Shown piece after piece: positions 1 to 32,000 of a DNA stretch of 32,000 nucleotides. Each line of letters starts with the position of its first letter. Within the stretch, counting starts at the first letter, position 1. Location of the stretch: positions 29,343 to 61,342 of the forward strand of contig NZ_JAKJIC010000012.1 of the NCBI RefSeq assembly GCF_021864535.1, given 5' to 3'. The position numbers were made by a program, and so were the translations under genes. A model generated the notes under the pieces. The model worked only from the letters and a program-made list of their open reading frames with translations, did not search any database and was not told the DNA's origin. This DNA is from Oryzibacter oryziterrae (lineage in GTDB: Bacteria; Pseudomonadota; Alphaproteobacteria; Rhizobiales; Pleomorphomonadaceae).

Positions 1-12
1 AAGGGGACGGCC

Positions 13-435
13 ATGCAGACCAAGACCCGCATGAACGTCTATTTCGACCCTGACCTCCTGAAGAAGGTCGAGGCGCTGGCGCTCCGCCGCAACATCTCCA
101 AATCCGCCGTAATCGAAGCCGCTGTCGCTTCCTTCCTGTCCGCCGATGCCTCCGAACGGCTGGAGGCCGTGTTCGCCCGCCGCATGGATCGCATCGGCCG
201 CCAGATCGAGGGCATGGACGAAGACCTCGCCATCCTCGGCGAGACGTTATCGCTGTTCATCCGCTTTTGGCTGACCATCACACCGCCATTGCCCGACAGC
301 GCGCAGGCGTCGGCAAGGGCGAAAGGCGCGGAGCGCTTCGAGAGCTTCCTGCAAACGCTTGGGCGGAGACTCGCGACTGGGGATCGGTTTTTGAAAGAGC
401 TGTCCAGGGATGTCTATTCTCGGGGCGAAAGGTGA
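13..435 (+). CDS. Ribbon-helix-helix (CopG-like) protein of the conjugative-element backbone
   Basis: ATG at 13 is preceded by aagggga. The N-terminus 'RMNVYFDPDLLKKVEALALRRNISKSAVIEAAV' has the strand-helix-helix pattern of RHH DNA-binding domains. From memory (not searched), proteins of this size and type sit just upstream of trbB in trb-type ICEs. Confidence 0.75.
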   Translation: MQTKTRMNVYFDPDLLKKVEALALRRNISKSAVIEAAVASFLSADASERLEAVFARRMDRIGRQIEGMDEDLAILGETLSLFIRFWLTITPPLPDSAQASARAKGAERFESFLQTLGRRLATGDRFLKELSRDVYSRGER

Positions 436-582
436 TGGTTAGTCCAGCCCGCGGTGAGTTGGCCGTCGCTGCGACTTAAGTTGGGGGTCGACCCGGAAGG
501 TGATACGCAATGCCGGGACACCTGTAAAACCGCTGCGGCGAGTATTTCAGGCTCATAGGCACTGCCCTACAAGGTAGCCGGC

Positions 583-1404
583 CTAAACGGCTTGGTTCAC
601 GGCTGGGGCTAGAATGGCCCGCATATCCGGCGTCGCCAGAAGCTGCTGATAGTCGCTTGCCGGCATCGCGTTGATGAGCAGACGACCGCCGACATCGGCC
701 TTGATGTATTCCACTGCCAAGAGGCACGTCACCGGGTTGGTCGTCAGCACGGCCTGATCGGGCGTGCGGTCACCGAATTCGGCGACGACAGTCTCGCTGT
801 CGTCCGCCACGACCACGGCCAGCCGGCGGCCGGACAGGCGCAGGCGCGCACTCGCACCGCATTCGGAGAGATCGTAGGTGCGCGGCCCGACAAGCGTCCG
901 CTTGCCGTAGATCGCCACATGGGCGTCGACGCCCCGCGCGGCCGCTTGCTCGATCAACGGACCGATCTCGTCCATTTCCTCATCCCAGATGCCCGCAAAG
1001 ATGCTGCGCTTGGCTCCGGCCGCAACGCGCGCGAAGGCCTGCACGATCGCCTGCCGGCTGCGCAGCGACCAGACGAGACCCGGCTCCTCCTGGGCAGGGA
1101 GGCTGTCGAGCTTCTCTTTGGCGGCACAGACATCGGCTTCGAAGCGAGACTGCATGACGGCCAAAAGATCGGCATGCGGAACCGCGCTGTAGCGGACGGG
1201 CTCGGACCGGTTGACCAGAACCGCCCCCTTGCTCTCAAGCCGCGCGAGGGTCTCGTAAATTTTGGACGGCGGCATGCCCGCGCCTCGGCCGACCTCAGCG
1301 CCGGTCAGGGCGCCTTTGCCAACCAAGGCGATGTAGGCCTGCGCCTCGTATTGCGAAAACCCGAGACGGGTCAGTGTGTTGATCAGGTCTGGGTCGGTGG
1401 TCAT
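583..1404 (-). CDS. TrmB-family transcriptional regulator
   Basis: 273-aa ORF. The N-terminal winged-HTH 'LTRLGFSQYEAQAYIALVGKGALTGAEVGRGAGMPPSKIYETLARLESKGAV' is typical of TrmB-family regulators. The ATG is the reverse complement of cat at 1402-1404. The gene is divergent from the RidA-MFS-cupin operon. Confidence 0.8.
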   Translation of the reverse strand: MTTDPDLINTLTRLGFSQYEAQAYIALVGKGALTGAEVGRGAGMPPSKIYETLARLESKGAVLVNRSEPVRYSAVPHADLLAVMQSRFEADVCAAKEKLDSLPAQEEPGLVWSLRSRQAIVQAFARVAAGAKRSIFAGIWDEEMDEIGPLIEQAAARGVDAHVAIYGKRTLVGPRTYDLSECGASARLRLSGRRLAVVVADDSETVVAEFGDRTPDQAVLTTNPVTCLLAVEYIKADVGGRLLINAMPASDYQQLLATPDMRAILAPAVNQAV

Positions 1405-1468
1405 GACACGCGCGCCACCCGCACTTGACCAGGCGGCTCCTCGAAAAAGCGGATTTGGAACTCTTGAC

Positions 1469-1515
1469 TACCATGGTGGTAAGTGGCACCAATATCAACT
1501 ACTACCACAGTAGTA
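1469..1515. promoter_or_regulatory. Candidate operator dyads in the TrmB / RidA-operon divergent intergenic region
   Basis: Two short dyads share the word ACTACCA: TACCA-tgg-TGGTA (1469-1481) and TACTAC-caca-GTAGTA (1500-1515). The second lies just upstream of the ggagaag RBS and the ATG at 1531. The function is inferred from position only. Confidence 0.35.
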
Positions 1516-1530
1516 ATTGGAGAAGCATCC

Positions 1531-1896
1531 ATGCGCACACTCATCAGCACGGGCTCCCCCTGGGAGCCGAAGGTCGGCTATTCGCGGGCCGTGATCGTGA
1601 ACGACACGATCTTCATTTCGGGCACCGCGGGGAAGGGACCCGACGTCTATGCCCAGACCAGGGACGCGCTCGCCACGATCGAGACGGTTCTGACGGAGAA
1701 CGGCTTCGCCTTGAGCGATGTCGTGCAGAGCCGGCTGGTCGTCGCCGATTTCGAACACTGGCAGGACGCTGCGCGCGCCCACGGCGAGGTCTACAGCACG
1801 ATCCGGCCGGCGTTTTCGCTGGTGCACGCGCTGCCCTTCGTCGAGGACACGATCCTTGTCGAAGTGGAGGCCATTGCCGTGCGGAGAGCCGCGTGA
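1531..1896 (+). CDS. RidA/YjgF-family (reactive intermediate deaminase-like) protein
   Basis: The sequence 'GSPWEPKVGYSRAVIVNDTIFISGTAG...VVQSRLVVADF...RPAFSLVHALPFVEDTILVEVEAIAV' matches the YjgF/RidA fold pattern. I chose the ATG at 1531 (RBS ggagaag) over the track's upstream start at 1483. Confidence 0.85.
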   Translation: MRTLISTGSPWEPKVGYSRAVIVNDTIFISGTAGKGPDVYAQTRDALATIETVLTENGFALSDVVQSRLVVADFEHWQDAARAHGEVYSTIRPAFSLVHALPFVEDTILVEVEAIAVRRAA

Positions 1897-3089
1897 CGAC
1901 CGCGCCCGATCCGCGGGAGCGGCCATTGTCCGCCGGCGTGATCGTCCTCTTGGCCATCACCGCCGGCGGAGCGATCGCCAACAATTATGCGATCCAACCG
2001 AGCCTCGCTGCGATCGCGCAGGATCTCGGTACCACGCCGAGCGCCATCAGCCTGATTGTCTCCGCCATCATGTTCGGATATCTCGCAGGGCTGGCGCTGC
2101 TGGTGCCGTTGGCTGATCGCGTCGATCCGCGCTGGCTGATCCCCGGTCAGCTCATTGCGCTGGCGGCGGCGCTGACGGCGGCCTCGGCGGCACCGAACGC
2201 CGGTCTTCTCTTGATCTGCCTCCTCGCTGTCGGGGCGACAACCACGGTCGCGGCACAGACGAGCGCCATTGTCGGCAAGCTCGCGGCACCCGCTCACCGA
2301 GGCAGGCAAATGGGGCTGATCTCGGCGGGCATCTCGGCTGGTATTCTCCTGTCACGCTTCGTCGGAGGGCTTCTCTCGACTTGGGGCGGATGGCGGGTGA
2401 TGCTGTTGTGTTTTGCCGGAGCTTGTTGCGTTGCCGCACTGGCGACAGCCTTGAGGCTGCCAGATCGCCGGCTGCAGACCACGAAGGGGTATTTCCTCAC
2501 CTTGCGTTCGGTGCCGGGATTGCTGGTTCATTTTCCGCAACTGCGGCTTTCGGCGGCGGCCGGCATGCTCTGGTTCTTCGCCTTCAGCTCCATCTGGGTT
2601 GGGCTGGCGATTTCACTGGCAGAGCCGCCGTGGTCGCTGAGCGCCGACGCGATCGGCCTCTACAGTCTTGCCGGGCTGCTTGGACTCTTCGTCACACCGA
2701 TGGCTGGACGCTGGGCGGATCGGTACGGCGCGCGACGGGTCAAGCTTGTCGGCCTTACGGTTGCGGCCGTATCGAGCCTCGTTCTCCTATCCTCTCTCGG
2801 TCAGCCCTTCGTCTCGGCTCCGGCCCTCGCGGTTTTTGATGCCGGCTGTTTTGCCGCGCAGGTCGCGAACCAGGCCGCCGTCGTCCGGCTCGACCCCGAC
2901 CGCTCCGGCGCCCTGAACGCGGCCTACCTTCTGCTCTATTATGCGGCTGGTGCGATCGGGACAGCCGTCGCCGGACCGGTCGTGGCGGCGGGCGGATGGC
3001 CCCTTCTGACTGGTGTCGCCACCACGGCCATCGTCGGCGCAATCGTGGCGTCTTGCTTTCATGTCGAGTCGGAGACGAAGAGGGTCTGA
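1893..3089 (+). CDS. MFS transporter
   Basis: About 398 aa and highly hydrophobic, with many predicted TM segments. The loop 'PLADRVDPRWL' resembles MFS motif A. I propose a GTG start at 1893, which overlaps the RidA stop (GTGA, 1893-1896). The 5' part of the track ORF (1425-1892) is Arg-rich, overlaps ridA out of frame, and is not credible as coding sequence. Confidence 0.8.
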   Translation: MTTAPDPRERPLSAGVIVLLAITAGGAIANNYAIQPSLAAIAQDLGTTPSAISLIVSAIMFGYLAGLALLVPLADRVDPRWLIPGQLIALAAALTAASAAPNAGLLLICLLAVGATTTVAAQTSAIVGKLAAPAHRGRQMGLISAGISAGILLSRFVGGLLSTWGGWRVMLLCFAGACCVAALATALRLPDRRLQTTKGYFLTLRSVPGLLVHFPQLRLSAAAGMLWFFAFSSIWVGLAISLAEPPWSLSADAIGLYSLAGLLGLFVTPMAGRWADRYGARRVKLVGLTVAAVSSLVLLSSLGQPFVSAPALAVFDAGCFAAQVANQAAVVRLDPDRSGALNAAYLLLYYAAGAIGTAVAGPVVAAGGWPLLTGVATTAIVGAIVASCFHVESETKRV

Positions 3090-3092
3090 AAG

Positions 3093-3458
3093 ATGTTCCA
3101 ACAAGGCGAACTCGGCACGAAATTCGCTGCTTTTTCCGAGCATTGGCGGCCGAAAGTCATCGCCAGCCTCAATGGTCAGGAGGTCAAGATCGTGAAAGTT
3201 CTCGGGGTCTTTCCTTGGCATAGACACGACGACTGCGAGGAAATGTTCGTCGTGTGGAAGGGCCGTTTTCGCGTCGAGTTTCGCGACCGGATTGCTGATA
3301 TGGGGCCGGGAGAATACGTGGTTGTTCCGCGTGGCGTAGAGCATCGAACCGCGGCTGACGAGGAAGCGGAGGTCATTATCTTTGAGCCTGCTGAAACCCG
3401 TAACACCGGCAACGTCATCGACGAGACCTTCACCGCCCCTCAGGGGGTAACGATTTGA
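3093..3458 (+). CDS. Cupin-domain protein
   Basis: 121 aa. The two-motif cupin signature is present: 'FPWHRHDDCEEMFVVWKG' ... 'GEYVVVPRGVEHR'. The gene starts 3 nt after the MFS stop, so it is probably in the same operon. Confidence 0.8.
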   Translation: MFQQGELGTKFAAFSEHWRPKVIASLNGQEVKIVKVLGVFPWHRHDDCEEMFVVWKGRFRVEFRDRIADMGPGEYVVVPRGVEHRTAADEEAEVIIFEPAETRNTGNVIDETFTAPQGVTI

Positions 3459-3510
3459 CGCTCAGAAATAGCCGCAAGCGCCTGCTTCGTTCGGCGATCT
3501 GCAGGCAAAT

Positions 3511-4701
3511 CTATCGGCTGGCTTCGCAGACAGGGCCTACTTGCTGCGATCGCCGGTCGACGAGATTGACACCAAGTGCGACGAGCGTGCAGACGCCGAG
3601 CAGAATGGCCGCGTTGACGGTGTCCCCACGTCCGATCCAACTCGCGACGATCGGCGCCAGCGCGAGCAGCGCGCCGTTGTTCATCGATTCCGACGACGCC
3701 AGCACGAAGCCCGCATCGGTGCCGGCTCGGCTCGCCTGAATGGCGGTGTTGGCGGGGGCGGCGAGGCCTGATGCAAAACCCCAGAGAGCCAGTAGTCCGA
3801 TGGCGAAGCCGAGGCTCGGTTCGGTCGCCAGGAAGGCGCTCTGCGTTACGAAGATGAGCGCGATGGCGAAGACGAGGACGGTTTCTGGACGGCCGACCCA
3901 GGCGGTGAGGCGCCCGATGGCGAGATTGCCCGCCGCGAGGCCGACCCCGAAGGCGGTGACGGACAGCCCGACCATGCTGGTCGAAAGACCGTAGCGGCTG
4001 CGCAGCACCTCGCCGGAGATCAGGAACCCTGCGATCGTCGCGCCGAGCCAGAAGCCCTTGGAGAGGTTGGGCCGGAGGATTGCGCCATCGAGCAGGCGAG
4101 CGGCCGAGCTTTTGAGCGGTTGGCCTTGCCGTGCAACAGACGGCGGTAGAATGCGCGCGGCCAGCACGAGAACGGCGAGGCAGCCGCAGGCAACCGCGAT
4201 GAATGGCGCCTGCCACTCGAAGGCATCGGTTAGGAGCCCCGCGAAGGTCGGCCCGGTGGCGATGCCGAGGGTCAGGCCGAAGAGGACGAGGCCCATGGCG
4301 CCAGCTTGGCGGTCTTCGGGAACGGTCTCGGCGATGAGGGCAAAGGCGGTCGGCGTCAGGGCCGCGCCCGCTGCGCCGCCGAGAATGCGGGCGATGATCG
4401 CGAAGGTGAGCGAGGGGGCGAAGGCGACGGCCAGCGCATCGGCGGCAAAGAGCCCCATGGCCGGCAGGAGAAGGCGCCGCCGGCCGATCCGGTCGCTGAG
4501 GAGGCCGATGAGCGGCGCGAGCACCGCATAGGACACCGCATAAGCCGAGACGAGCCAGGCGATATCGGCTGGTTTCGCGGCGAAGGCCGACGCTAGCGGC
4601 GTCAGCATCGGCGCGAGCATGAATTCAACTGCTCCGACGAAATAGACCGCGAGCGCCAGGGTGGCGAGGATGAGCGCGGGCGATGGGGCTGGCTTCGGCA
4701 T
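3511..4701 (-). CDS. MFS transporter (drug-efflux-like)
   Basis: 396 aa with about 12 hydrophobic segments. 'GLLSDRIGRRRLL' is a classic MFS motif A. The annotated start overlaps the MerR gene's 3' end by 77 nt, so the true start is slightly uncertain. Confidence 0.8.
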   Translation of the reverse strand: MPKPAPSPALILATLALAVYFVGAVEFMLAPMLTPLASAFAAKPADIAWLVSAYAVSYAVLAPLIGLLSDRIGRRRLLLPAMGLFAADALAVAFAPSLTFAIIARILGGAAGAALTPTAFALIAETVPEDRQAGAMGLVLFGLTLGIATGPTFAGLLTDAFEWQAPFIAVACGCLAVLVLAARILPPSVARQGQPLKSSAARLLDGAILRPNLSKGFWLGATIAGFLISGEVLRSRYGLSTSMVGLSVTAFGVGLAAGNLAIGRLTAWVGRPETVLVFAIALIFVTQSAFLATEPSLGFAIGLLALWGFASGLAAPANTAIQASRAGTDAGFVLASSESMNNGALLALAPIVASWIGRGDTVNAAILLGVCTLVALGVNLVDRRSQQVGPVCEASR

Positions 4702-5083
4702 GAACAGGCGCCTCCGGTACGCTGGTGTCGTCCTGACCGGAGGCAGCCTTCAGGGTGATGAGAAGCTTCTGGCGGCGGGTTTCGAGATCGGCCATCTGCC
4801 GTTCGATCGCCGCAAGCTTCAACCGATGTGCAGCGGCCACCTTCGGACAGGCGGTGACCGTGGCGGGATCATCGACGATGCAGTTGAGAAAGGTCGCGAT
4901 TTCCTCGGTGGTGAAGCCGAGCCGGATCATCCGGCCGATGCGGCGCACCAGAAGCACATCGGCTTCGTCGAAATCGCGGTAGCCGTTCTCCTCGCGGGTG
5001 GCGCGGATCAGGCCGACCTTCTCGTAGTGACGGATGGAGCGCACGCTCGCCCCCGTCCTTTTTGCAACGTCTCCGATCTTCAT
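4625..5083 (-). CDS. MerR-family transcriptional regulator
   Basis: 'MKIGDVAKRTGASVRSIRHYEKVGLI...ENGYRDFDEADV' is the canonical MerR N-terminal HTH, followed by a coiled-coil dimerisation helix. A ggaggg RBS lies upstream of the ATG. Confidence 0.88.
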   Translation of the reverse strand: MKIGDVAKRTGASVRSIRHYEKVGLIRATREENGYRDFDEADVLLVRRIGRMIRLGFTTEEIATFLNCIVDDPATVTACPKVAAAHRLKLAAIERQMADLETRRQKLLITLKAASGQDDTSVPEAPVHAEASPIARAHPRHPGARGLFRRSS

Positions 5084-5101
5084 CCGCCCTCCTGCTGCAT
5101 C

Positions 5102-5132
5102 TCGTAACCCCTGACATCAATGTCAGGGTCAA
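5102..5132 (-). promoter_or_regulatory. MerR-type promoter with 19-bp spacer and perfect dyad
   Basis: Read on the minus strand: TTGACC (complement of 5127-5132), a 19-nt spacer (5108-5126), then TTACGA (complement of 5102-5107). The spacer contains the perfect 9-2-9 dyad CCCTGACAT-ca-ATGTCAGGG (5109-5128). An over-long spacer with a central dyad is the hallmark of MerR-regulated promoters. Confidence 0.55.
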
Positions 5133-5143
5133 GAGCAAATCGA

Positions 5144-5611
5144 TCAAGGAGCAACCGCGTTCTTTTCCGTGCCGACCGGGTGCTGCATGCGGGAACTGAC
5201 CGCGATGCGATTCCAGATGTTGATGGTTCCGATGGCGATCGTCAGCTTGGCGATGTCGGTCTCCGAGAAGATGGCGCGGACGGTTTCAAAAGCAGCGTCG
5301 GGAATGCCCGTTTCGGCGGCGAGCGTCACGCTTTCGGTCCATTCGAGGACCGCCCGATCGCGCGCGTTGAAGAACGGGGACTCGCGCCAAACGGCGACGA
5401 GATGCAGCAATTGGGCGTCCATCCCGTCCGCCAGCGCGTCCTTCACATGCAGGTCGACGCAATAGGCGCAGCCGTTGATCTGCGAGGCGCGCAGCTTGAC
5501 GAGATGAAGCGTGCGCTTGTCGAGGCCCGACTTGGTCACTGCGCCGTCGAGGGCGCGGACGGCCTGATAGAGCTCGGGCGCCAGGGCGGCGATGTTCAGT
5601 CTGGGGTGCAT
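5144..5611 (-). CDS. Carboxymuconolactone decarboxylase / AhpD-like alkylhydroperoxidase-family protein
   Basis: 'LVKLRASQINGCAYCVDLH' carries the AhpD-family CxxC core. I chose the ATG at 5611 (protein begins 'MHPRLN', ggagg RBS) over the track's start at 5794, which would run across the divergent promoter region. Confidence 0.8.
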   Translation of the reverse strand: MHPRLNIAALAPELYQAVRALDGAVTKSGLDKRTLHLVKLRASQINGCAYCVDLHVKDALADGMDAQLLHLVAVWRESPFFNARDRAVLEWTESVTLAAETGIPDAAFETVRAIFSETDIAKLTIAIGTINIWNRIAVSSRMQHPVGTEKNAVAP

Positions 5612-5644
5612 GGGTGCCTCCGGTAGCGAGAGGGGTTGGCTGAG

Positions 5645-5671
5645 AATCATGGATAATATATATCCATGATT
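5645..5671. promoter_or_regulatory. Perfect 11-5-11 palindrome, candidate Rrf2 operator
   Basis: AATCATGGATA-atata-TATCCATGATT lies in the 94-bp divergent region between the AhpD-like gene (start 5611) and the Rrf2 gene (start 5706). It forms a strikingly AT-rich island in GC-rich DNA. Confidence 0.5.
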
Positions 5672-5705
5672 AGGACGCAATCCAAGAACGGAACGGGAGA
5701 AGGCG

Positions 5706-6200
5706 ATGCGGCGCATGAGCGACGGGGTGGAGGCGGCGCTGCACTGTGCCTTGGTGCTGGCCGGATTGCGGGAGGGCAAAGTGCTTCCGGGCAAGAGTCT
5801 CGCCGAATTGCACGGCGTTTCGGAAACCTATCTTCTGAAGCACCTGCGGGCGCTCGCTGCGGCTTCCGTCATTGATGCCGTGCCGGGGCCGCGCGGCGGC
5901 TATCGGCTGGCGCGCGACCCGGCGCGCATCACGTTGCTCGACATCGTCGAAGCGATCGACGGACGGGAGCCCGCCTTCGTCTGCCGCGAAATCCGACGGC
6001 GCGGCCCCGGCAAGGCGAAGGACCCGTGCGTCTACAAGGCGGACTGCTTCATCAAGACCCGCATGATCGCCGCCGAGGAAGCTTGGCGGGCTGTCCTGAA
6101 ACAGCAGACCCTTGCCGATCTCGTTGCCGACGGAGCCCAATTGATCGACGCGCATAACAAGAAGGCGGTGGCGACCTACGTCGAGAACGCACAGCGCTGA
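5706..6200 (+). CDS. Rrf2-family transcriptional regulator
   Basis: 'LHCALVLAGLREGKVLPGKSLAELHGVSETYLLKHLRALAAASVIDAVPGPRGGYRLARDPARITLLDIVEAIDG' is the Rrf2 wHTH. The start could instead be the ATG at 5715. Confidence 0.85.
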   Translation: MRRMSDGVEAALHCALVLAGLREGKVLPGKSLAELHGVSETYLLKHLRALAAASVIDAVPGPRGGYRLARDPARITLLDIVEAIDGREPAFVCREIRRRGPGKAKDPCVYKADCFIKTRMIAAEEAWRAVLKQQTLADLVADGAQLIDAHNKKAVATYVENAQR

Positions 6201-6367
6201 GCGATATCGACCGGCCGACAGCGAATAACCAATCCCGCCAATCACCGCCTTTTCTTCGCCAAGGCCGCTCGTCATCAAATCCTTGTTGAATCAGCCCAAT
6301 TTCCGGCTCTTTTAATCGACCCCGTCTGGGGACCGTCTGACTTCTCCCCGGCGAGATCGGGGATCGG

Positions 6368-7375
6368 ATGGCGGCTTCGCACCACAATTCTGAAGGGCTT
6401 GCACGTGGCGCGCGGATGCTGCGCACGGCGCTTGGGCCGGCGATTGCCCTGTTCCTGGAAGACGCTTCCGTTGTCGAAGTGATGCTGAACCCGGACGGGC
6501 GCATCTGGATCGACCGTCTTTCCGAAGGGCTTTCCGATACCGGCGAGGTGCTGTCACCCGCCGATGGCGAGCGCATCGTGCGTTTGGTCGCTCATCACGT
6601 TGGCGCCGAGGTTCATGCAAGTCGCCCGCGTGTTTCGGCCGAACTGCCCGAGACCGGCGAACGGTTCGAGGGGCTGTTGCCGCCCGTGGTCGCAGCACCG
6701 GCCTTTGCCATTCGCAAACCCGCTGTCGCTGTGTTCACGCTCGACGATTACGTGCGCGCCGGGATCATGTCCGCGGCACAGGCGGAAGCGCTCCGTCAAG
6801 GTGTTGCCTCCCGCGCCAATATCCTCGTCGCTGGCGGCACCTCGACCGGCAAGACGACGTTGACCAACGCGCTGTTGGCGGAGGTCGCGAAGACATCCGA
6901 TCGCGTCGTCATCATCGAGGATACGCGCGAACTGCAATGCGCCGCGCCCAACCTCGTCGCGATGCGGACGAAGGATGGCGTCGCCTCGCTCTCCGATCTC
7001 GTCCGCTCCTCGCTGCGCCTGCGCCCCGACCGTATCCCGATCGGCGAAGTGCGCGGCGCGGAAGCGCTGGACCTGCTCAAAGCCTGGGGCACCGGCCATC
7101 CCGGCGGCATCGGCACGATCCACGCCGGCAGCGCCATCGGTGCACTACGGCGCATGGAGCAGCTCATCCAGGAAGCCGTCGTCACCGTCCCGCGCGCTCT
7201 GATCGCCGAGACCATCGATCTCGTGGCCGTGCTTTCCGGCCGTGGTGCCGCGCGCCAGCTCGCCGAACTCGCCCGTGTCGATGGCCTTGGCCCGGACGGC
7301 GATTACCGCGTCGTGCCTGCCGTCGACGGCGCATCGAACGCGATCAGCACCAACCCGGAAGGAGAAACTCCGTGA
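6368..7375 (+). CDS. trbB: Conjugal transfer ATPase TrbB (VirB11 family)
   Basis: Walker A '[10 protein letters not shown]'. Also present are '[10 protein letters not shown]', '[17 protein letters not shown]' and '[14 protein letters not shown]', which are the VirB11/TrbB boxes. Confidence 0.92.
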
Positions 7376-7704
7376 TCCAAGTCGCACCCCTCGCGCGCCA
7401 ACGTTTCGCCATAACCGTATCCATCGTCGCGCTCAGCGTGGCGGTGACGGCACCCGCCTATGCCTCCGGCTCGTCGATGCCGTGGGAACAGCCGCTGCAG
7501 CAGATCCTTCAGTCGATCGAAGGTCCGGTCGCCAAGATCATCGCCGTGATCATCATCATCACCACGGGCTTGGCGCTGGCTTTCGGCGACACCTCGGGTG
7601 GCTTCCGCCGCCTGATCCAGATCGTCTTCGGTCTGTCGATCGCGTTTGCGGCCAGTTCGTTCTTCCTCAGCTTCTTCTCGTTTGGCGGCGGGGCGCTGGT
7701 CTGA
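7372..7704 (+). CDS. trbC: TrbC (VirB2-like pilin precursor)
   Basis: The GTG at 7372 overlaps the trbB stop (GTGA), with RBS ggaaggagaa upstream. The 110-aa product has a signal-like N-terminus ('VALSVAVTAPAYASG') and two hydrophobic segments, as in VirB2/TrbC pilins. Confidence 0.8.
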   Translation: MIQVAPLARQRFAITVSIVALSVAVTAPAYASGSSMPWEQPLQQILQSIEGPVAKIIAVIIIITTGLALAFGDTSGGFRRLIQIVFGLSIAFAASSFFLSFFSFGGGALV

Positions 7705-7985
7705 TGGCGGGTGTCGGCGACCAGAACGACGAAGTGCCGGGTTTCACCGTGCCGGTTCACCGGGCGCTGACCGAACCGATCCTGCTCGGCGGAGCGCCGC
7801 GCGCCATCGCGATCATGAACGGCACCTTGGCCGGTGCGGTCGGCTTGGGCTTACGCCTCTGGCTGGTCGGCATCGCCATCTGGGCGATCGGGCACTTCGC
7901 GGCAGTGTGGGCGGCAAAGCGCGACCCGTTCTTTGTCGAGGTCGGTCGCCGCCATCTGCGCATCCCCACGCACCTTTCGGTCTGA
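7704..7985 (+). CDS. trbD: TrbD (VirB3-like)
   Basis: The ATG at 7704 shares one nt with the trbC stop (TGATG). The 93-aa product contains 'LTEPILLGGAPRAIAIMNG' and a TM hairpin. Size, position and pattern fit TrbD/VirB3. Confidence 0.8.
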   Translation: MAGVGDQNDEVPGFTVPVHRALTEPILLGGAPRAIAIMNGTLAGAVGLGLRLWLVGIAIWAIGHFAAVWAAKRDPFFVEVGRRHLRIPTHLSV

Positions 7986-7999
7986 ACGGGAGCGCGGCC

Positions 8000-10438
8000 A
8001 TGATGAACCTCGCCGAATATCGCAACCGCAATCGACGGCTCGCCGATTTTCTGCCTTGGGCCGCGCTGATCGGCACCGGCATCGTGCTCAACAAGGACGG
8101 CGGCTTCCAACGCACCGCATGCTTCCGTGGTCCCGATCTGGACTCGGCTGTGCCCGCCGAACTGGTCGCCGTTGCTGGCCGTCTCAACAACGCCTTCCGT
8201 CGTCTCGGCAGCGGATGGGCGATCTTCGTCGAGGCGCAACGTCATGCGGCCGGCATCTATCCTGCGAACCGTTTCCCTGATGCTGCCTCAGCCTTGGTCG
8301 ATGCCGAGCGGAAAGCCGACTTCGAAGAAGCGGGTAGCCATTTCGAGTCCAGCTACTTCCTGACCTTCACCTACCTGCCACCGGTCGAGGACGCCGCGCG
8401 CGCCGAGATCTGGCTCTACGAGGGCCGCGAGAAGACCGGCATAGACCCGCGTGAGGTGATGACCGGCTTCGCTGATCGCACCGACCGGCTGTTGCATCTC
8501 ATCGAAGCCTTCATGCCCGAATGCCGCTGGCTCGATAACGGCGAGACACTGACCTATCTGCACGGCTGCGTCTCCACGCACCGGCATCGCGTCCGCGTTC
8601 CCGAAACGCCGATGTATCTCGACGCGCTCTTGGCCGATCAGCCGCTCACCGGCGGGCTGGAACCGCGGCTGGGAGCGCAGCACCTGCGCGTCCTCACCAT
8701 CACAGGCTTTCCGACCGCGACGACGCCGGGCCTGCTCGACGAACTGAACCGGCTGGCGTTCCCGTATCGCTGGTCCACCCGCGCCATCCTGCTCGACAAG
8801 ACCGATGCCACCAGGCTGCTCACCAAAATCCGCCGGCAGTGGTTCGCCAAGCGCAAGTCGATCGCCGCGATCCTGAAGGAGGTGATGACCAACGAGCAAT
8901 CCGTGCTCATGGACACCGACGCCTCGAACAAGGCAGCGGACGCCGACCTCGCGCTTCAGGAATTGGGCGCGGACTATGCCGGCATCGCCTATGTCACCGC
9001 CACCGTGACGGTCTGGGACGCCGATCCGCGCGCCGCCGACGAGAAGCAGCGGCTGGTCGAGAAAGTCATCCAGGGCCGCGATTTCACCGCGATGGTGGAG
9101 ACCATCAACGCCGTGGACGCCTGGCTCGGCAGCCTGCCGGGCCATGTCTACGCCAACGTCCGGCAACCACCGATTTCCACACTCAATCTCGCCCACATGA
9201 TCCCCCTCAGTGCCGTGTGGGCGGGGCCGGAACGGGACGAGCACTTTGGCGCCGCCCCGTTGCTCTTCGGCAAGACCGACGGCTCGACCCCGTTCCGGTT
9301 TTCCCTTCATGTCGGCGATGTCGGGCACACGCTGGTGGTTGGTCCGACCGGTGCCGGCAAGTCGGTGCTGCTGGCACTGATGGCTCTGCAGTTTCGCCGA
9401 TATCCCGGGGCTCAGGTCTTCGCCTTCGATTTCGGCGGCTCGATCCGCGCCGCGGCGCTCGCCATGCGTGGCGATTGGCACGATCTCGGCGGCGGGCTGA
9501 CCGACGGATCGGAAACCTCTGTCAGCCTTCAGCCACTTGCCCGTATCGAGGAAACATCCGAACGGGCATGGGCCGGGGACTGGATCGTCGCCATCCTCAT
9601 CCGCGAAGGCGTTGCTATCACGCCAGAGGTGAAGGAACACATCTGGACAGCGTTGACCTCGTTGGCATCCGCGCCGATCGAGGAACGCACGATCACCGGC
9701 CTCTGCGTCCTGTTGCAGTCGAACGACCTGAAGCAGGCGCTCCGCCCATACTGCATCGGCGGAGCGTGGGGCCGGTTGCTCGACGCCGAGAGCGAGCATC
9801 TCGGCACTGCGACGGTGCAGGCCTTTGAGACCGAGGGGTTGATCGGCACCGAGGTCGCGCCTGCCGCTCTGGCCTATCTCTTTCACCGCATCGAGGATCG
9901 GCTCGACGGATCGCCGACGCTCATCATCGTCGATGAAGGCTGGCTGGCGCTCGACGACGAGGGCTTCGCCGGCCAACTCCGCGAATGGCTGAAGACGCTG
10001 CGCAAGAAGAACGCCAGCGTGATCTTCGCCACGCAGTCGTTGTCCGACATTGACGGCAGCGCCATCGCGCCCGCGATCATCGAAAGCTGTCAGACCCGGC
10101 TGCTGCTCCCGAACGAACGCGCGATCGAGCCGCAGATCACCGCCATCTATCGCCGTTTCGGTCTCAACGACCGCCAGATCGAGATCATCGCGCGGGCCAT
10201 GCCGAAGCGCGACTACTACTGCCAGTCCCGGCGCGGCAATCGGTTGTTCGAGCTGGGCTTGTCGGACGTGGCGCTGGCGCTCTGCGCCGCGTCCTCGAAG
10301 ACCGATCAGGCGGCGATCGCCAAGATCGTCACCGAGCATGGCCGCGATGGCTTCCTCGACGCCTGGCTGCGCCATCGCGGTGCCGGCTGGGCCGCCGACC
10401 TCATTCCCGACCTCACCAATCTGGAGATCCGCCCATGA
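8000..10438 (+). CDS. trbE: Conjugal transfer ATPase TrbE (VirB4 family)
   Basis: 812 aa from the ATG at 8000. Walker A 'VGPTGAGKSV' and Walker B 'TLIIVDEGW' are present, followed by 'VIFATQSLSD'. The track ORF start at 7646 overlaps trbD and is rejected. Confidence 0.93.
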   Translation: MMNLAEYRNRNRRLADFLPWAALIGTGIVLNKDGGFQRTACFRGPDLDSAVPAELVAVAGRLNNAFRRLGSGWAIFVEAQRHAAGIYPANRFPDAASALVDAERKADFEEAGSHFESSYFLTFTYLPPVEDAARAEIWLYEGREKTGIDPREVMTGFADRTDRLLHLIEAFMPECRWLDNGETLTYLHGCVSTHRHRVRVPETPMYLDALLADQPLTGGLEPRLGAQHLRVLTITGFPTATTPGLLDELNRLAFPYRWSTRAILLDKTDATRLLTKIRRQWFAKRKSIAAILKEVMTNEQSVLMDTDASNKAADADLALQELGADYAGIAYVTATVTVWDADPRAADEKQRLVEKVIQGRDFTAMVETINAVDAWLGSLPGHVYANVRQPPISTLNLAHMIPLSAVWAGPERDEHFGAAPLLFGKTDGSTPFRFSLHVGDVGHTLVVGPTGAGKSVLLALMALQFRRYPGAQVFAFDFGGSIRAAALAMRGDWHDLGGGLTDGSETSVSLQPLARIEETSERAWAGDWIVAILIREGVAITPEVKEHIWTALTSLASAPIEERTITGLCVLLQSNDLKQALRPYCIGGAWGRLLDAESEHLGTATVQAFETEGLIGTEVAPAALAYLFHRIEDRLDGSPTLIIVDEGWLALDDEGFAGQLREWLKTLRKKNASVIFATQSLSDIDGSAIAPAIIESCQTRLLLPNERAIEPQITAIYRRFGLNDRQIEIIARAMPKRDYYCQSRRGNRLFELGLSDVALALCAASSKTDQAAIAKIVTEHGRDGFLDAWLRHRGAGWAADLIPDLTNLEIRP

Positions 10439-11193
10439 CCCTGCGCCGTTCGCGCGCGGCGCGCTTCGCCGCCGCCTTGCTGTCCGCCTCCGTCGCTGTC
10501 GCACCGATACTGGCGACGCCCGCGCACGCCATCATCGTCTTCGATCCCTCGAACTATGCGCAGAACGTCCTTCAGGCTGCCCGCGCTCTCCAGCAGATTA
10601 CCAATCAGATCACCTCGCTGCAGAACGAAGCGCAGATGCTGATCAATCAGGCCCGCAATCTGGCGAGCCTGCCGTATTCGTCGCTCCAGCAGCTTCAGCA
10701 ATCCGTGCAACGCACGCAGCAGCTTCTGGGGCAGGCGCAGAACATCGCCTACGACGTTCAGCAGGTCGATCGGACCTTCCAGCAGAAGTACTCGACCGCC
10801 TCGATGTCGGCGTCGGACCAGCAACTCGTCGCCGACGCCCGCTCGCGCTGGCAGAATACGGTCGGCAGCTTGCAGGACGCCATGCGCGTGCAGGCCGGCG
10901 TCGTCGGCAATATCGATACCAACCGCGCGCAGATGTCGACGCTTGTCGGTGCCAGCCAGTCGGCGACCGGCGCGCTCCAGGCAACGCAGGCCGGCAATCA
11001 GCTTCTTGCGCTCCAGGCACAACAGCTCGCGGACCTCACGGCTGTCGTTGCGGCGAACGGCCGGGCGCAGGCGCTCACCGATGCCGAGCGGGCGGCCGCG
11101 GTCGAGCAAGGCCGCGAGCAGCGCCGTCGCTTCCTGACGCCGGGCACGGGCTACCAGCCCGGCTCGGCCAAGATGTTCTACGGCAGCAACTGA
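10435..11193 (+). CDS. trbJ: TrbJ (VirB5-like)
   Basis: ATGA overlap with the trbE stop. A signal peptide ends 'ATPAHA', followed by Gln/Leu-rich helical repeats. The start 'IIVFDPSNYAQNVLQAARALQQI' is typical of TrbJ. Confidence 0.85.
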   Translation: MTLRRSRAARFAAALLSASVAVAPILATPAHAIIVFDPSNYAQNVLQAARALQQITNQITSLQNEAQMLINQARNLASLPYSSLQQLQQSVQRTQQLLGQAQNIAYDVQQVDRTFQQKYSTASMSASDQQLVADARSRWQNTVGSLQDAMRVQAGVVGNIDTNRAQMSTLVGASQSATGALQATQAGNQLLALQAQQLADLTAVVAANGRAQALTDAERAAAVEQGREQRRRFLTPGTGYQPGSAKMFYGSN

Positions 11194-11203
11194 GGTGGTG
11201 GCG

Positions 11204-11473
11204 ATGGACGGCAAGACCTTCGCACGCATCGGCGCCATCGCTTTTGTCGCTGTGGCGATCACTGCCGCGGTGATCGAACTGACCCGCAACGACGCAGCGA
11301 CGGAGATCCGCACTGTCAGCCGTCCTCACGTCGGTGATCCCGGATCGCTGCGAGCCACGCTACGGCATTGCCGGGACCTGGGCGAGGCCGCCAGCCGTGA
11401 CGCGGTCTGCCTCAAGGCATGGGCGGAGAACCGGGACCGGTTCCTCGGCGCTACTTCACCGGAGGCGCATTGA
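11204..11473 (+). CDS. Small membrane protein, TrbK-alt-like (putative entry exclusion)
   Basis: 89 aa from the ATG at 11204 (GAGG lies 8 nt upstream). It has one TM segment ('IGAIAFVAVAITAAVIEL') and sits between trbJ and trbL, as TrbK does. 'CLKAWAENRDRFLG' resembles the TrbK-alt family from memory. Confidence 0.6.
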   Translation: MDGKTFARIGAIAFVAVAITAAVIELTRNDAATEIRTVSRPHVGDPGSLRATLRHCRDLGEAASRDAVCLKAWAENRDRFLGATSPEAH

Positions 11474-11475
11474 CC

Positions 11476-12801
11476 ATGGGCGGCTCCGGCGTCATCGATC
11501 ATTTTTTGGAGGTCTTCACCCGCTACATCGACAGCGGCTTCGGCCTGTTGCAGGGCGAGGTGGCCTTCATCGCCACGACGTTGATCGTCATCGACGTGAC
11601 GCTGGCCGCGCTCTTCTGGTCGTGGGATGCCGACAACGACATCATCGCGCGGCTGATCAAGAAAACCCTGTTCGTCGGTGTCTTCGCCTACATCATCGGC
11701 AATTGGAACAACCTCGCACGCATCGTCTTCGAGAGCTTCGCGGGGCTCGGCCTAAAGGCGTCCGGCACCGGCTTTTCGGTCAGCGATCTCATGCGTCCCG
11801 GCAAGGTGGCGCAGACGGGTCTCGATGCGGGTCGGCCGCTGCTCGATTCCATTTCCGACCTGATGGGTTGGGTGTCGTTCTTCGAGAACTTCATCCAGAT
11901 CGCCTGCCTGCTGTTCGCCTGGGCGCTGATCCTGCTCGCCTTCTTCATCCTCGCTGTCCAGCTCTTCGTCACCCTGATCGAGTTCAAGCTGACGACGCTC
12001 GCCGGTTTCGTGCTGATCCCCTTCGGCCTCTTCGGCAAATCCGCCTTCATGGCCGAACGTGTGCTCGGCAACGTCATCTCGTCGGGCATCAAGGTGATGG
12101 TGCTCGCCGTCATCATCGGCATCGGCTCGACGCTCTTTTCCGAGTTCACCGCCGGCTTCAACGGCGCGACGCCGACCATCGACGACGCCATGGCGATCGT
12201 GCTGGCGGCGTTGTCGCTGCTCGGCCTCGGCATCTTCGGTCCCGGTATCGCCAACGGCCTCGTCTCCGGCGGCCCGCAGCTCGGTGCGGGCGCGGCGATC
12301 GGAACGGGCCTTGCCGCTGGCGGCATGGCGGTGGCGGGTGCGGCGACGGTCGGCGCCGTCGCCTCCGGTGGCGCCGCATTGGCGGGAGGTGCTGCCGCAG
12401 CGGCGCGTGGTGGGGCTGCTCTCGCAGGCGGAGCATCGTCCGCCTACAGCCTCGGCGCGGCCGGACACACTGGCGCGACAGGCGTGGCAGCAGGTCTCGG
12501 TAATGTCGCCGGCACCGGTGCTTCCAAACTCGGCTCGGCCATCGCCAGCCCGTTCCGGCGCGCCGCGGCGTCGATGAAGGACAGCTTCGAGGCGGGTGGC
12601 CGATCGGTCGCCGGCGAAGGCAGCGCCTCCGATACCACTGCATCTCCATCTGCAACCAACGAAGGTCCGCCCGCTTGGGCCAAGCGCATGAACCGCTCGC
12701 AAGCGATGTCGCACGGCGTCCAGGCCGCCGCCCATGCGGTCAGGTCCGGTGACAGCCATGGCGGCGGCTCGTCCGTCCATCTTTCTGAAAGCGACCGCTG
12801 A
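11476..12801 (+). CDS. trbL: TrbL (VirB6-like polytopic membrane protein)
   Basis: The ATG at 11476 lies 2 nt after the trbK stop, with ggagg at 11461. The product has multiple TM segments and a Gly/Ala-rich C-terminal tail, as in TrbL. Confidence 0.88.
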   Translation: MGGSGVIDHFLEVFTRYIDSGFGLLQGEVAFIATTLIVIDVTLAALFWSWDADNDIIARLIKKTLFVGVFAYIIGNWNNLARIVFESFAGLGLKASGTGFSVSDLMRPGKVAQTGLDAGRPLLDSISDLMGWVSFFENFIQIACLLFAWALILLAFFILAVQLFVTLIEFKLTTLAGFVLIPFGLFGKSAFMAERVLGNVISSGIKVMVLAVIIGIGSTLFSEFTAGFNGATPTIDDAMAIVLAALSLLGLGIFGPGIANGLVSGGPQLGAGAAIGTGLAAGGMAVAGAATVGAVASGGAALAGGAAAAARGGAALAGGASSAYSLGAAGHTGATGVAAGLGNVAGTGASKLGSAIASPFRRAAASMKDSFEAGGRSVAGEGSASDTTASPSATNEGPPAWAKRMNRSQAMSHGVQAAAHAVRSGDSHGGGSSVHLSESDR

Positions 12802-13484
12802 TGTTCAAACGACCCTCCACCCACTACGGCAAATCGCCGGAACCCGAGACGCCCTATCAGCGAGCTGCCCAGGTCTGGGACGATCGCATCGGCTCAGCCC
12901 GTGTGCAGGCGAAGAACTGGCGCTTGATGGCCTTCGGGTCACTGGCCTTGTCGGCTGGTCTCTCTGCCGCGTTGGTGTGGCAATCGTTGAGCGGCTCGGT
13001 CGTGCCGTGGGTGGTGCAGGTCGACAAGCTCGGCCAAGCGCAGGCCGTAGCTCCGGCAACCGCCGACTATCGGCCGACCGATCCGCAGATCGCTTTCCAT
13101 CTCGCGCGCTTCATCGAAGAGGTCCGCTCGATCCCAGCCGACGCGATCATCGTCCGCCAGAACTGGCTCCGGGCCTACGACTTCACCACGCAGGCCGGCG
13201 CATTGGCGCTCAACGACTACGCCCGCGCCAACGACCCCTTCACCAAGGTCGGCAAGACGCAGATCGCCGTCGATGTCTCGAGCGTCATCCGCGCATCGCC
13301 CGACAGCTTCCGCGTCGCCTGGGTCCAGCGGACCTATCAGGACGGCTCGCTCGCCTCCACCGAGCGCTGGACCGCCATCCTGACCGTTGTCGTGCAGGTA
13401 CCGCGCGACGCCGAAAAGCTCCGGGCCAACCCGCTCGGAATCTACGTCACCGCCATCAACTGGTCGAAGGAGCTGACCCAATGA
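12801..13484 (+). CDS. trbF: TrbF (VirB8-like)
   Basis: TGATG overlap with trbL. An N-terminal TM segment ('LMAFGSLALSAGLSAALVW') is followed by a periplasmic domain, and 'NPLGIYVTAINWS' is typical of TrbF. Confidence 0.88.
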   Translation: MFKRPSTHYGKSPEPETPYQRAAQVWDDRIGSARVQAKNWRLMAFGSLALSAGLSAALVWQSLSGSVVPWVVQVDKLGQAQAVAPATADYRPTDPQIAFHLARFIEEVRSIPADAIIVRQNWLRAYDFTTQAGALALNDYARANDPFTKVGKTQIAVDVSSVIRASPDSFRVAWVQRTYQDGSLASTERWTAILTVVVQVPRDAEKLRANPLGIYVTAINWSKELTQ

Positions 13485-14524
13485 CGCCGACCTTCCGCAA
13501 AGCCGCCCCCGGACAAGCGGGACGTCCGGCTTTCCGTAAATCCGCCTTGCCGCTTCTCTTGGCTTTCACATCCGTGCTCGCCGGCTGCGCCACGGCGCAG
13601 AAGCCGCCCGAGATCTCCTATGACGATGCGGCGCCGGCCGTCATCGCCTCCGATCCGCCGGCTCCGGTTCGGGTGGTGGAACTGCCGAAGCCGCTGCCGT
13701 TGCCCGGTCAGTTGAAACCGGTCGGCAAAGACGGCAAGGCGACGCCCGAGTTGCCGGACCCCGCCGCGCGGGTGAACGAGGCCAATGCCGCTGCACGGAT
13801 GCAACCGGTCAGGAACGGCTTCATCAACGCCATCCAGGTCTATCCCTTCGTCGATGGTGCGCTCTATCAAGTCTACACCGCTCCGGGGCAGATCACCGAC
13901 ATTGCCTTGCAGCCCGGCGAAACGCTGGTCGGCTCAGGTCCCGTCGCCGCCGGCGACACGGTGCGCTGGATCATCGGCGACACCGAGAGCGGTGTAGGCG
14001 CGACGAAGCAGGTCCACATCCTCGTCAAGCCGACGCGGTCCGAGCTGATGACCAACCTCGTCATCAACACCAATGCGCGCACCTACCATATGGAGCTGCG
14101 CTCGACCGAGAAGACCTATATGGCCTCGGTGTCCTGGCAGTATCCACAGGATCAGCTCATTGCGCTGCGCCGGCAGAACGCCGAGGCGCAAGCCGTCCAG
14201 CCGGTGGCGACCGGCATCGATCTCGCTCGCGTCAACTTCCGTTACGAAGTGACCGGCGACCGCGCACCGTGGCGGCCGCTGCGCGCCTTCGACGACGGCC
14301 GCCAGGTCTTCATCGAGTTCCCGCGCGGCATCGGCCAGGGCGAGATGCCACCGCTCTTCATCGTCGGTCCGGAGGGCGATACCTCGGAACTGGTGAACTA
14401 TCGCGTCCGCGACAACTACATGATCGTCGACCGGCTGTTTGCCGCCGCCGAGCTGCGTTTCGGCGCCGACAAGAACCAGAAGCGCGTTCGCATCTCCCGC
14501 ACCGACGGGAGGCCGGCGTCGTGA
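13481..14524 (+). CDS. trbG: TrbG (VirB9-like), lipoprotein signal
   Basis: ATGA overlap with trbF. A lipobox 'SVLAGC' is present, and 'YQVYTAPGQITDIALQPGE' and 'RWIIGDT' are VirB9/TrbG-like. The upstream part of the track ORF (12734-13480) overlaps trbF and is rejected. Confidence 0.88.
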   Translation: MTPTFRKAAPGQAGRPAFRKSALPLLLAFTSVLAGCATAQKPPEISYDDAAPAVIASDPPAPVRVVELPKPLPLPGQLKPVGKDGKATPELPDPAARVNEANAAARMQPVRNGFINAIQVYPFVDGALYQVYTAPGQITDIALQPGETLVGSGPVAAGDTVRWIIGDTESGVGATKQVHILVKPTRSELMTNLVINTNARTYHMELRSTEKTYMASVSWQYPQDQLIALRRQNAEAQAVQPVATGIDLARVNFRYEVTGDRAPWRPLRAFDDGRQVFIEFPRGIGQGEMPPLFIVGPEGDTSELVNYRVRDNYMIVDRLFAAAELRFGADKNQKRVRISRTDGRPAS

Positions 14525-15744
14525 GCGAGATCGCCCCCGATCGTCAGAAGCCGGGCGCGGACGACGAGGTCCGGCCGTTGACCGGAGAGCCGGTCGCGCC
14601 GATGCGGCTGCGGCCCGAACCGCCGCGCGTGACGCGCCTGTCGCGAAAGGTGCTGATCGTCCTTGGCTTGCTTGCCGGCACCGGTATCGGCGGCACGTTG
14701 ATCTACGCGCTCCAAACCCGGCACGGCGGCAAGACGAACGAGGAGCTGTATTCGACCGACAACCGGACGACGCCCGACGGCCTCGCCGCCCTGCCAAAGG
14801 ACTATGCCGGTGTCCCGAAGCTCGGTCCGCCGCTGCCGGGCGACCTCGGCCGCCCAATCCTCAGCGCCCAGAACGCCGGCCAGCCCGTACCAACACCGGG
14901 GATCGCGACGCCCAATCCGGGGATCAGTCAGGAAGAGCAGCGCCGCATCCAAGAGCTGGAGGCGGCGCGGACGGCCCGTCTCTTTGCTTCGACCGAGACG
15001 CGGCCAGCCAACACGGCTGTCCCGCAGCCGCAAGCGACAGTCTCGCCGCAGACGGACCTTTCCAGTCTCGGGCTTGCGCCACCGCCCGCGACACCATCAG
15101 CGCAGGATCGTCAGGTCGCGTTTCTGAACCAGACACCCGACAAGCGCACCGTCTCGCCGGATCGCGTCGCCGCTCCCACGTCGGCCAATGTGCTTCAGGC
15201 CGGGGCGGTGATCGCGGCGGCGCTCATCACCGGCATCCGCTCCGATCTCCCCGGCCAGATCATCGCGCAGGTGACGGAGAACGTCTATGACAGCCCGACC
15301 GGGCGCATCCTGCTCGTGCCGCAGGGCACGCGGATCGTCGGCCTGTATGACAATGGCGTGGGCTTTGGTCAGCGCCGCATCCTGCTCGTTTGGAACAGGC
15401 TGATCTTCCCCAACGGCCGCTCGATCGTGTTGGAGCGCCAGCCAGGTGCAGACGCCGAGGGCTATGCCGGGCTCGAAGATGGCGTCGACTACCATTGGGG
15501 TGAGCTGTTCAAGGCCGCGGCGCTGTCAACGCTGCTCAGCGTTGGTGCCGAGGCAGGATCATCGAGTCAGGAGAGTGACATCATCCGCGCGCTGCGCAAC
15601 GGCGCATCCGACAGCATCAACCAGACCGGCCAGCAGATCGTGCAGCGCCAGCTCAACATCGCGCCGACACTGACCATCCGACCGGGTTTTCCCGTCCGTG
15701 TGATCGTCACCCGCGATCTCGTGCTTGAGCCCTACGGAGGCTGA
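14521..15744 (+). CDS. trbI: TrbI (VirB10-like)
   Basis: The GTG at 14521 overlaps the trbG stop (GTGA). The product has a TM segment 'VLIVLGLLAGTGIGGTLIYAL', a Pro-rich linker, and a conserved C-terminal domain with 'GAVIAAALITGIRSDLPGQIIAQV' and 'RPGFPVRVIV'. Confidence 0.88.
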   Translation: MSEIAPDRQKPGADDEVRPLTGEPVAPMRLRPEPPRVTRLSRKVLIVLGLLAGTGIGGTLIYALQTRHGGKTNEELYSTDNRTTPDGLAALPKDYAGVPKLGPPLPGDLGRPILSAQNAGQPVPTPGIATPNPGISQEEQRRIQELEAARTARLFASTETRPANTAVPQPQATVSPQTDLSSLGLAPPPATPSAQDRQVAFLNQTPDKRTVSPDRVAAPTSANVLQAGAVIAAALITGIRSDLPGQIIAQVTENVYDSPTGRILLVPQGTRIVGLYDNGVGFGQRRILLVWNRLIFPNGRSIVLERQPGADAEGYAGLEDGVDYHWGELFKAAALSTLLSVGAEAGSSSQESDIIRALRNGASDSINQTGQQIVQRQLNIAPTLTIRPGFPVRVIVTRDLVLEPYGG

Positions 15745-15745
15745 G

Positions 15746-15976
15746 ATGACAAAGCTGAAACTCGGTCCGATCGCCGACGACAAGCCCGTGAAGGTCACGC
15801 TCGAGCTACCCGCGGGCCTTCACCGCGATCTGATCGCCTATGCCGAAATCCTCGCCTGGGAGGCGGGGCAAACCGCTGCCGATCCCGTTCGCCTGATCGT
15901 CCCCATGCTGGAGCGGTTCATGGCAACGGACCGGGGATTTGCAAAGGCGCGGAGGGTAAAGGCAAACGCGCGTTGA
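15746..15976 (+). CDS. DUF2274-like small protein (terminal gene of the trb operon)
   Basis: The ATG at 15746 lies 1 nt after the trbI stop. The 76-aa product begins 'MTKLKLGPIADDKPVKVTLELPAGLHRDLIAYAE'. From memory this matches the small conserved protein that follows trbI in ICE trb operons. Confidence 0.7.
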   Translation: MTKLKLGPIADDKPVKVTLELPAGLHRDLIAYAEILAWEAGQTAADPVRLIVPMLERFMATDRGFAKARRVKANAR

Positions 15977-15997
15977 CAGTGACGGTAGTCAATGATC

Positions 15998-16027
15998 TGC
16001 CAACAGACGCGCCGTTTGCTGGCATTT
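15998..16027 (+). terminator. Candidate intrinsic terminator after the trb operon
   Basis: Stem TGCCAACAGAC / GTTTGCTGGCA (15998-16008 pairs with 16014-16024, with 1 mismatch and 1 G-U). The loop is gcgcc and only a TTT tail follows. It is 22 nt after the DUF2274 stop. This is a weak call. Confidence 0.3.
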
Positions 16028-16189
16028 AGACAGCCTGAGAGGCATCTTTCGTTTCGCATCATTGTGCTGGCAGAAAGGTATTCACGTGGGGTGTTCTCCC
16101 ACAAACGCGAGCCTTTTCAAGGGAAGTGCCATTTTCCTAATGGGTATCTCGTTGTATCATCTGACATGAACAACTGGGAGGATATCCGC

Positions 16190-16417
16190 ATGGAAGGCGA
16201 AGCTGAAGTGGCAGACACGCCGGACGCATTTCTTAAGGCGTTGGCAGAAAGCCTAAAGGGAAAGGAAGGTGTCGATGCCGGAATGGCGGACATCCTTAAG
16301 ACCCACATCTTGAAAGTGGCACCTGCGCAGAACGCCGTCGCTCAGGCCAAGGACGCCATCCTGAAACTCGCAGGCGAACGTGCCAGTCCTCCTAAGCCGG
16401 AGTTGGCCAATGGCTGA
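16190..16417 (+). CDS. Small acidic hypothetical protein, first gene of the uncharacterised cassette
   Basis: 75 aa from the ATG at 16190 (strong gggagga lies 7 nt upstream), or 83 aa from the alternative ATG at 16166. The product looks helical and is Glu/Asp/Lys/Ala-rich. Its stop overlaps the ATPase start by 8 nt (ATGGCTGA). I recognise no family. Confidence 0.5.
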   Translation: MEGEAEVADTPDAFLKALAESLKGKEGVDAGMADILKTHILKVAPAQNAVAQAKDAILKLAGERASPPKPELANG

Positions 16418-18893
16418 TCCTTACTTTCTTCAGTCCTTGGGCCTTTCCGGGTTTCGCGCGTATCTCCAACCGAAGACGTTCGATTTCAGCAAGAAGCGTT
16501 GCTTGGCGATCTTCGCGCCGAACGGCAGCGGCAAATCCAGCGTCATCGATGCGCTGGAATTCATGTTCTCCAAGGACGGAACGCTCGAAAGGCTCGGGCA
16601 GCGCGCCATCAACAACCAGGCTGGACCCGTGGCGCTGGCGCACAATCTGGCTGAGGAGGCGAAGATTGCAGCGGCGGTTACGATCGGCGTGGTCTCGGGC
16701 AAGGATGCCACCAACGGCAGTCGACCGGCGACGGGGGCGAAGCGACCGATACCGGCGGTGGCCACGGCAGTGAACGCCTGCTTCGCGGTGCCGCCGATCA
16801 TCCGCGGGCATGCGCTGCGCACGTTCGTCGAAATCCATACGCCCGAACAGCGCTACGCGGATGTCGCCAATTGGCTGCAGCTCGGCCCACTGGTTGAGGT
16901 GCAGAAGAATATTCGTTCGCTGCGCACGCAGGTGAAGGCTGCGGCCGAGGACGAGACGACGCTGCAGCGCGTGGATACCCAGCTTGCCAAGGAGACGGCC
17001 CAGGGGGTGAAAGCCTGGGATTCGGCGGCGGTGCTTGCCTACGCCAACGTGTCTGTCCTGGCGCCGCTCGATCCGGCGCTGATGCTGGCGACGGTGGCGG
17101 CCGGCGATCCGGCCTATCTCGAACTGGAATCGCGCGCCAAGGCCGAGGAGAACAAGATCGGACTTGCGGGCCTGCGCCAGATCCGTAATGCCGCAGCCGC
17201 TTTGCGAGCGGAGGCGACCGATACGGAGAGCGGCGAGACTGTCGTCAGCGGTGCGATTCCGATCTTTGACGCGGCTGTCGCGGCTCTGTCGGCGGCGGAG
17301 AGTAAGGAAACGGAAGAACGGGGCAAAGCGGCGAGCACCGTGTTTCAGGCTTTGTGGAAAGCCGCAGAGCCGCTTTTTGCCGAAGGGGTGGCGGCACCTG
17401 ACATTTGCCCCGTCTGCGCGACACCTGTCGCGGACACGGCGGCTGGTAGCGCTGAGACGATCCGGGAACACATCGCCAAGCACCTCGAGGAGTTGGCGGA
17501 CTACGCTGCCGCCAAGAAGGCGCTCGACGAGGCCAAGACTGCGGCGACCAAGGCCCATACCCAGTTGGTAGCGGCGCTGCCGGGACTGATTGGCCACCTC
17601 GGCGACGGCGAGGCTGCATTGAAAGCCGATCTTATCGCCTATCAAGCAGGCATCGCCGGCTGGCCTCAGACCGCCGTTCCGGCCTCGGCCGACATTGTTT
17701 CGGCAATCGCCAAGCTGCTCGCTACGCTCGATCAGGCCATCGCCGACATCGAATCGAAGCAAGGCGACCACACCTATATCAAGGCCAAGGCGAAGATCGA
17801 TCGACTGCTGGAGCTACAGACCGAGCGGAACCTTGCGCTGCGAACGCTGGATGAGCTGGGGAAACTCTCCAACGCCTTGACGGCGCAGGCGACGATAATC
17901 TCAGCCGAAATCCGCAAGAAGGTGCAGGCTCTGCTCGACAAGCTTCAGACGCCCATGAACGATATTTACAAGCTGATCCAGGGCGCTGGCGCCACGCCAA
18001 TCCGGCTGGAGCTGCCGGCGGAAGACGACACGAACCAGCAGCGGCTCAACCTCCTGATCGACTTCGCCAAGAACCGCACGGGCGTGCAGCCGGGCGGCTA
18101 TTTGAGCGACTCACAGATCCATTCGGTGGCCCTGGCGTTGCGGATGGCGGCGATCCAGCAGTTTAACGTCGGCGCGCCCATCATCGCGCTGGATGACATC
18201 GTCACCTCCTACGATGCCGATCATCGGCGCACCATTGCCGGGCTCATCGCCACCATGTTCGGCAACTGCCAGATCCTGATCACCACGCACGACGAGCGGT
18301 TCTTCAATTATTTGAAGGATCAGCTCGAGGCGAAAGCGTGGCACTTCACCCGGATCATTGGCCTCGATCCGGCCTACGGGCCGCGTTTCGCTGATCACAA
18401 GGTCAGCGATGAGATGATCGAGGCGCGTTGGGCGGCGGGCCAGTCGGCGGCCAACGAGATGCGCCAGGCCGAGGAGGAATGGCTTCTCGGCATCTGTCGG
18501 GATTTCGGGGTCAGCGTCCGCATCCGACCGCTGGAGAGGGCCTATTCCTACGAACGCAGCGAGTTGGCCTCGGCGCTCGCCGGCCTGCTCAAGGATGCCA
18601 AGCTGGCGCCGGCGCTGGTGCCGGGCGTCAACAACCGGTTCCTCGACAGTTTGGTGAAGGGCGAGATCGAGAATTTCGGCAGCCACTTCCAGGACGGGCC
18701 CTATGGCGACGGTTCGATTGGTGACGAGAAGGCGCGCTGGGAGGAGTTCAAGGCTTTCCGCAGCCAGTTCGGCTGCAAGAAGTGCAGTCGAACGAAATTC
18801 CAGCGGCCCTTTACTCTCAAAAAGCCAGTTTGTGCGCATGATGGCTGCGAGGCGCAGTTCGAGTTTGCGGCAGCGCCGGCAGGGGTGGCTTGA
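16410..18893 (+). CDS. Rad50/SMC-like ABC ATPase with CPVC hook in a long coiled coil and a C-terminal Cys4 zinc ribbon
   Basis: 827 aa. Walker A is 'APNGSGKS' (16515-16538). The sequence between the two ATPase head halves is Ala/Leu/Glu/Lys-rich and coiled-coil-like, with 'DICPVCATP' in it (CPVC at 17406-17417). The C-terminal head half carries 'YLSDSQIHSVALALRMAA' (signature-like), 'PIIALDDIVTSYD' (Walker B / D-loop) and 'ILITTHDERFF' (H-loop). A roughly 200-aa tail ends in CKKC...CAHDGC (18774-18848). Confidence 0.85.
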   Translation: MADPYFLQSLGLSGFRAYLQPKTFDFSKKRCLAIFAPNGSGKSSVIDALEFMFSKDGTLERLGQRAINNQAGPVALAHNLAEEAKIAAAVTIGVVSGKDATNGSRPATGAKRPIPAVATAVNACFAVPPIIRGHALRTFVEIHTPEQRYADVANWLQLGPLVEVQKNIRSLRTQVKAAAEDETTLQRVDTQLAKETAQGVKAWDSAAVLAYANVSVLAPLDPALMLATVAAGDPAYLELESRAKAEENKIGLAGLRQIRNAAAALRAEATDTESGETVVSGAIPIFDAAVAALSAAESKETEERGKAASTVFQALWKAAEPLFAEGVAAPDICPVCATPVADTAAGSAETIREHIAKHLEELADYAAAKKALDEAKTAATKAHTQLVAALPGLIGHLGDGEAALKADLIAYQAGIAGWPQTAVPASADIVSAIAKLLATLDQAIADIESKQGDHTYIKAKAKIDRLLELQTERNLALRTLDELGKLSNALTAQATIISAEIRKKVQALLDKLQTPMNDIYKLIQGAGATPIRLELPAEDDTNQQRLNLLIDFAKNRTGVQPGGYLSDSQIHSVALALRMAAIQQFNVGAPIIALDDIVTSYDADHRRTIAGLIATMFGNCQILITTHDERFFNYLKDQLEAKAWHFTRIIGLDPAYGPRFADHKVSDEMIEARWAAGQSAANEMRQAEEEWLLGICRDFGVSVRIRPLERAYSYERSELASALAGLLKDAKLAPALVPGVNNRFLDSLVKGEIENFGSHFQDGPYGDGSIGDEKARWEEFKAFRSQFGCKKCSRTKFQRPFTLKKPVCAHDGCEAQFEFAAAPAGVA

Positions 18894-19613
18894 ATGGGAG
18901 GGCGTGCGAAACCAGTAGAGCTGGCGACGCGCAGCTTCGAAAAGCAAGGCGACGCCACGGCTTTCTTCAAGGCCATGCTGAACCGCTACCGGCCTGGTGA
19001 GCGAGTGAGTGACGAGGATGGCCTCGACGTTGCCGCCCTTCTCGAACGCCACACCGAATATGTCGCCAAGGTGGGCTGTGGCGTCAGCCATTTCCAGGTC
19101 ATGATGACCGAGCATGGGACGCAATGCTTCCGGATCATCCGCACCGATGGCAGCGGCACGGATTTCTCCTATCCACACTGCATCTCCCAGCGACCACCCA
19201 GCCGTAAGCAGGAGGTCGCTCAAGCCTTTCGACGTGCGGTGCGCTTCGATCTCTACAAGGCCCGCGATAATTTCTTCGCCACCCACAGCGGTTCTGACGG
19301 TTTGGTTTCTTGCGCGGTCACCGGCGAACGCATCGCGCGGGACGAGGCGCATATGGATCACCGTCCGCCAATGACCTTCGAGGTCATCGTGACGACGTTT
19401 CTCTGCGGGCGCGGTCTATCACTCGACGATGTGCCGCTCACGACAGGCAAGGATGATCAAGTCTCGCCCGAGGTGACCGATGACGCCCTGAGCGAGGCGT
19501 TCCGAGCCTACCACGCTGGGATCGCGCGCCTCGATTTCGTGCGGAATACCGTCAACCTGGCCCAAGCCAGTCGGCATCGGCTGAAGGACGGCCGGATCAC
19601 GCTGACAGGATAG
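18894..19613 (+). CDS. DUF3223 (DCL)-like N-terminal domain fused to an HNH-like nuclease motif
   Basis: The ATG abuts the ATPase stop (TGAATG). The N-terminal 'FFKAMLNRYRPGERVSDEDGLDVAALLERHTEYVAKVGCGVSHFQVMMTEHGTQCFRIIRTDGSGTDFSYPHCI' resembles DUF3223/DCL from memory. The C-terminal half has 'CAVTGERIARDEAHMDHRPP' (H-M-D-H at 19350-19361) and a downstream 'FVRNTVNLAQ', an HNH-like H...N pattern. The assignment needs an HMM or structure check. Confidence 0.65.
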   Translation: MGGRAKPVELATRSFEKQGDATAFFKAMLNRYRPGERVSDEDGLDVAALLERHTEYVAKVGCGVSHFQVMMTEHGTQCFRIIRTDGSGTDFSYPHCISQRPPSRKQEVAQAFRRAVRFDLYKARDNFFATHSGSDGLVSCAVTGERIARDEAHMDHRPPMTFEVIVTTFLCGRGLSLDDVPLTTGKDDQVSPEVTDDALSEAFRAYHAGIARLDFVRNTVNLAQASRHRLKDGRITLTG

Positions 19614-19825
19614 CCGCTGCTTACCACGAGAGTTTAGTCGCGCTTTCTCGTCTCATCGACGTACTGGGAAAATATGAGGTCGGCGGCGACGCTGTCGTCG
19701 TCCGGCACCGCTCGGCCAAGCTTCGAGAAGGATGGTGGTGGGCGAAAACCGGGGATTCCCAAGCCAGCCAGCTTGTGATAAAACCTCTGCTACATATTTC
19801 TTTGTCAGAGGAAACGTCACCGTCC

Positions 19826-20446
19826 ATGCCATCCACTAGCGCCCAGCGGCTTCGTGCGCTGAAACTTCTAGAAGCCCGAGGTATGCTCCGGCTGAAGGAG
19901 TTCGTTGCCGAAGGCATCGGCCCGGAGACGCTTGCGCGCCTTGTCCGGGAGGAGGCGGTCATCCGCCCGGCACGTGGCCTCTATCAACTCCCCGACGCAC
20001 ACGTCGAGGCTGCCCATACGCTGGCTGAAGCGGCGGTTCTGGTTCCAAAGGGCGTGGTCTGCCTAACCTCAGCCCTCCAATACCACGAACTGACGCTGCA
20101 GATGCCGTCGGCTGTATGGATGGCGATCGACCGTGCCGCCTGGCGGCCCAAGATCGATTATCCCCCTATTCGGTTCGTGCGCTTCACTGGGGCGGCACTG
20201 ACCGAAGGGGTCGAGCGTCACCGCATCGAGAATGTCGACGTTCCCATCACGGATCCGGCGAGGACAATTGTCGATTGCTTTCGCTACAGGACGAAGATCG
20301 GCCTCGACGTCGCGATGGAGGGACTGCGCGAGGGTCTCCGCCGTCGCCGATGCAAACCGGATCAAATCTGGCGTTACGCGCGCAAGGCGCGGGTCTGGTC
20401 GATCATGCGTCCTTACGTCGAGGCAATGGTGTCTGATGCCGCGTGA
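19826..20446 (+). CDS. abiEi: AbiEi-family antitoxin / transcriptional regulator (type IV TA)
   Basis: 206 aa from the ATG at 19826. 'LLEARGMLRLKEFVAEGIGPETLARLVREEAVIRPARGLYQL' is the AbiEi N-terminal wHTH pattern, and 'GVVCLTSALQYHELT' and 'TDPARTIVDCFRY' are typical of the family. The gene precedes and overlaps an AbiEii gene. Confidence 0.85.
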   Translation: MPSTSAQRLRALKLLEARGMLRLKEFVAEGIGPETLARLVREEAVIRPARGLYQLPDAHVEAAHTLAEAAVLVPKGVVCLTSALQYHELTLQMPSAVWMAIDRAAWRPKIDYPPIRFVRFTGAALTEGVERHRIENVDVPITDPARTIVDCFRYRTKIGLDVAMEGLREGLRRRRCKPDQIWRYARKARVWSIMRPYVEAMVSDAA

Positions 20447-21356
20447 GCCTCGCAACATCGGCGCATCAGTGCGAGCGCGGCTCCTCGATCGGGCACGTGC
20501 CGAGCGATCGGATTTCCAGATTCTCCTGACGCGATATGCGCTCGAGCGTCTGCTCTACCGGCTAAGCGCGTCGCCGCACCGCGACCGCTTCATCCTCAAA
20601 GGTGCGATGCTCTTCGTGACATGGGTCGCCGATCCGTTTCGGCCCACGCGCGATCTGGATCTGCTTGGCCACGGCGACAGCGACGCCGAGGCAATTGCCG
20701 AAACCTTCCGGGCCATTTGTGCGCAGCCGGTCGCCGATGACGGTGTGACGTTTGATGTCGCCGCGCTGATGGCGGCCCCGATCCGTGAGGAGACGGAATA
20801 TGGTGGTGTGCGGGTCCGCACAACGGCAACCATCGCCGGGGCGCGTATTCCGATCCAGGTCGACATTGGTTTCGGCGACGCCATTACACCTGCGGCCGTC
20901 GAGATCGACTATCCCACCCTGCTGGACGCCCCAACGCCGCGCCTTCGCGCATATCCGGTCGAAACGGTGGTGGCCGAGAAATTCGAAGCGCTCGTAACGC
21001 TCGGCGTGGCCAATAGCCGGCTCAAGGATTTCTATGATCTCTGGGTGATCTCCCGAACATTCGAACTTCGCCAGGCTCCCCTTGTCGAGGCAATTCAGCG
21101 GACCTTCGAACGACGCGGAACGGTCCTCCCGTCTGTTGTTCCGGTCGGTCTGACCGATGAATTCGCGGAAGCATGGACCGCTCAATGGCGCGCCTTCCTG
21201 GACCGGGACCGGATGGCAGCCGCACCAGATGCTTTCGCCGCTACCGTCGCCGATCTTCGCCTCTTCTTGATGCCGTTGGTCGTCGGATTGAAGGAGGAAC
21301 GAATTTGGCCGCCGAACGGGCCGTGGTCGCCGGGGGAAGCAATCAATGAGGCGTAG
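20436..21356 (+). CDS. abiEii: AbiEii/AbiGii-family nucleotidyltransferase toxin
   Basis: 306 aa. The ATG at 20436 overlaps the abiEi 3' end by 11 nt. 'FILKGAMLF...RPTRDLDLLGHGD' is the NTase G-x / DxD-type core of AbiEii, and 'KFEALV...RLKDFYDLW' is the conserved C-terminal motif. Confidence 0.88.
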   Translation: MPREPRNIGASVRARLLDRARAERSDFQILLTRYALERLLYRLSASPHRDRFILKGAMLFVTWVADPFRPTRDLDLLGHGDSDAEAIAETFRAICAQPVADDGVTFDVAALMAAPIREETEYGGVRVRTTATIAGARIPIQVDIGFGDAITPAAVEIDYPTLLDAPTPRLRAYPVETVVAEKFEALVTLGVANSRLKDFYDLWVISRTFELRQAPLVEAIQRTFERRGTVLPSVVPVGLTDEFAEAWTAQWRAFLDRDRMAAAPDAFAATVADLRLFLMPLVVGLKEERIWPPNGPWSPGEAINEA

Positions 21357-21432
21357 CGGAACGAGAAAATTTCTCCGTCCCGCATGGCGCGACTGACGAA
21401 GAAAGGAGCCGCTGTCGCGGTTGGGGGGAAGT

Positions 21433-22737
21433 ATGGATAAGAAGCACTTTTATCGCGTAGGCAGCCACTCTGGCGCCTGGGACGATCTACCCACTGACCC
21501 AGATGAACTGGATTCTCTGACCAATAGTGCTCGAAAGCACATCGAGCCGTGGCTCTCTGCTGTCTTCCAAGCAGAGCACCTCAACCTACTGCTCGGCAGT
21601 GGGTTCACCGCAGCGATTGGTTATCTCGCGGGCGTAGGGGCCACAGGCATGGCCAAGGTTACATTTGGCACGTCTTATGACGCCGCCATCGATGCGCACG
21701 CCCAGGCCGGAGCGACGGCCATGAAAAGAGGTGCGGCAAACATCGAAGATCAGTTTCGAAGTGCGCTTGCTCTGCTCGAGGGCCTGGGGGTCATAGACAA
21801 GGGAGCAGAAAAAACTCTTAAGGATGGCATTGATGCCCAGATGTCTGGCTTCCTCACTTCATTATTGAAGACGGAAAGCGGGATTGTTGCTGGAAAGGAT
21901 CCGACATCGAAAGATGCTGCCCAGGGCGCTCTGCAATCATTCCTGCTGAGTTTTGCGAGCCGCGCTGCATCCCGTGAACGTTTGCACGTCTTCACAACCA
22001 ACTACGACCGCCTGATCGAACATGGTTGCGACTTTGCGGGTCTTCGGATCATCGACAGATTCGTCGGCGCGCTGAATCCGGTCTTCCGCGCGTCGCGCGT
22101 TGAAGTTGATGTCCACTACAATCCACCCGGCATTCGGGGAGAACCGCGGTTCATGGAGGGCGTCATTCGCCTGACTAAGCTCCACGGCTCACTGGATTGG
22201 TTTTTTGATAAGGACGAGCGGCGAATCTACCGCAAGGGCATCCCATTCGGAGCGCCTGCGGATCATACCGACATTCCCAAAAAACCCGTCGACACGGTGA
22301 TGATCTATCCCAATCCCGCGAAGGACGTCGAAACAACACAGTATCCCTATGCGGAGCTCTTTCGCGATTTTGCGGCAGCAGCTTGCCGACCTAACGCCGT
22401 TGTCGTGACCTATGGCTATGGTTTCGGCGACGATCACGTCAATCGAGTGCTGCTCGATATGCTCACGATCCCGTCGACCCATTTGGTGATCATGGCCTAT
22501 TCGGCTGACGATCGCCTCAAAGCATTCGTTGAAAAGACGCGAGATGCGCAAGTCTCGTTGCTGATCGGGCCTCATTTCTCGGATCTTGCAACGTTGGTTG
22601 CAAGCTACCTGCCGAAACCGGCGCTCGACTACATATCGGGCCGAATGACAGAATTGTTGAAGCATCGTCCAGGCGATCCAAAACTCAGCGACCCGCCTGC
22701 CGCACCGCCTTCAGTGACTGCAACCGGGCCGGTATGA
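21433..22737 (+). CDS. SIR2-family (SIR2_2-like) NADase-type protein, partner of HerA
   Basis: 434 aa from the ATG at 21433 (the track starts at a TTG at 21421). SIR2-type motifs present are 'LLLGSGFT', 'VFTTNYDRLIE', 'LTKLHGSLDW' and 'TYGYGFGDDHVN'. A HerA gene follows 7 nt downstream, which is the layout of the known SIR2-HerA defence pair. Confidence 0.85.
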   Translation: MDKKHFYRVGSHSGAWDDLPTDPDELDSLTNSARKHIEPWLSAVFQAEHLNLLLGSGFTAAIGYLAGVGATGMAKVTFGTSYDAAIDAHAQAGATAMKRGAANIEDQFRSALALLEGLGVIDKGAEKTLKDGIDAQMSGFLTSLLKTESGIVAGKDPTSKDAAQGALQSFLLSFASRAASRERLHVFTTNYDRLIEHGCDFAGLRIIDRFVGALNPVFRASRVEVDVHYNPPGIRGEPRFMEGVIRLTKLHGSLDWFFDKDERRIYRKGIPFGAPADHTDIPKKPVDTVMIYPNPAKDVETTQYPYAELFRDFAAAACRPNAVVVTYGYGFGDDHVNRVLLDMLTIPSTHLVIMAYSADDRLKAFVEKTRDAQVSLLIGPHFSDLATLVASYLPKPALDYISGRMTELLKHRPGDPKLSDPPAAPPSVTATGPV

Positions 22738-22744
22738 GGCGATC

Positions 22745-24856
22745 ATGACAACTCCAATCGAACGACTGTCGGGCCTTGTTGTCGGTGTCGTCGAGTCGGT
22801 TGCGCCTGACGAAGTTCGGGTGCTCCTTGAACTGGACGCTCCGCACTCCACAGCATTGAATACCGGAGTGCCGGCGGGGTTTCCGCGTCTCAATGGGTAT
22901 GTGATCATCCCAAATGAAGCCGGTGCGACAGTCGCCTACATAACCTGGATTGGGATCGAACGCTCTCCCTATCCAAAGCGCTCTGGCCTGAAAGACTTTG
23001 GCCTGATCGATCTTCCATTTCCACTACGGAAGATGTCGCTATCGCCAGTGGGTACATTGACATCTCGGCGCGACCGCGCTTCGGGAATGACCAGATACGA
23101 ACTCTCTCGTGGCGTGGTAGCGTTTCCGTCAGTGGGGGACCAAGTCCTTATCCCGACACCCCCGCAGGTCGAAGCCATCGTGGGCGCGAGGGACGACGAT
23201 AAGAGAGTCAGAATAGGCTCCTCTCCGATGGCATCGAACGCGGCCATCATGGTCGACCCTGACAAGCTTTTCGGTCGGCACCTGGCGGTATTGGGAAACA
23301 CCGGCAGCGGTAAATCATGCACGGTAGCGGGCCTGATTCGATGGTCCATGGAGGCCGCCGAGAAGGCCATCAAGGATGCCGGCAAGACGGGGGTGCCCAA
23401 CGCGCGGTTTATCATCCTCGATCCAAATGGCGAATACGCCAGGGCCTTCGCTGATCGCGGAGACGAGCTACGGTTGTTTCGCGTTCCACCCGTTGCAGAT
23501 GGAGAGCGACCGCTCGATGTCCCTGCGTGGCTCTGGAGTGGGCACGAGTGGACCGCGGTCGCTCACGCCCAACCAGGGGCGCAACGCCCGTTGCTTATGC
23601 AGGGGCTGCGGGAGCTGAAGGCCGGTCAAACGGAGGGAGTGCCCAGAGAGGCGATGATCCGCCGCTACCTTGGTTCCTATTCGATCCGGATATCGGCGAT
23701 GTTGAACACTGGCACGCAGGCCTTCGCGGGGGCTCCGAGACCGAGATTCGAGTGCGCGCGGCTCCTTGAAACGATCGCGTCAGATTGTTCGCAGTTTGGC
23801 GGGGAGGCCCTCGATACAGCTAGCGGCGCTCTTGCCGCGATTTCCACCACGATCACAGGGATTGTCGATAGCCGACGATCTGGAAATTTCTTCAACGATT
23901 TTGCGATTTCCGACCTGGAAACGATCCGCAGCGCACTGGATGCATTGGCTCAGACGCTGCCGGATATCGGTCACGCAGCCCTCATCAGTGAGGACGCTCC
24001 ACAGTTCTTTGACGTAAACATTCTCGCCGAACATCTTGATCGGGTGGCAACCGAGCAGGGAGGTAACCTCGCAGGGTTTATCTCGACGCTCGGACTTCGG
24101 ATTCGCGGAATGCTCGCCGATCAGCGGCTCGGCGCCGTAATTGGTCGCGACCCGCCGACTTCCTTCGAAACCTGGCTGAAGGATTATGTCGGCGACGATG
24201 GCGCGAGTAACGGCCAGATCGCGGTCGTCGATCTGTCTCTCGTCCCATCCGAAATCGTCCACATCGTTGTGTCCGTTTTGGCGCGGCTGATCTTCGAATC
24301 GCTTCAGAGATACCGCCGCGGCCATCCGAAGGGCCAGACCTTGCCGACAGTCCTCATTCTCGAGGAAGCGCATACATTCGTTCGGCGCGGCAAGGACGAT
24401 GACGGCCCTGCCTCATCTCCGACCCAGCTCTGCCGCGAAGTGTTCGAGCGTATAGCCCGCGAGGGGCGCAAGTTCGGGCTCGGGCTCGTCCTTTCGTCGC
24501 AGCGACCATCAGAGCTTTCTCCAACGGTTCTCGCCCAATGCAACACGTTTCTGCTGCACCGTATCGTCAATGATGCGGACCAGAATCTCGTCGCACGCCT
24601 CGTCCCCGACAATGTCGGTGGGCTCTTGCGTGAGCTGCCGAGTTTGCCTTCCAGGCAGGCCGTTCTCCTTGGTTGGGCAGCGCCGATCCCGGTTCTGGTG
24701 GAGGTGGACGAATTGCCTGATGCACAGAGGCCGCAGTCGGCAGATCCGGATTTCTGGAACGTTTGGACGCTGGCCGAAGAGCGGAATGTCGATTGGGACT
24801 CAATTTCGAAAGCATGGTCGGGCTCTGCTCCGGTGCAACTGCCGGAGGAAGAATGA
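22745..24856 (+). CDS. herA: HerA-like (DUF87/FtsK-HerA superfamily) ATPase
   Basis: 703 aa. An N-terminal barrel-like region ('GLVVGVVESVAPDEVRVLLE') is followed by Walker A 'VLGNTGSGKS', Walker B 'TVLILEEAHTF' and 'GLGLVLSSQRPSEL'. Confidence 0.88.
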   Translation: MTTPIERLSGLVVGVVESVAPDEVRVLLELDAPHSTALNTGVPAGFPRLNGYVIIPNEAGATVAYITWIGIERSPYPKRSGLKDFGLIDLPFPLRKMSLSPVGTLTSRRDRASGMTRYELSRGVVAFPSVGDQVLIPTPPQVEAIVGARDDDKRVRIGSSPMASNAAIMVDPDKLFGRHLAVLGNTGSGKSCTVAGLIRWSMEAAEKAIKDAGKTGVPNARFIILDPNGEYARAFADRGDELRLFRVPPVADGERPLDVPAWLWSGHEWTAVAHAQPGAQRPLLMQGLRELKAGQTEGVPREAMIRRYLGSYSIRISAMLNTGTQAFAGAPRPRFECARLLETIASDCSQFGGEALDTASGALAAISTTITGIVDSRRSGNFFNDFAISDLETIRSALDALAQTLPDIGHAALISEDAPQFFDVNILAEHLDRVATEQGGNLAGFISTLGLRIRGMLADQRLGAVIGRDPPTSFETWLKDYVGDDGASNGQIAVVDLSLVPSEIVHIVVSVLARLIFESLQRYRRGHPKGQTLPTVLILEEAHTFVRRGKDDDGPASSPTQLCREVFERIAREGRKFGLGLVLSSQRPSELSPTVLAQCNTFLLHRIVNDADQNLVARLVPDNVGGLLRELPSLPSRQAVLLGWAAPIPVLVEVDELPDAQRPQSADPDFWNVWTLAEERNVDWDSISKAWSGSAPVQLPEEE

Positions 24857-26085
24857 TCCGTATTCTGCACACGGCTGATTGGCATATCGGTCAAACTTTA
24901 CGCGGGTTCTCGCGGGAGCACGAGCACCATAAGGTGTTTGAGCGGCTTGAAGAGATCGTCGTGGAGCGAGATGTCGACGCCCTCGTTATCGCCGGCGACG
25001 TGTTTGACAGCCAAAATCCCTCCGGGGAAGCGCAACAGCTCTTCTACAATACGCTCGTGCGGCTGAGCCGCGCACATCCGCGCATGGCTATGGTGATCGC
25101 TGCCGGCAACCATGATGCCGCTGGTCGGTTGGAAGCGCCGCGGCCTCTGTTGGAGGCATTCAACATCCGCGTCGTGGGCAATGTTCGGCGGCGTGAAGGG
25201 CGGGTCGAGGCCGCACGCCATCTCGTTCCTATCGCTGACGCAAGCGGTGCGGTAGCTGCTCATGTGCTTGCAGTCTCCTACCCAACCGCAGCGTGCCTTC
25301 CGAATTTGACACGGCTGGATGGTGAAGCAGGCTCGCCCGTCATCGCTGGCGTGCGAAGCCTCTATGCCGAATTGGTCGATACGTTGCGGGGACCGATGGA
25401 TGGTCTACCGTTCGTCCTAACGGGACACCTCCATGTCGCGGGAGGTATCGAATCGGAAGGCGCAGAGCGGCGAATTCTGGTCGGTGGCCAGCATGCCGTG
25501 CCGCATGACGTGTTCCCGGCAGAAGCGAGCTACGTGGCGCTTGGCCACTTGCATAAGGCTCAGGCTATTGGCCGCGATACCGTCCGCTATTCCGGTTCAC
25601 TGATCCCTTTGTCCGCGACGGAGCTGTCCTACGCGCATGGGGTCACTCTTGTGAGCCTCGACGGTACAGCGGTTCTATCTGAGCACATCTCGATTGACCG
25701 GCCAGTTCCCTTCATCCGCCTTCCTGAAGCGGGCGATATGCGGTTGAGCGAATTTGGTGATCATCTGAAAGCAATGGACCTCTCATCGGACCTACCGCTT
25801 CATGAGCGGCCATTCGTCCAGGTCAGGCTTGCCCGCGAAGGGTTGTCTCCCGGGTTCAGAGAGGAGGTCGACCGCATCGCGGAGAGCTTCCCGGTGCGCA
25901 TCGTCGATACCCGTGTTGCAGCAATACCCGGGGCGTTGAATGACGTGATCATCGCCGATCCTATGATGCGGCTGGCGGAAAGAGATCCGGAGGATCTGTT
26001 CAAGCTTGCATTTGAACGCACCCTCGGCGTCGCCCCGGATGCTGCTCACCTGGATGTCTTCCATCGAGCACGGGCGGAGATATAG
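24853..26085 (+). CDS. sbcD: SbcD/Mre11-family nuclease
   Basis: 410 aa. The ATG at 24853 overlaps the herA stop (ATGA), with ggaggaag upstream. All the phosphoesterase motifs I checked are intact: 'HTADWHIG', 'VIAGDVFD', 'AAGNHD', 'LTGHLHV' and 'ALGHLH'. Confidence 0.92.
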   Translation: MIRILHTADWHIGQTLRGFSREHEHHKVFERLEEIVVERDVDALVIAGDVFDSQNPSGEAQQLFYNTLVRLSRAHPRMAMVIAAGNHDAAGRLEAPRPLLEAFNIRVVGNVRRREGRVEAARHLVPIADASGAVAAHVLAVSYPTAACLPNLTRLDGEAGSPVIAGVRSLYAELVDTLRGPMDGLPFVLTGHLHVAGGIESEGAERRILVGGQHAVPHDVFPAEASYVALGHLHKAQAIGRDTVRYSGSLIPLSATELSYAHGVTLVSLDGTAVLSEHISIDRPVPFIRLPEAGDMRLSEFGDHLKAMDLSSDLPLHERPFVQVRLAREGLSPGFREEVDRIAESFPVRIVDTRVAAIPGALNDVIIADPMMRLAERDPEDLFKLAFERTLGVAPDAAHLDVFHRARAEI

Positions 26086-26087
26086 CC

Positions 26088-29000
26088 ATGCGGATCTTGG
26101 CTATCCGCGGCGAGAATCTGGCAAGTCTTGGCGCTCCCTTCGAGATCGATCTTGCCGCAGAGCCTCTTGCAGGTTCCGGCCTCTTTGCCATCACTGGCGA
26201 GACCGGCGCCGGGAAATCGACTATCCTCGACGCGCTCTGCCTCGCGCTCTATGGCGAGTATCCGCGCGTCTCTGTTAGCCGTCGTGAAAATACCCCCGAT
26301 CCCAGCGGAGAGGCGATTTCAATTCATGATGGCCGGGCGATCCTGCGTCGCGGCGCTGGGAGCGGATATGCCGAGGTGGATTTCGTCGGGCAGGATGGCG
26401 AACGCTACCGCGTTCGCTGGGAGGCCAATCGGGCGCGGGGGCGAGCAAATGGGCGGCTGCAGAATGAGCAGCGCTCGCTGTATCGACTTGACGACGGCAG
26501 TGCGGTGGCGACCGGCAAGACTCAGGTCCGCGAGGCGGTGGAGACGAGAACTGACCTCACATTCGATCAGTTCCGGCGAACGGTGCTCCTCGCGCAGGGC
26601 GAGTTCGATGCCTTCCTGCTCGCCGCCGAGAGCGAGCGCGCGGAATTGCTCGAGAAGATCACAGGCACCGAAATCTACGCAGCGATCTCGGTCCGCGTTC
26701 ATGATGGCACCGACGCACGACGAAGAATTGTCGAGCAATTGGAGCAGCGTCGGAACGACATTGGACTTCTTGATGACGAAGCCATGCAGGCGCTGCTGGA
26801 GGAGCAAAGCCAGCTTGCTTCGACCATTGCTCAAAAAGGTGCTGAGCGCGATCAACACAGCGAGCGATTGGATCATTTCAAGCGCGTCGCTGCTGCTCGC
26901 GGCGATCTCGCACGGGCTGAGGCCCAGGCGGTCGCAGCGCGCGCCGCACGCGAAGCAGCCGCCAATGAGTATCAATCTCTTGCCGAGTTCGATCTCGTCG
27001 AGCCGCTTCGTCCGCTAGCGGGTGATATACAAAATGCACGACGGACGGCAGCGGAGGCCAAGACCCGTCTCGACGGCTTGCTCATTGCGCGCGAGGAAGC
27101 GCGGACGCTGGATGCAGCGTCTACAACGCAACTGGCGGACGCTGTAACCGCCAACGTAGCGGCAGAAGACGTCCTCAAGAACTTCGGTCCCCTTTGGAGC
27201 GACGCCGAGAGGCTCGACGCCGAGCTGACGACAGCTCGGACGGAGTTTAATGATGCGGTGGAAAAATCGCAGCAAGCGGAAGCTACACTGCGCGATAAGG
27301 CCAATGCGCTGGCCACGATTGATCAGGCTCTCGGTCAGACATCAGAATCGTACCGCACAACCGCGGCGCAATTAAGCAATCAATCGGATCGCGTTCTTCT
27401 TGCTGATCGTCTTGGCGATGCGATGGACTTGTTGGCGAAGCGGGGAGCGCTCCAGCAGGAACACGCTACAGCCACGGTGGCGGCCATTGGAGCGGAAGAA
27501 ACAGCGACGCGATTGCAAAGTGAAATAATCACCCTGTTGGAAAAGCTCACCGAGGATCGTGAGCGAAAGAATGGCCTAAGTCGTGAAATCGCTGATCGTA
27601 GAGCCGGTCTTGCCGGCATCGACGAGGCGACGCTCCACGAACGAGACATCGATCTGCAGCGCGCGCTCGAGGCTCTGCGCGAGGCAAGTACCGTCTGCGA
27701 CCGGCATACTCGAGCATCGGCAGATCTAACACGGCGAGAATCGGAACACACGCTGGCGGCGCAAGAGGTAAGCACAGCGAAAAGCCAAATTGTTGAAGCC
27801 GAAGCGGACCAGCTCCGCGATCGGACCGCACGTGCGGAAATTGTTCCAATCGCAGAGCTCGCCGACGAGGCTGTCTCATCTGAGGCCATTCATCTGCGCA
27901 GCCTGCTGGCCCCAAATTTGGCCTGTCCGGTGTGCGGCAGCACCGACCATCCGCATCTTGCGCATCCCAGCGCGCTGAATGAAATTGCTGCTAGGCTTCG
28001 CCGCCGACGCGAAGAACTCGATGCCGCGTTGACCACGACGGGCCAGCGTTTGGACGCTGCAACGCGCGCGCTCTCCGCTGGAGAAGCTCGCCAGACGGAG
28101 ACAAACCGCGGAATCGATGTGGCGCGCGGACAAATTCTGGCTGCCAACAGCGCTTATGGCGAACAGTTGTCGTCCTTGAACGATCTCTGCACGAAGGCTG
28201 GGATCGAGGAGGGTGTACCTCCCGTTCTCGATGACCAGGCTGCGTCGAAACTGGCGGCCCATATCTCAGTCGCGATCGCAGAACGATCAGCCATTGCATC
28301 TCCACTCGCAAACGCGCGCCGTCTTCGGACTGAGATCGACGGTTTGCAACGGGAGCATGACGCGCTCGGCGAGGCGATCGAGACGACCGCGCGGTCCATC
28401 GACCAAAGACGTTCTGATTTCCACGCCGCGCAATTGAAGGCAACTGAGTACACGGTTCAGGCGGCGGGCCTTGCTGAGCGCCTCATTTCCATTCGCCGTG
28501 AAATCACGCCGTTTCTCGCTGCAGCAGGTCTGGCCGTCGATGACCTCGATGTCGATCCCACCGGTGTTAGCGTTACGCTGTCAACAATCGCGACGGAGTA
28601 TGCTGCCCTGCGCGAACAGGTTGGCCAACTTGAAATGACGCTCCAGCGTTTGGCGCCCGAGCGTGCAGCCGCGGGCGCCTCGCTTGAGCACGCGCAGGTG
28701 CAGGTGACGACGACGGCACTTCTTCTTGATCAACGTCGCATGGCCGAGGGAGAGAAGGCGCGCGCCAGAGCTCAACTTCTCGATGGCGAGGCGACAGCAA
28801 GCCACCGGACTCGGATCAATGAGGCTTGCCGGACCACCCGTGAGGCGCTCGCGCTCGCGCGCGAGACGAAATCCGCCACCGATGCAGCGTTCCAGGCGGC
28901 CGGCGCTCGTTGCGACGAGGCCGCCGCTGGATTGGAGACCGCCAAAGGCCGCAGTGCTTTAGCCGAAGAGGCATTCAACGCTGCGTGCCTGGATATTGCT

Positions 29001-29873
29001 CGCTCGTCAGACCAGGTTGCCGCGCTGATCGCAGCCGACCCAGCTTTGAGCAGAGCGTTGCGGGTCCGAATTCAGGAGATCGACCGAGGCGTGAACGATG
29101 CCGGCACCGCAGTGCTTACGCGCCAGAGTGACTTACACCGGGCGTTGGAAGGTTTCGACGAGACCACCGATGCAGAGGCGTTGGCCGCAGTCGTCGCGGC
29201 GTTGGCAACAGAAATCGGAGACTTGCAACAACGGACAGGTGTGCTTGCTGCTACGCTCGCGCGAGACGACGAGGCACGCCGCGCCGCCGCAAATCTATCT
29301 GCGGAAATCGACACCGCGAAAGCGGAACTCGCAATCTGGCAGGCAGTCGACGATGCTGTCGGCTCGGCCAGCGGTGATCGTTTCCGCCGCTTTGTGCAGG
29401 GCATCACACTCGACCACATGGTGCAATTGGCGAATGATCACCTCCACGCATTGACCCCCCGCTATAGGCTCGCGCGGGGGGCAGCGTCCGATCTCACTCT
29501 GCATATCATTGATCGCGACATGGGCGACGAGGTCCGCGGGACGCGAAGCCTGTCAGGCGGTGAACGTTTCCTGGTCTCCCTTTCGCTGGCGCTCGCTTTG
29601 TCAGGTCTCGAAGGACGATCGTCCTTTGTCGACACACTGTTTATCGATGAAGGCTTCGGATCGCTCGATGCGGAGACGCTCGACCTGGCAGTAGATGCGC
29701 TGGAGACCTTACAAGGTAGAGGTCAGAAGGTTGGCGTCATCACGCACGTCGCTGCCATGATCGAGCGGATCGCCGTGCAGGTTCGCGTAGAAAAACGTGG
29801 CGCTGGAAGATCGGAGATTAGAGTTTCCGATGGCATGGGAGCAGCATGGCCTACTACGAGTAGCGCGCAATAG
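26088..29873 (+). CDS. sbcC: SbcC/Rad50-family ATPase with zinc hook
   Basis: 1261 aa, starting 2 nt after the sbcD stop. Walker A 'GETGAGKST' and Q-loop 'LLAQGEF' are present. A very long coiled coil carries 'LACPVCGSTDHPH' (CPVC at 27924-27935). The C-terminal head half has the signature 'LSGGERFLVSLSLALALS', Walker B 'LFIDEGFGSLD' and the H-loop 'GVITHV'. Confidence 0.93.
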   Translation: MRILAIRGENLASLGAPFEIDLAAEPLAGSGLFAITGETGAGKSTILDALCLALYGEYPRVSVSRRENTPDPSGEAISIHDGRAILRRGAGSGYAEVDFVGQDGERYRVRWEANRARGRANGRLQNEQRSLYRLDDGSAVATGKTQVREAVETRTDLTFDQFRRTVLLAQGEFDAFLLAAESERAELLEKITGTEIYAAISVRVHDGTDARRRIVEQLEQRRNDIGLLDDEAMQALLEEQSQLASTIAQKGAERDQHSERLDHFKRVAAARGDLARAEAQAVAARAAREAAANEYQSLAEFDLVEPLRPLAGDIQNARRTAAEAKTRLDGLLIAREEARTLDAASTTQLADAVTANVAAEDVLKNFGPLWSDAERLDAELTTARTEFNDAVEKSQQAEATLRDKANALATIDQALGQTSESYRTTAAQLSNQSDRVLLADRLGDAMDLLAKRGALQQEHATATVAAIGAEETATRLQSEIITLLEKLTEDRERKNGLSREIADRRAGLAGIDEATLHERDIDLQRALEALREASTVCDRHTRASADLTRRESEHTLAAQEVSTAKSQIVEAEADQLRDRTARAEIVPIAELADEAVSSEAIHLRSLLAPNLACPVCGSTDHPHLAHPSALNEIAARLRRRREELDAALTTTGQRLDAATRALSAGEARQTETNRGIDVARGQILAANSAYGEQLSSLNDLCTKAGIEEGVPPVLDDQAASKLAAHISVAIAERSAIASPLANARRLRTEIDGLQREHDALGEAIETTARSIDQRRSDFHAAQLKATEYTVQAAGLAERLISIRREITPFLAAAGLAVDDLDVDPTGVSVTLSTIATEYAALREQVGQLEMTLQRLAPERAAAGASLEHAQVQVTTTALLLDQRRMAEGEKARARAQLLDGEATASHRTRINEACRTTREALALARETKSATDAAFQAAGARCDEAAAGLETAKGRSALAEEAFNAACLDIARSSDQVAALIAADPALSRALRVRIQEIDRGVNDAGTAVLTRQSDLHRALEGFDETTDAEALAAVVAALATEIGDLQQRTGVLAATLARDDEARRAAANLSAEIDTAKAELAIWQAVDDAVGSASGDRFRRFVQGITLDHMVQLANDHLHALTPRYRLARGAASDLTLHIIDRDMGDEVRGTRSLSGGERFLVSLSLALALSGLEGRSSFVDTLFIDEGFGSLDAETLDLAVDALETLQGRGQKVGVITHVAAMIERIAVQVRVEKRGAGRSEIRVSDGMGAAWPTTSSAQ

Positions 29874-29925
29874 TATTAGAAGTGACCTCGGAGTGTTCAA
29901 GTCGGAAGAGAAGGTAGATGAAGGC

Positions 29926-32000
29926 ATGCGGGGCGAAGAGAGCGCGTTTGAGGACGGGACGATCACTGAGGGATCCGCCGTCTTCCGTGTGCTCGACGTC
30001 GAGACGGTTCAAGCCATTAGGGCCGAACAACGCCAGAATGCCCATCGCGACGCCGCGGCGTTTCCCGAACTCCTGGAGAGCTTGAGGACTTTGCTCCGAA
30101 CCTACTATCCGCCCCACCTTATCGCGGTGTTTGCGGGTTGGGGGCTTCGCACCGCCTCAGGGCCTCAGGGCGTCGGGCGCGAATCGATGATCAAAGGTGT
30201 GTCTCAGCATCATGCCGAGCTCCTTCAGGTCATCGCCTTGGCGCTGCCGGCCGCCGAATGGGGGCAAGAGCCAGCGGAGATGGAGGACATCCAAAAAACG
30301 ATCGACGTAACACTCGGACTTGCCAAGGCTTTCGTAGCAAAGCGCATGGTTGCCGCGGCGGCCGTCACCGACCCCTTGGCCGCCACGAAGCTGTCGTTGC
30401 AGGAACGCCTGCGCCAGCATACCCAGATGGTGCGCAACTGGGGTCCCTACAGGATGATGCTCCAGATCCTGTGCGACCTTTACGAGCCGCTCAACGTGGC
30501 GATGCGCGAGCACCATGGTTTCGGCGGGCTCGATGTCATTGCGGTGGCCGAGCACACCGTGGCGGCCATCGAAGCCCAGGTGAACGAGCGCTTCAGGCTA
30601 TTGAAAGACATTTTCAAAGCCCGCGCGATCCCCGAACTCATCTACGATTTCTTCGGCCGCTTTCCAGGCGTCGCCGGCGATCCGGCGGCGTTTCTCTCCG
30701 CGCTCGATCCTGATGAGCCTCTGGAGTCGGTTCGCGCGCGCCTGCTTTCGCACGCCGATCGCTGGCTGGTGGTCAATTCGATCGTGCCTGTTGCGTCCAT
30801 CGCTGCGGCCAGCGGCCTTTCCGAAACCCAAACTCGGGCGGTTTTGGATCGCCTCAGCTTGAGGCCGGGGGACCTGGCAGGGGAAAACCCCGATCATCTT
30901 TTCCTTGCTAACCCGGTATGGACGAGGCCGGGCATCAAGTCGGGAGACCAATATTTCTTCGCCTTCCCGCAGACGACGGTCAGCTTCCTGCATCAAATTC
31001 TCCGCCTGCTGTGCGAGGAAGCCGGCCTGAAGGCCGCTTTGGAACAACGACGGTCGATTTTTCTCGAACAAGAGACGCTCCGCATCGTCAGTCGGGCCCT
31101 ACCAGGGGCCTTGATAAAACCCTCTGCCGAGTGGACATGGCAGAGCGGAAAGTTCGAAACCGATGTGCTTGCGGTGCTGGATCGAACGGTCCTGATCGTA
31201 GAGTGCAAGTCAGCCTCTCTGACGCCGCAAGGGTTGCGGGGCGCACCAGAACGCGTGCGCCGTCACGTCGCCGATCTGATCGCCGATCCTGCCATCCAAT
31301 CGGCACGTCTGGAGAGCGTGATCACTCGAGCGCGCGGCGGTGACCAAGGCGCGCTCGCCATCACCCGCAGTCTTGGCTTTGACCCGGCCGAGGTCGACAA
31401 AGTCATCCGGATTTCGGTTACGTTGGACGATCTAACCGTGCTGGCCTCGGCCGAAAGGGAGCTTAAGGCCGCCGGCTGGGTTCCCGAGGAGCTTGAGCTG
31501 GCAGCGACGCTCAATATAGCCGACCTCACGTGCGTCTACGACATCCTGACCCGCCCGTCGCAGTTTTTGCATTACTTCAGCCGTCGCACGCAGGTGCAGA
31601 GGTCCGCTGACGTCATCGGCTTCGAGCTGGACTTCCTCGGGCTCTATCTCGCCACCAATTTCAGCCTGCCGGCCGCCAGCGGACATCGTCATATCGTCAT
31701 CAGCGAGATGTCTCGGGACGTCGATCTCTATTATCAGAACATCGAAATCGGGCATCCGAGCGACAAACCCGCTCCACGGCTTGATCCCTTTTTCAAGGCG
31801 CTCCTCGACCAGCTCGAGACACGCCGGCCCCGGGGGTGGACTACGATGGCGCGGGACCTTCTCAGCATTGGAGACATCGACGGCCAAGCAGCCTGCGTTG
31901 AATCCCTCGAAGCGTTGCGGTGGAGTGCTTCACACACCCCGGCGGATCCCGATCATCTGAACGTGCTTGTCGCGATGCCGGACGATGCGCCTGACCTCGC
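29926..32000 (+). CDS. Large hypothetical protein with NERD-like PD-(D/E)xK nuclease core (3' end beyond the window)
   Basis: This ORF is not in the supplied track because it has no stop in the window. My manual translation of this reading frame is open from 29791 to 32000. I took the first ATG after the AT-rich gap, at 29926; the in-frame alternatives are ATG 29830, GTG 29893 and GTG 29797. 'SGKFETDVLAVLDRTVLIVECKSASL' (31156-31209 spans E-T-D ... E-C-K) fits the NERD/restriction-endonuclease-like D...ExK core. I recognise nothing in the remaining sequence. Confidence 0.65.
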   Translation, partial: MRGEESAFEDGTITEGSAVFRVLDVETVQAIRAEQRQNAHRDAAAFPELLESLRTLLRTYYPPHLIAVFAGWGLRTASGPQGVGRESMIKGVSQHHAELLQVIALALPAAEWGQEPAEMEDIQKTIDVTLGLAKAFVAKRMVAAAAVTDPLAATKLSLQERLRQHTQMVRNWGPYRMMLQILCDLYEPLNVAMREHHGFGGLDVIAVAEHTVAAIEAQVNERFRLLKDIFKARAIPELIYDFFGRFPGVAGDPAAFLSALDPDEPLESVRARLLSHADRWLVVNSIVPVASIAAASGLSETQTRAVLDRLSLRPGDLAGENPDHLFLANPVWTRPGIKSGDQYFFAFPQTTVSFLHQILRLLCEEAGLKAALEQRRSIFLEQETLRIVSRALPGALIKPSAEWTWQSGKFETDVLAVLDRTVLIVECKSASLTPQGLRGAPERVRRHVADLIADPAIQSARLESVITRARGGDQGALAITRSLGFDPAEVDKVIRISVTLDDLTVLASAERELKAAGWVPEELELAATLNIADLTCVYDILTRPSQFLHYFSRRTQVQRSADVIGFELDFLGLYLATNFSLPAASGHRHIVISEMSRDVDLYYQNIEIGHPSDKPAPRLDPFFKALLDQLETRRPRGWTTMARDLLSIGDIDGQAACVESLEALRWSASHTPADPDHLNVLVAMPDDAPDL

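Follow-up and report, generated by a model that had tools for sequence, protein, structure and literature searches.

RloC (COG4694, Pfam AAA_13) is an anticodon nuclease that excises the wobble nucleotide, and it is a single-gene system in which an ABC ATPase head is split by a coiled coil bearing a CxxC zinc hook. A Rad50-like ATPase is also central to Lamassu (LmuACB / DdmABC / ABC-3C), where LmuB (about 600 aa) has a short coiled coil and a zinc hook and is encoded together with the small protein LmuC and diverse effectors. In type II Hachiman (HamA-HamB-HamC), the gene for HamC, a DUF3223/DCL accessory protein, lies 3' of that for the HamB helicase. ABC ATPases are paired with small nucleases in Septu and retron-Eco7 (PtuA-PtuB) and in PARIS (AriA-AriB), and these systems end in tRNA cleavage. 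Related machinery is found in Rad50-Mre11/SbcCD and in PDC-S06, a set of AAA_13 single-gene candidates that PADLOC itself lists as a candidate defence system. Here we analyze three adjacent genes, ORF1 to ORF3, within a 32,000-nucleotide stretch of DNA (the window). ORF1 and the Rad50/RloC-like ATPase ORF2 make up a real, uncharacterised candidate defence module, while ORF3 belongs to the already catalogued HamC family.

Organization of the locus

An earlier note on this DNA described the three genes as co-directional, with stops and starts that overlap or abut, and placed them after a T4SS operon, in AT-richer DNA and near AbiE and SIR2-HerA. The sequence bears this out, and the genes are translationally coupled. 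The ORF1 stop and ORF2 start overlap by 8 nt (ATGGCTGA, 16410-16417); at 18891-18896 the stop of ORF2 is followed directly by the start of ORF3 (Table 1). The upstream T4SS operon is of the Trb P-type, GC content is 0.58-0.59 at 15.5-17 kb versus 0.65-0.69 upstream, and both AbiEi/AbiEii and SIR2-HerA were found downstream of the trio in the window. The start of ORF1 was revised. It had been placed at 16166 (83 aa), but the ATG at 16190 is most likely the correct one because GGAGGA lies 7 nt upstream of it, the RefSeq protein (WP_237154159) has 75 aa, and homologues align from residue 9.

Table 1. Features of the three-gene locus in window coordinates; ORF1 is given from its most likely start.
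Feature	Position	Strand	Description
ORF1	16190..16417	+	75 aa; small, acidic, helical; pI about 5
ORF2	16410..18893	+	827 aa; Rad50/RloC-like ABC ATPase, zinc-hook coiled coil, C-terminal helical domain, Cys4 ribbon
Walker A / P-loop PNGSGKSS, ORF2 residues 36-43	16515..16538	+	N38, G41, K42 invariant in 55 relatives
CPVC zinc-hook motif, ORF2 residues 333-336	17406..17417	+	C333, C336 invariant; P334 at least 90% (55 relatives)
ABC head, C-terminal half (ORF2)	18096..18302	+	YLSDSQ, IIALDD, SYDADHR, TTHDE; columns conserved in 55 relatives
C-terminal helical domain, ORF2 residues 661-785	18390..18764	+	near-invariant N682-x2-R685-x3-E689-x-W-L, N755-x-G-S758-H759
Cys4 zinc ribbon C789, C792, C808, C813 (ORF2)	18765..18854	+	conserved Cys columns
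ORF3	18894..19613	+	239 aa; DCL/HamC-family; RefSeq name 'DCL family protein'
DUF3223 domain, ORF3 residues about 4-99	18903-19190	+	
C-terminal domain, ORF3 residues 100-239	19191-19610	+	invariant C140, H156, P159, H207

ORF2 combines a Rad50-like head with a distinctive C-terminal region

ORF2 is confidently modelled as a Rad50/SMC-like ABC ATPase. It matches Pfam SMC_N (3e-19), AAA_23 (8e-11) and AAA_13 (2e-9), and its AF2 model (pLDDT 89.9) shows an ABC head whose two halves are separated by a long helical insert, in agreement with the coiled-coil-like interruption of the head proposed earlier. The best Foldseek match of the model was Rad50 (E 1.5e-13), and LmuB was also retrieved (1e-8). 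In a library of 1.84 billion representatives, 175 proteins matched ORF2 at E<1e-30, and conservation was scored over 55 relatives with identities down to 23%. In these relatives, S566 of the ABC signature and D595 and D596 of Walker B are invariant, and H627 of the H-loop is at least 90% conserved. The CPVC motif, recognized in the earlier note as the tetrad of the Rad50/SbcC hook, sits at the apex between ascending (about 159-323) and descending (348-524) helices, in the loop that joins the long helices of the AF2 model. Its cysteines are invariant, and ORF2 probably dimerises through this hook. In contrast to Rad50, the coiled coil is much shorter and is accompanied by a C-terminal domain and a ribbon, and ORF2 falls far below the curated thresholds for SbcC, Rad50 and RecF.

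Several features are shared with RloC. ORF2 likewise has its hook and split head on one polypeptide (827 aa versus 658-897 aa in RloC), both carry a C-terminal domain some 150-190 aa long, and the DDxxxSxDAD pattern formed by Walker B and the D-loop (SYDADHR) aligns with the DDxxxSxD form of AAA_13/RloC-like ATPases. Unlike in RloC, the AAA_13 match stops at residue 642. A related ATPase lineage is represented by PDC-S06, whose profile matches residues 329-643 at 1.7e-10 and whose genes likewise encode a CxxC hook and are paired with genes for DCL proteins; however, ORF2 has no full-length match to it, and PDC-S06 loci lack a small upstream ORF.

The C-terminal helical domain is well conserved. 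R685 is invariant in an alignment of 23 sequences, where E689, W691, L692, N755, S758 and H759 reach at least 90% conservation, and the 55-sequence alignment gives the same residues except S758. The RloC nuclease triad is Arg-X3-Glu-X36-52-His, with a Ser often preceding the His (PMC2610378). ORF2 has Arg-x3-Glu…Ser-His at almost the same positions as R692, E696 and H737 of the Geobacillus kaustophilus protein, but its Glu-to-His spacing of 69 residues lies outside the published range of 36-52. Aligned with hhalign, the ORF2 tail and RloC show their motifs in the same order (probability 0.8%, E 0.066), a motif-level likeness that is statistically unsupported, and HMM cross-searches and PADLOC, Pfam and PDB scans of this domain gave nothing significant. 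Judged from these motifs, the domain is a possible RloC/PrrC-type nuclease domain. The RloC analogy may thus be closer than the earlier note held, with the nuclease-like triad located in the ORF2 tail and not in ORF3. The Cys4 ribbon reported at the end of the tail is present and near-invariant: all four cysteines are kept without exception in the 23 sequences of the C-terminal alignment, and their conservation is at least 90% among the 55 relatives. This ribbon, which is an extra relative to RloC, has weak profile similarity (E 0.1-1) to the ribosomal L37Ae/eS27 zinc ribbons and to TFIIB.

ORF1 and ORF2 form the conserved core

The conserved unit is the ORF1-ORF2 pair, which persists down to about 25% ORF2 identity. 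In 58 of 61 metagenome loci anchored on ORF2, the end of a small ORF meets or overlaps the ATPase start, and 50 of the 61 have an upstream small ORF detectably homologous to ORF1; the small ORF is also kept beside distant ORF2 homologues (25-42% identity). Length, charge and motif are all conserved in the ORF1 family (FL..L...L....D..L..IL..H.L...P...AV..A..AI..LA..RA; pI 4-5.7). No relatives of ORF1, and no kin of known function, were detected in Pfam, PADLOC, NCBIfam or the PDB. The constant company of ORF1 sets the ORF2 family apart from single-gene RloC and sits less easily with an RloC-like reading of the core.

ORF3, on the other hand, is an optional add-on. It lies downstream of ORF2 in only 8 of 63 ORF2-anchored loci, so the three-gene cassette of the earlier note is not an obligate system. 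ORF2 homologues lacking ORF3 exist even at 76-93% identity. The trio nevertheless does recur. Using ORF3 as the query (subfamily of at least 65% identity), 31 genome loci were found, in 17 of which the trio is syntenic, with ORF1-ORF2 being the commonest neighbour; in two of these 17, ORF2 and ORF3 are separated by an HD-GHKL gene. The trio is likewise syntenic in 8 metagenome loci. In loci that carry both, ORF2 and ORF3 identities co-vary (Spearman 0.78, n=24), and their stop and start codons abut or overlap across lineages. ORF3 is co-inherited with ORF2 in this lineage.

ORF3 is a HamC/DCL family member

Although the earlier note could assign the domain combination to no named defence system, ORF3 matches PADLOC HamC (PDLC00202) along its whole length (E 1.5e-55; residues 5-225 on model positions 2-232 of 245) and is therefore assignable. 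The DUF3223/DCL-like domain recognized in the earlier note was recovered by Pfam (residues 26-97, E 2e-22) and by PDB 2K0M (2e-26 by sequence, 4e-9 by fold); the AF2 model has a pLDDT of 82. Like HamC, ORF3 is coupled 3' of a large NTPase gene, but the locus has neither HamA (DUF1837) nor the HamB helicase, the partner being an ABC ATPase with its small protein. The proposed HxDH...N motif is present in ORF3, but H153, D155 and N221 vary in the wider family: in a diverse alignment only the four C-terminal residues listed in Table 1 are conserved, and of the candidate HNH residues only H156 and H207 are invariant across the family. Sequence profile and structure searches returned no significant match to an HNH family or fold, so the HNH fold anticipated for ORF3 was not confirmed; its small His-containing C-terminal domain may be a degenerate HNH. 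No function for HamC was found in the literature surveyed. In eukaryotes, DUF3223 has RNA-linked roles.

The ORF2-ORF3 pairing would follow the ABC ATPase plus small nuclease logic of Septu/retron-Eco7 and PARIS. The tRNA cleavage in which those systems end would fit an RNA-linked DUF3223 domain and an RloC-like motif. However, the PtuA and AriA profiles cover only the P-loop of ORF2 (residues 7-55), those ATPases lack a zinc hook, and ORF3 matches neither the PtuB nor the AriB profile.

A candidate defence module and alternative explanations

The siting among defence genes on mobile elements noted for the window extends to other loci, where the module is found on plasmids, ICEs and integrase-flanked islands amid anti-phage systems. 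Its neighbours there include MmeI, type III and type IIG RM, SpbK-like TIR, PDC-S73, a Cas4-like nuclease, GajB, DRT, and integrases or resolvases. Because of this company, ORF1-ORF2 is most likely a defence module of the abortive-infection type, a candidate identified through guilt by association. The family is essentially missing from viral contigs. In line with the earlier note, which could not place the combination in a named defence system, no PADLOC (2023) profile, PtuA/PtuB included, matches ORF1 or ORF2 over its full length.

We give even chances to an overall reading in which the ORF1-ORF2 core is an RloC-like defence module and ORF3 a HamC/DCL add-on. ORF2, an ABC ATPase belonging to the Rad50/RloC (AAA_13-related) lineage, would sense a DNA signal (breaks, free ends or invading DNA) with its hook-ATPase, as in RloC, Rad50 and LmuB, and sensing would then activate an effector within its own C-terminal domain (R-x3-E…S-H, then the Cys4 ribbon). 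ORF1 would serve as a bound silencer or adaptor of ORF2, and ORF3 would presumably add or tune a nucleic-acid-directed step.

The genes found recurrently 3' of the core (Mrr-STAND, HD-GHKL, DUF3223, TIR, HNH_5, lipase) could point to an external effector. In a Lamassu- or Septu-like arrangement of this kind, which we consider unlikely, ORF2 and ORF1 (as the small middle component) would only sense DNA and the next gene would be an exchangeable killer: here ORF3 as an HNH-type nuclease, possibly acting on tRNA like retron Eco7 PtuB, and elsewhere one of the other proteins just named or a PDDEXK/RNase-H-like protein. As in Lamassu, the core has a small partner, lies in defence islands and on mobile elements, and has variable, effector-like neighbours, often on the same strand within 0-100 bp; ORF2 is matched by LmuB folds and, in part, by LmuB profiles, and the coupling and co-variation of ORF2 and ORF3 fit as well. 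However, many loci have no co-directional gene 3' of ORF2 (e.g. L039, L042, L046), the module lacks LmuA and LmuC homologues, and ORF3 and ORF1 match none of the LmuA, LmuC and PtuB profiles. The order of small protein, ATPase and optional third gene also differs from A-C-B, Walker B of ORF2 reads DD where LmuB has DQ, and LmuB lacks the C-terminal domain and ribbon. Moreover, Mrr-STAND proteins (PDC-S73) are self-contained sensors, the HNH fold of ORF3 is unconfirmed, and relatives of ORF3 (65-80% identity) operate in the absence of ORF2.

Those relatives bear on a second alternative, that ORF3 is independent of ORF1 and ORF2 and the cassette reflects nothing beyond adjacency. ORF3 would then be a stand-alone gene that collects in phage genomes and at the downstream end of defence operons. 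It might work as a one-gene defence or as an anti-defence factor, encode a nuclease for packaging or processing phage DNA, or be a selfish nuclease gene. Such relatives account for 14 of the 31 genome loci, including prophages and other defence islands. Others lie upstream of the large terminase in 15 viral contigs, most with the order ParB-methylase, WPTP-repeat protein, ORF3 relative, terminase, and ORF3 is matched by PHROG 28887 (2e-31) and by cyanophage structures. Consistent with independence are also the close ORF2 homologues without ORF3 and the swapped ORF3 variants at L020 and L029 (ORF2 90% versus ORF3 77-78% identity) and L061 (75% versus 54%). We nonetheless hold this to be quite improbable, given the prominence of ORF1-ORF2 among the 31 loci, the correlated divergence of ORF2 and ORF3, and tight stop/start coupling to an upstream NTPase gene in five or more systems. 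Besides ORF2, ORF3 relatives follow Hachiman helicases (true type II loci at L147 and L148), RloC-like AAA_13/PDC-S06 ATPases (L001, L002, L146), an HD-CE/GHKL protein and Gabija (GajAB).

The absence of an Mre11/SbcD partner claimed in the earlier note holds for the immediate neighbours, but an SbcD-like and SbcC-like pair lies at 24763-29873, with the SbcD-like gene having its own partner, a 1261-aa SbcC-like protein. Such pairs are recurrently linked to the module in several variants and orientations, and in sister loci lie directly 3' of ORF3. This linkage would also be consistent with a role in DNA repair or in maintaining the element. A function outside immunity, with ORF1-ORF2 (perhaps with ORF3 and the SbcD/SbcC-like pair) processing DNA breaks or maintaining a conjugative element, for instance in recombination, in plasmid stability or in dealing with the ends of transferred DNA, would agree with this linkage, the Rad50/RecF-like head of ORF2, its PGAP GO term (double-strand break repair) and the position of the module right after the Trb operon and, on plasmid p195_2, beside partition and relaxase genes, but it is very unlikely given the ORF2 scores against SbcC, Rad50 and RecF, the predominance of defence genes among the neighbours, and contexts that are not bound to one element type (integrase islands, resolvase-flanked loci, chromosomal MAG contigs). 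Decayed copies of the module, which also speak against such a function, are frequent, as would suit accessory, possibly costly genes.

Gene layout and setting

The earlier note had described three co-directional, coupled ORFs, and this was borne out by ORF calling: ORF1, ORF2 and ORF3 lie in that order in the same direction, with the ORF2 ATG overlapped by the ORF1 stop (ATGGCTGA at 16410-16417) and the ORF3 ATG abutting the ORF2 stop (18893/18894). In the RefSeq annotation of Oryzibacter oryziterrae, ORF1 is a hypothetical protein of 75 aa, ORF2 bears the name 'AAA family ATPase' and ORF3 the name 'DCL family protein'. The start of ORF1 had been set at 16166, probably 24 nt too far upstream. 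It is most likely 16190, because the Shine-Dalgarno sequence GGAGGA lies 7 nt upstream of this position, the RefSeq/PGAP call is 75 aa, and homologues are aligned from residue 9 onward. As described, the genes sit in AT-richer DNA directly after the T4SS operon: Trb P-type T4SS genes are found upstream of ORF1, and the GC content drops at the junction from 0.65-0.69 to 0.58-0.59. Promoter and terminator scans gave results no better than shuffled sequence. Downstream of ORF3, the window contains AbiEi/AbiEii, SIR2-HerA and a pair of SbcD-like and SbcC-like genes. The three-gene feature is real, and its original interpretation was partly right.

Locations of the module, its surroundings and related arrangements. 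Positions refer to the window unless a handle (L followed by a number) names a surveyed genome, plasmid, metagenome or viral locus with ORF2 or ORF3 relatives.
Feature	Location	Description
83-aa ORF	15725-15976	Between trbI and ORF1; no PADLOC match
ORF1	16190-16417 (+)	Small acidic protein
ORF2	16410-18893 (+)	Zinc-hook ABC ATPase, 827 aa
ORF3	18894-19613 (+)	DCL/HamC-family protein, 239 aa
ORF3-to-SbcD region	19614-24856	Four alternative contents in sister loci
Region empty	L013; L009, L050	L013, 165-nt spacer; L009 and L050, spacer deleted, SbcD ATG overlapped by ORF3 stop
Region with AbiE only	L010, L015, plasmid p195_2	
Region with SIR2-HerA only	L008	AbiEii 3' end remnant kept
Region with AbiE and SIR2-HerA	Window, L011, L012	
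SbcD-like and SbcC-like genes	24763-29873	SbcD-like (Metallophos + SbcD_C); 1261-aa SbcC-like ATPase (AAA_23, SbcC_Walker_B)
191-aa ORF	30138-30713	After SbcC-like gene; no PADLOC match
AAA_13-DCL pair	L001/L002 5545-8717; L146 2773-5780; L034 7191-10705	AAA_13 (PADLOC PDC-S06) ATPase with its own CxxC hook, and DCL/HamC
Mrr_cat-nSTAND3 gene, ~775 aa	L066, L067, L071-L073, L086, L116, L054	After ORF2 or ORF3
HD-CE + HATPase_c gene, ~875 aa	L051, L053, L056, L057, L020, L029	After ORF2; no PADLOC match
Prophage loci with ORF3 relatives	L025, L027, L028, L031, L032	
86-aa PF01844 HNH gene	L007 8770-9030	Called just 3' of ORF3 homologue; of two near-identical contigs, one has the call

ORF3 is a HamC-family protein

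Hachiman type II is defined by its DUF3223 accessory, HamC. ORF3 is a member of this known family: the whole protein matches PADLOC HamC (PDLC00202, E 1.5e-55, residues 5-225 against positions 2-232 of the 245 in the model). Its N-terminal domain is Pfam DUF3223 (2e-22) and matches PDB 2K0M both in sequence (2e-26) and in fold (4e-9, TM 0.81 on target).

The C-terminal domain had been proposed to carry an HNH-like HxDH…N motif, of which H156 held up. It was aligned with relatives at 31-79% identity that include true Hachiman HamC proteins as well as Streptomyces and phage homologues (31-37%). C140, H156, P159, F162, F169, H207, A211 and L213 are invariant, and H156 is preceded by D, N or S across the family, but H153, D155 and N221 vary. 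Neither Pfam HNH, at E values up to 10, nor a PDB profile search returned an HNH match to ORF3, and HNH-type matches from Foldseek were all non-significant. To the eye only, the pattern C-x2-T-G…(D/N/S)H-x2-P…YH looks like an HNH poor in cysteines. DUF3223 has RNA-linked roles in eukaryotes, which makes it plausible that ORF3 is directed at RNA. The domain is needed in tRNA-mediated suppression by the Tetrahymena La protein, and PDB sequence searches also placed it in the largest subunits of Pol IV and Pol V.

ORF2 is a hook ATPase apparently outside the named families

The view of ORF2 as a Rad50-like hook ATPase with a CPVC hook and a Cys4 ribbon was upheld by its predicted structure and its conservation. 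Pfam assigns SMC_N (3e-19), AAA_23 and AAA_13 (2e-9, residues 350-642). The AF2 model (pLDDT 89.9) has a split ABC head from which broken helices run up (~159-323) to the CPVC loop on top and helices run down again (348-524); the head is closed by about residue 660, and beyond it come a helical domain (667-784) and then the ribbon. In an alignment of 55 full-length relatives (23-60% identity), Walker A residues N38, G41 and K42, hook cysteines C333 and C336, signature Ser566 and Walker B D595-D596 are invariant, while H627, C789, C792, C808 and C813 are conserved in at least 90%. A whole-library HMMER search returned 175 matches at E<1e-30 (representatives at 50% identity), and the named members of the family belong to Alpha- and Betaproteobacteria. 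The family is essentially absent from phages, with one weak match among 2.9 million viral contigs.

The closest kinds of system were RloC, Lamassu, Hachiman type II (for ORF3 only), Septu/PARIS and Rad50-Mre11, each of which lacks agreement in at least one defining feature. As the earlier note had expected, no PADLOC profile of PtuA/PtuB or any other named system clearly matches ORF2 at full length. PtuA/PtuB, GajA, AriA, JetC and DndD were rejected as its family, having P-loop-level matches only; PADLOC PtuA, GajA and AriA matched the P-loop alone. Septu pairs a full-length PtuA with an adjacent PtuB HNH, whereas the PtuA models cover only ORF2 residues 7-55. PtuB was likewise rejected for ORF3, which matched neither it nor Pfam HNH. 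Hachiman type II shares its HamC with the module as ORF3, but no HamA (DUF1837) nuclease or HamB helicase is adjacent, and true HamA-HamB-HamC loci look different. ORF2 also falls far under the curated NCBIfam thresholds for Rad50, SbcC, RecF and SMC (it scores 19 bits with the rad50 model, where 454 are required, and 15.5 bits with sbcc, where 478 are), and the SbcD-like gene, at 24763, is already partnered by an SbcC-like one.

The PADLOC matches of ORF2, all of them partial, also include LmuB of Lamassu (5.5e-26), mad3 and PDC-S06 (1.7e-10, residues 329-643). The LmuB match is split into two stretches, the better of which joins residues 161-638 to positions 195-595 of the 611 in the model, and in Foldseek the LmuB chains (~1e-8) ranked after Rad50 (1.5e-13) and SMC heads. 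Neither ORF1 nor ORF3 matches PADLOC LmuA or LmuC, and Lamassu has LmuC between LmuB and the effector LmuA, which has a conserved C-terminal domain, whereas the order here is small protein, ATPase, DCL. LmuB has a variant Walker B in which Gln replaces the catalytic Glu (bioRxiv 2025.03.14.643221); this variant is not present in ORF2, where D595-D596 is invariant. With RloC, on the other hand, ORF2 shares a split ABC head with PrrC-type motifs and a coiled coil with a CxxC hook (seen in the AAA_13 match and the modelled insert). RloC, however, is a stand-alone single gene. As far as the 2023 PADLOC models and the literature searched show, ORF1-ORF2 is an undescribed variant among hook ATPases.

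ORF1 and ORF2 form the conserved unit

ORF1 had no match in Pfam, PADLOC, NCBIfam, PHROGs or a PDB profile search. Its linkage to the ATPase was nevertheless evident in an ORF2-anchored survey of 80 metagenome loci, 61 of them informative for the small ORF and 63 for ORF3. In 58/61 loci the ATPase start coincides with the end of a small ORF, which is detectably homologous to ORF1 in 50/61, while ORF3 is downstream of ORF2 in only 8/63. Distant ORF2 homologues (25-42% identity) have their start overlapped by a 67-85-aa ORF and come without a DUF3223 gene, and ORF3 can be missing even beside ORF2 homologues of 76-93% identity. At loci with both genes, the identity of ORF2 to its window counterpart rises and falls with that of ORF3 (Spearman 0.78, n=24), and clear exceptions point to swapping. 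It is ORF1+ORF2 that is conserved and co-evolves as a unit; ORF3 is a portable HamC-type gene acquired by the window lineage and mostly co-inherited.

An ORF3-anchored scan of the genome collection found 31 loci. The trio is syntenic in 17 (identities of 43-88% for ORF1, 58-94% for ORF2 and 69-98% for ORF3), and in two of these ORF2 and ORF3 are separated by an HD-GHKL gene. The three genes do co-occur elsewhere, but not as an obligate trio. In the remaining 14 loci, ORF3 relatives of 65-84% identity have no adjacent ORF2-family gene. In one of these (L018), the sole ORF2 remnant is 26 residues of its C-terminus, and the ORF3 relative is placed after Gabija GajA-GajB. Other relatives are near PDC-S46 (L021) or a type IIG RM gene (L017), in prophages, or next to RloC-like AAA_13/PDC-S06 ATPases. 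The last arrangement, AAA_13-DCL, is a second, independent combination of hook ATPase and DCL; on plasmid record L146 the stop and start of the pair overlap, and the small upstream ORF is absent. Two further plasmid records (L147, L148) carry textbook HamA-HamB-HamC. Fifteen viral contigs (L130-L144) have an ORF3 relative (~70% identity) 5' of a GpA-like large terminase, the order in most being ParB-N/DNA methyltransferase, a ~410-aa WPTP-repeat-rich protein, DCL, ~1.6 kb of other sequence and terminase. These distributions give a first hint about HamC: far from being confined to Hachiman, it is portable, is coupled to many NTPase-based systems and also occurs in phages, and this gives the question of its function a clearer and wider form.

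The ORF2 tail as a candidate effector

Because many loci hold ORF1 and ORF2 only, the most economical place to look for an effector is ORF2 itself. The most conserved polar residues of this protein sit in the tail, in the motifs N682-x2-R685-x3-E689-x-W-L and N755-x-G-S758-H759; the C-terminal alignment has R685 in every sequence and the other motif residues in at least 90%. The nuclease triad of RloC/PrrC is Arg-X3-Glu-X36-52-His, often with Ser before the His, and consists of R692, E696 and H737 in G. kaustophilus RloC (PMC2610378). ORF2 has a near-invariant R685-X3-E689-X69-S758-H759, the X69 spacing being outside the RloC range. RloC-like AAA_13 proteins, to which JGI gives the product name 'wobble nucleotide-excising tRNase', have the tail consensus IQNt.RRILE.YF…SWVNDGSH. 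In hhalign, the ORF2 tail aligned with the same motif order to 67 AAA_13 C-terminal sequences (probability 0.8%, E 0.066, not significant) and to a 2-sequence AAA_13 C-terminal alignment (not significant), while the ORF2 profile aligned to one AAA_13 protein only from Walker B to the H-loop region. Reciprocal HMM searches between the two kinds of tail gave nothing significant. Pfam, PADLOC and PDB profile searches detected no relatives of residues 661-827; for residues 640-827 (PADLOC on 23 members), they returned spurious alpha-repeat and weak zinc-ribbon matches only, and PADLOC gave no PrrC or PDC-S06 match to the tail.

The main rival explanation is a Lamassu- or Septu-like one, with an external and exchangeable effector. 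Several genes do recur 3' of ORF2 on the same strand: an Mrr_cat-nSTAND3 protein matching PADLOC PDC-S73 (9 loci) and an HD-CE + HATPase_c (GHKL) protein (4 loci, plus L020 and L029, where a DCL gene follows with stop and start overlapping or abutting). Single cases are HNH_5, TIR (SpbK-like), lipase, metallophosphatase and type III methyltransferase, and a PDDEXK/RNase-H-like protein occurs as an upstream neighbour. Set against these are the many loci without such a gene, and our leading hypothesis is that ORF2 may be a diverged ribotoxin of the RloC type, to which a ribbon has been added and which has a small partner of its own.

A broader reading, which we regard as rather improbable, would make ORF1-ORF2 an undescribed defence family in which a hook ATPase with a highly diverged RloC-like ribotoxin domain and a zinc ribbon is checked by ORF1. 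HamC/DCL would act on RNA or tRNA as the universal terminal accessory of NTPase-based systems that are not otherwise related (Hachiman, RloC-like ATPases, Gabija, HD-GHKL and ORF1-ORF2), and would be used by phages too. Should ORF1-ORF2 protect against phages or plasmids, a widespread family would be added to the Rad50/SMC-like branch of immunity, and two branches now treated apart would be linked, DNA-end sensors with released nucleases (Lamassu) and DNA-damage-triggered tRNA ribotoxins (RloC).

Defence neighbourhood and insertion hotspot

An anti-phage or anti-plasmid role had been proposed from the position of the module in a defence island. RM systems, AbiE, SIR2-HerA, Gabija, DRT, TIR, STAND proteins, integrases and resolvases are found as neighbours across the loci. 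These raw neighbour lists back a defence role for ORF1-ORF2 by association only. The statement that ORF2 has no Mre11/SbcD partner is correct for its immediate neighbours, ORF1 and ORF3, but needs qualifying because SbcD-like genes recur near ORF1-ORF2. The SbcD-like and SbcC-like genes of the window give the island its second Rad50-type pair, and divergent SbcD-like genes are found near ORF1-ORF2, in different orientations, at six further loci (L019, L047, L060, L064, L065, L087). This recurrence may come from a functional tie or from residence in the same islands.

All sister loci with the alternative contents listed in the table share a homologous stretch, the first ~100 nt 3' of the ORF3 stop. 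From these comparisons, the ORF3-to-SbcD spacer is evidently an insertion hotspot for defence genes, and it could be mined for new defence systems.

Frameshifts, truncations or interruptions mark several copies of the module. They suggest that it decays often, as genes that are accessory and possibly costly would be expected to. ORF2 is split in two at L006, L007 and L023, ORF2 and ORF3 are truncated at L036, and L038 is rearranged; the plasmid matches H15, H16 and H52 are also among the broken copies.

Follow-up and report, generated by a model that had tools for sequence, protein, structure and literature searches.

Published work describes SIR2-HerA, also called Nezha, and validates it as a system of two genes (PMC11472057, PMC11514289, PMC13434337), and phage protection with NAD+ depletion has been demonstrated for relatives of the pair studied here (PMC11514289, PMC13434337). 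In an E. coli type III Sir2-HerA, the NADase is licensed by an ATPase that DNA ends stimulate, and one trigger is Gp5.9, which inhibits end processing by RecBCD (PMC13434337). Structural papers have also noted the HerA-NurA analogy (PMC11472057). Previous studies of SbcCD found that the chromosomal enzyme threatens the hairpin telomeres of phage N15 (PMC12624138) and that resistant strains accept conjugation again once sbcD carries an insertion (bioRxiv 10.64898/2026.07.06.735840), and therefore SbcCD alone can act against foreign DNA. Published descriptions of SIR2-HerA do not mention sbcDC downstream of the pair. Here we describe a locus in which the two are joined end to end.

Organization of the four-gene block

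In the 32,000-nt stretch of DNA analysed here (the window), ORF calls placed the genes of SIR2, HerA, SbcD and SbcC in series on the (+) strand. The first gene (21433..22737, +) starts at ATG 21433, within an ORF that itself opens at TTG 21421, and encodes a predicted NADase-type effector of the SIR2 family (434 aa, Pfam SIR2_2) matching the PADLOC model PDLC04079 over its full length at E=2e-204. Aligned to solved SIR2-HerA complexes, the protein keeps the FTTNYD and KLHGS motifs of the SIR2 chain (8j4u_A); its alignment to solved structures spans only about residues 158-354. The second gene (22745..24856, +) encodes the HerA-family hexameric ATPase/translocase partner (703 aa, Pfam DUF87), which matched PADLOC PDLC04098 over its full length (E=0) and whose Walker A (GNTGSGKS) and Walker B (LILEEAH) motifs aligned to 8wiv_A. 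HerA identity was 76-97% across several phyla, and the pairing with SIR2 was kept in 80 of 80 related loci. These matches bear out the initial annotation, which had recognized the known anti-phage pair. Both proteins scored below the equivalog cut-offs of the curated anti-phage NCBIfam families (SIR2 115 bits against 500 for NF042942, HerA 221 bits against 850 for NF042944) and therefore represent a different subfamily of the same kind.

SbcD (24853..26085, +, 410 aa) is a Mre11-type metallophosphoesterase nuclease, which scored 202 bits against TIGR00619 (cut-off 77.65) and weakly against Pfam SbcD_C (20.1 bits, cut-off 24.4). Phosphoesterase motifs I-V (HTADWH, AGDVFD, GNHD, TGHLH, GHLH) are all intact in its alignment to E. 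coli SbcD (6s6v_A). SbcC (26088..29873, +, 1261 aa) is a Rad50-type ABC ATPase with a coiled coil and a zinc hook; its best NCBIfam match was the E. coli-type PRK10246 at 404 bits, under the equivalog cut-off of 750, and a second NCBIfam whole-protein score was also under its cut-off (252 against 478.5). Both head halves and the hook (CPVCGS here, CPLCGS in E. coli) aligned to E. coli 6s6v_C, and the protein carries the Walker A, Q-loop, signature, Walker B and H-loop elements (GETGAGKS, the Q-loop AQGEF, LSGGE, LFIDEGFG and ITHV). Thus, the catalytic motifs of all four proteins, which had earlier been reported as intact, were found so when aligned to solved structures.

The near-gapless, same-strand arrangement was likewise reproduced: SIR2 and HerA are separated by 7 nt, HerA and SbcD overlap by ATGA (24853-24856), and SbcD and SbcC are separated by 2 nt. 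The sbcD ATG at 24853 lies within the herA stop as originally described, and the Shine-Dalgarno-like sequence GGAGGAAG stands ahead of it at 24844-24851. This herA/sbcD junction (24844..24856, +) is also the left boundary of a mobile SbcDC cassette. When E. coli-type consensus sequences were used for scanning, promoter-like and terminator-like sites were no commoner than in shuffled sequence, and no credible site of either type was detected at the herA/sbcD junction. The four genes probably form one transcript, and translation of sbcD is probably coupled to termination of herA, because the two genes overlap by 4 nt or are at most 8 nt apart.

The block sits in a defence island behind a Trb (P-type) type IV secretion operon (6368..15744, +; Pfam T2SSE, CagE_TrbE_VirB, TrbL, CagX and TrbI), which contains TrbB, TrbE, TrbL, TrbG/CagX and TrbI homologues and has about 80% nucleotide matches to plasmid trb operons. 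The block had been regarded as ICE cargo; this context is plausible in view of trbB, trbE, trbL, trbG and trbI, the window fitting an ICE or a plasmid alike. Further along the island, an SMC-like ATPase (16380-18893, +; Pfam SMC_N, AAA_23 and AAA_13; PADLOC LmuB-like, E=6e-26) and a DUF3223/HamC2-like protein (18894-19613, +; Pfam DUF3223; PADLOC HamC2, E=1.5e-55) make up another candidate defence pair. An AbiEi antitoxin (19775-20446, +; PADLOC AbiEi, E=3e-83) and an AbiEii toxin (~20436-21356, +; PADLOC AbiEii, E=4e-164) follow, with 76 nt at the AbiEii-SIR2 junction. AbiEi and AbiEii constitute an autonomous type IV toxin-antitoxin and abortive-infection pair.

Conservation of the linkage

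We found the four-gene block in at least 15 distinct loci from at least 12 alphaproteobacterial genera. In all linked loci the distance from herA to sbcD was -4 to +8 nt, while the sequence of the junction varied among them (ATGA, GTGA, spacers of 5-8 nt). Values of dS were concordant over all four genes (0.3 to ~1.4), all of which are under purifying selection, and in the HerA subclade of at least 90% identity every member has or once had SbcDC downstream. The adjacency is therefore conserved well beyond this element, as the initial annotation required, and the block has been inherited as a unit over a long time. Constraint was not equal among the genes: dN/dS was 0.13-0.19 for SbcC against 0.04-0.05 for HerA, and SbcC was split in four loci (L003, L181, L083, L175), so that SbcC is under relaxed constraint and is the least constrained and most often broken of the four. 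Among the SIR2-HerA loci with enough downstream sequence, SbcDC was absent from about 59 with HerA of 85% identity or less, which does not support a linkage inherited across the HerA clade; to judge from these comparisons, the linkage of SIR2-HerA with SbcDC arose within one alphaproteobacterial sublineage.

The SbcD clade occurs on Rhizobiales plasmids. Identity of SbcD was 80-100% within the mobile lineage, and the next plasmid or chromid matches stood at 66% and then at 45% or less, so that among these plasmid and chromid hits the clade stands apart, a question that the initial annotation had raised. Orthology to the chromosomal housekeeping SbcCD was rejected on the same plasmid and chromid comparison and on the nearest 50%-cluster representatives (44-56% identical), with a mobile clade spread over many genera. 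On the right, homology of the cassette ends at about 29820-29923. Judged by these hits, SbcCD here is a horizontally mobile plasmid/ICE lineage and not a chromosomal orthologue.

Separability of the two halves

Intact SbcDC without SIR2-HerA was present in at least eight other contexts (SbcD 80-94% identical), among them beside an OLD-family ATPase, kinases and Shedu on an R. indicum plasmid, behind a 1315-aa ATPase, behind the SMC-like ATPase, among metabolic genes in Bosea, behind an integrase, behind a Multi_ubiq/ThiF cluster, and on a RepC plasmid. At these loci similarity to the window sets in exactly at the RBS/ATG (24841-24854), and what lies upstream bears no relation to it. In the SbcD+SbcC tree the unlinked loci are nested within linked clades with 99-100% bootstrap, and one locus (L083) shows a clean deletion of window positions 21459-24697 with SbcDC kept. 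Conversely, L005, L007, L008 and L009/L010 retain full-length SIR2 and HerA with only decaying 5' remnants of sbcD, and their four different breakpoints indicate at least four independent deletions. Each pair can thus be maintained without the other, and therefore SbcDC is not a core subunit of SIR2-HerA.

The initial annotation had proposed a four-component system. As an obligatory unit, this proposal does not survive the at least eight unrelated SbcDC-alone contexts nested within linked clades, the at least four SbcDC deletions and one replacement that left SIR2-HerA intact, and the wider SIR2-HerA family without SbcDC. Moreover, the autonomous AbiE pair is co-inherited almost as faithfully as SbcDC: it is co-linear upstream of SIR2 in most related loci (16 entries), and 2 further entries keep remnants of it. 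Several other SIR2-HerA loci have a 4-nt overlap between herA and an unrelated defence gene that follows it (DNA methyltransferases, RmuC). Tight overlap and long co-inheritance are not enough alone to call neighbouring defence genes one system.

Interpretation of the linkage

We favour, with a probability of about 0.55, a reading in which two self-sufficient modules were fused into an operon-like block in the ancestor of an alphaproteobacterial mobile-element lineage. By analogy with published relatives, the first would be SIR2-HerA abortive infection, in which the HerA ATPase ring controls the SIR2 NADase and NAD+ is depleted upon infection. The second would be a plasmid/ICE SbcCD (Mre11-Rad50) nuclease, which is predicted to cut hairpins and blocked DNA ends because its motifs are intact and its architecture is of the E. 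coli type. Most probably SbcDC is an independent module, directed against foreign DNA or processing DNA ends, that is co-expressed with SIR2-HerA in a defence island behind the trb genes, and the two would cooperate, if at all, in an additive or optional way.

The best surviving alternative, which we regard as possible although rather unlikely, is a facultative four-gene system in which SbcDC would make SIR2-HerA defence broader or sharper, as an accessory sensor or amplifier. SbcCD would open hairpins or unblock protein-capped or replicating foreign DNA, and the resulting ends would feed the HerA ATPase, relieve ATP inhibition and unleash the SIR2 NADase; alternatively, SbcCD could degrade DNA once HerA has acted. 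The age and tightness of the linkage (dS to ~1.4, junction from -4 to never more than +8 nt, purifying selection on the four genes) and the ancestral SbcDC linkage of the whole HerA subclade speak for such a system and against two separate modules. So does the recurrence of other Mre11/Rad50-like pairs beside SIR2-HerA. At one locus (L011) SbcDC has been lost and replaced in the same position, 4 nt past the herA stop, by a different metallophosphoesterase and Rad50-like ATPase (an exonuclease with a 900-aa ATPase), and at another (L040) a third Mre11/Rad50-like pair lies 124 nt upstream of SIR2 in an SNF2, exonuclease and SMC-like set. This recurrence hints at selection for the combination. 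However, both loci are single MAG contigs and Mre11/Rad50-like pairs are abundant on alphaproteobacterial plasmids (112 records), therefore the adjacency may reflect shared island residence. A plausible coupling point is offered by DNA-end gating, since DNA ends activate the ATPase and gate the NADase of the E. coli enzyme with Gp5.9 as a trigger (PMC13434337), and the HerA-NurA analogy (PMC11472057) points the same way; with L011 and L040, this gating lends the facultative link some plausibility. Against it, both halves have been kept intact alone many times, AbiE is co-inherited almost as well, herA is commonly followed by unrelated genes in tight overlap, SbcC has the least constraint and is the gene most often broken, and no paper tying SbcCD to SIR2-HerA was found in the literature searched. 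Defence systems often include optional accessory genes, so cooperation is compatible with separability. A true four-part machine is possible but unproven, because each half also survives without the other.

A broader proposal, which we also regard as rather unlikely, is that SIR2-HerA systems would repeatedly recruit Mre11/Rad50-type end-processing nucleases as optional front-ends or amplifiers. The nuclease would turn foreign DNA that is hairpinned, protein-capped or replicating into free ends, which would drive the HerA ATPase and release the SIR2 NADase. The three unrelated pairs behind it are the SbcDC of the window, the exonuclease and 900-aa ATPase of L011, and the SNF2, exonuclease and SMC-like set of L040, and it would amount to a bacterial, immunity-directed convergence on archaeal HerA/Mre11/Rad50 with SIR2 in place of NurA.

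It is improbable that SbcDC is not a defence module at all and hitch-hikes beside defence cargo while serving the DNA metabolism of the element or host, such as repair or processing of transfer or replication intermediates, or hairpin removal. The canonical E. coli-type architecture and motifs would suit this role, and there is a continuous gradation from this SbcD family to ordinary SbcD proteins, with 50%-cluster representatives at 56, 50, 49, 47, 44% and so on. The unlinked Bosea copy stands among metabolic genes, and a 50%-identity relative on a 1.45-Mb contig has non-defence neighbours. However, nearly all members of the clade are found amid defence or toxin-antitoxin genes on plasmids and ICEs (AbiE, SIR2-HerA, OLD-like ATPase, Shedu, MmeI R-M, a ubiquitin-like cluster, AAA_13 ATPases), the clade has spread horizontally over at least 12 genera, and Rhizobium chromids commonly hold a different pair of "DNA repair exonuclease + AAA ATPase". 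Finally, the presence of the block with concordant divergence in so many loci and genera refutes the idea that the genes came together by chance or recently in this element alone.

If the halves of the fused block do cooperate, SbcCD (Mre11-Rad50) would be the first canonical DNA-repair nuclease complex known to be naturally wired into NAD+-depleting abortive infection, and the locus would provide a genetic handle on DNA-end sensing by Sir2-HerA, a step that biochemical work in E. coli has recently demonstrated. Should the two modules be independent, the analysis still defines a mobile SbcCD lineage that travels as a sharp-edged cassette among the defence islands on rhizobial plasmids and ICEs, which is therefore a candidate stand-alone anti-phage or anti-plasmid module.

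Comparison with known systems

The locus had been likened to the archaeal herA-mre11-rad50-nurA operon. The likeness in gene content stood, as a HerA-type ring ATPase is encoded with a Mre11-type nuclease and a Rad50-type ATPase, and SIR2, a second HerA-docking enzyme, fills the NurA "slot" by analogy (PMC11472057). The kinship did not: domain searches of the block's ORFs turned up no NurA, and HerA scored 109 bits against the archaeal equivalog NF040819 (cut-off 970) and 105 bits against NF040937 (cut-off 800), belonging to the defence clade and not to the archaeal repair equivalog. In addition, the linkage here is a recent one by comparison, of a single alphaproteobacterial lineage; it is limited to the HerA subclade of at least 90% identity and has been repeatedly lost. 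The resemblance is thus one of analogy and not of shared ancestry, and is at most convergence.

Lamassu and other SMC- or Rad50-like defence ATPases follow a shared logic, in which a nuclease is coupled to a coiled-coil ABC ATPase that senses DNA ends (PMC12663957, PMC10586767), and SbcC gives partial matches to LmuB models (E=9e-30). Here, however, a zinc-hooked SbcC is paired with a true SbcD metallophosphoesterase; LmuA and LmuC equivalents are absent, and therefore the SbcCD block is not Lamassu. With E. coli-type SbcCD the locus shares the order of sbcD then sbcC, an SbcD above the TIGR00619 cut-off, and an SbcC whose ABC head comes in two halves, with a long coiled coil and with a CxxC zinc hook that aligns to the E. 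coli one. The difference is that the SbcCD of the window is carried on conjugative plasmids and ICEs in defence islands and spreads horizontally as a sharp-edged cassette (24844 to ~29923), and its SbcC is about 210 aa longer than that of E. coli and scores below the equivalog cut-offs.

Defence islands of independent systems resemble the locus in their dense co-oriented genes, in module exchange at gene boundaries and in location behind trb genes, AbiE being co-inherited with SIR2-HerA in the same loci; the herA-sbcD junction (at most 8 nt, dS ~1.4) is nevertheless tighter and longer-lived than the AbiEii-SIR2 junction (76 nt). Like the SIR2-HerA/Nezha (Gao_Her_SIR) systems, the locus has adjacent same-strand genes for SIR2 and a HerA-family ATPase with intact motifs, but in this alphaproteobacterial subclade sbcDC starts within 8 nt of the pair.

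Organisation of the SIR2-HerA-SbcDC block

SIR2 (21433-22737), herA (22745-24856), sbcD (ATG at 24853, end at 26085) and sbcC (26088-29873) all lie on the forward strand, and in the window sequence the four ORFs and their junctions match the initial annotation: 7 nt between SIR2 and herA, an ATGA overlap of the herA stop with the sbcD start, and 2 nt between sbcD and sbcC, with GGAGGAAG preceding the sbcD ATG. The PADLOC SIR2-HerA models gave full-length matches to SIR2 (E=2e-204) and HerA (E=0), SbcD scored above the TIGR00619 cut-off, and the top match of SbcC was the E. coli-type SbcC model, under the equivalog cut-off. Alignment to solved structures confirmed that the catalytic motifs are intact, as had been claimed, for every motif checked in all four proteins: FTTNYD and KLHGS in SIR2, Walker A and Walker B in HerA, phosphoesterase motifs I-V including HTADWH in SbcD, and Walker A, Q-loop, CPVCGS zinc hook, signature, Walker B and H-loop in SbcC. 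A consensus scan of the herA/sbcD junction found no promoter- or terminator-like signal beyond chance (counts at or below the shuffled expectation); the consensus is of the E. coli type, a poor model for alphaproteobacteria, and this absence is weak evidence either way. SbcC also matched LmuB, in the head region common to SMC and Rad50 proteins; for this reason, and because its partner is a genuine SbcD, its assignment as a Lamassu component was ruled out.

Conservation of the linkage

A scan with a HerA alignment, at one genome per species, yielded 80 loci, each of which was searched with the four window proteins, and further loci were added by searching a plasmid collection with SbcD and by looking up its homologues. 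SIR2 and HerA were paired in 80/80 loci, and among these the window-type SbcDC cassette (sbcD and sbcC of the same clade as the window pair) followed herA directly only in those alphaproteobacterial loci most closely related to the window. The order SIR2-HerA-SbcD-SbcC was present in at least 15 distinct loci from at least 12 genera or families, with carriers in Rhizobium, Mesorhizobium, Bradyrhizobium, Methylocella, Rhodomicrobium, Sphingomonas, Hansschlegelia, Acidiphilium and Hyphomicrobium, in Rhodospirillales and Stellaceae MAGs, and in others. The sbcD start lay at -4 nt from the herA stop in 12 of the examined locus entries and at +5 to +8 nt in 6, and the junction sequences varied between loci (ATGA, GTGA, short spacers). 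In pairwise comparisons with the window, dS was similar across the four genes within each locus, for example in the related loci L012 (0.32, 0.45, 0.29, 0.32) and L172 (1.45, 1.03, 1.59, 1.36), and dN/dS was low throughout (SIR2, 0.04-0.07; HerA, 0.04-0.05; SbcD, 0.06-0.09; SbcC, 0.13-0.19). Therefore, the four-gene block has long been inherited as a unit, with purifying selection on all four genes, and the adjacency is a conserved one that is not unique to this element.

The HerA of L031:3416-5545 is a mosaic, 67% identical to the window with dS 1.6, in a locus near the window in SIR2 (97%), SbcD (95%) and SbcC (89%), and nucleotide homology is absent over window 23610-24211, which suggests that part of HerA was replaced by recombination. 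The annotated HerA of Rhizobium sp. MHM7A is truncated and 100% identical across the covered part. Window HerA is 76-85% identical to proteins annotated as Terriglobia/Acidobacteriia, Polyangia and Syntrophales, and also to that of the Nitrospira MAG locus L021; this unusual conservation across phyla implies that the gene spread widely and recently by horizontal transfer, that it is under very strong constraint, or both.

Separation of the two halves

Intact SbcDC of the same clade occurred without SIR2-HerA in at least 8 different settings: beside an OLD-family ATPase, kinases and Shedu, 3' of a 1315-aa ATPase, 3' of an SMC-like ATPase, amid metabolic genes, 3' of an integrase, 3' of a Multi_ubiq/ThiF cluster, on a RepC plasmid, and in L083, where a clean deletion of window 21459-24697 left a 159-nt herA tail. 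Except in L083, the nucleotide homology of these unlinked loci to the window ran from 24841-24854 (RBS/ATG) to about 29820-29923, and the sequence 5' of SbcDC was unrelated to the window. In the SbcD+SbcC tree, the unlinked loci branched inside clades of linked loci at 99-100% bootstrap, and neither the Bosea lineage at the base nor the outgroups were linked; one fusion followed by repeated separations is the simplest history.

Window-type SbcDC had in turn been lost from 5 close SIR2-HerA relatives, all with full-length SIR2 and HerA. Only decaying 5' sbcD remnants were left in L005, L007, L008 and L009/L010 (breakpoints 24957, 24910, 24902 and 25460), and in L011 sbcD was replaced from its start. 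Among more distant SIR2-HerA loci, about 59 had enough sequence 3' of herA for the search, and none of these carried SbcDC. These three sets of loci contradict an obligate form of the four-component system suggested in the initial annotation, and the evidence says that SIR2-HerA and SbcDC are not obligatorily interdependent.

In 16 locus entries AbiEi/AbiEii, which is well known as a system that acts on its own, keeps a co-linear position 5' of SIR2, and 2 further entries retain remnants of it; in other SIR2-HerA loci an unrelated defence gene (DNA methyltransferase, RmuC) lies within a few nt of the herA stop, several with a 4-nt overlap. Less weight therefore falls on tight packing and co-inheritance. 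The methyltransferases just 3' of herA (the group of L041, L042, L047, L049, L058, L059, L064, L070, L077 and L080, and others, with RmuC in this position in L046) are of the N6_N4_Mtase or Eco57I/N6_Mtase type and occur in many beta- and gamma-proteobacterial loci and some others; there may be a recurrent association of SIR2-HerA with R-M. In L005 the gene 281 nt 3' of herA encodes a GASH domain.

Lineage of the SbcDC cassette

Members of the window SbcD clade are 80-100% identical and reside on conjugative plasmids and ICE-like regions in many genera, and beyond the clade the next plasmid or chromid matches are 66% and then <=45% identical, which sets this SbcCD apart from housekeeping copies. 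The nearest 50%-identity cluster representatives are 44-56% identical to window SbcD, and the family shows a continuous gradation from the window clade to ordinary SbcD proteins. The window SbcCD is a mobile offshoot at a tip of the normal SbcD family and represents neither a new fold nor a new family. SbcC is the least constrained of the four genes and is split or frameshifted in L003, L181, L083 and L175 with intact neighbours, which may reflect genuine pseudogenisation or errors in the assembly.

A metagenome scan with an SbcD alignment, in which the matches listed were all <=65% identical, supplied the outgroups L089 and L090. In L089:5449-13017 (SbcD 65% identical), an AbiEi/AbiEii pair lies immediately 5' of the outgroup sbcD; AbiE-SbcDC as an ancestral pairing was dropped because this AbiE has no detectable homology to window AbiE (E>1e-8). 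One SbcDC sublineage, with or without SIR2-HerA, carries an AAA_13/SMC_N ATPase of ~883 aa directly 3' of sbcC on the opposite strand (convergent; L172:13123-15771, L174, L175, L179 and L182).

The surrounding conjugative element

A P-type (Trb) type IV secretion operon (6368-15744) is followed, all on the forward strand, by an SMC-like ATPase (SMC_N, AAA_23, AAA_13; LmuB-like) with a DUF3223/HamC2-like protein (PADLOC HamC2 E=1.5e-55) directly 3' of it (16380-19613), by AbiEi/AbiEii (19775-21356), and then by SIR2-HerA and SbcDC, and GC is 65-68% in the trb region versus 56-63% in the cargo. Therefore, the locus is a defence island carried by a conjugative element, either an ICE or a plasmid; with trb homologues present, the earlier label of ICE cargo is plausible.

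The SMC-like ATPase and DUF3223 pair is complete in L003, L013, L034 and L083, and only its ATPase is kept in L170 and L086, with a short DUF3223 remnant in L170; the two genes may together form an uncharacterised candidate defence system. The region 3' of sbcC (29874-32000), with several ORFs of 140-190 aa, is shared only with L001 (99% identical) and had no Pfam, PADLOC or plasmid-collection match.

Relation of SbcDC to SIR2-HerA

We consider, at a probability of roughly 0.55, that two autonomous modules were fused into one co-inherited and probably co-expressed block in which SbcDC is not a core SIR2-HerA component. A facultative partnership of SbcDC with SIR2-HerA is the most interesting of the readings and a less probable one. 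Exposed DNA ends activate the ATPase of the E. coli type III Sir2-HerA complex and so relieve the ATP inhibition of its NADase (2026; PMC13434337), a RecBCD inhibitor being one trigger (PMC13434337); thus, an end-generating or end-unblocking nuclease would be a mechanistically sensible partner. Further, in L011 (Hyphomicrobium MAG, HerA 94% identical; 12114-15940) the place of window-type sbcDC is taken by a different metallophosphoesterase (375 aa), beginning 4 nt past the herA stop, and a 900-aa Rad50/SMC-like ATPase (SMC_N/AAA_23), and in L040 (Acidobacteriota MAG, HerA 54% identical; 1113-12082) a tightly packed unit of SNF2 helicase, metallophosphoesterase and 1100-aa SMC-like ATPase ends 124 nt 5' of SIR2. 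However, each of these loci is a single MAG contig, and L011-type pairs of DNA repair exonuclease and AAA ATPase abound on the plasmids of alphaproteobacteria (112 records); the adjacency of such pairs to SIR2-HerA may come from shared defence-island residence. Homologous recombination at a conserved sbcD 5' motif was rejected as the route of the L011 replacement, the similarity being at the protein level only, with no long identical stretch. In Rhizobium sp. Pop5 an L011-type pair lies 3' of a 1994-aa DUF4011/AAA_11/AAA_12/DUF3320 helicase.

It is improbable that SbcDC, a mobile clade that grades into ordinary SbcD proteins, serves housekeeping or maintenance alone. SbcCD alone can act against foreign DNA; it threatens the hairpin telomeres of phage N15 (PMC12624138), and sbcD insertions restored conjugation into resistant strains (bioRxiv 10.64898/2026.07.06.735840). 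Chance adjacency of the two halves is refuted by the recurrence of the block and its concordant dS.

No description of a linkage of SIR2-HerA/Nezha to SbcC, SbcD or Mre11 was found in the literature searched. The archaeal herA-mre11-rad50-nurA operon, of which the initial annotation had seen a bacterial echo, is an analogy: in contrast to that operon, the window block is without NurA, its HerA is not the equivalog of the archaeal repair HerA, and its linkage arose within one alphaproteobacterial lineage.
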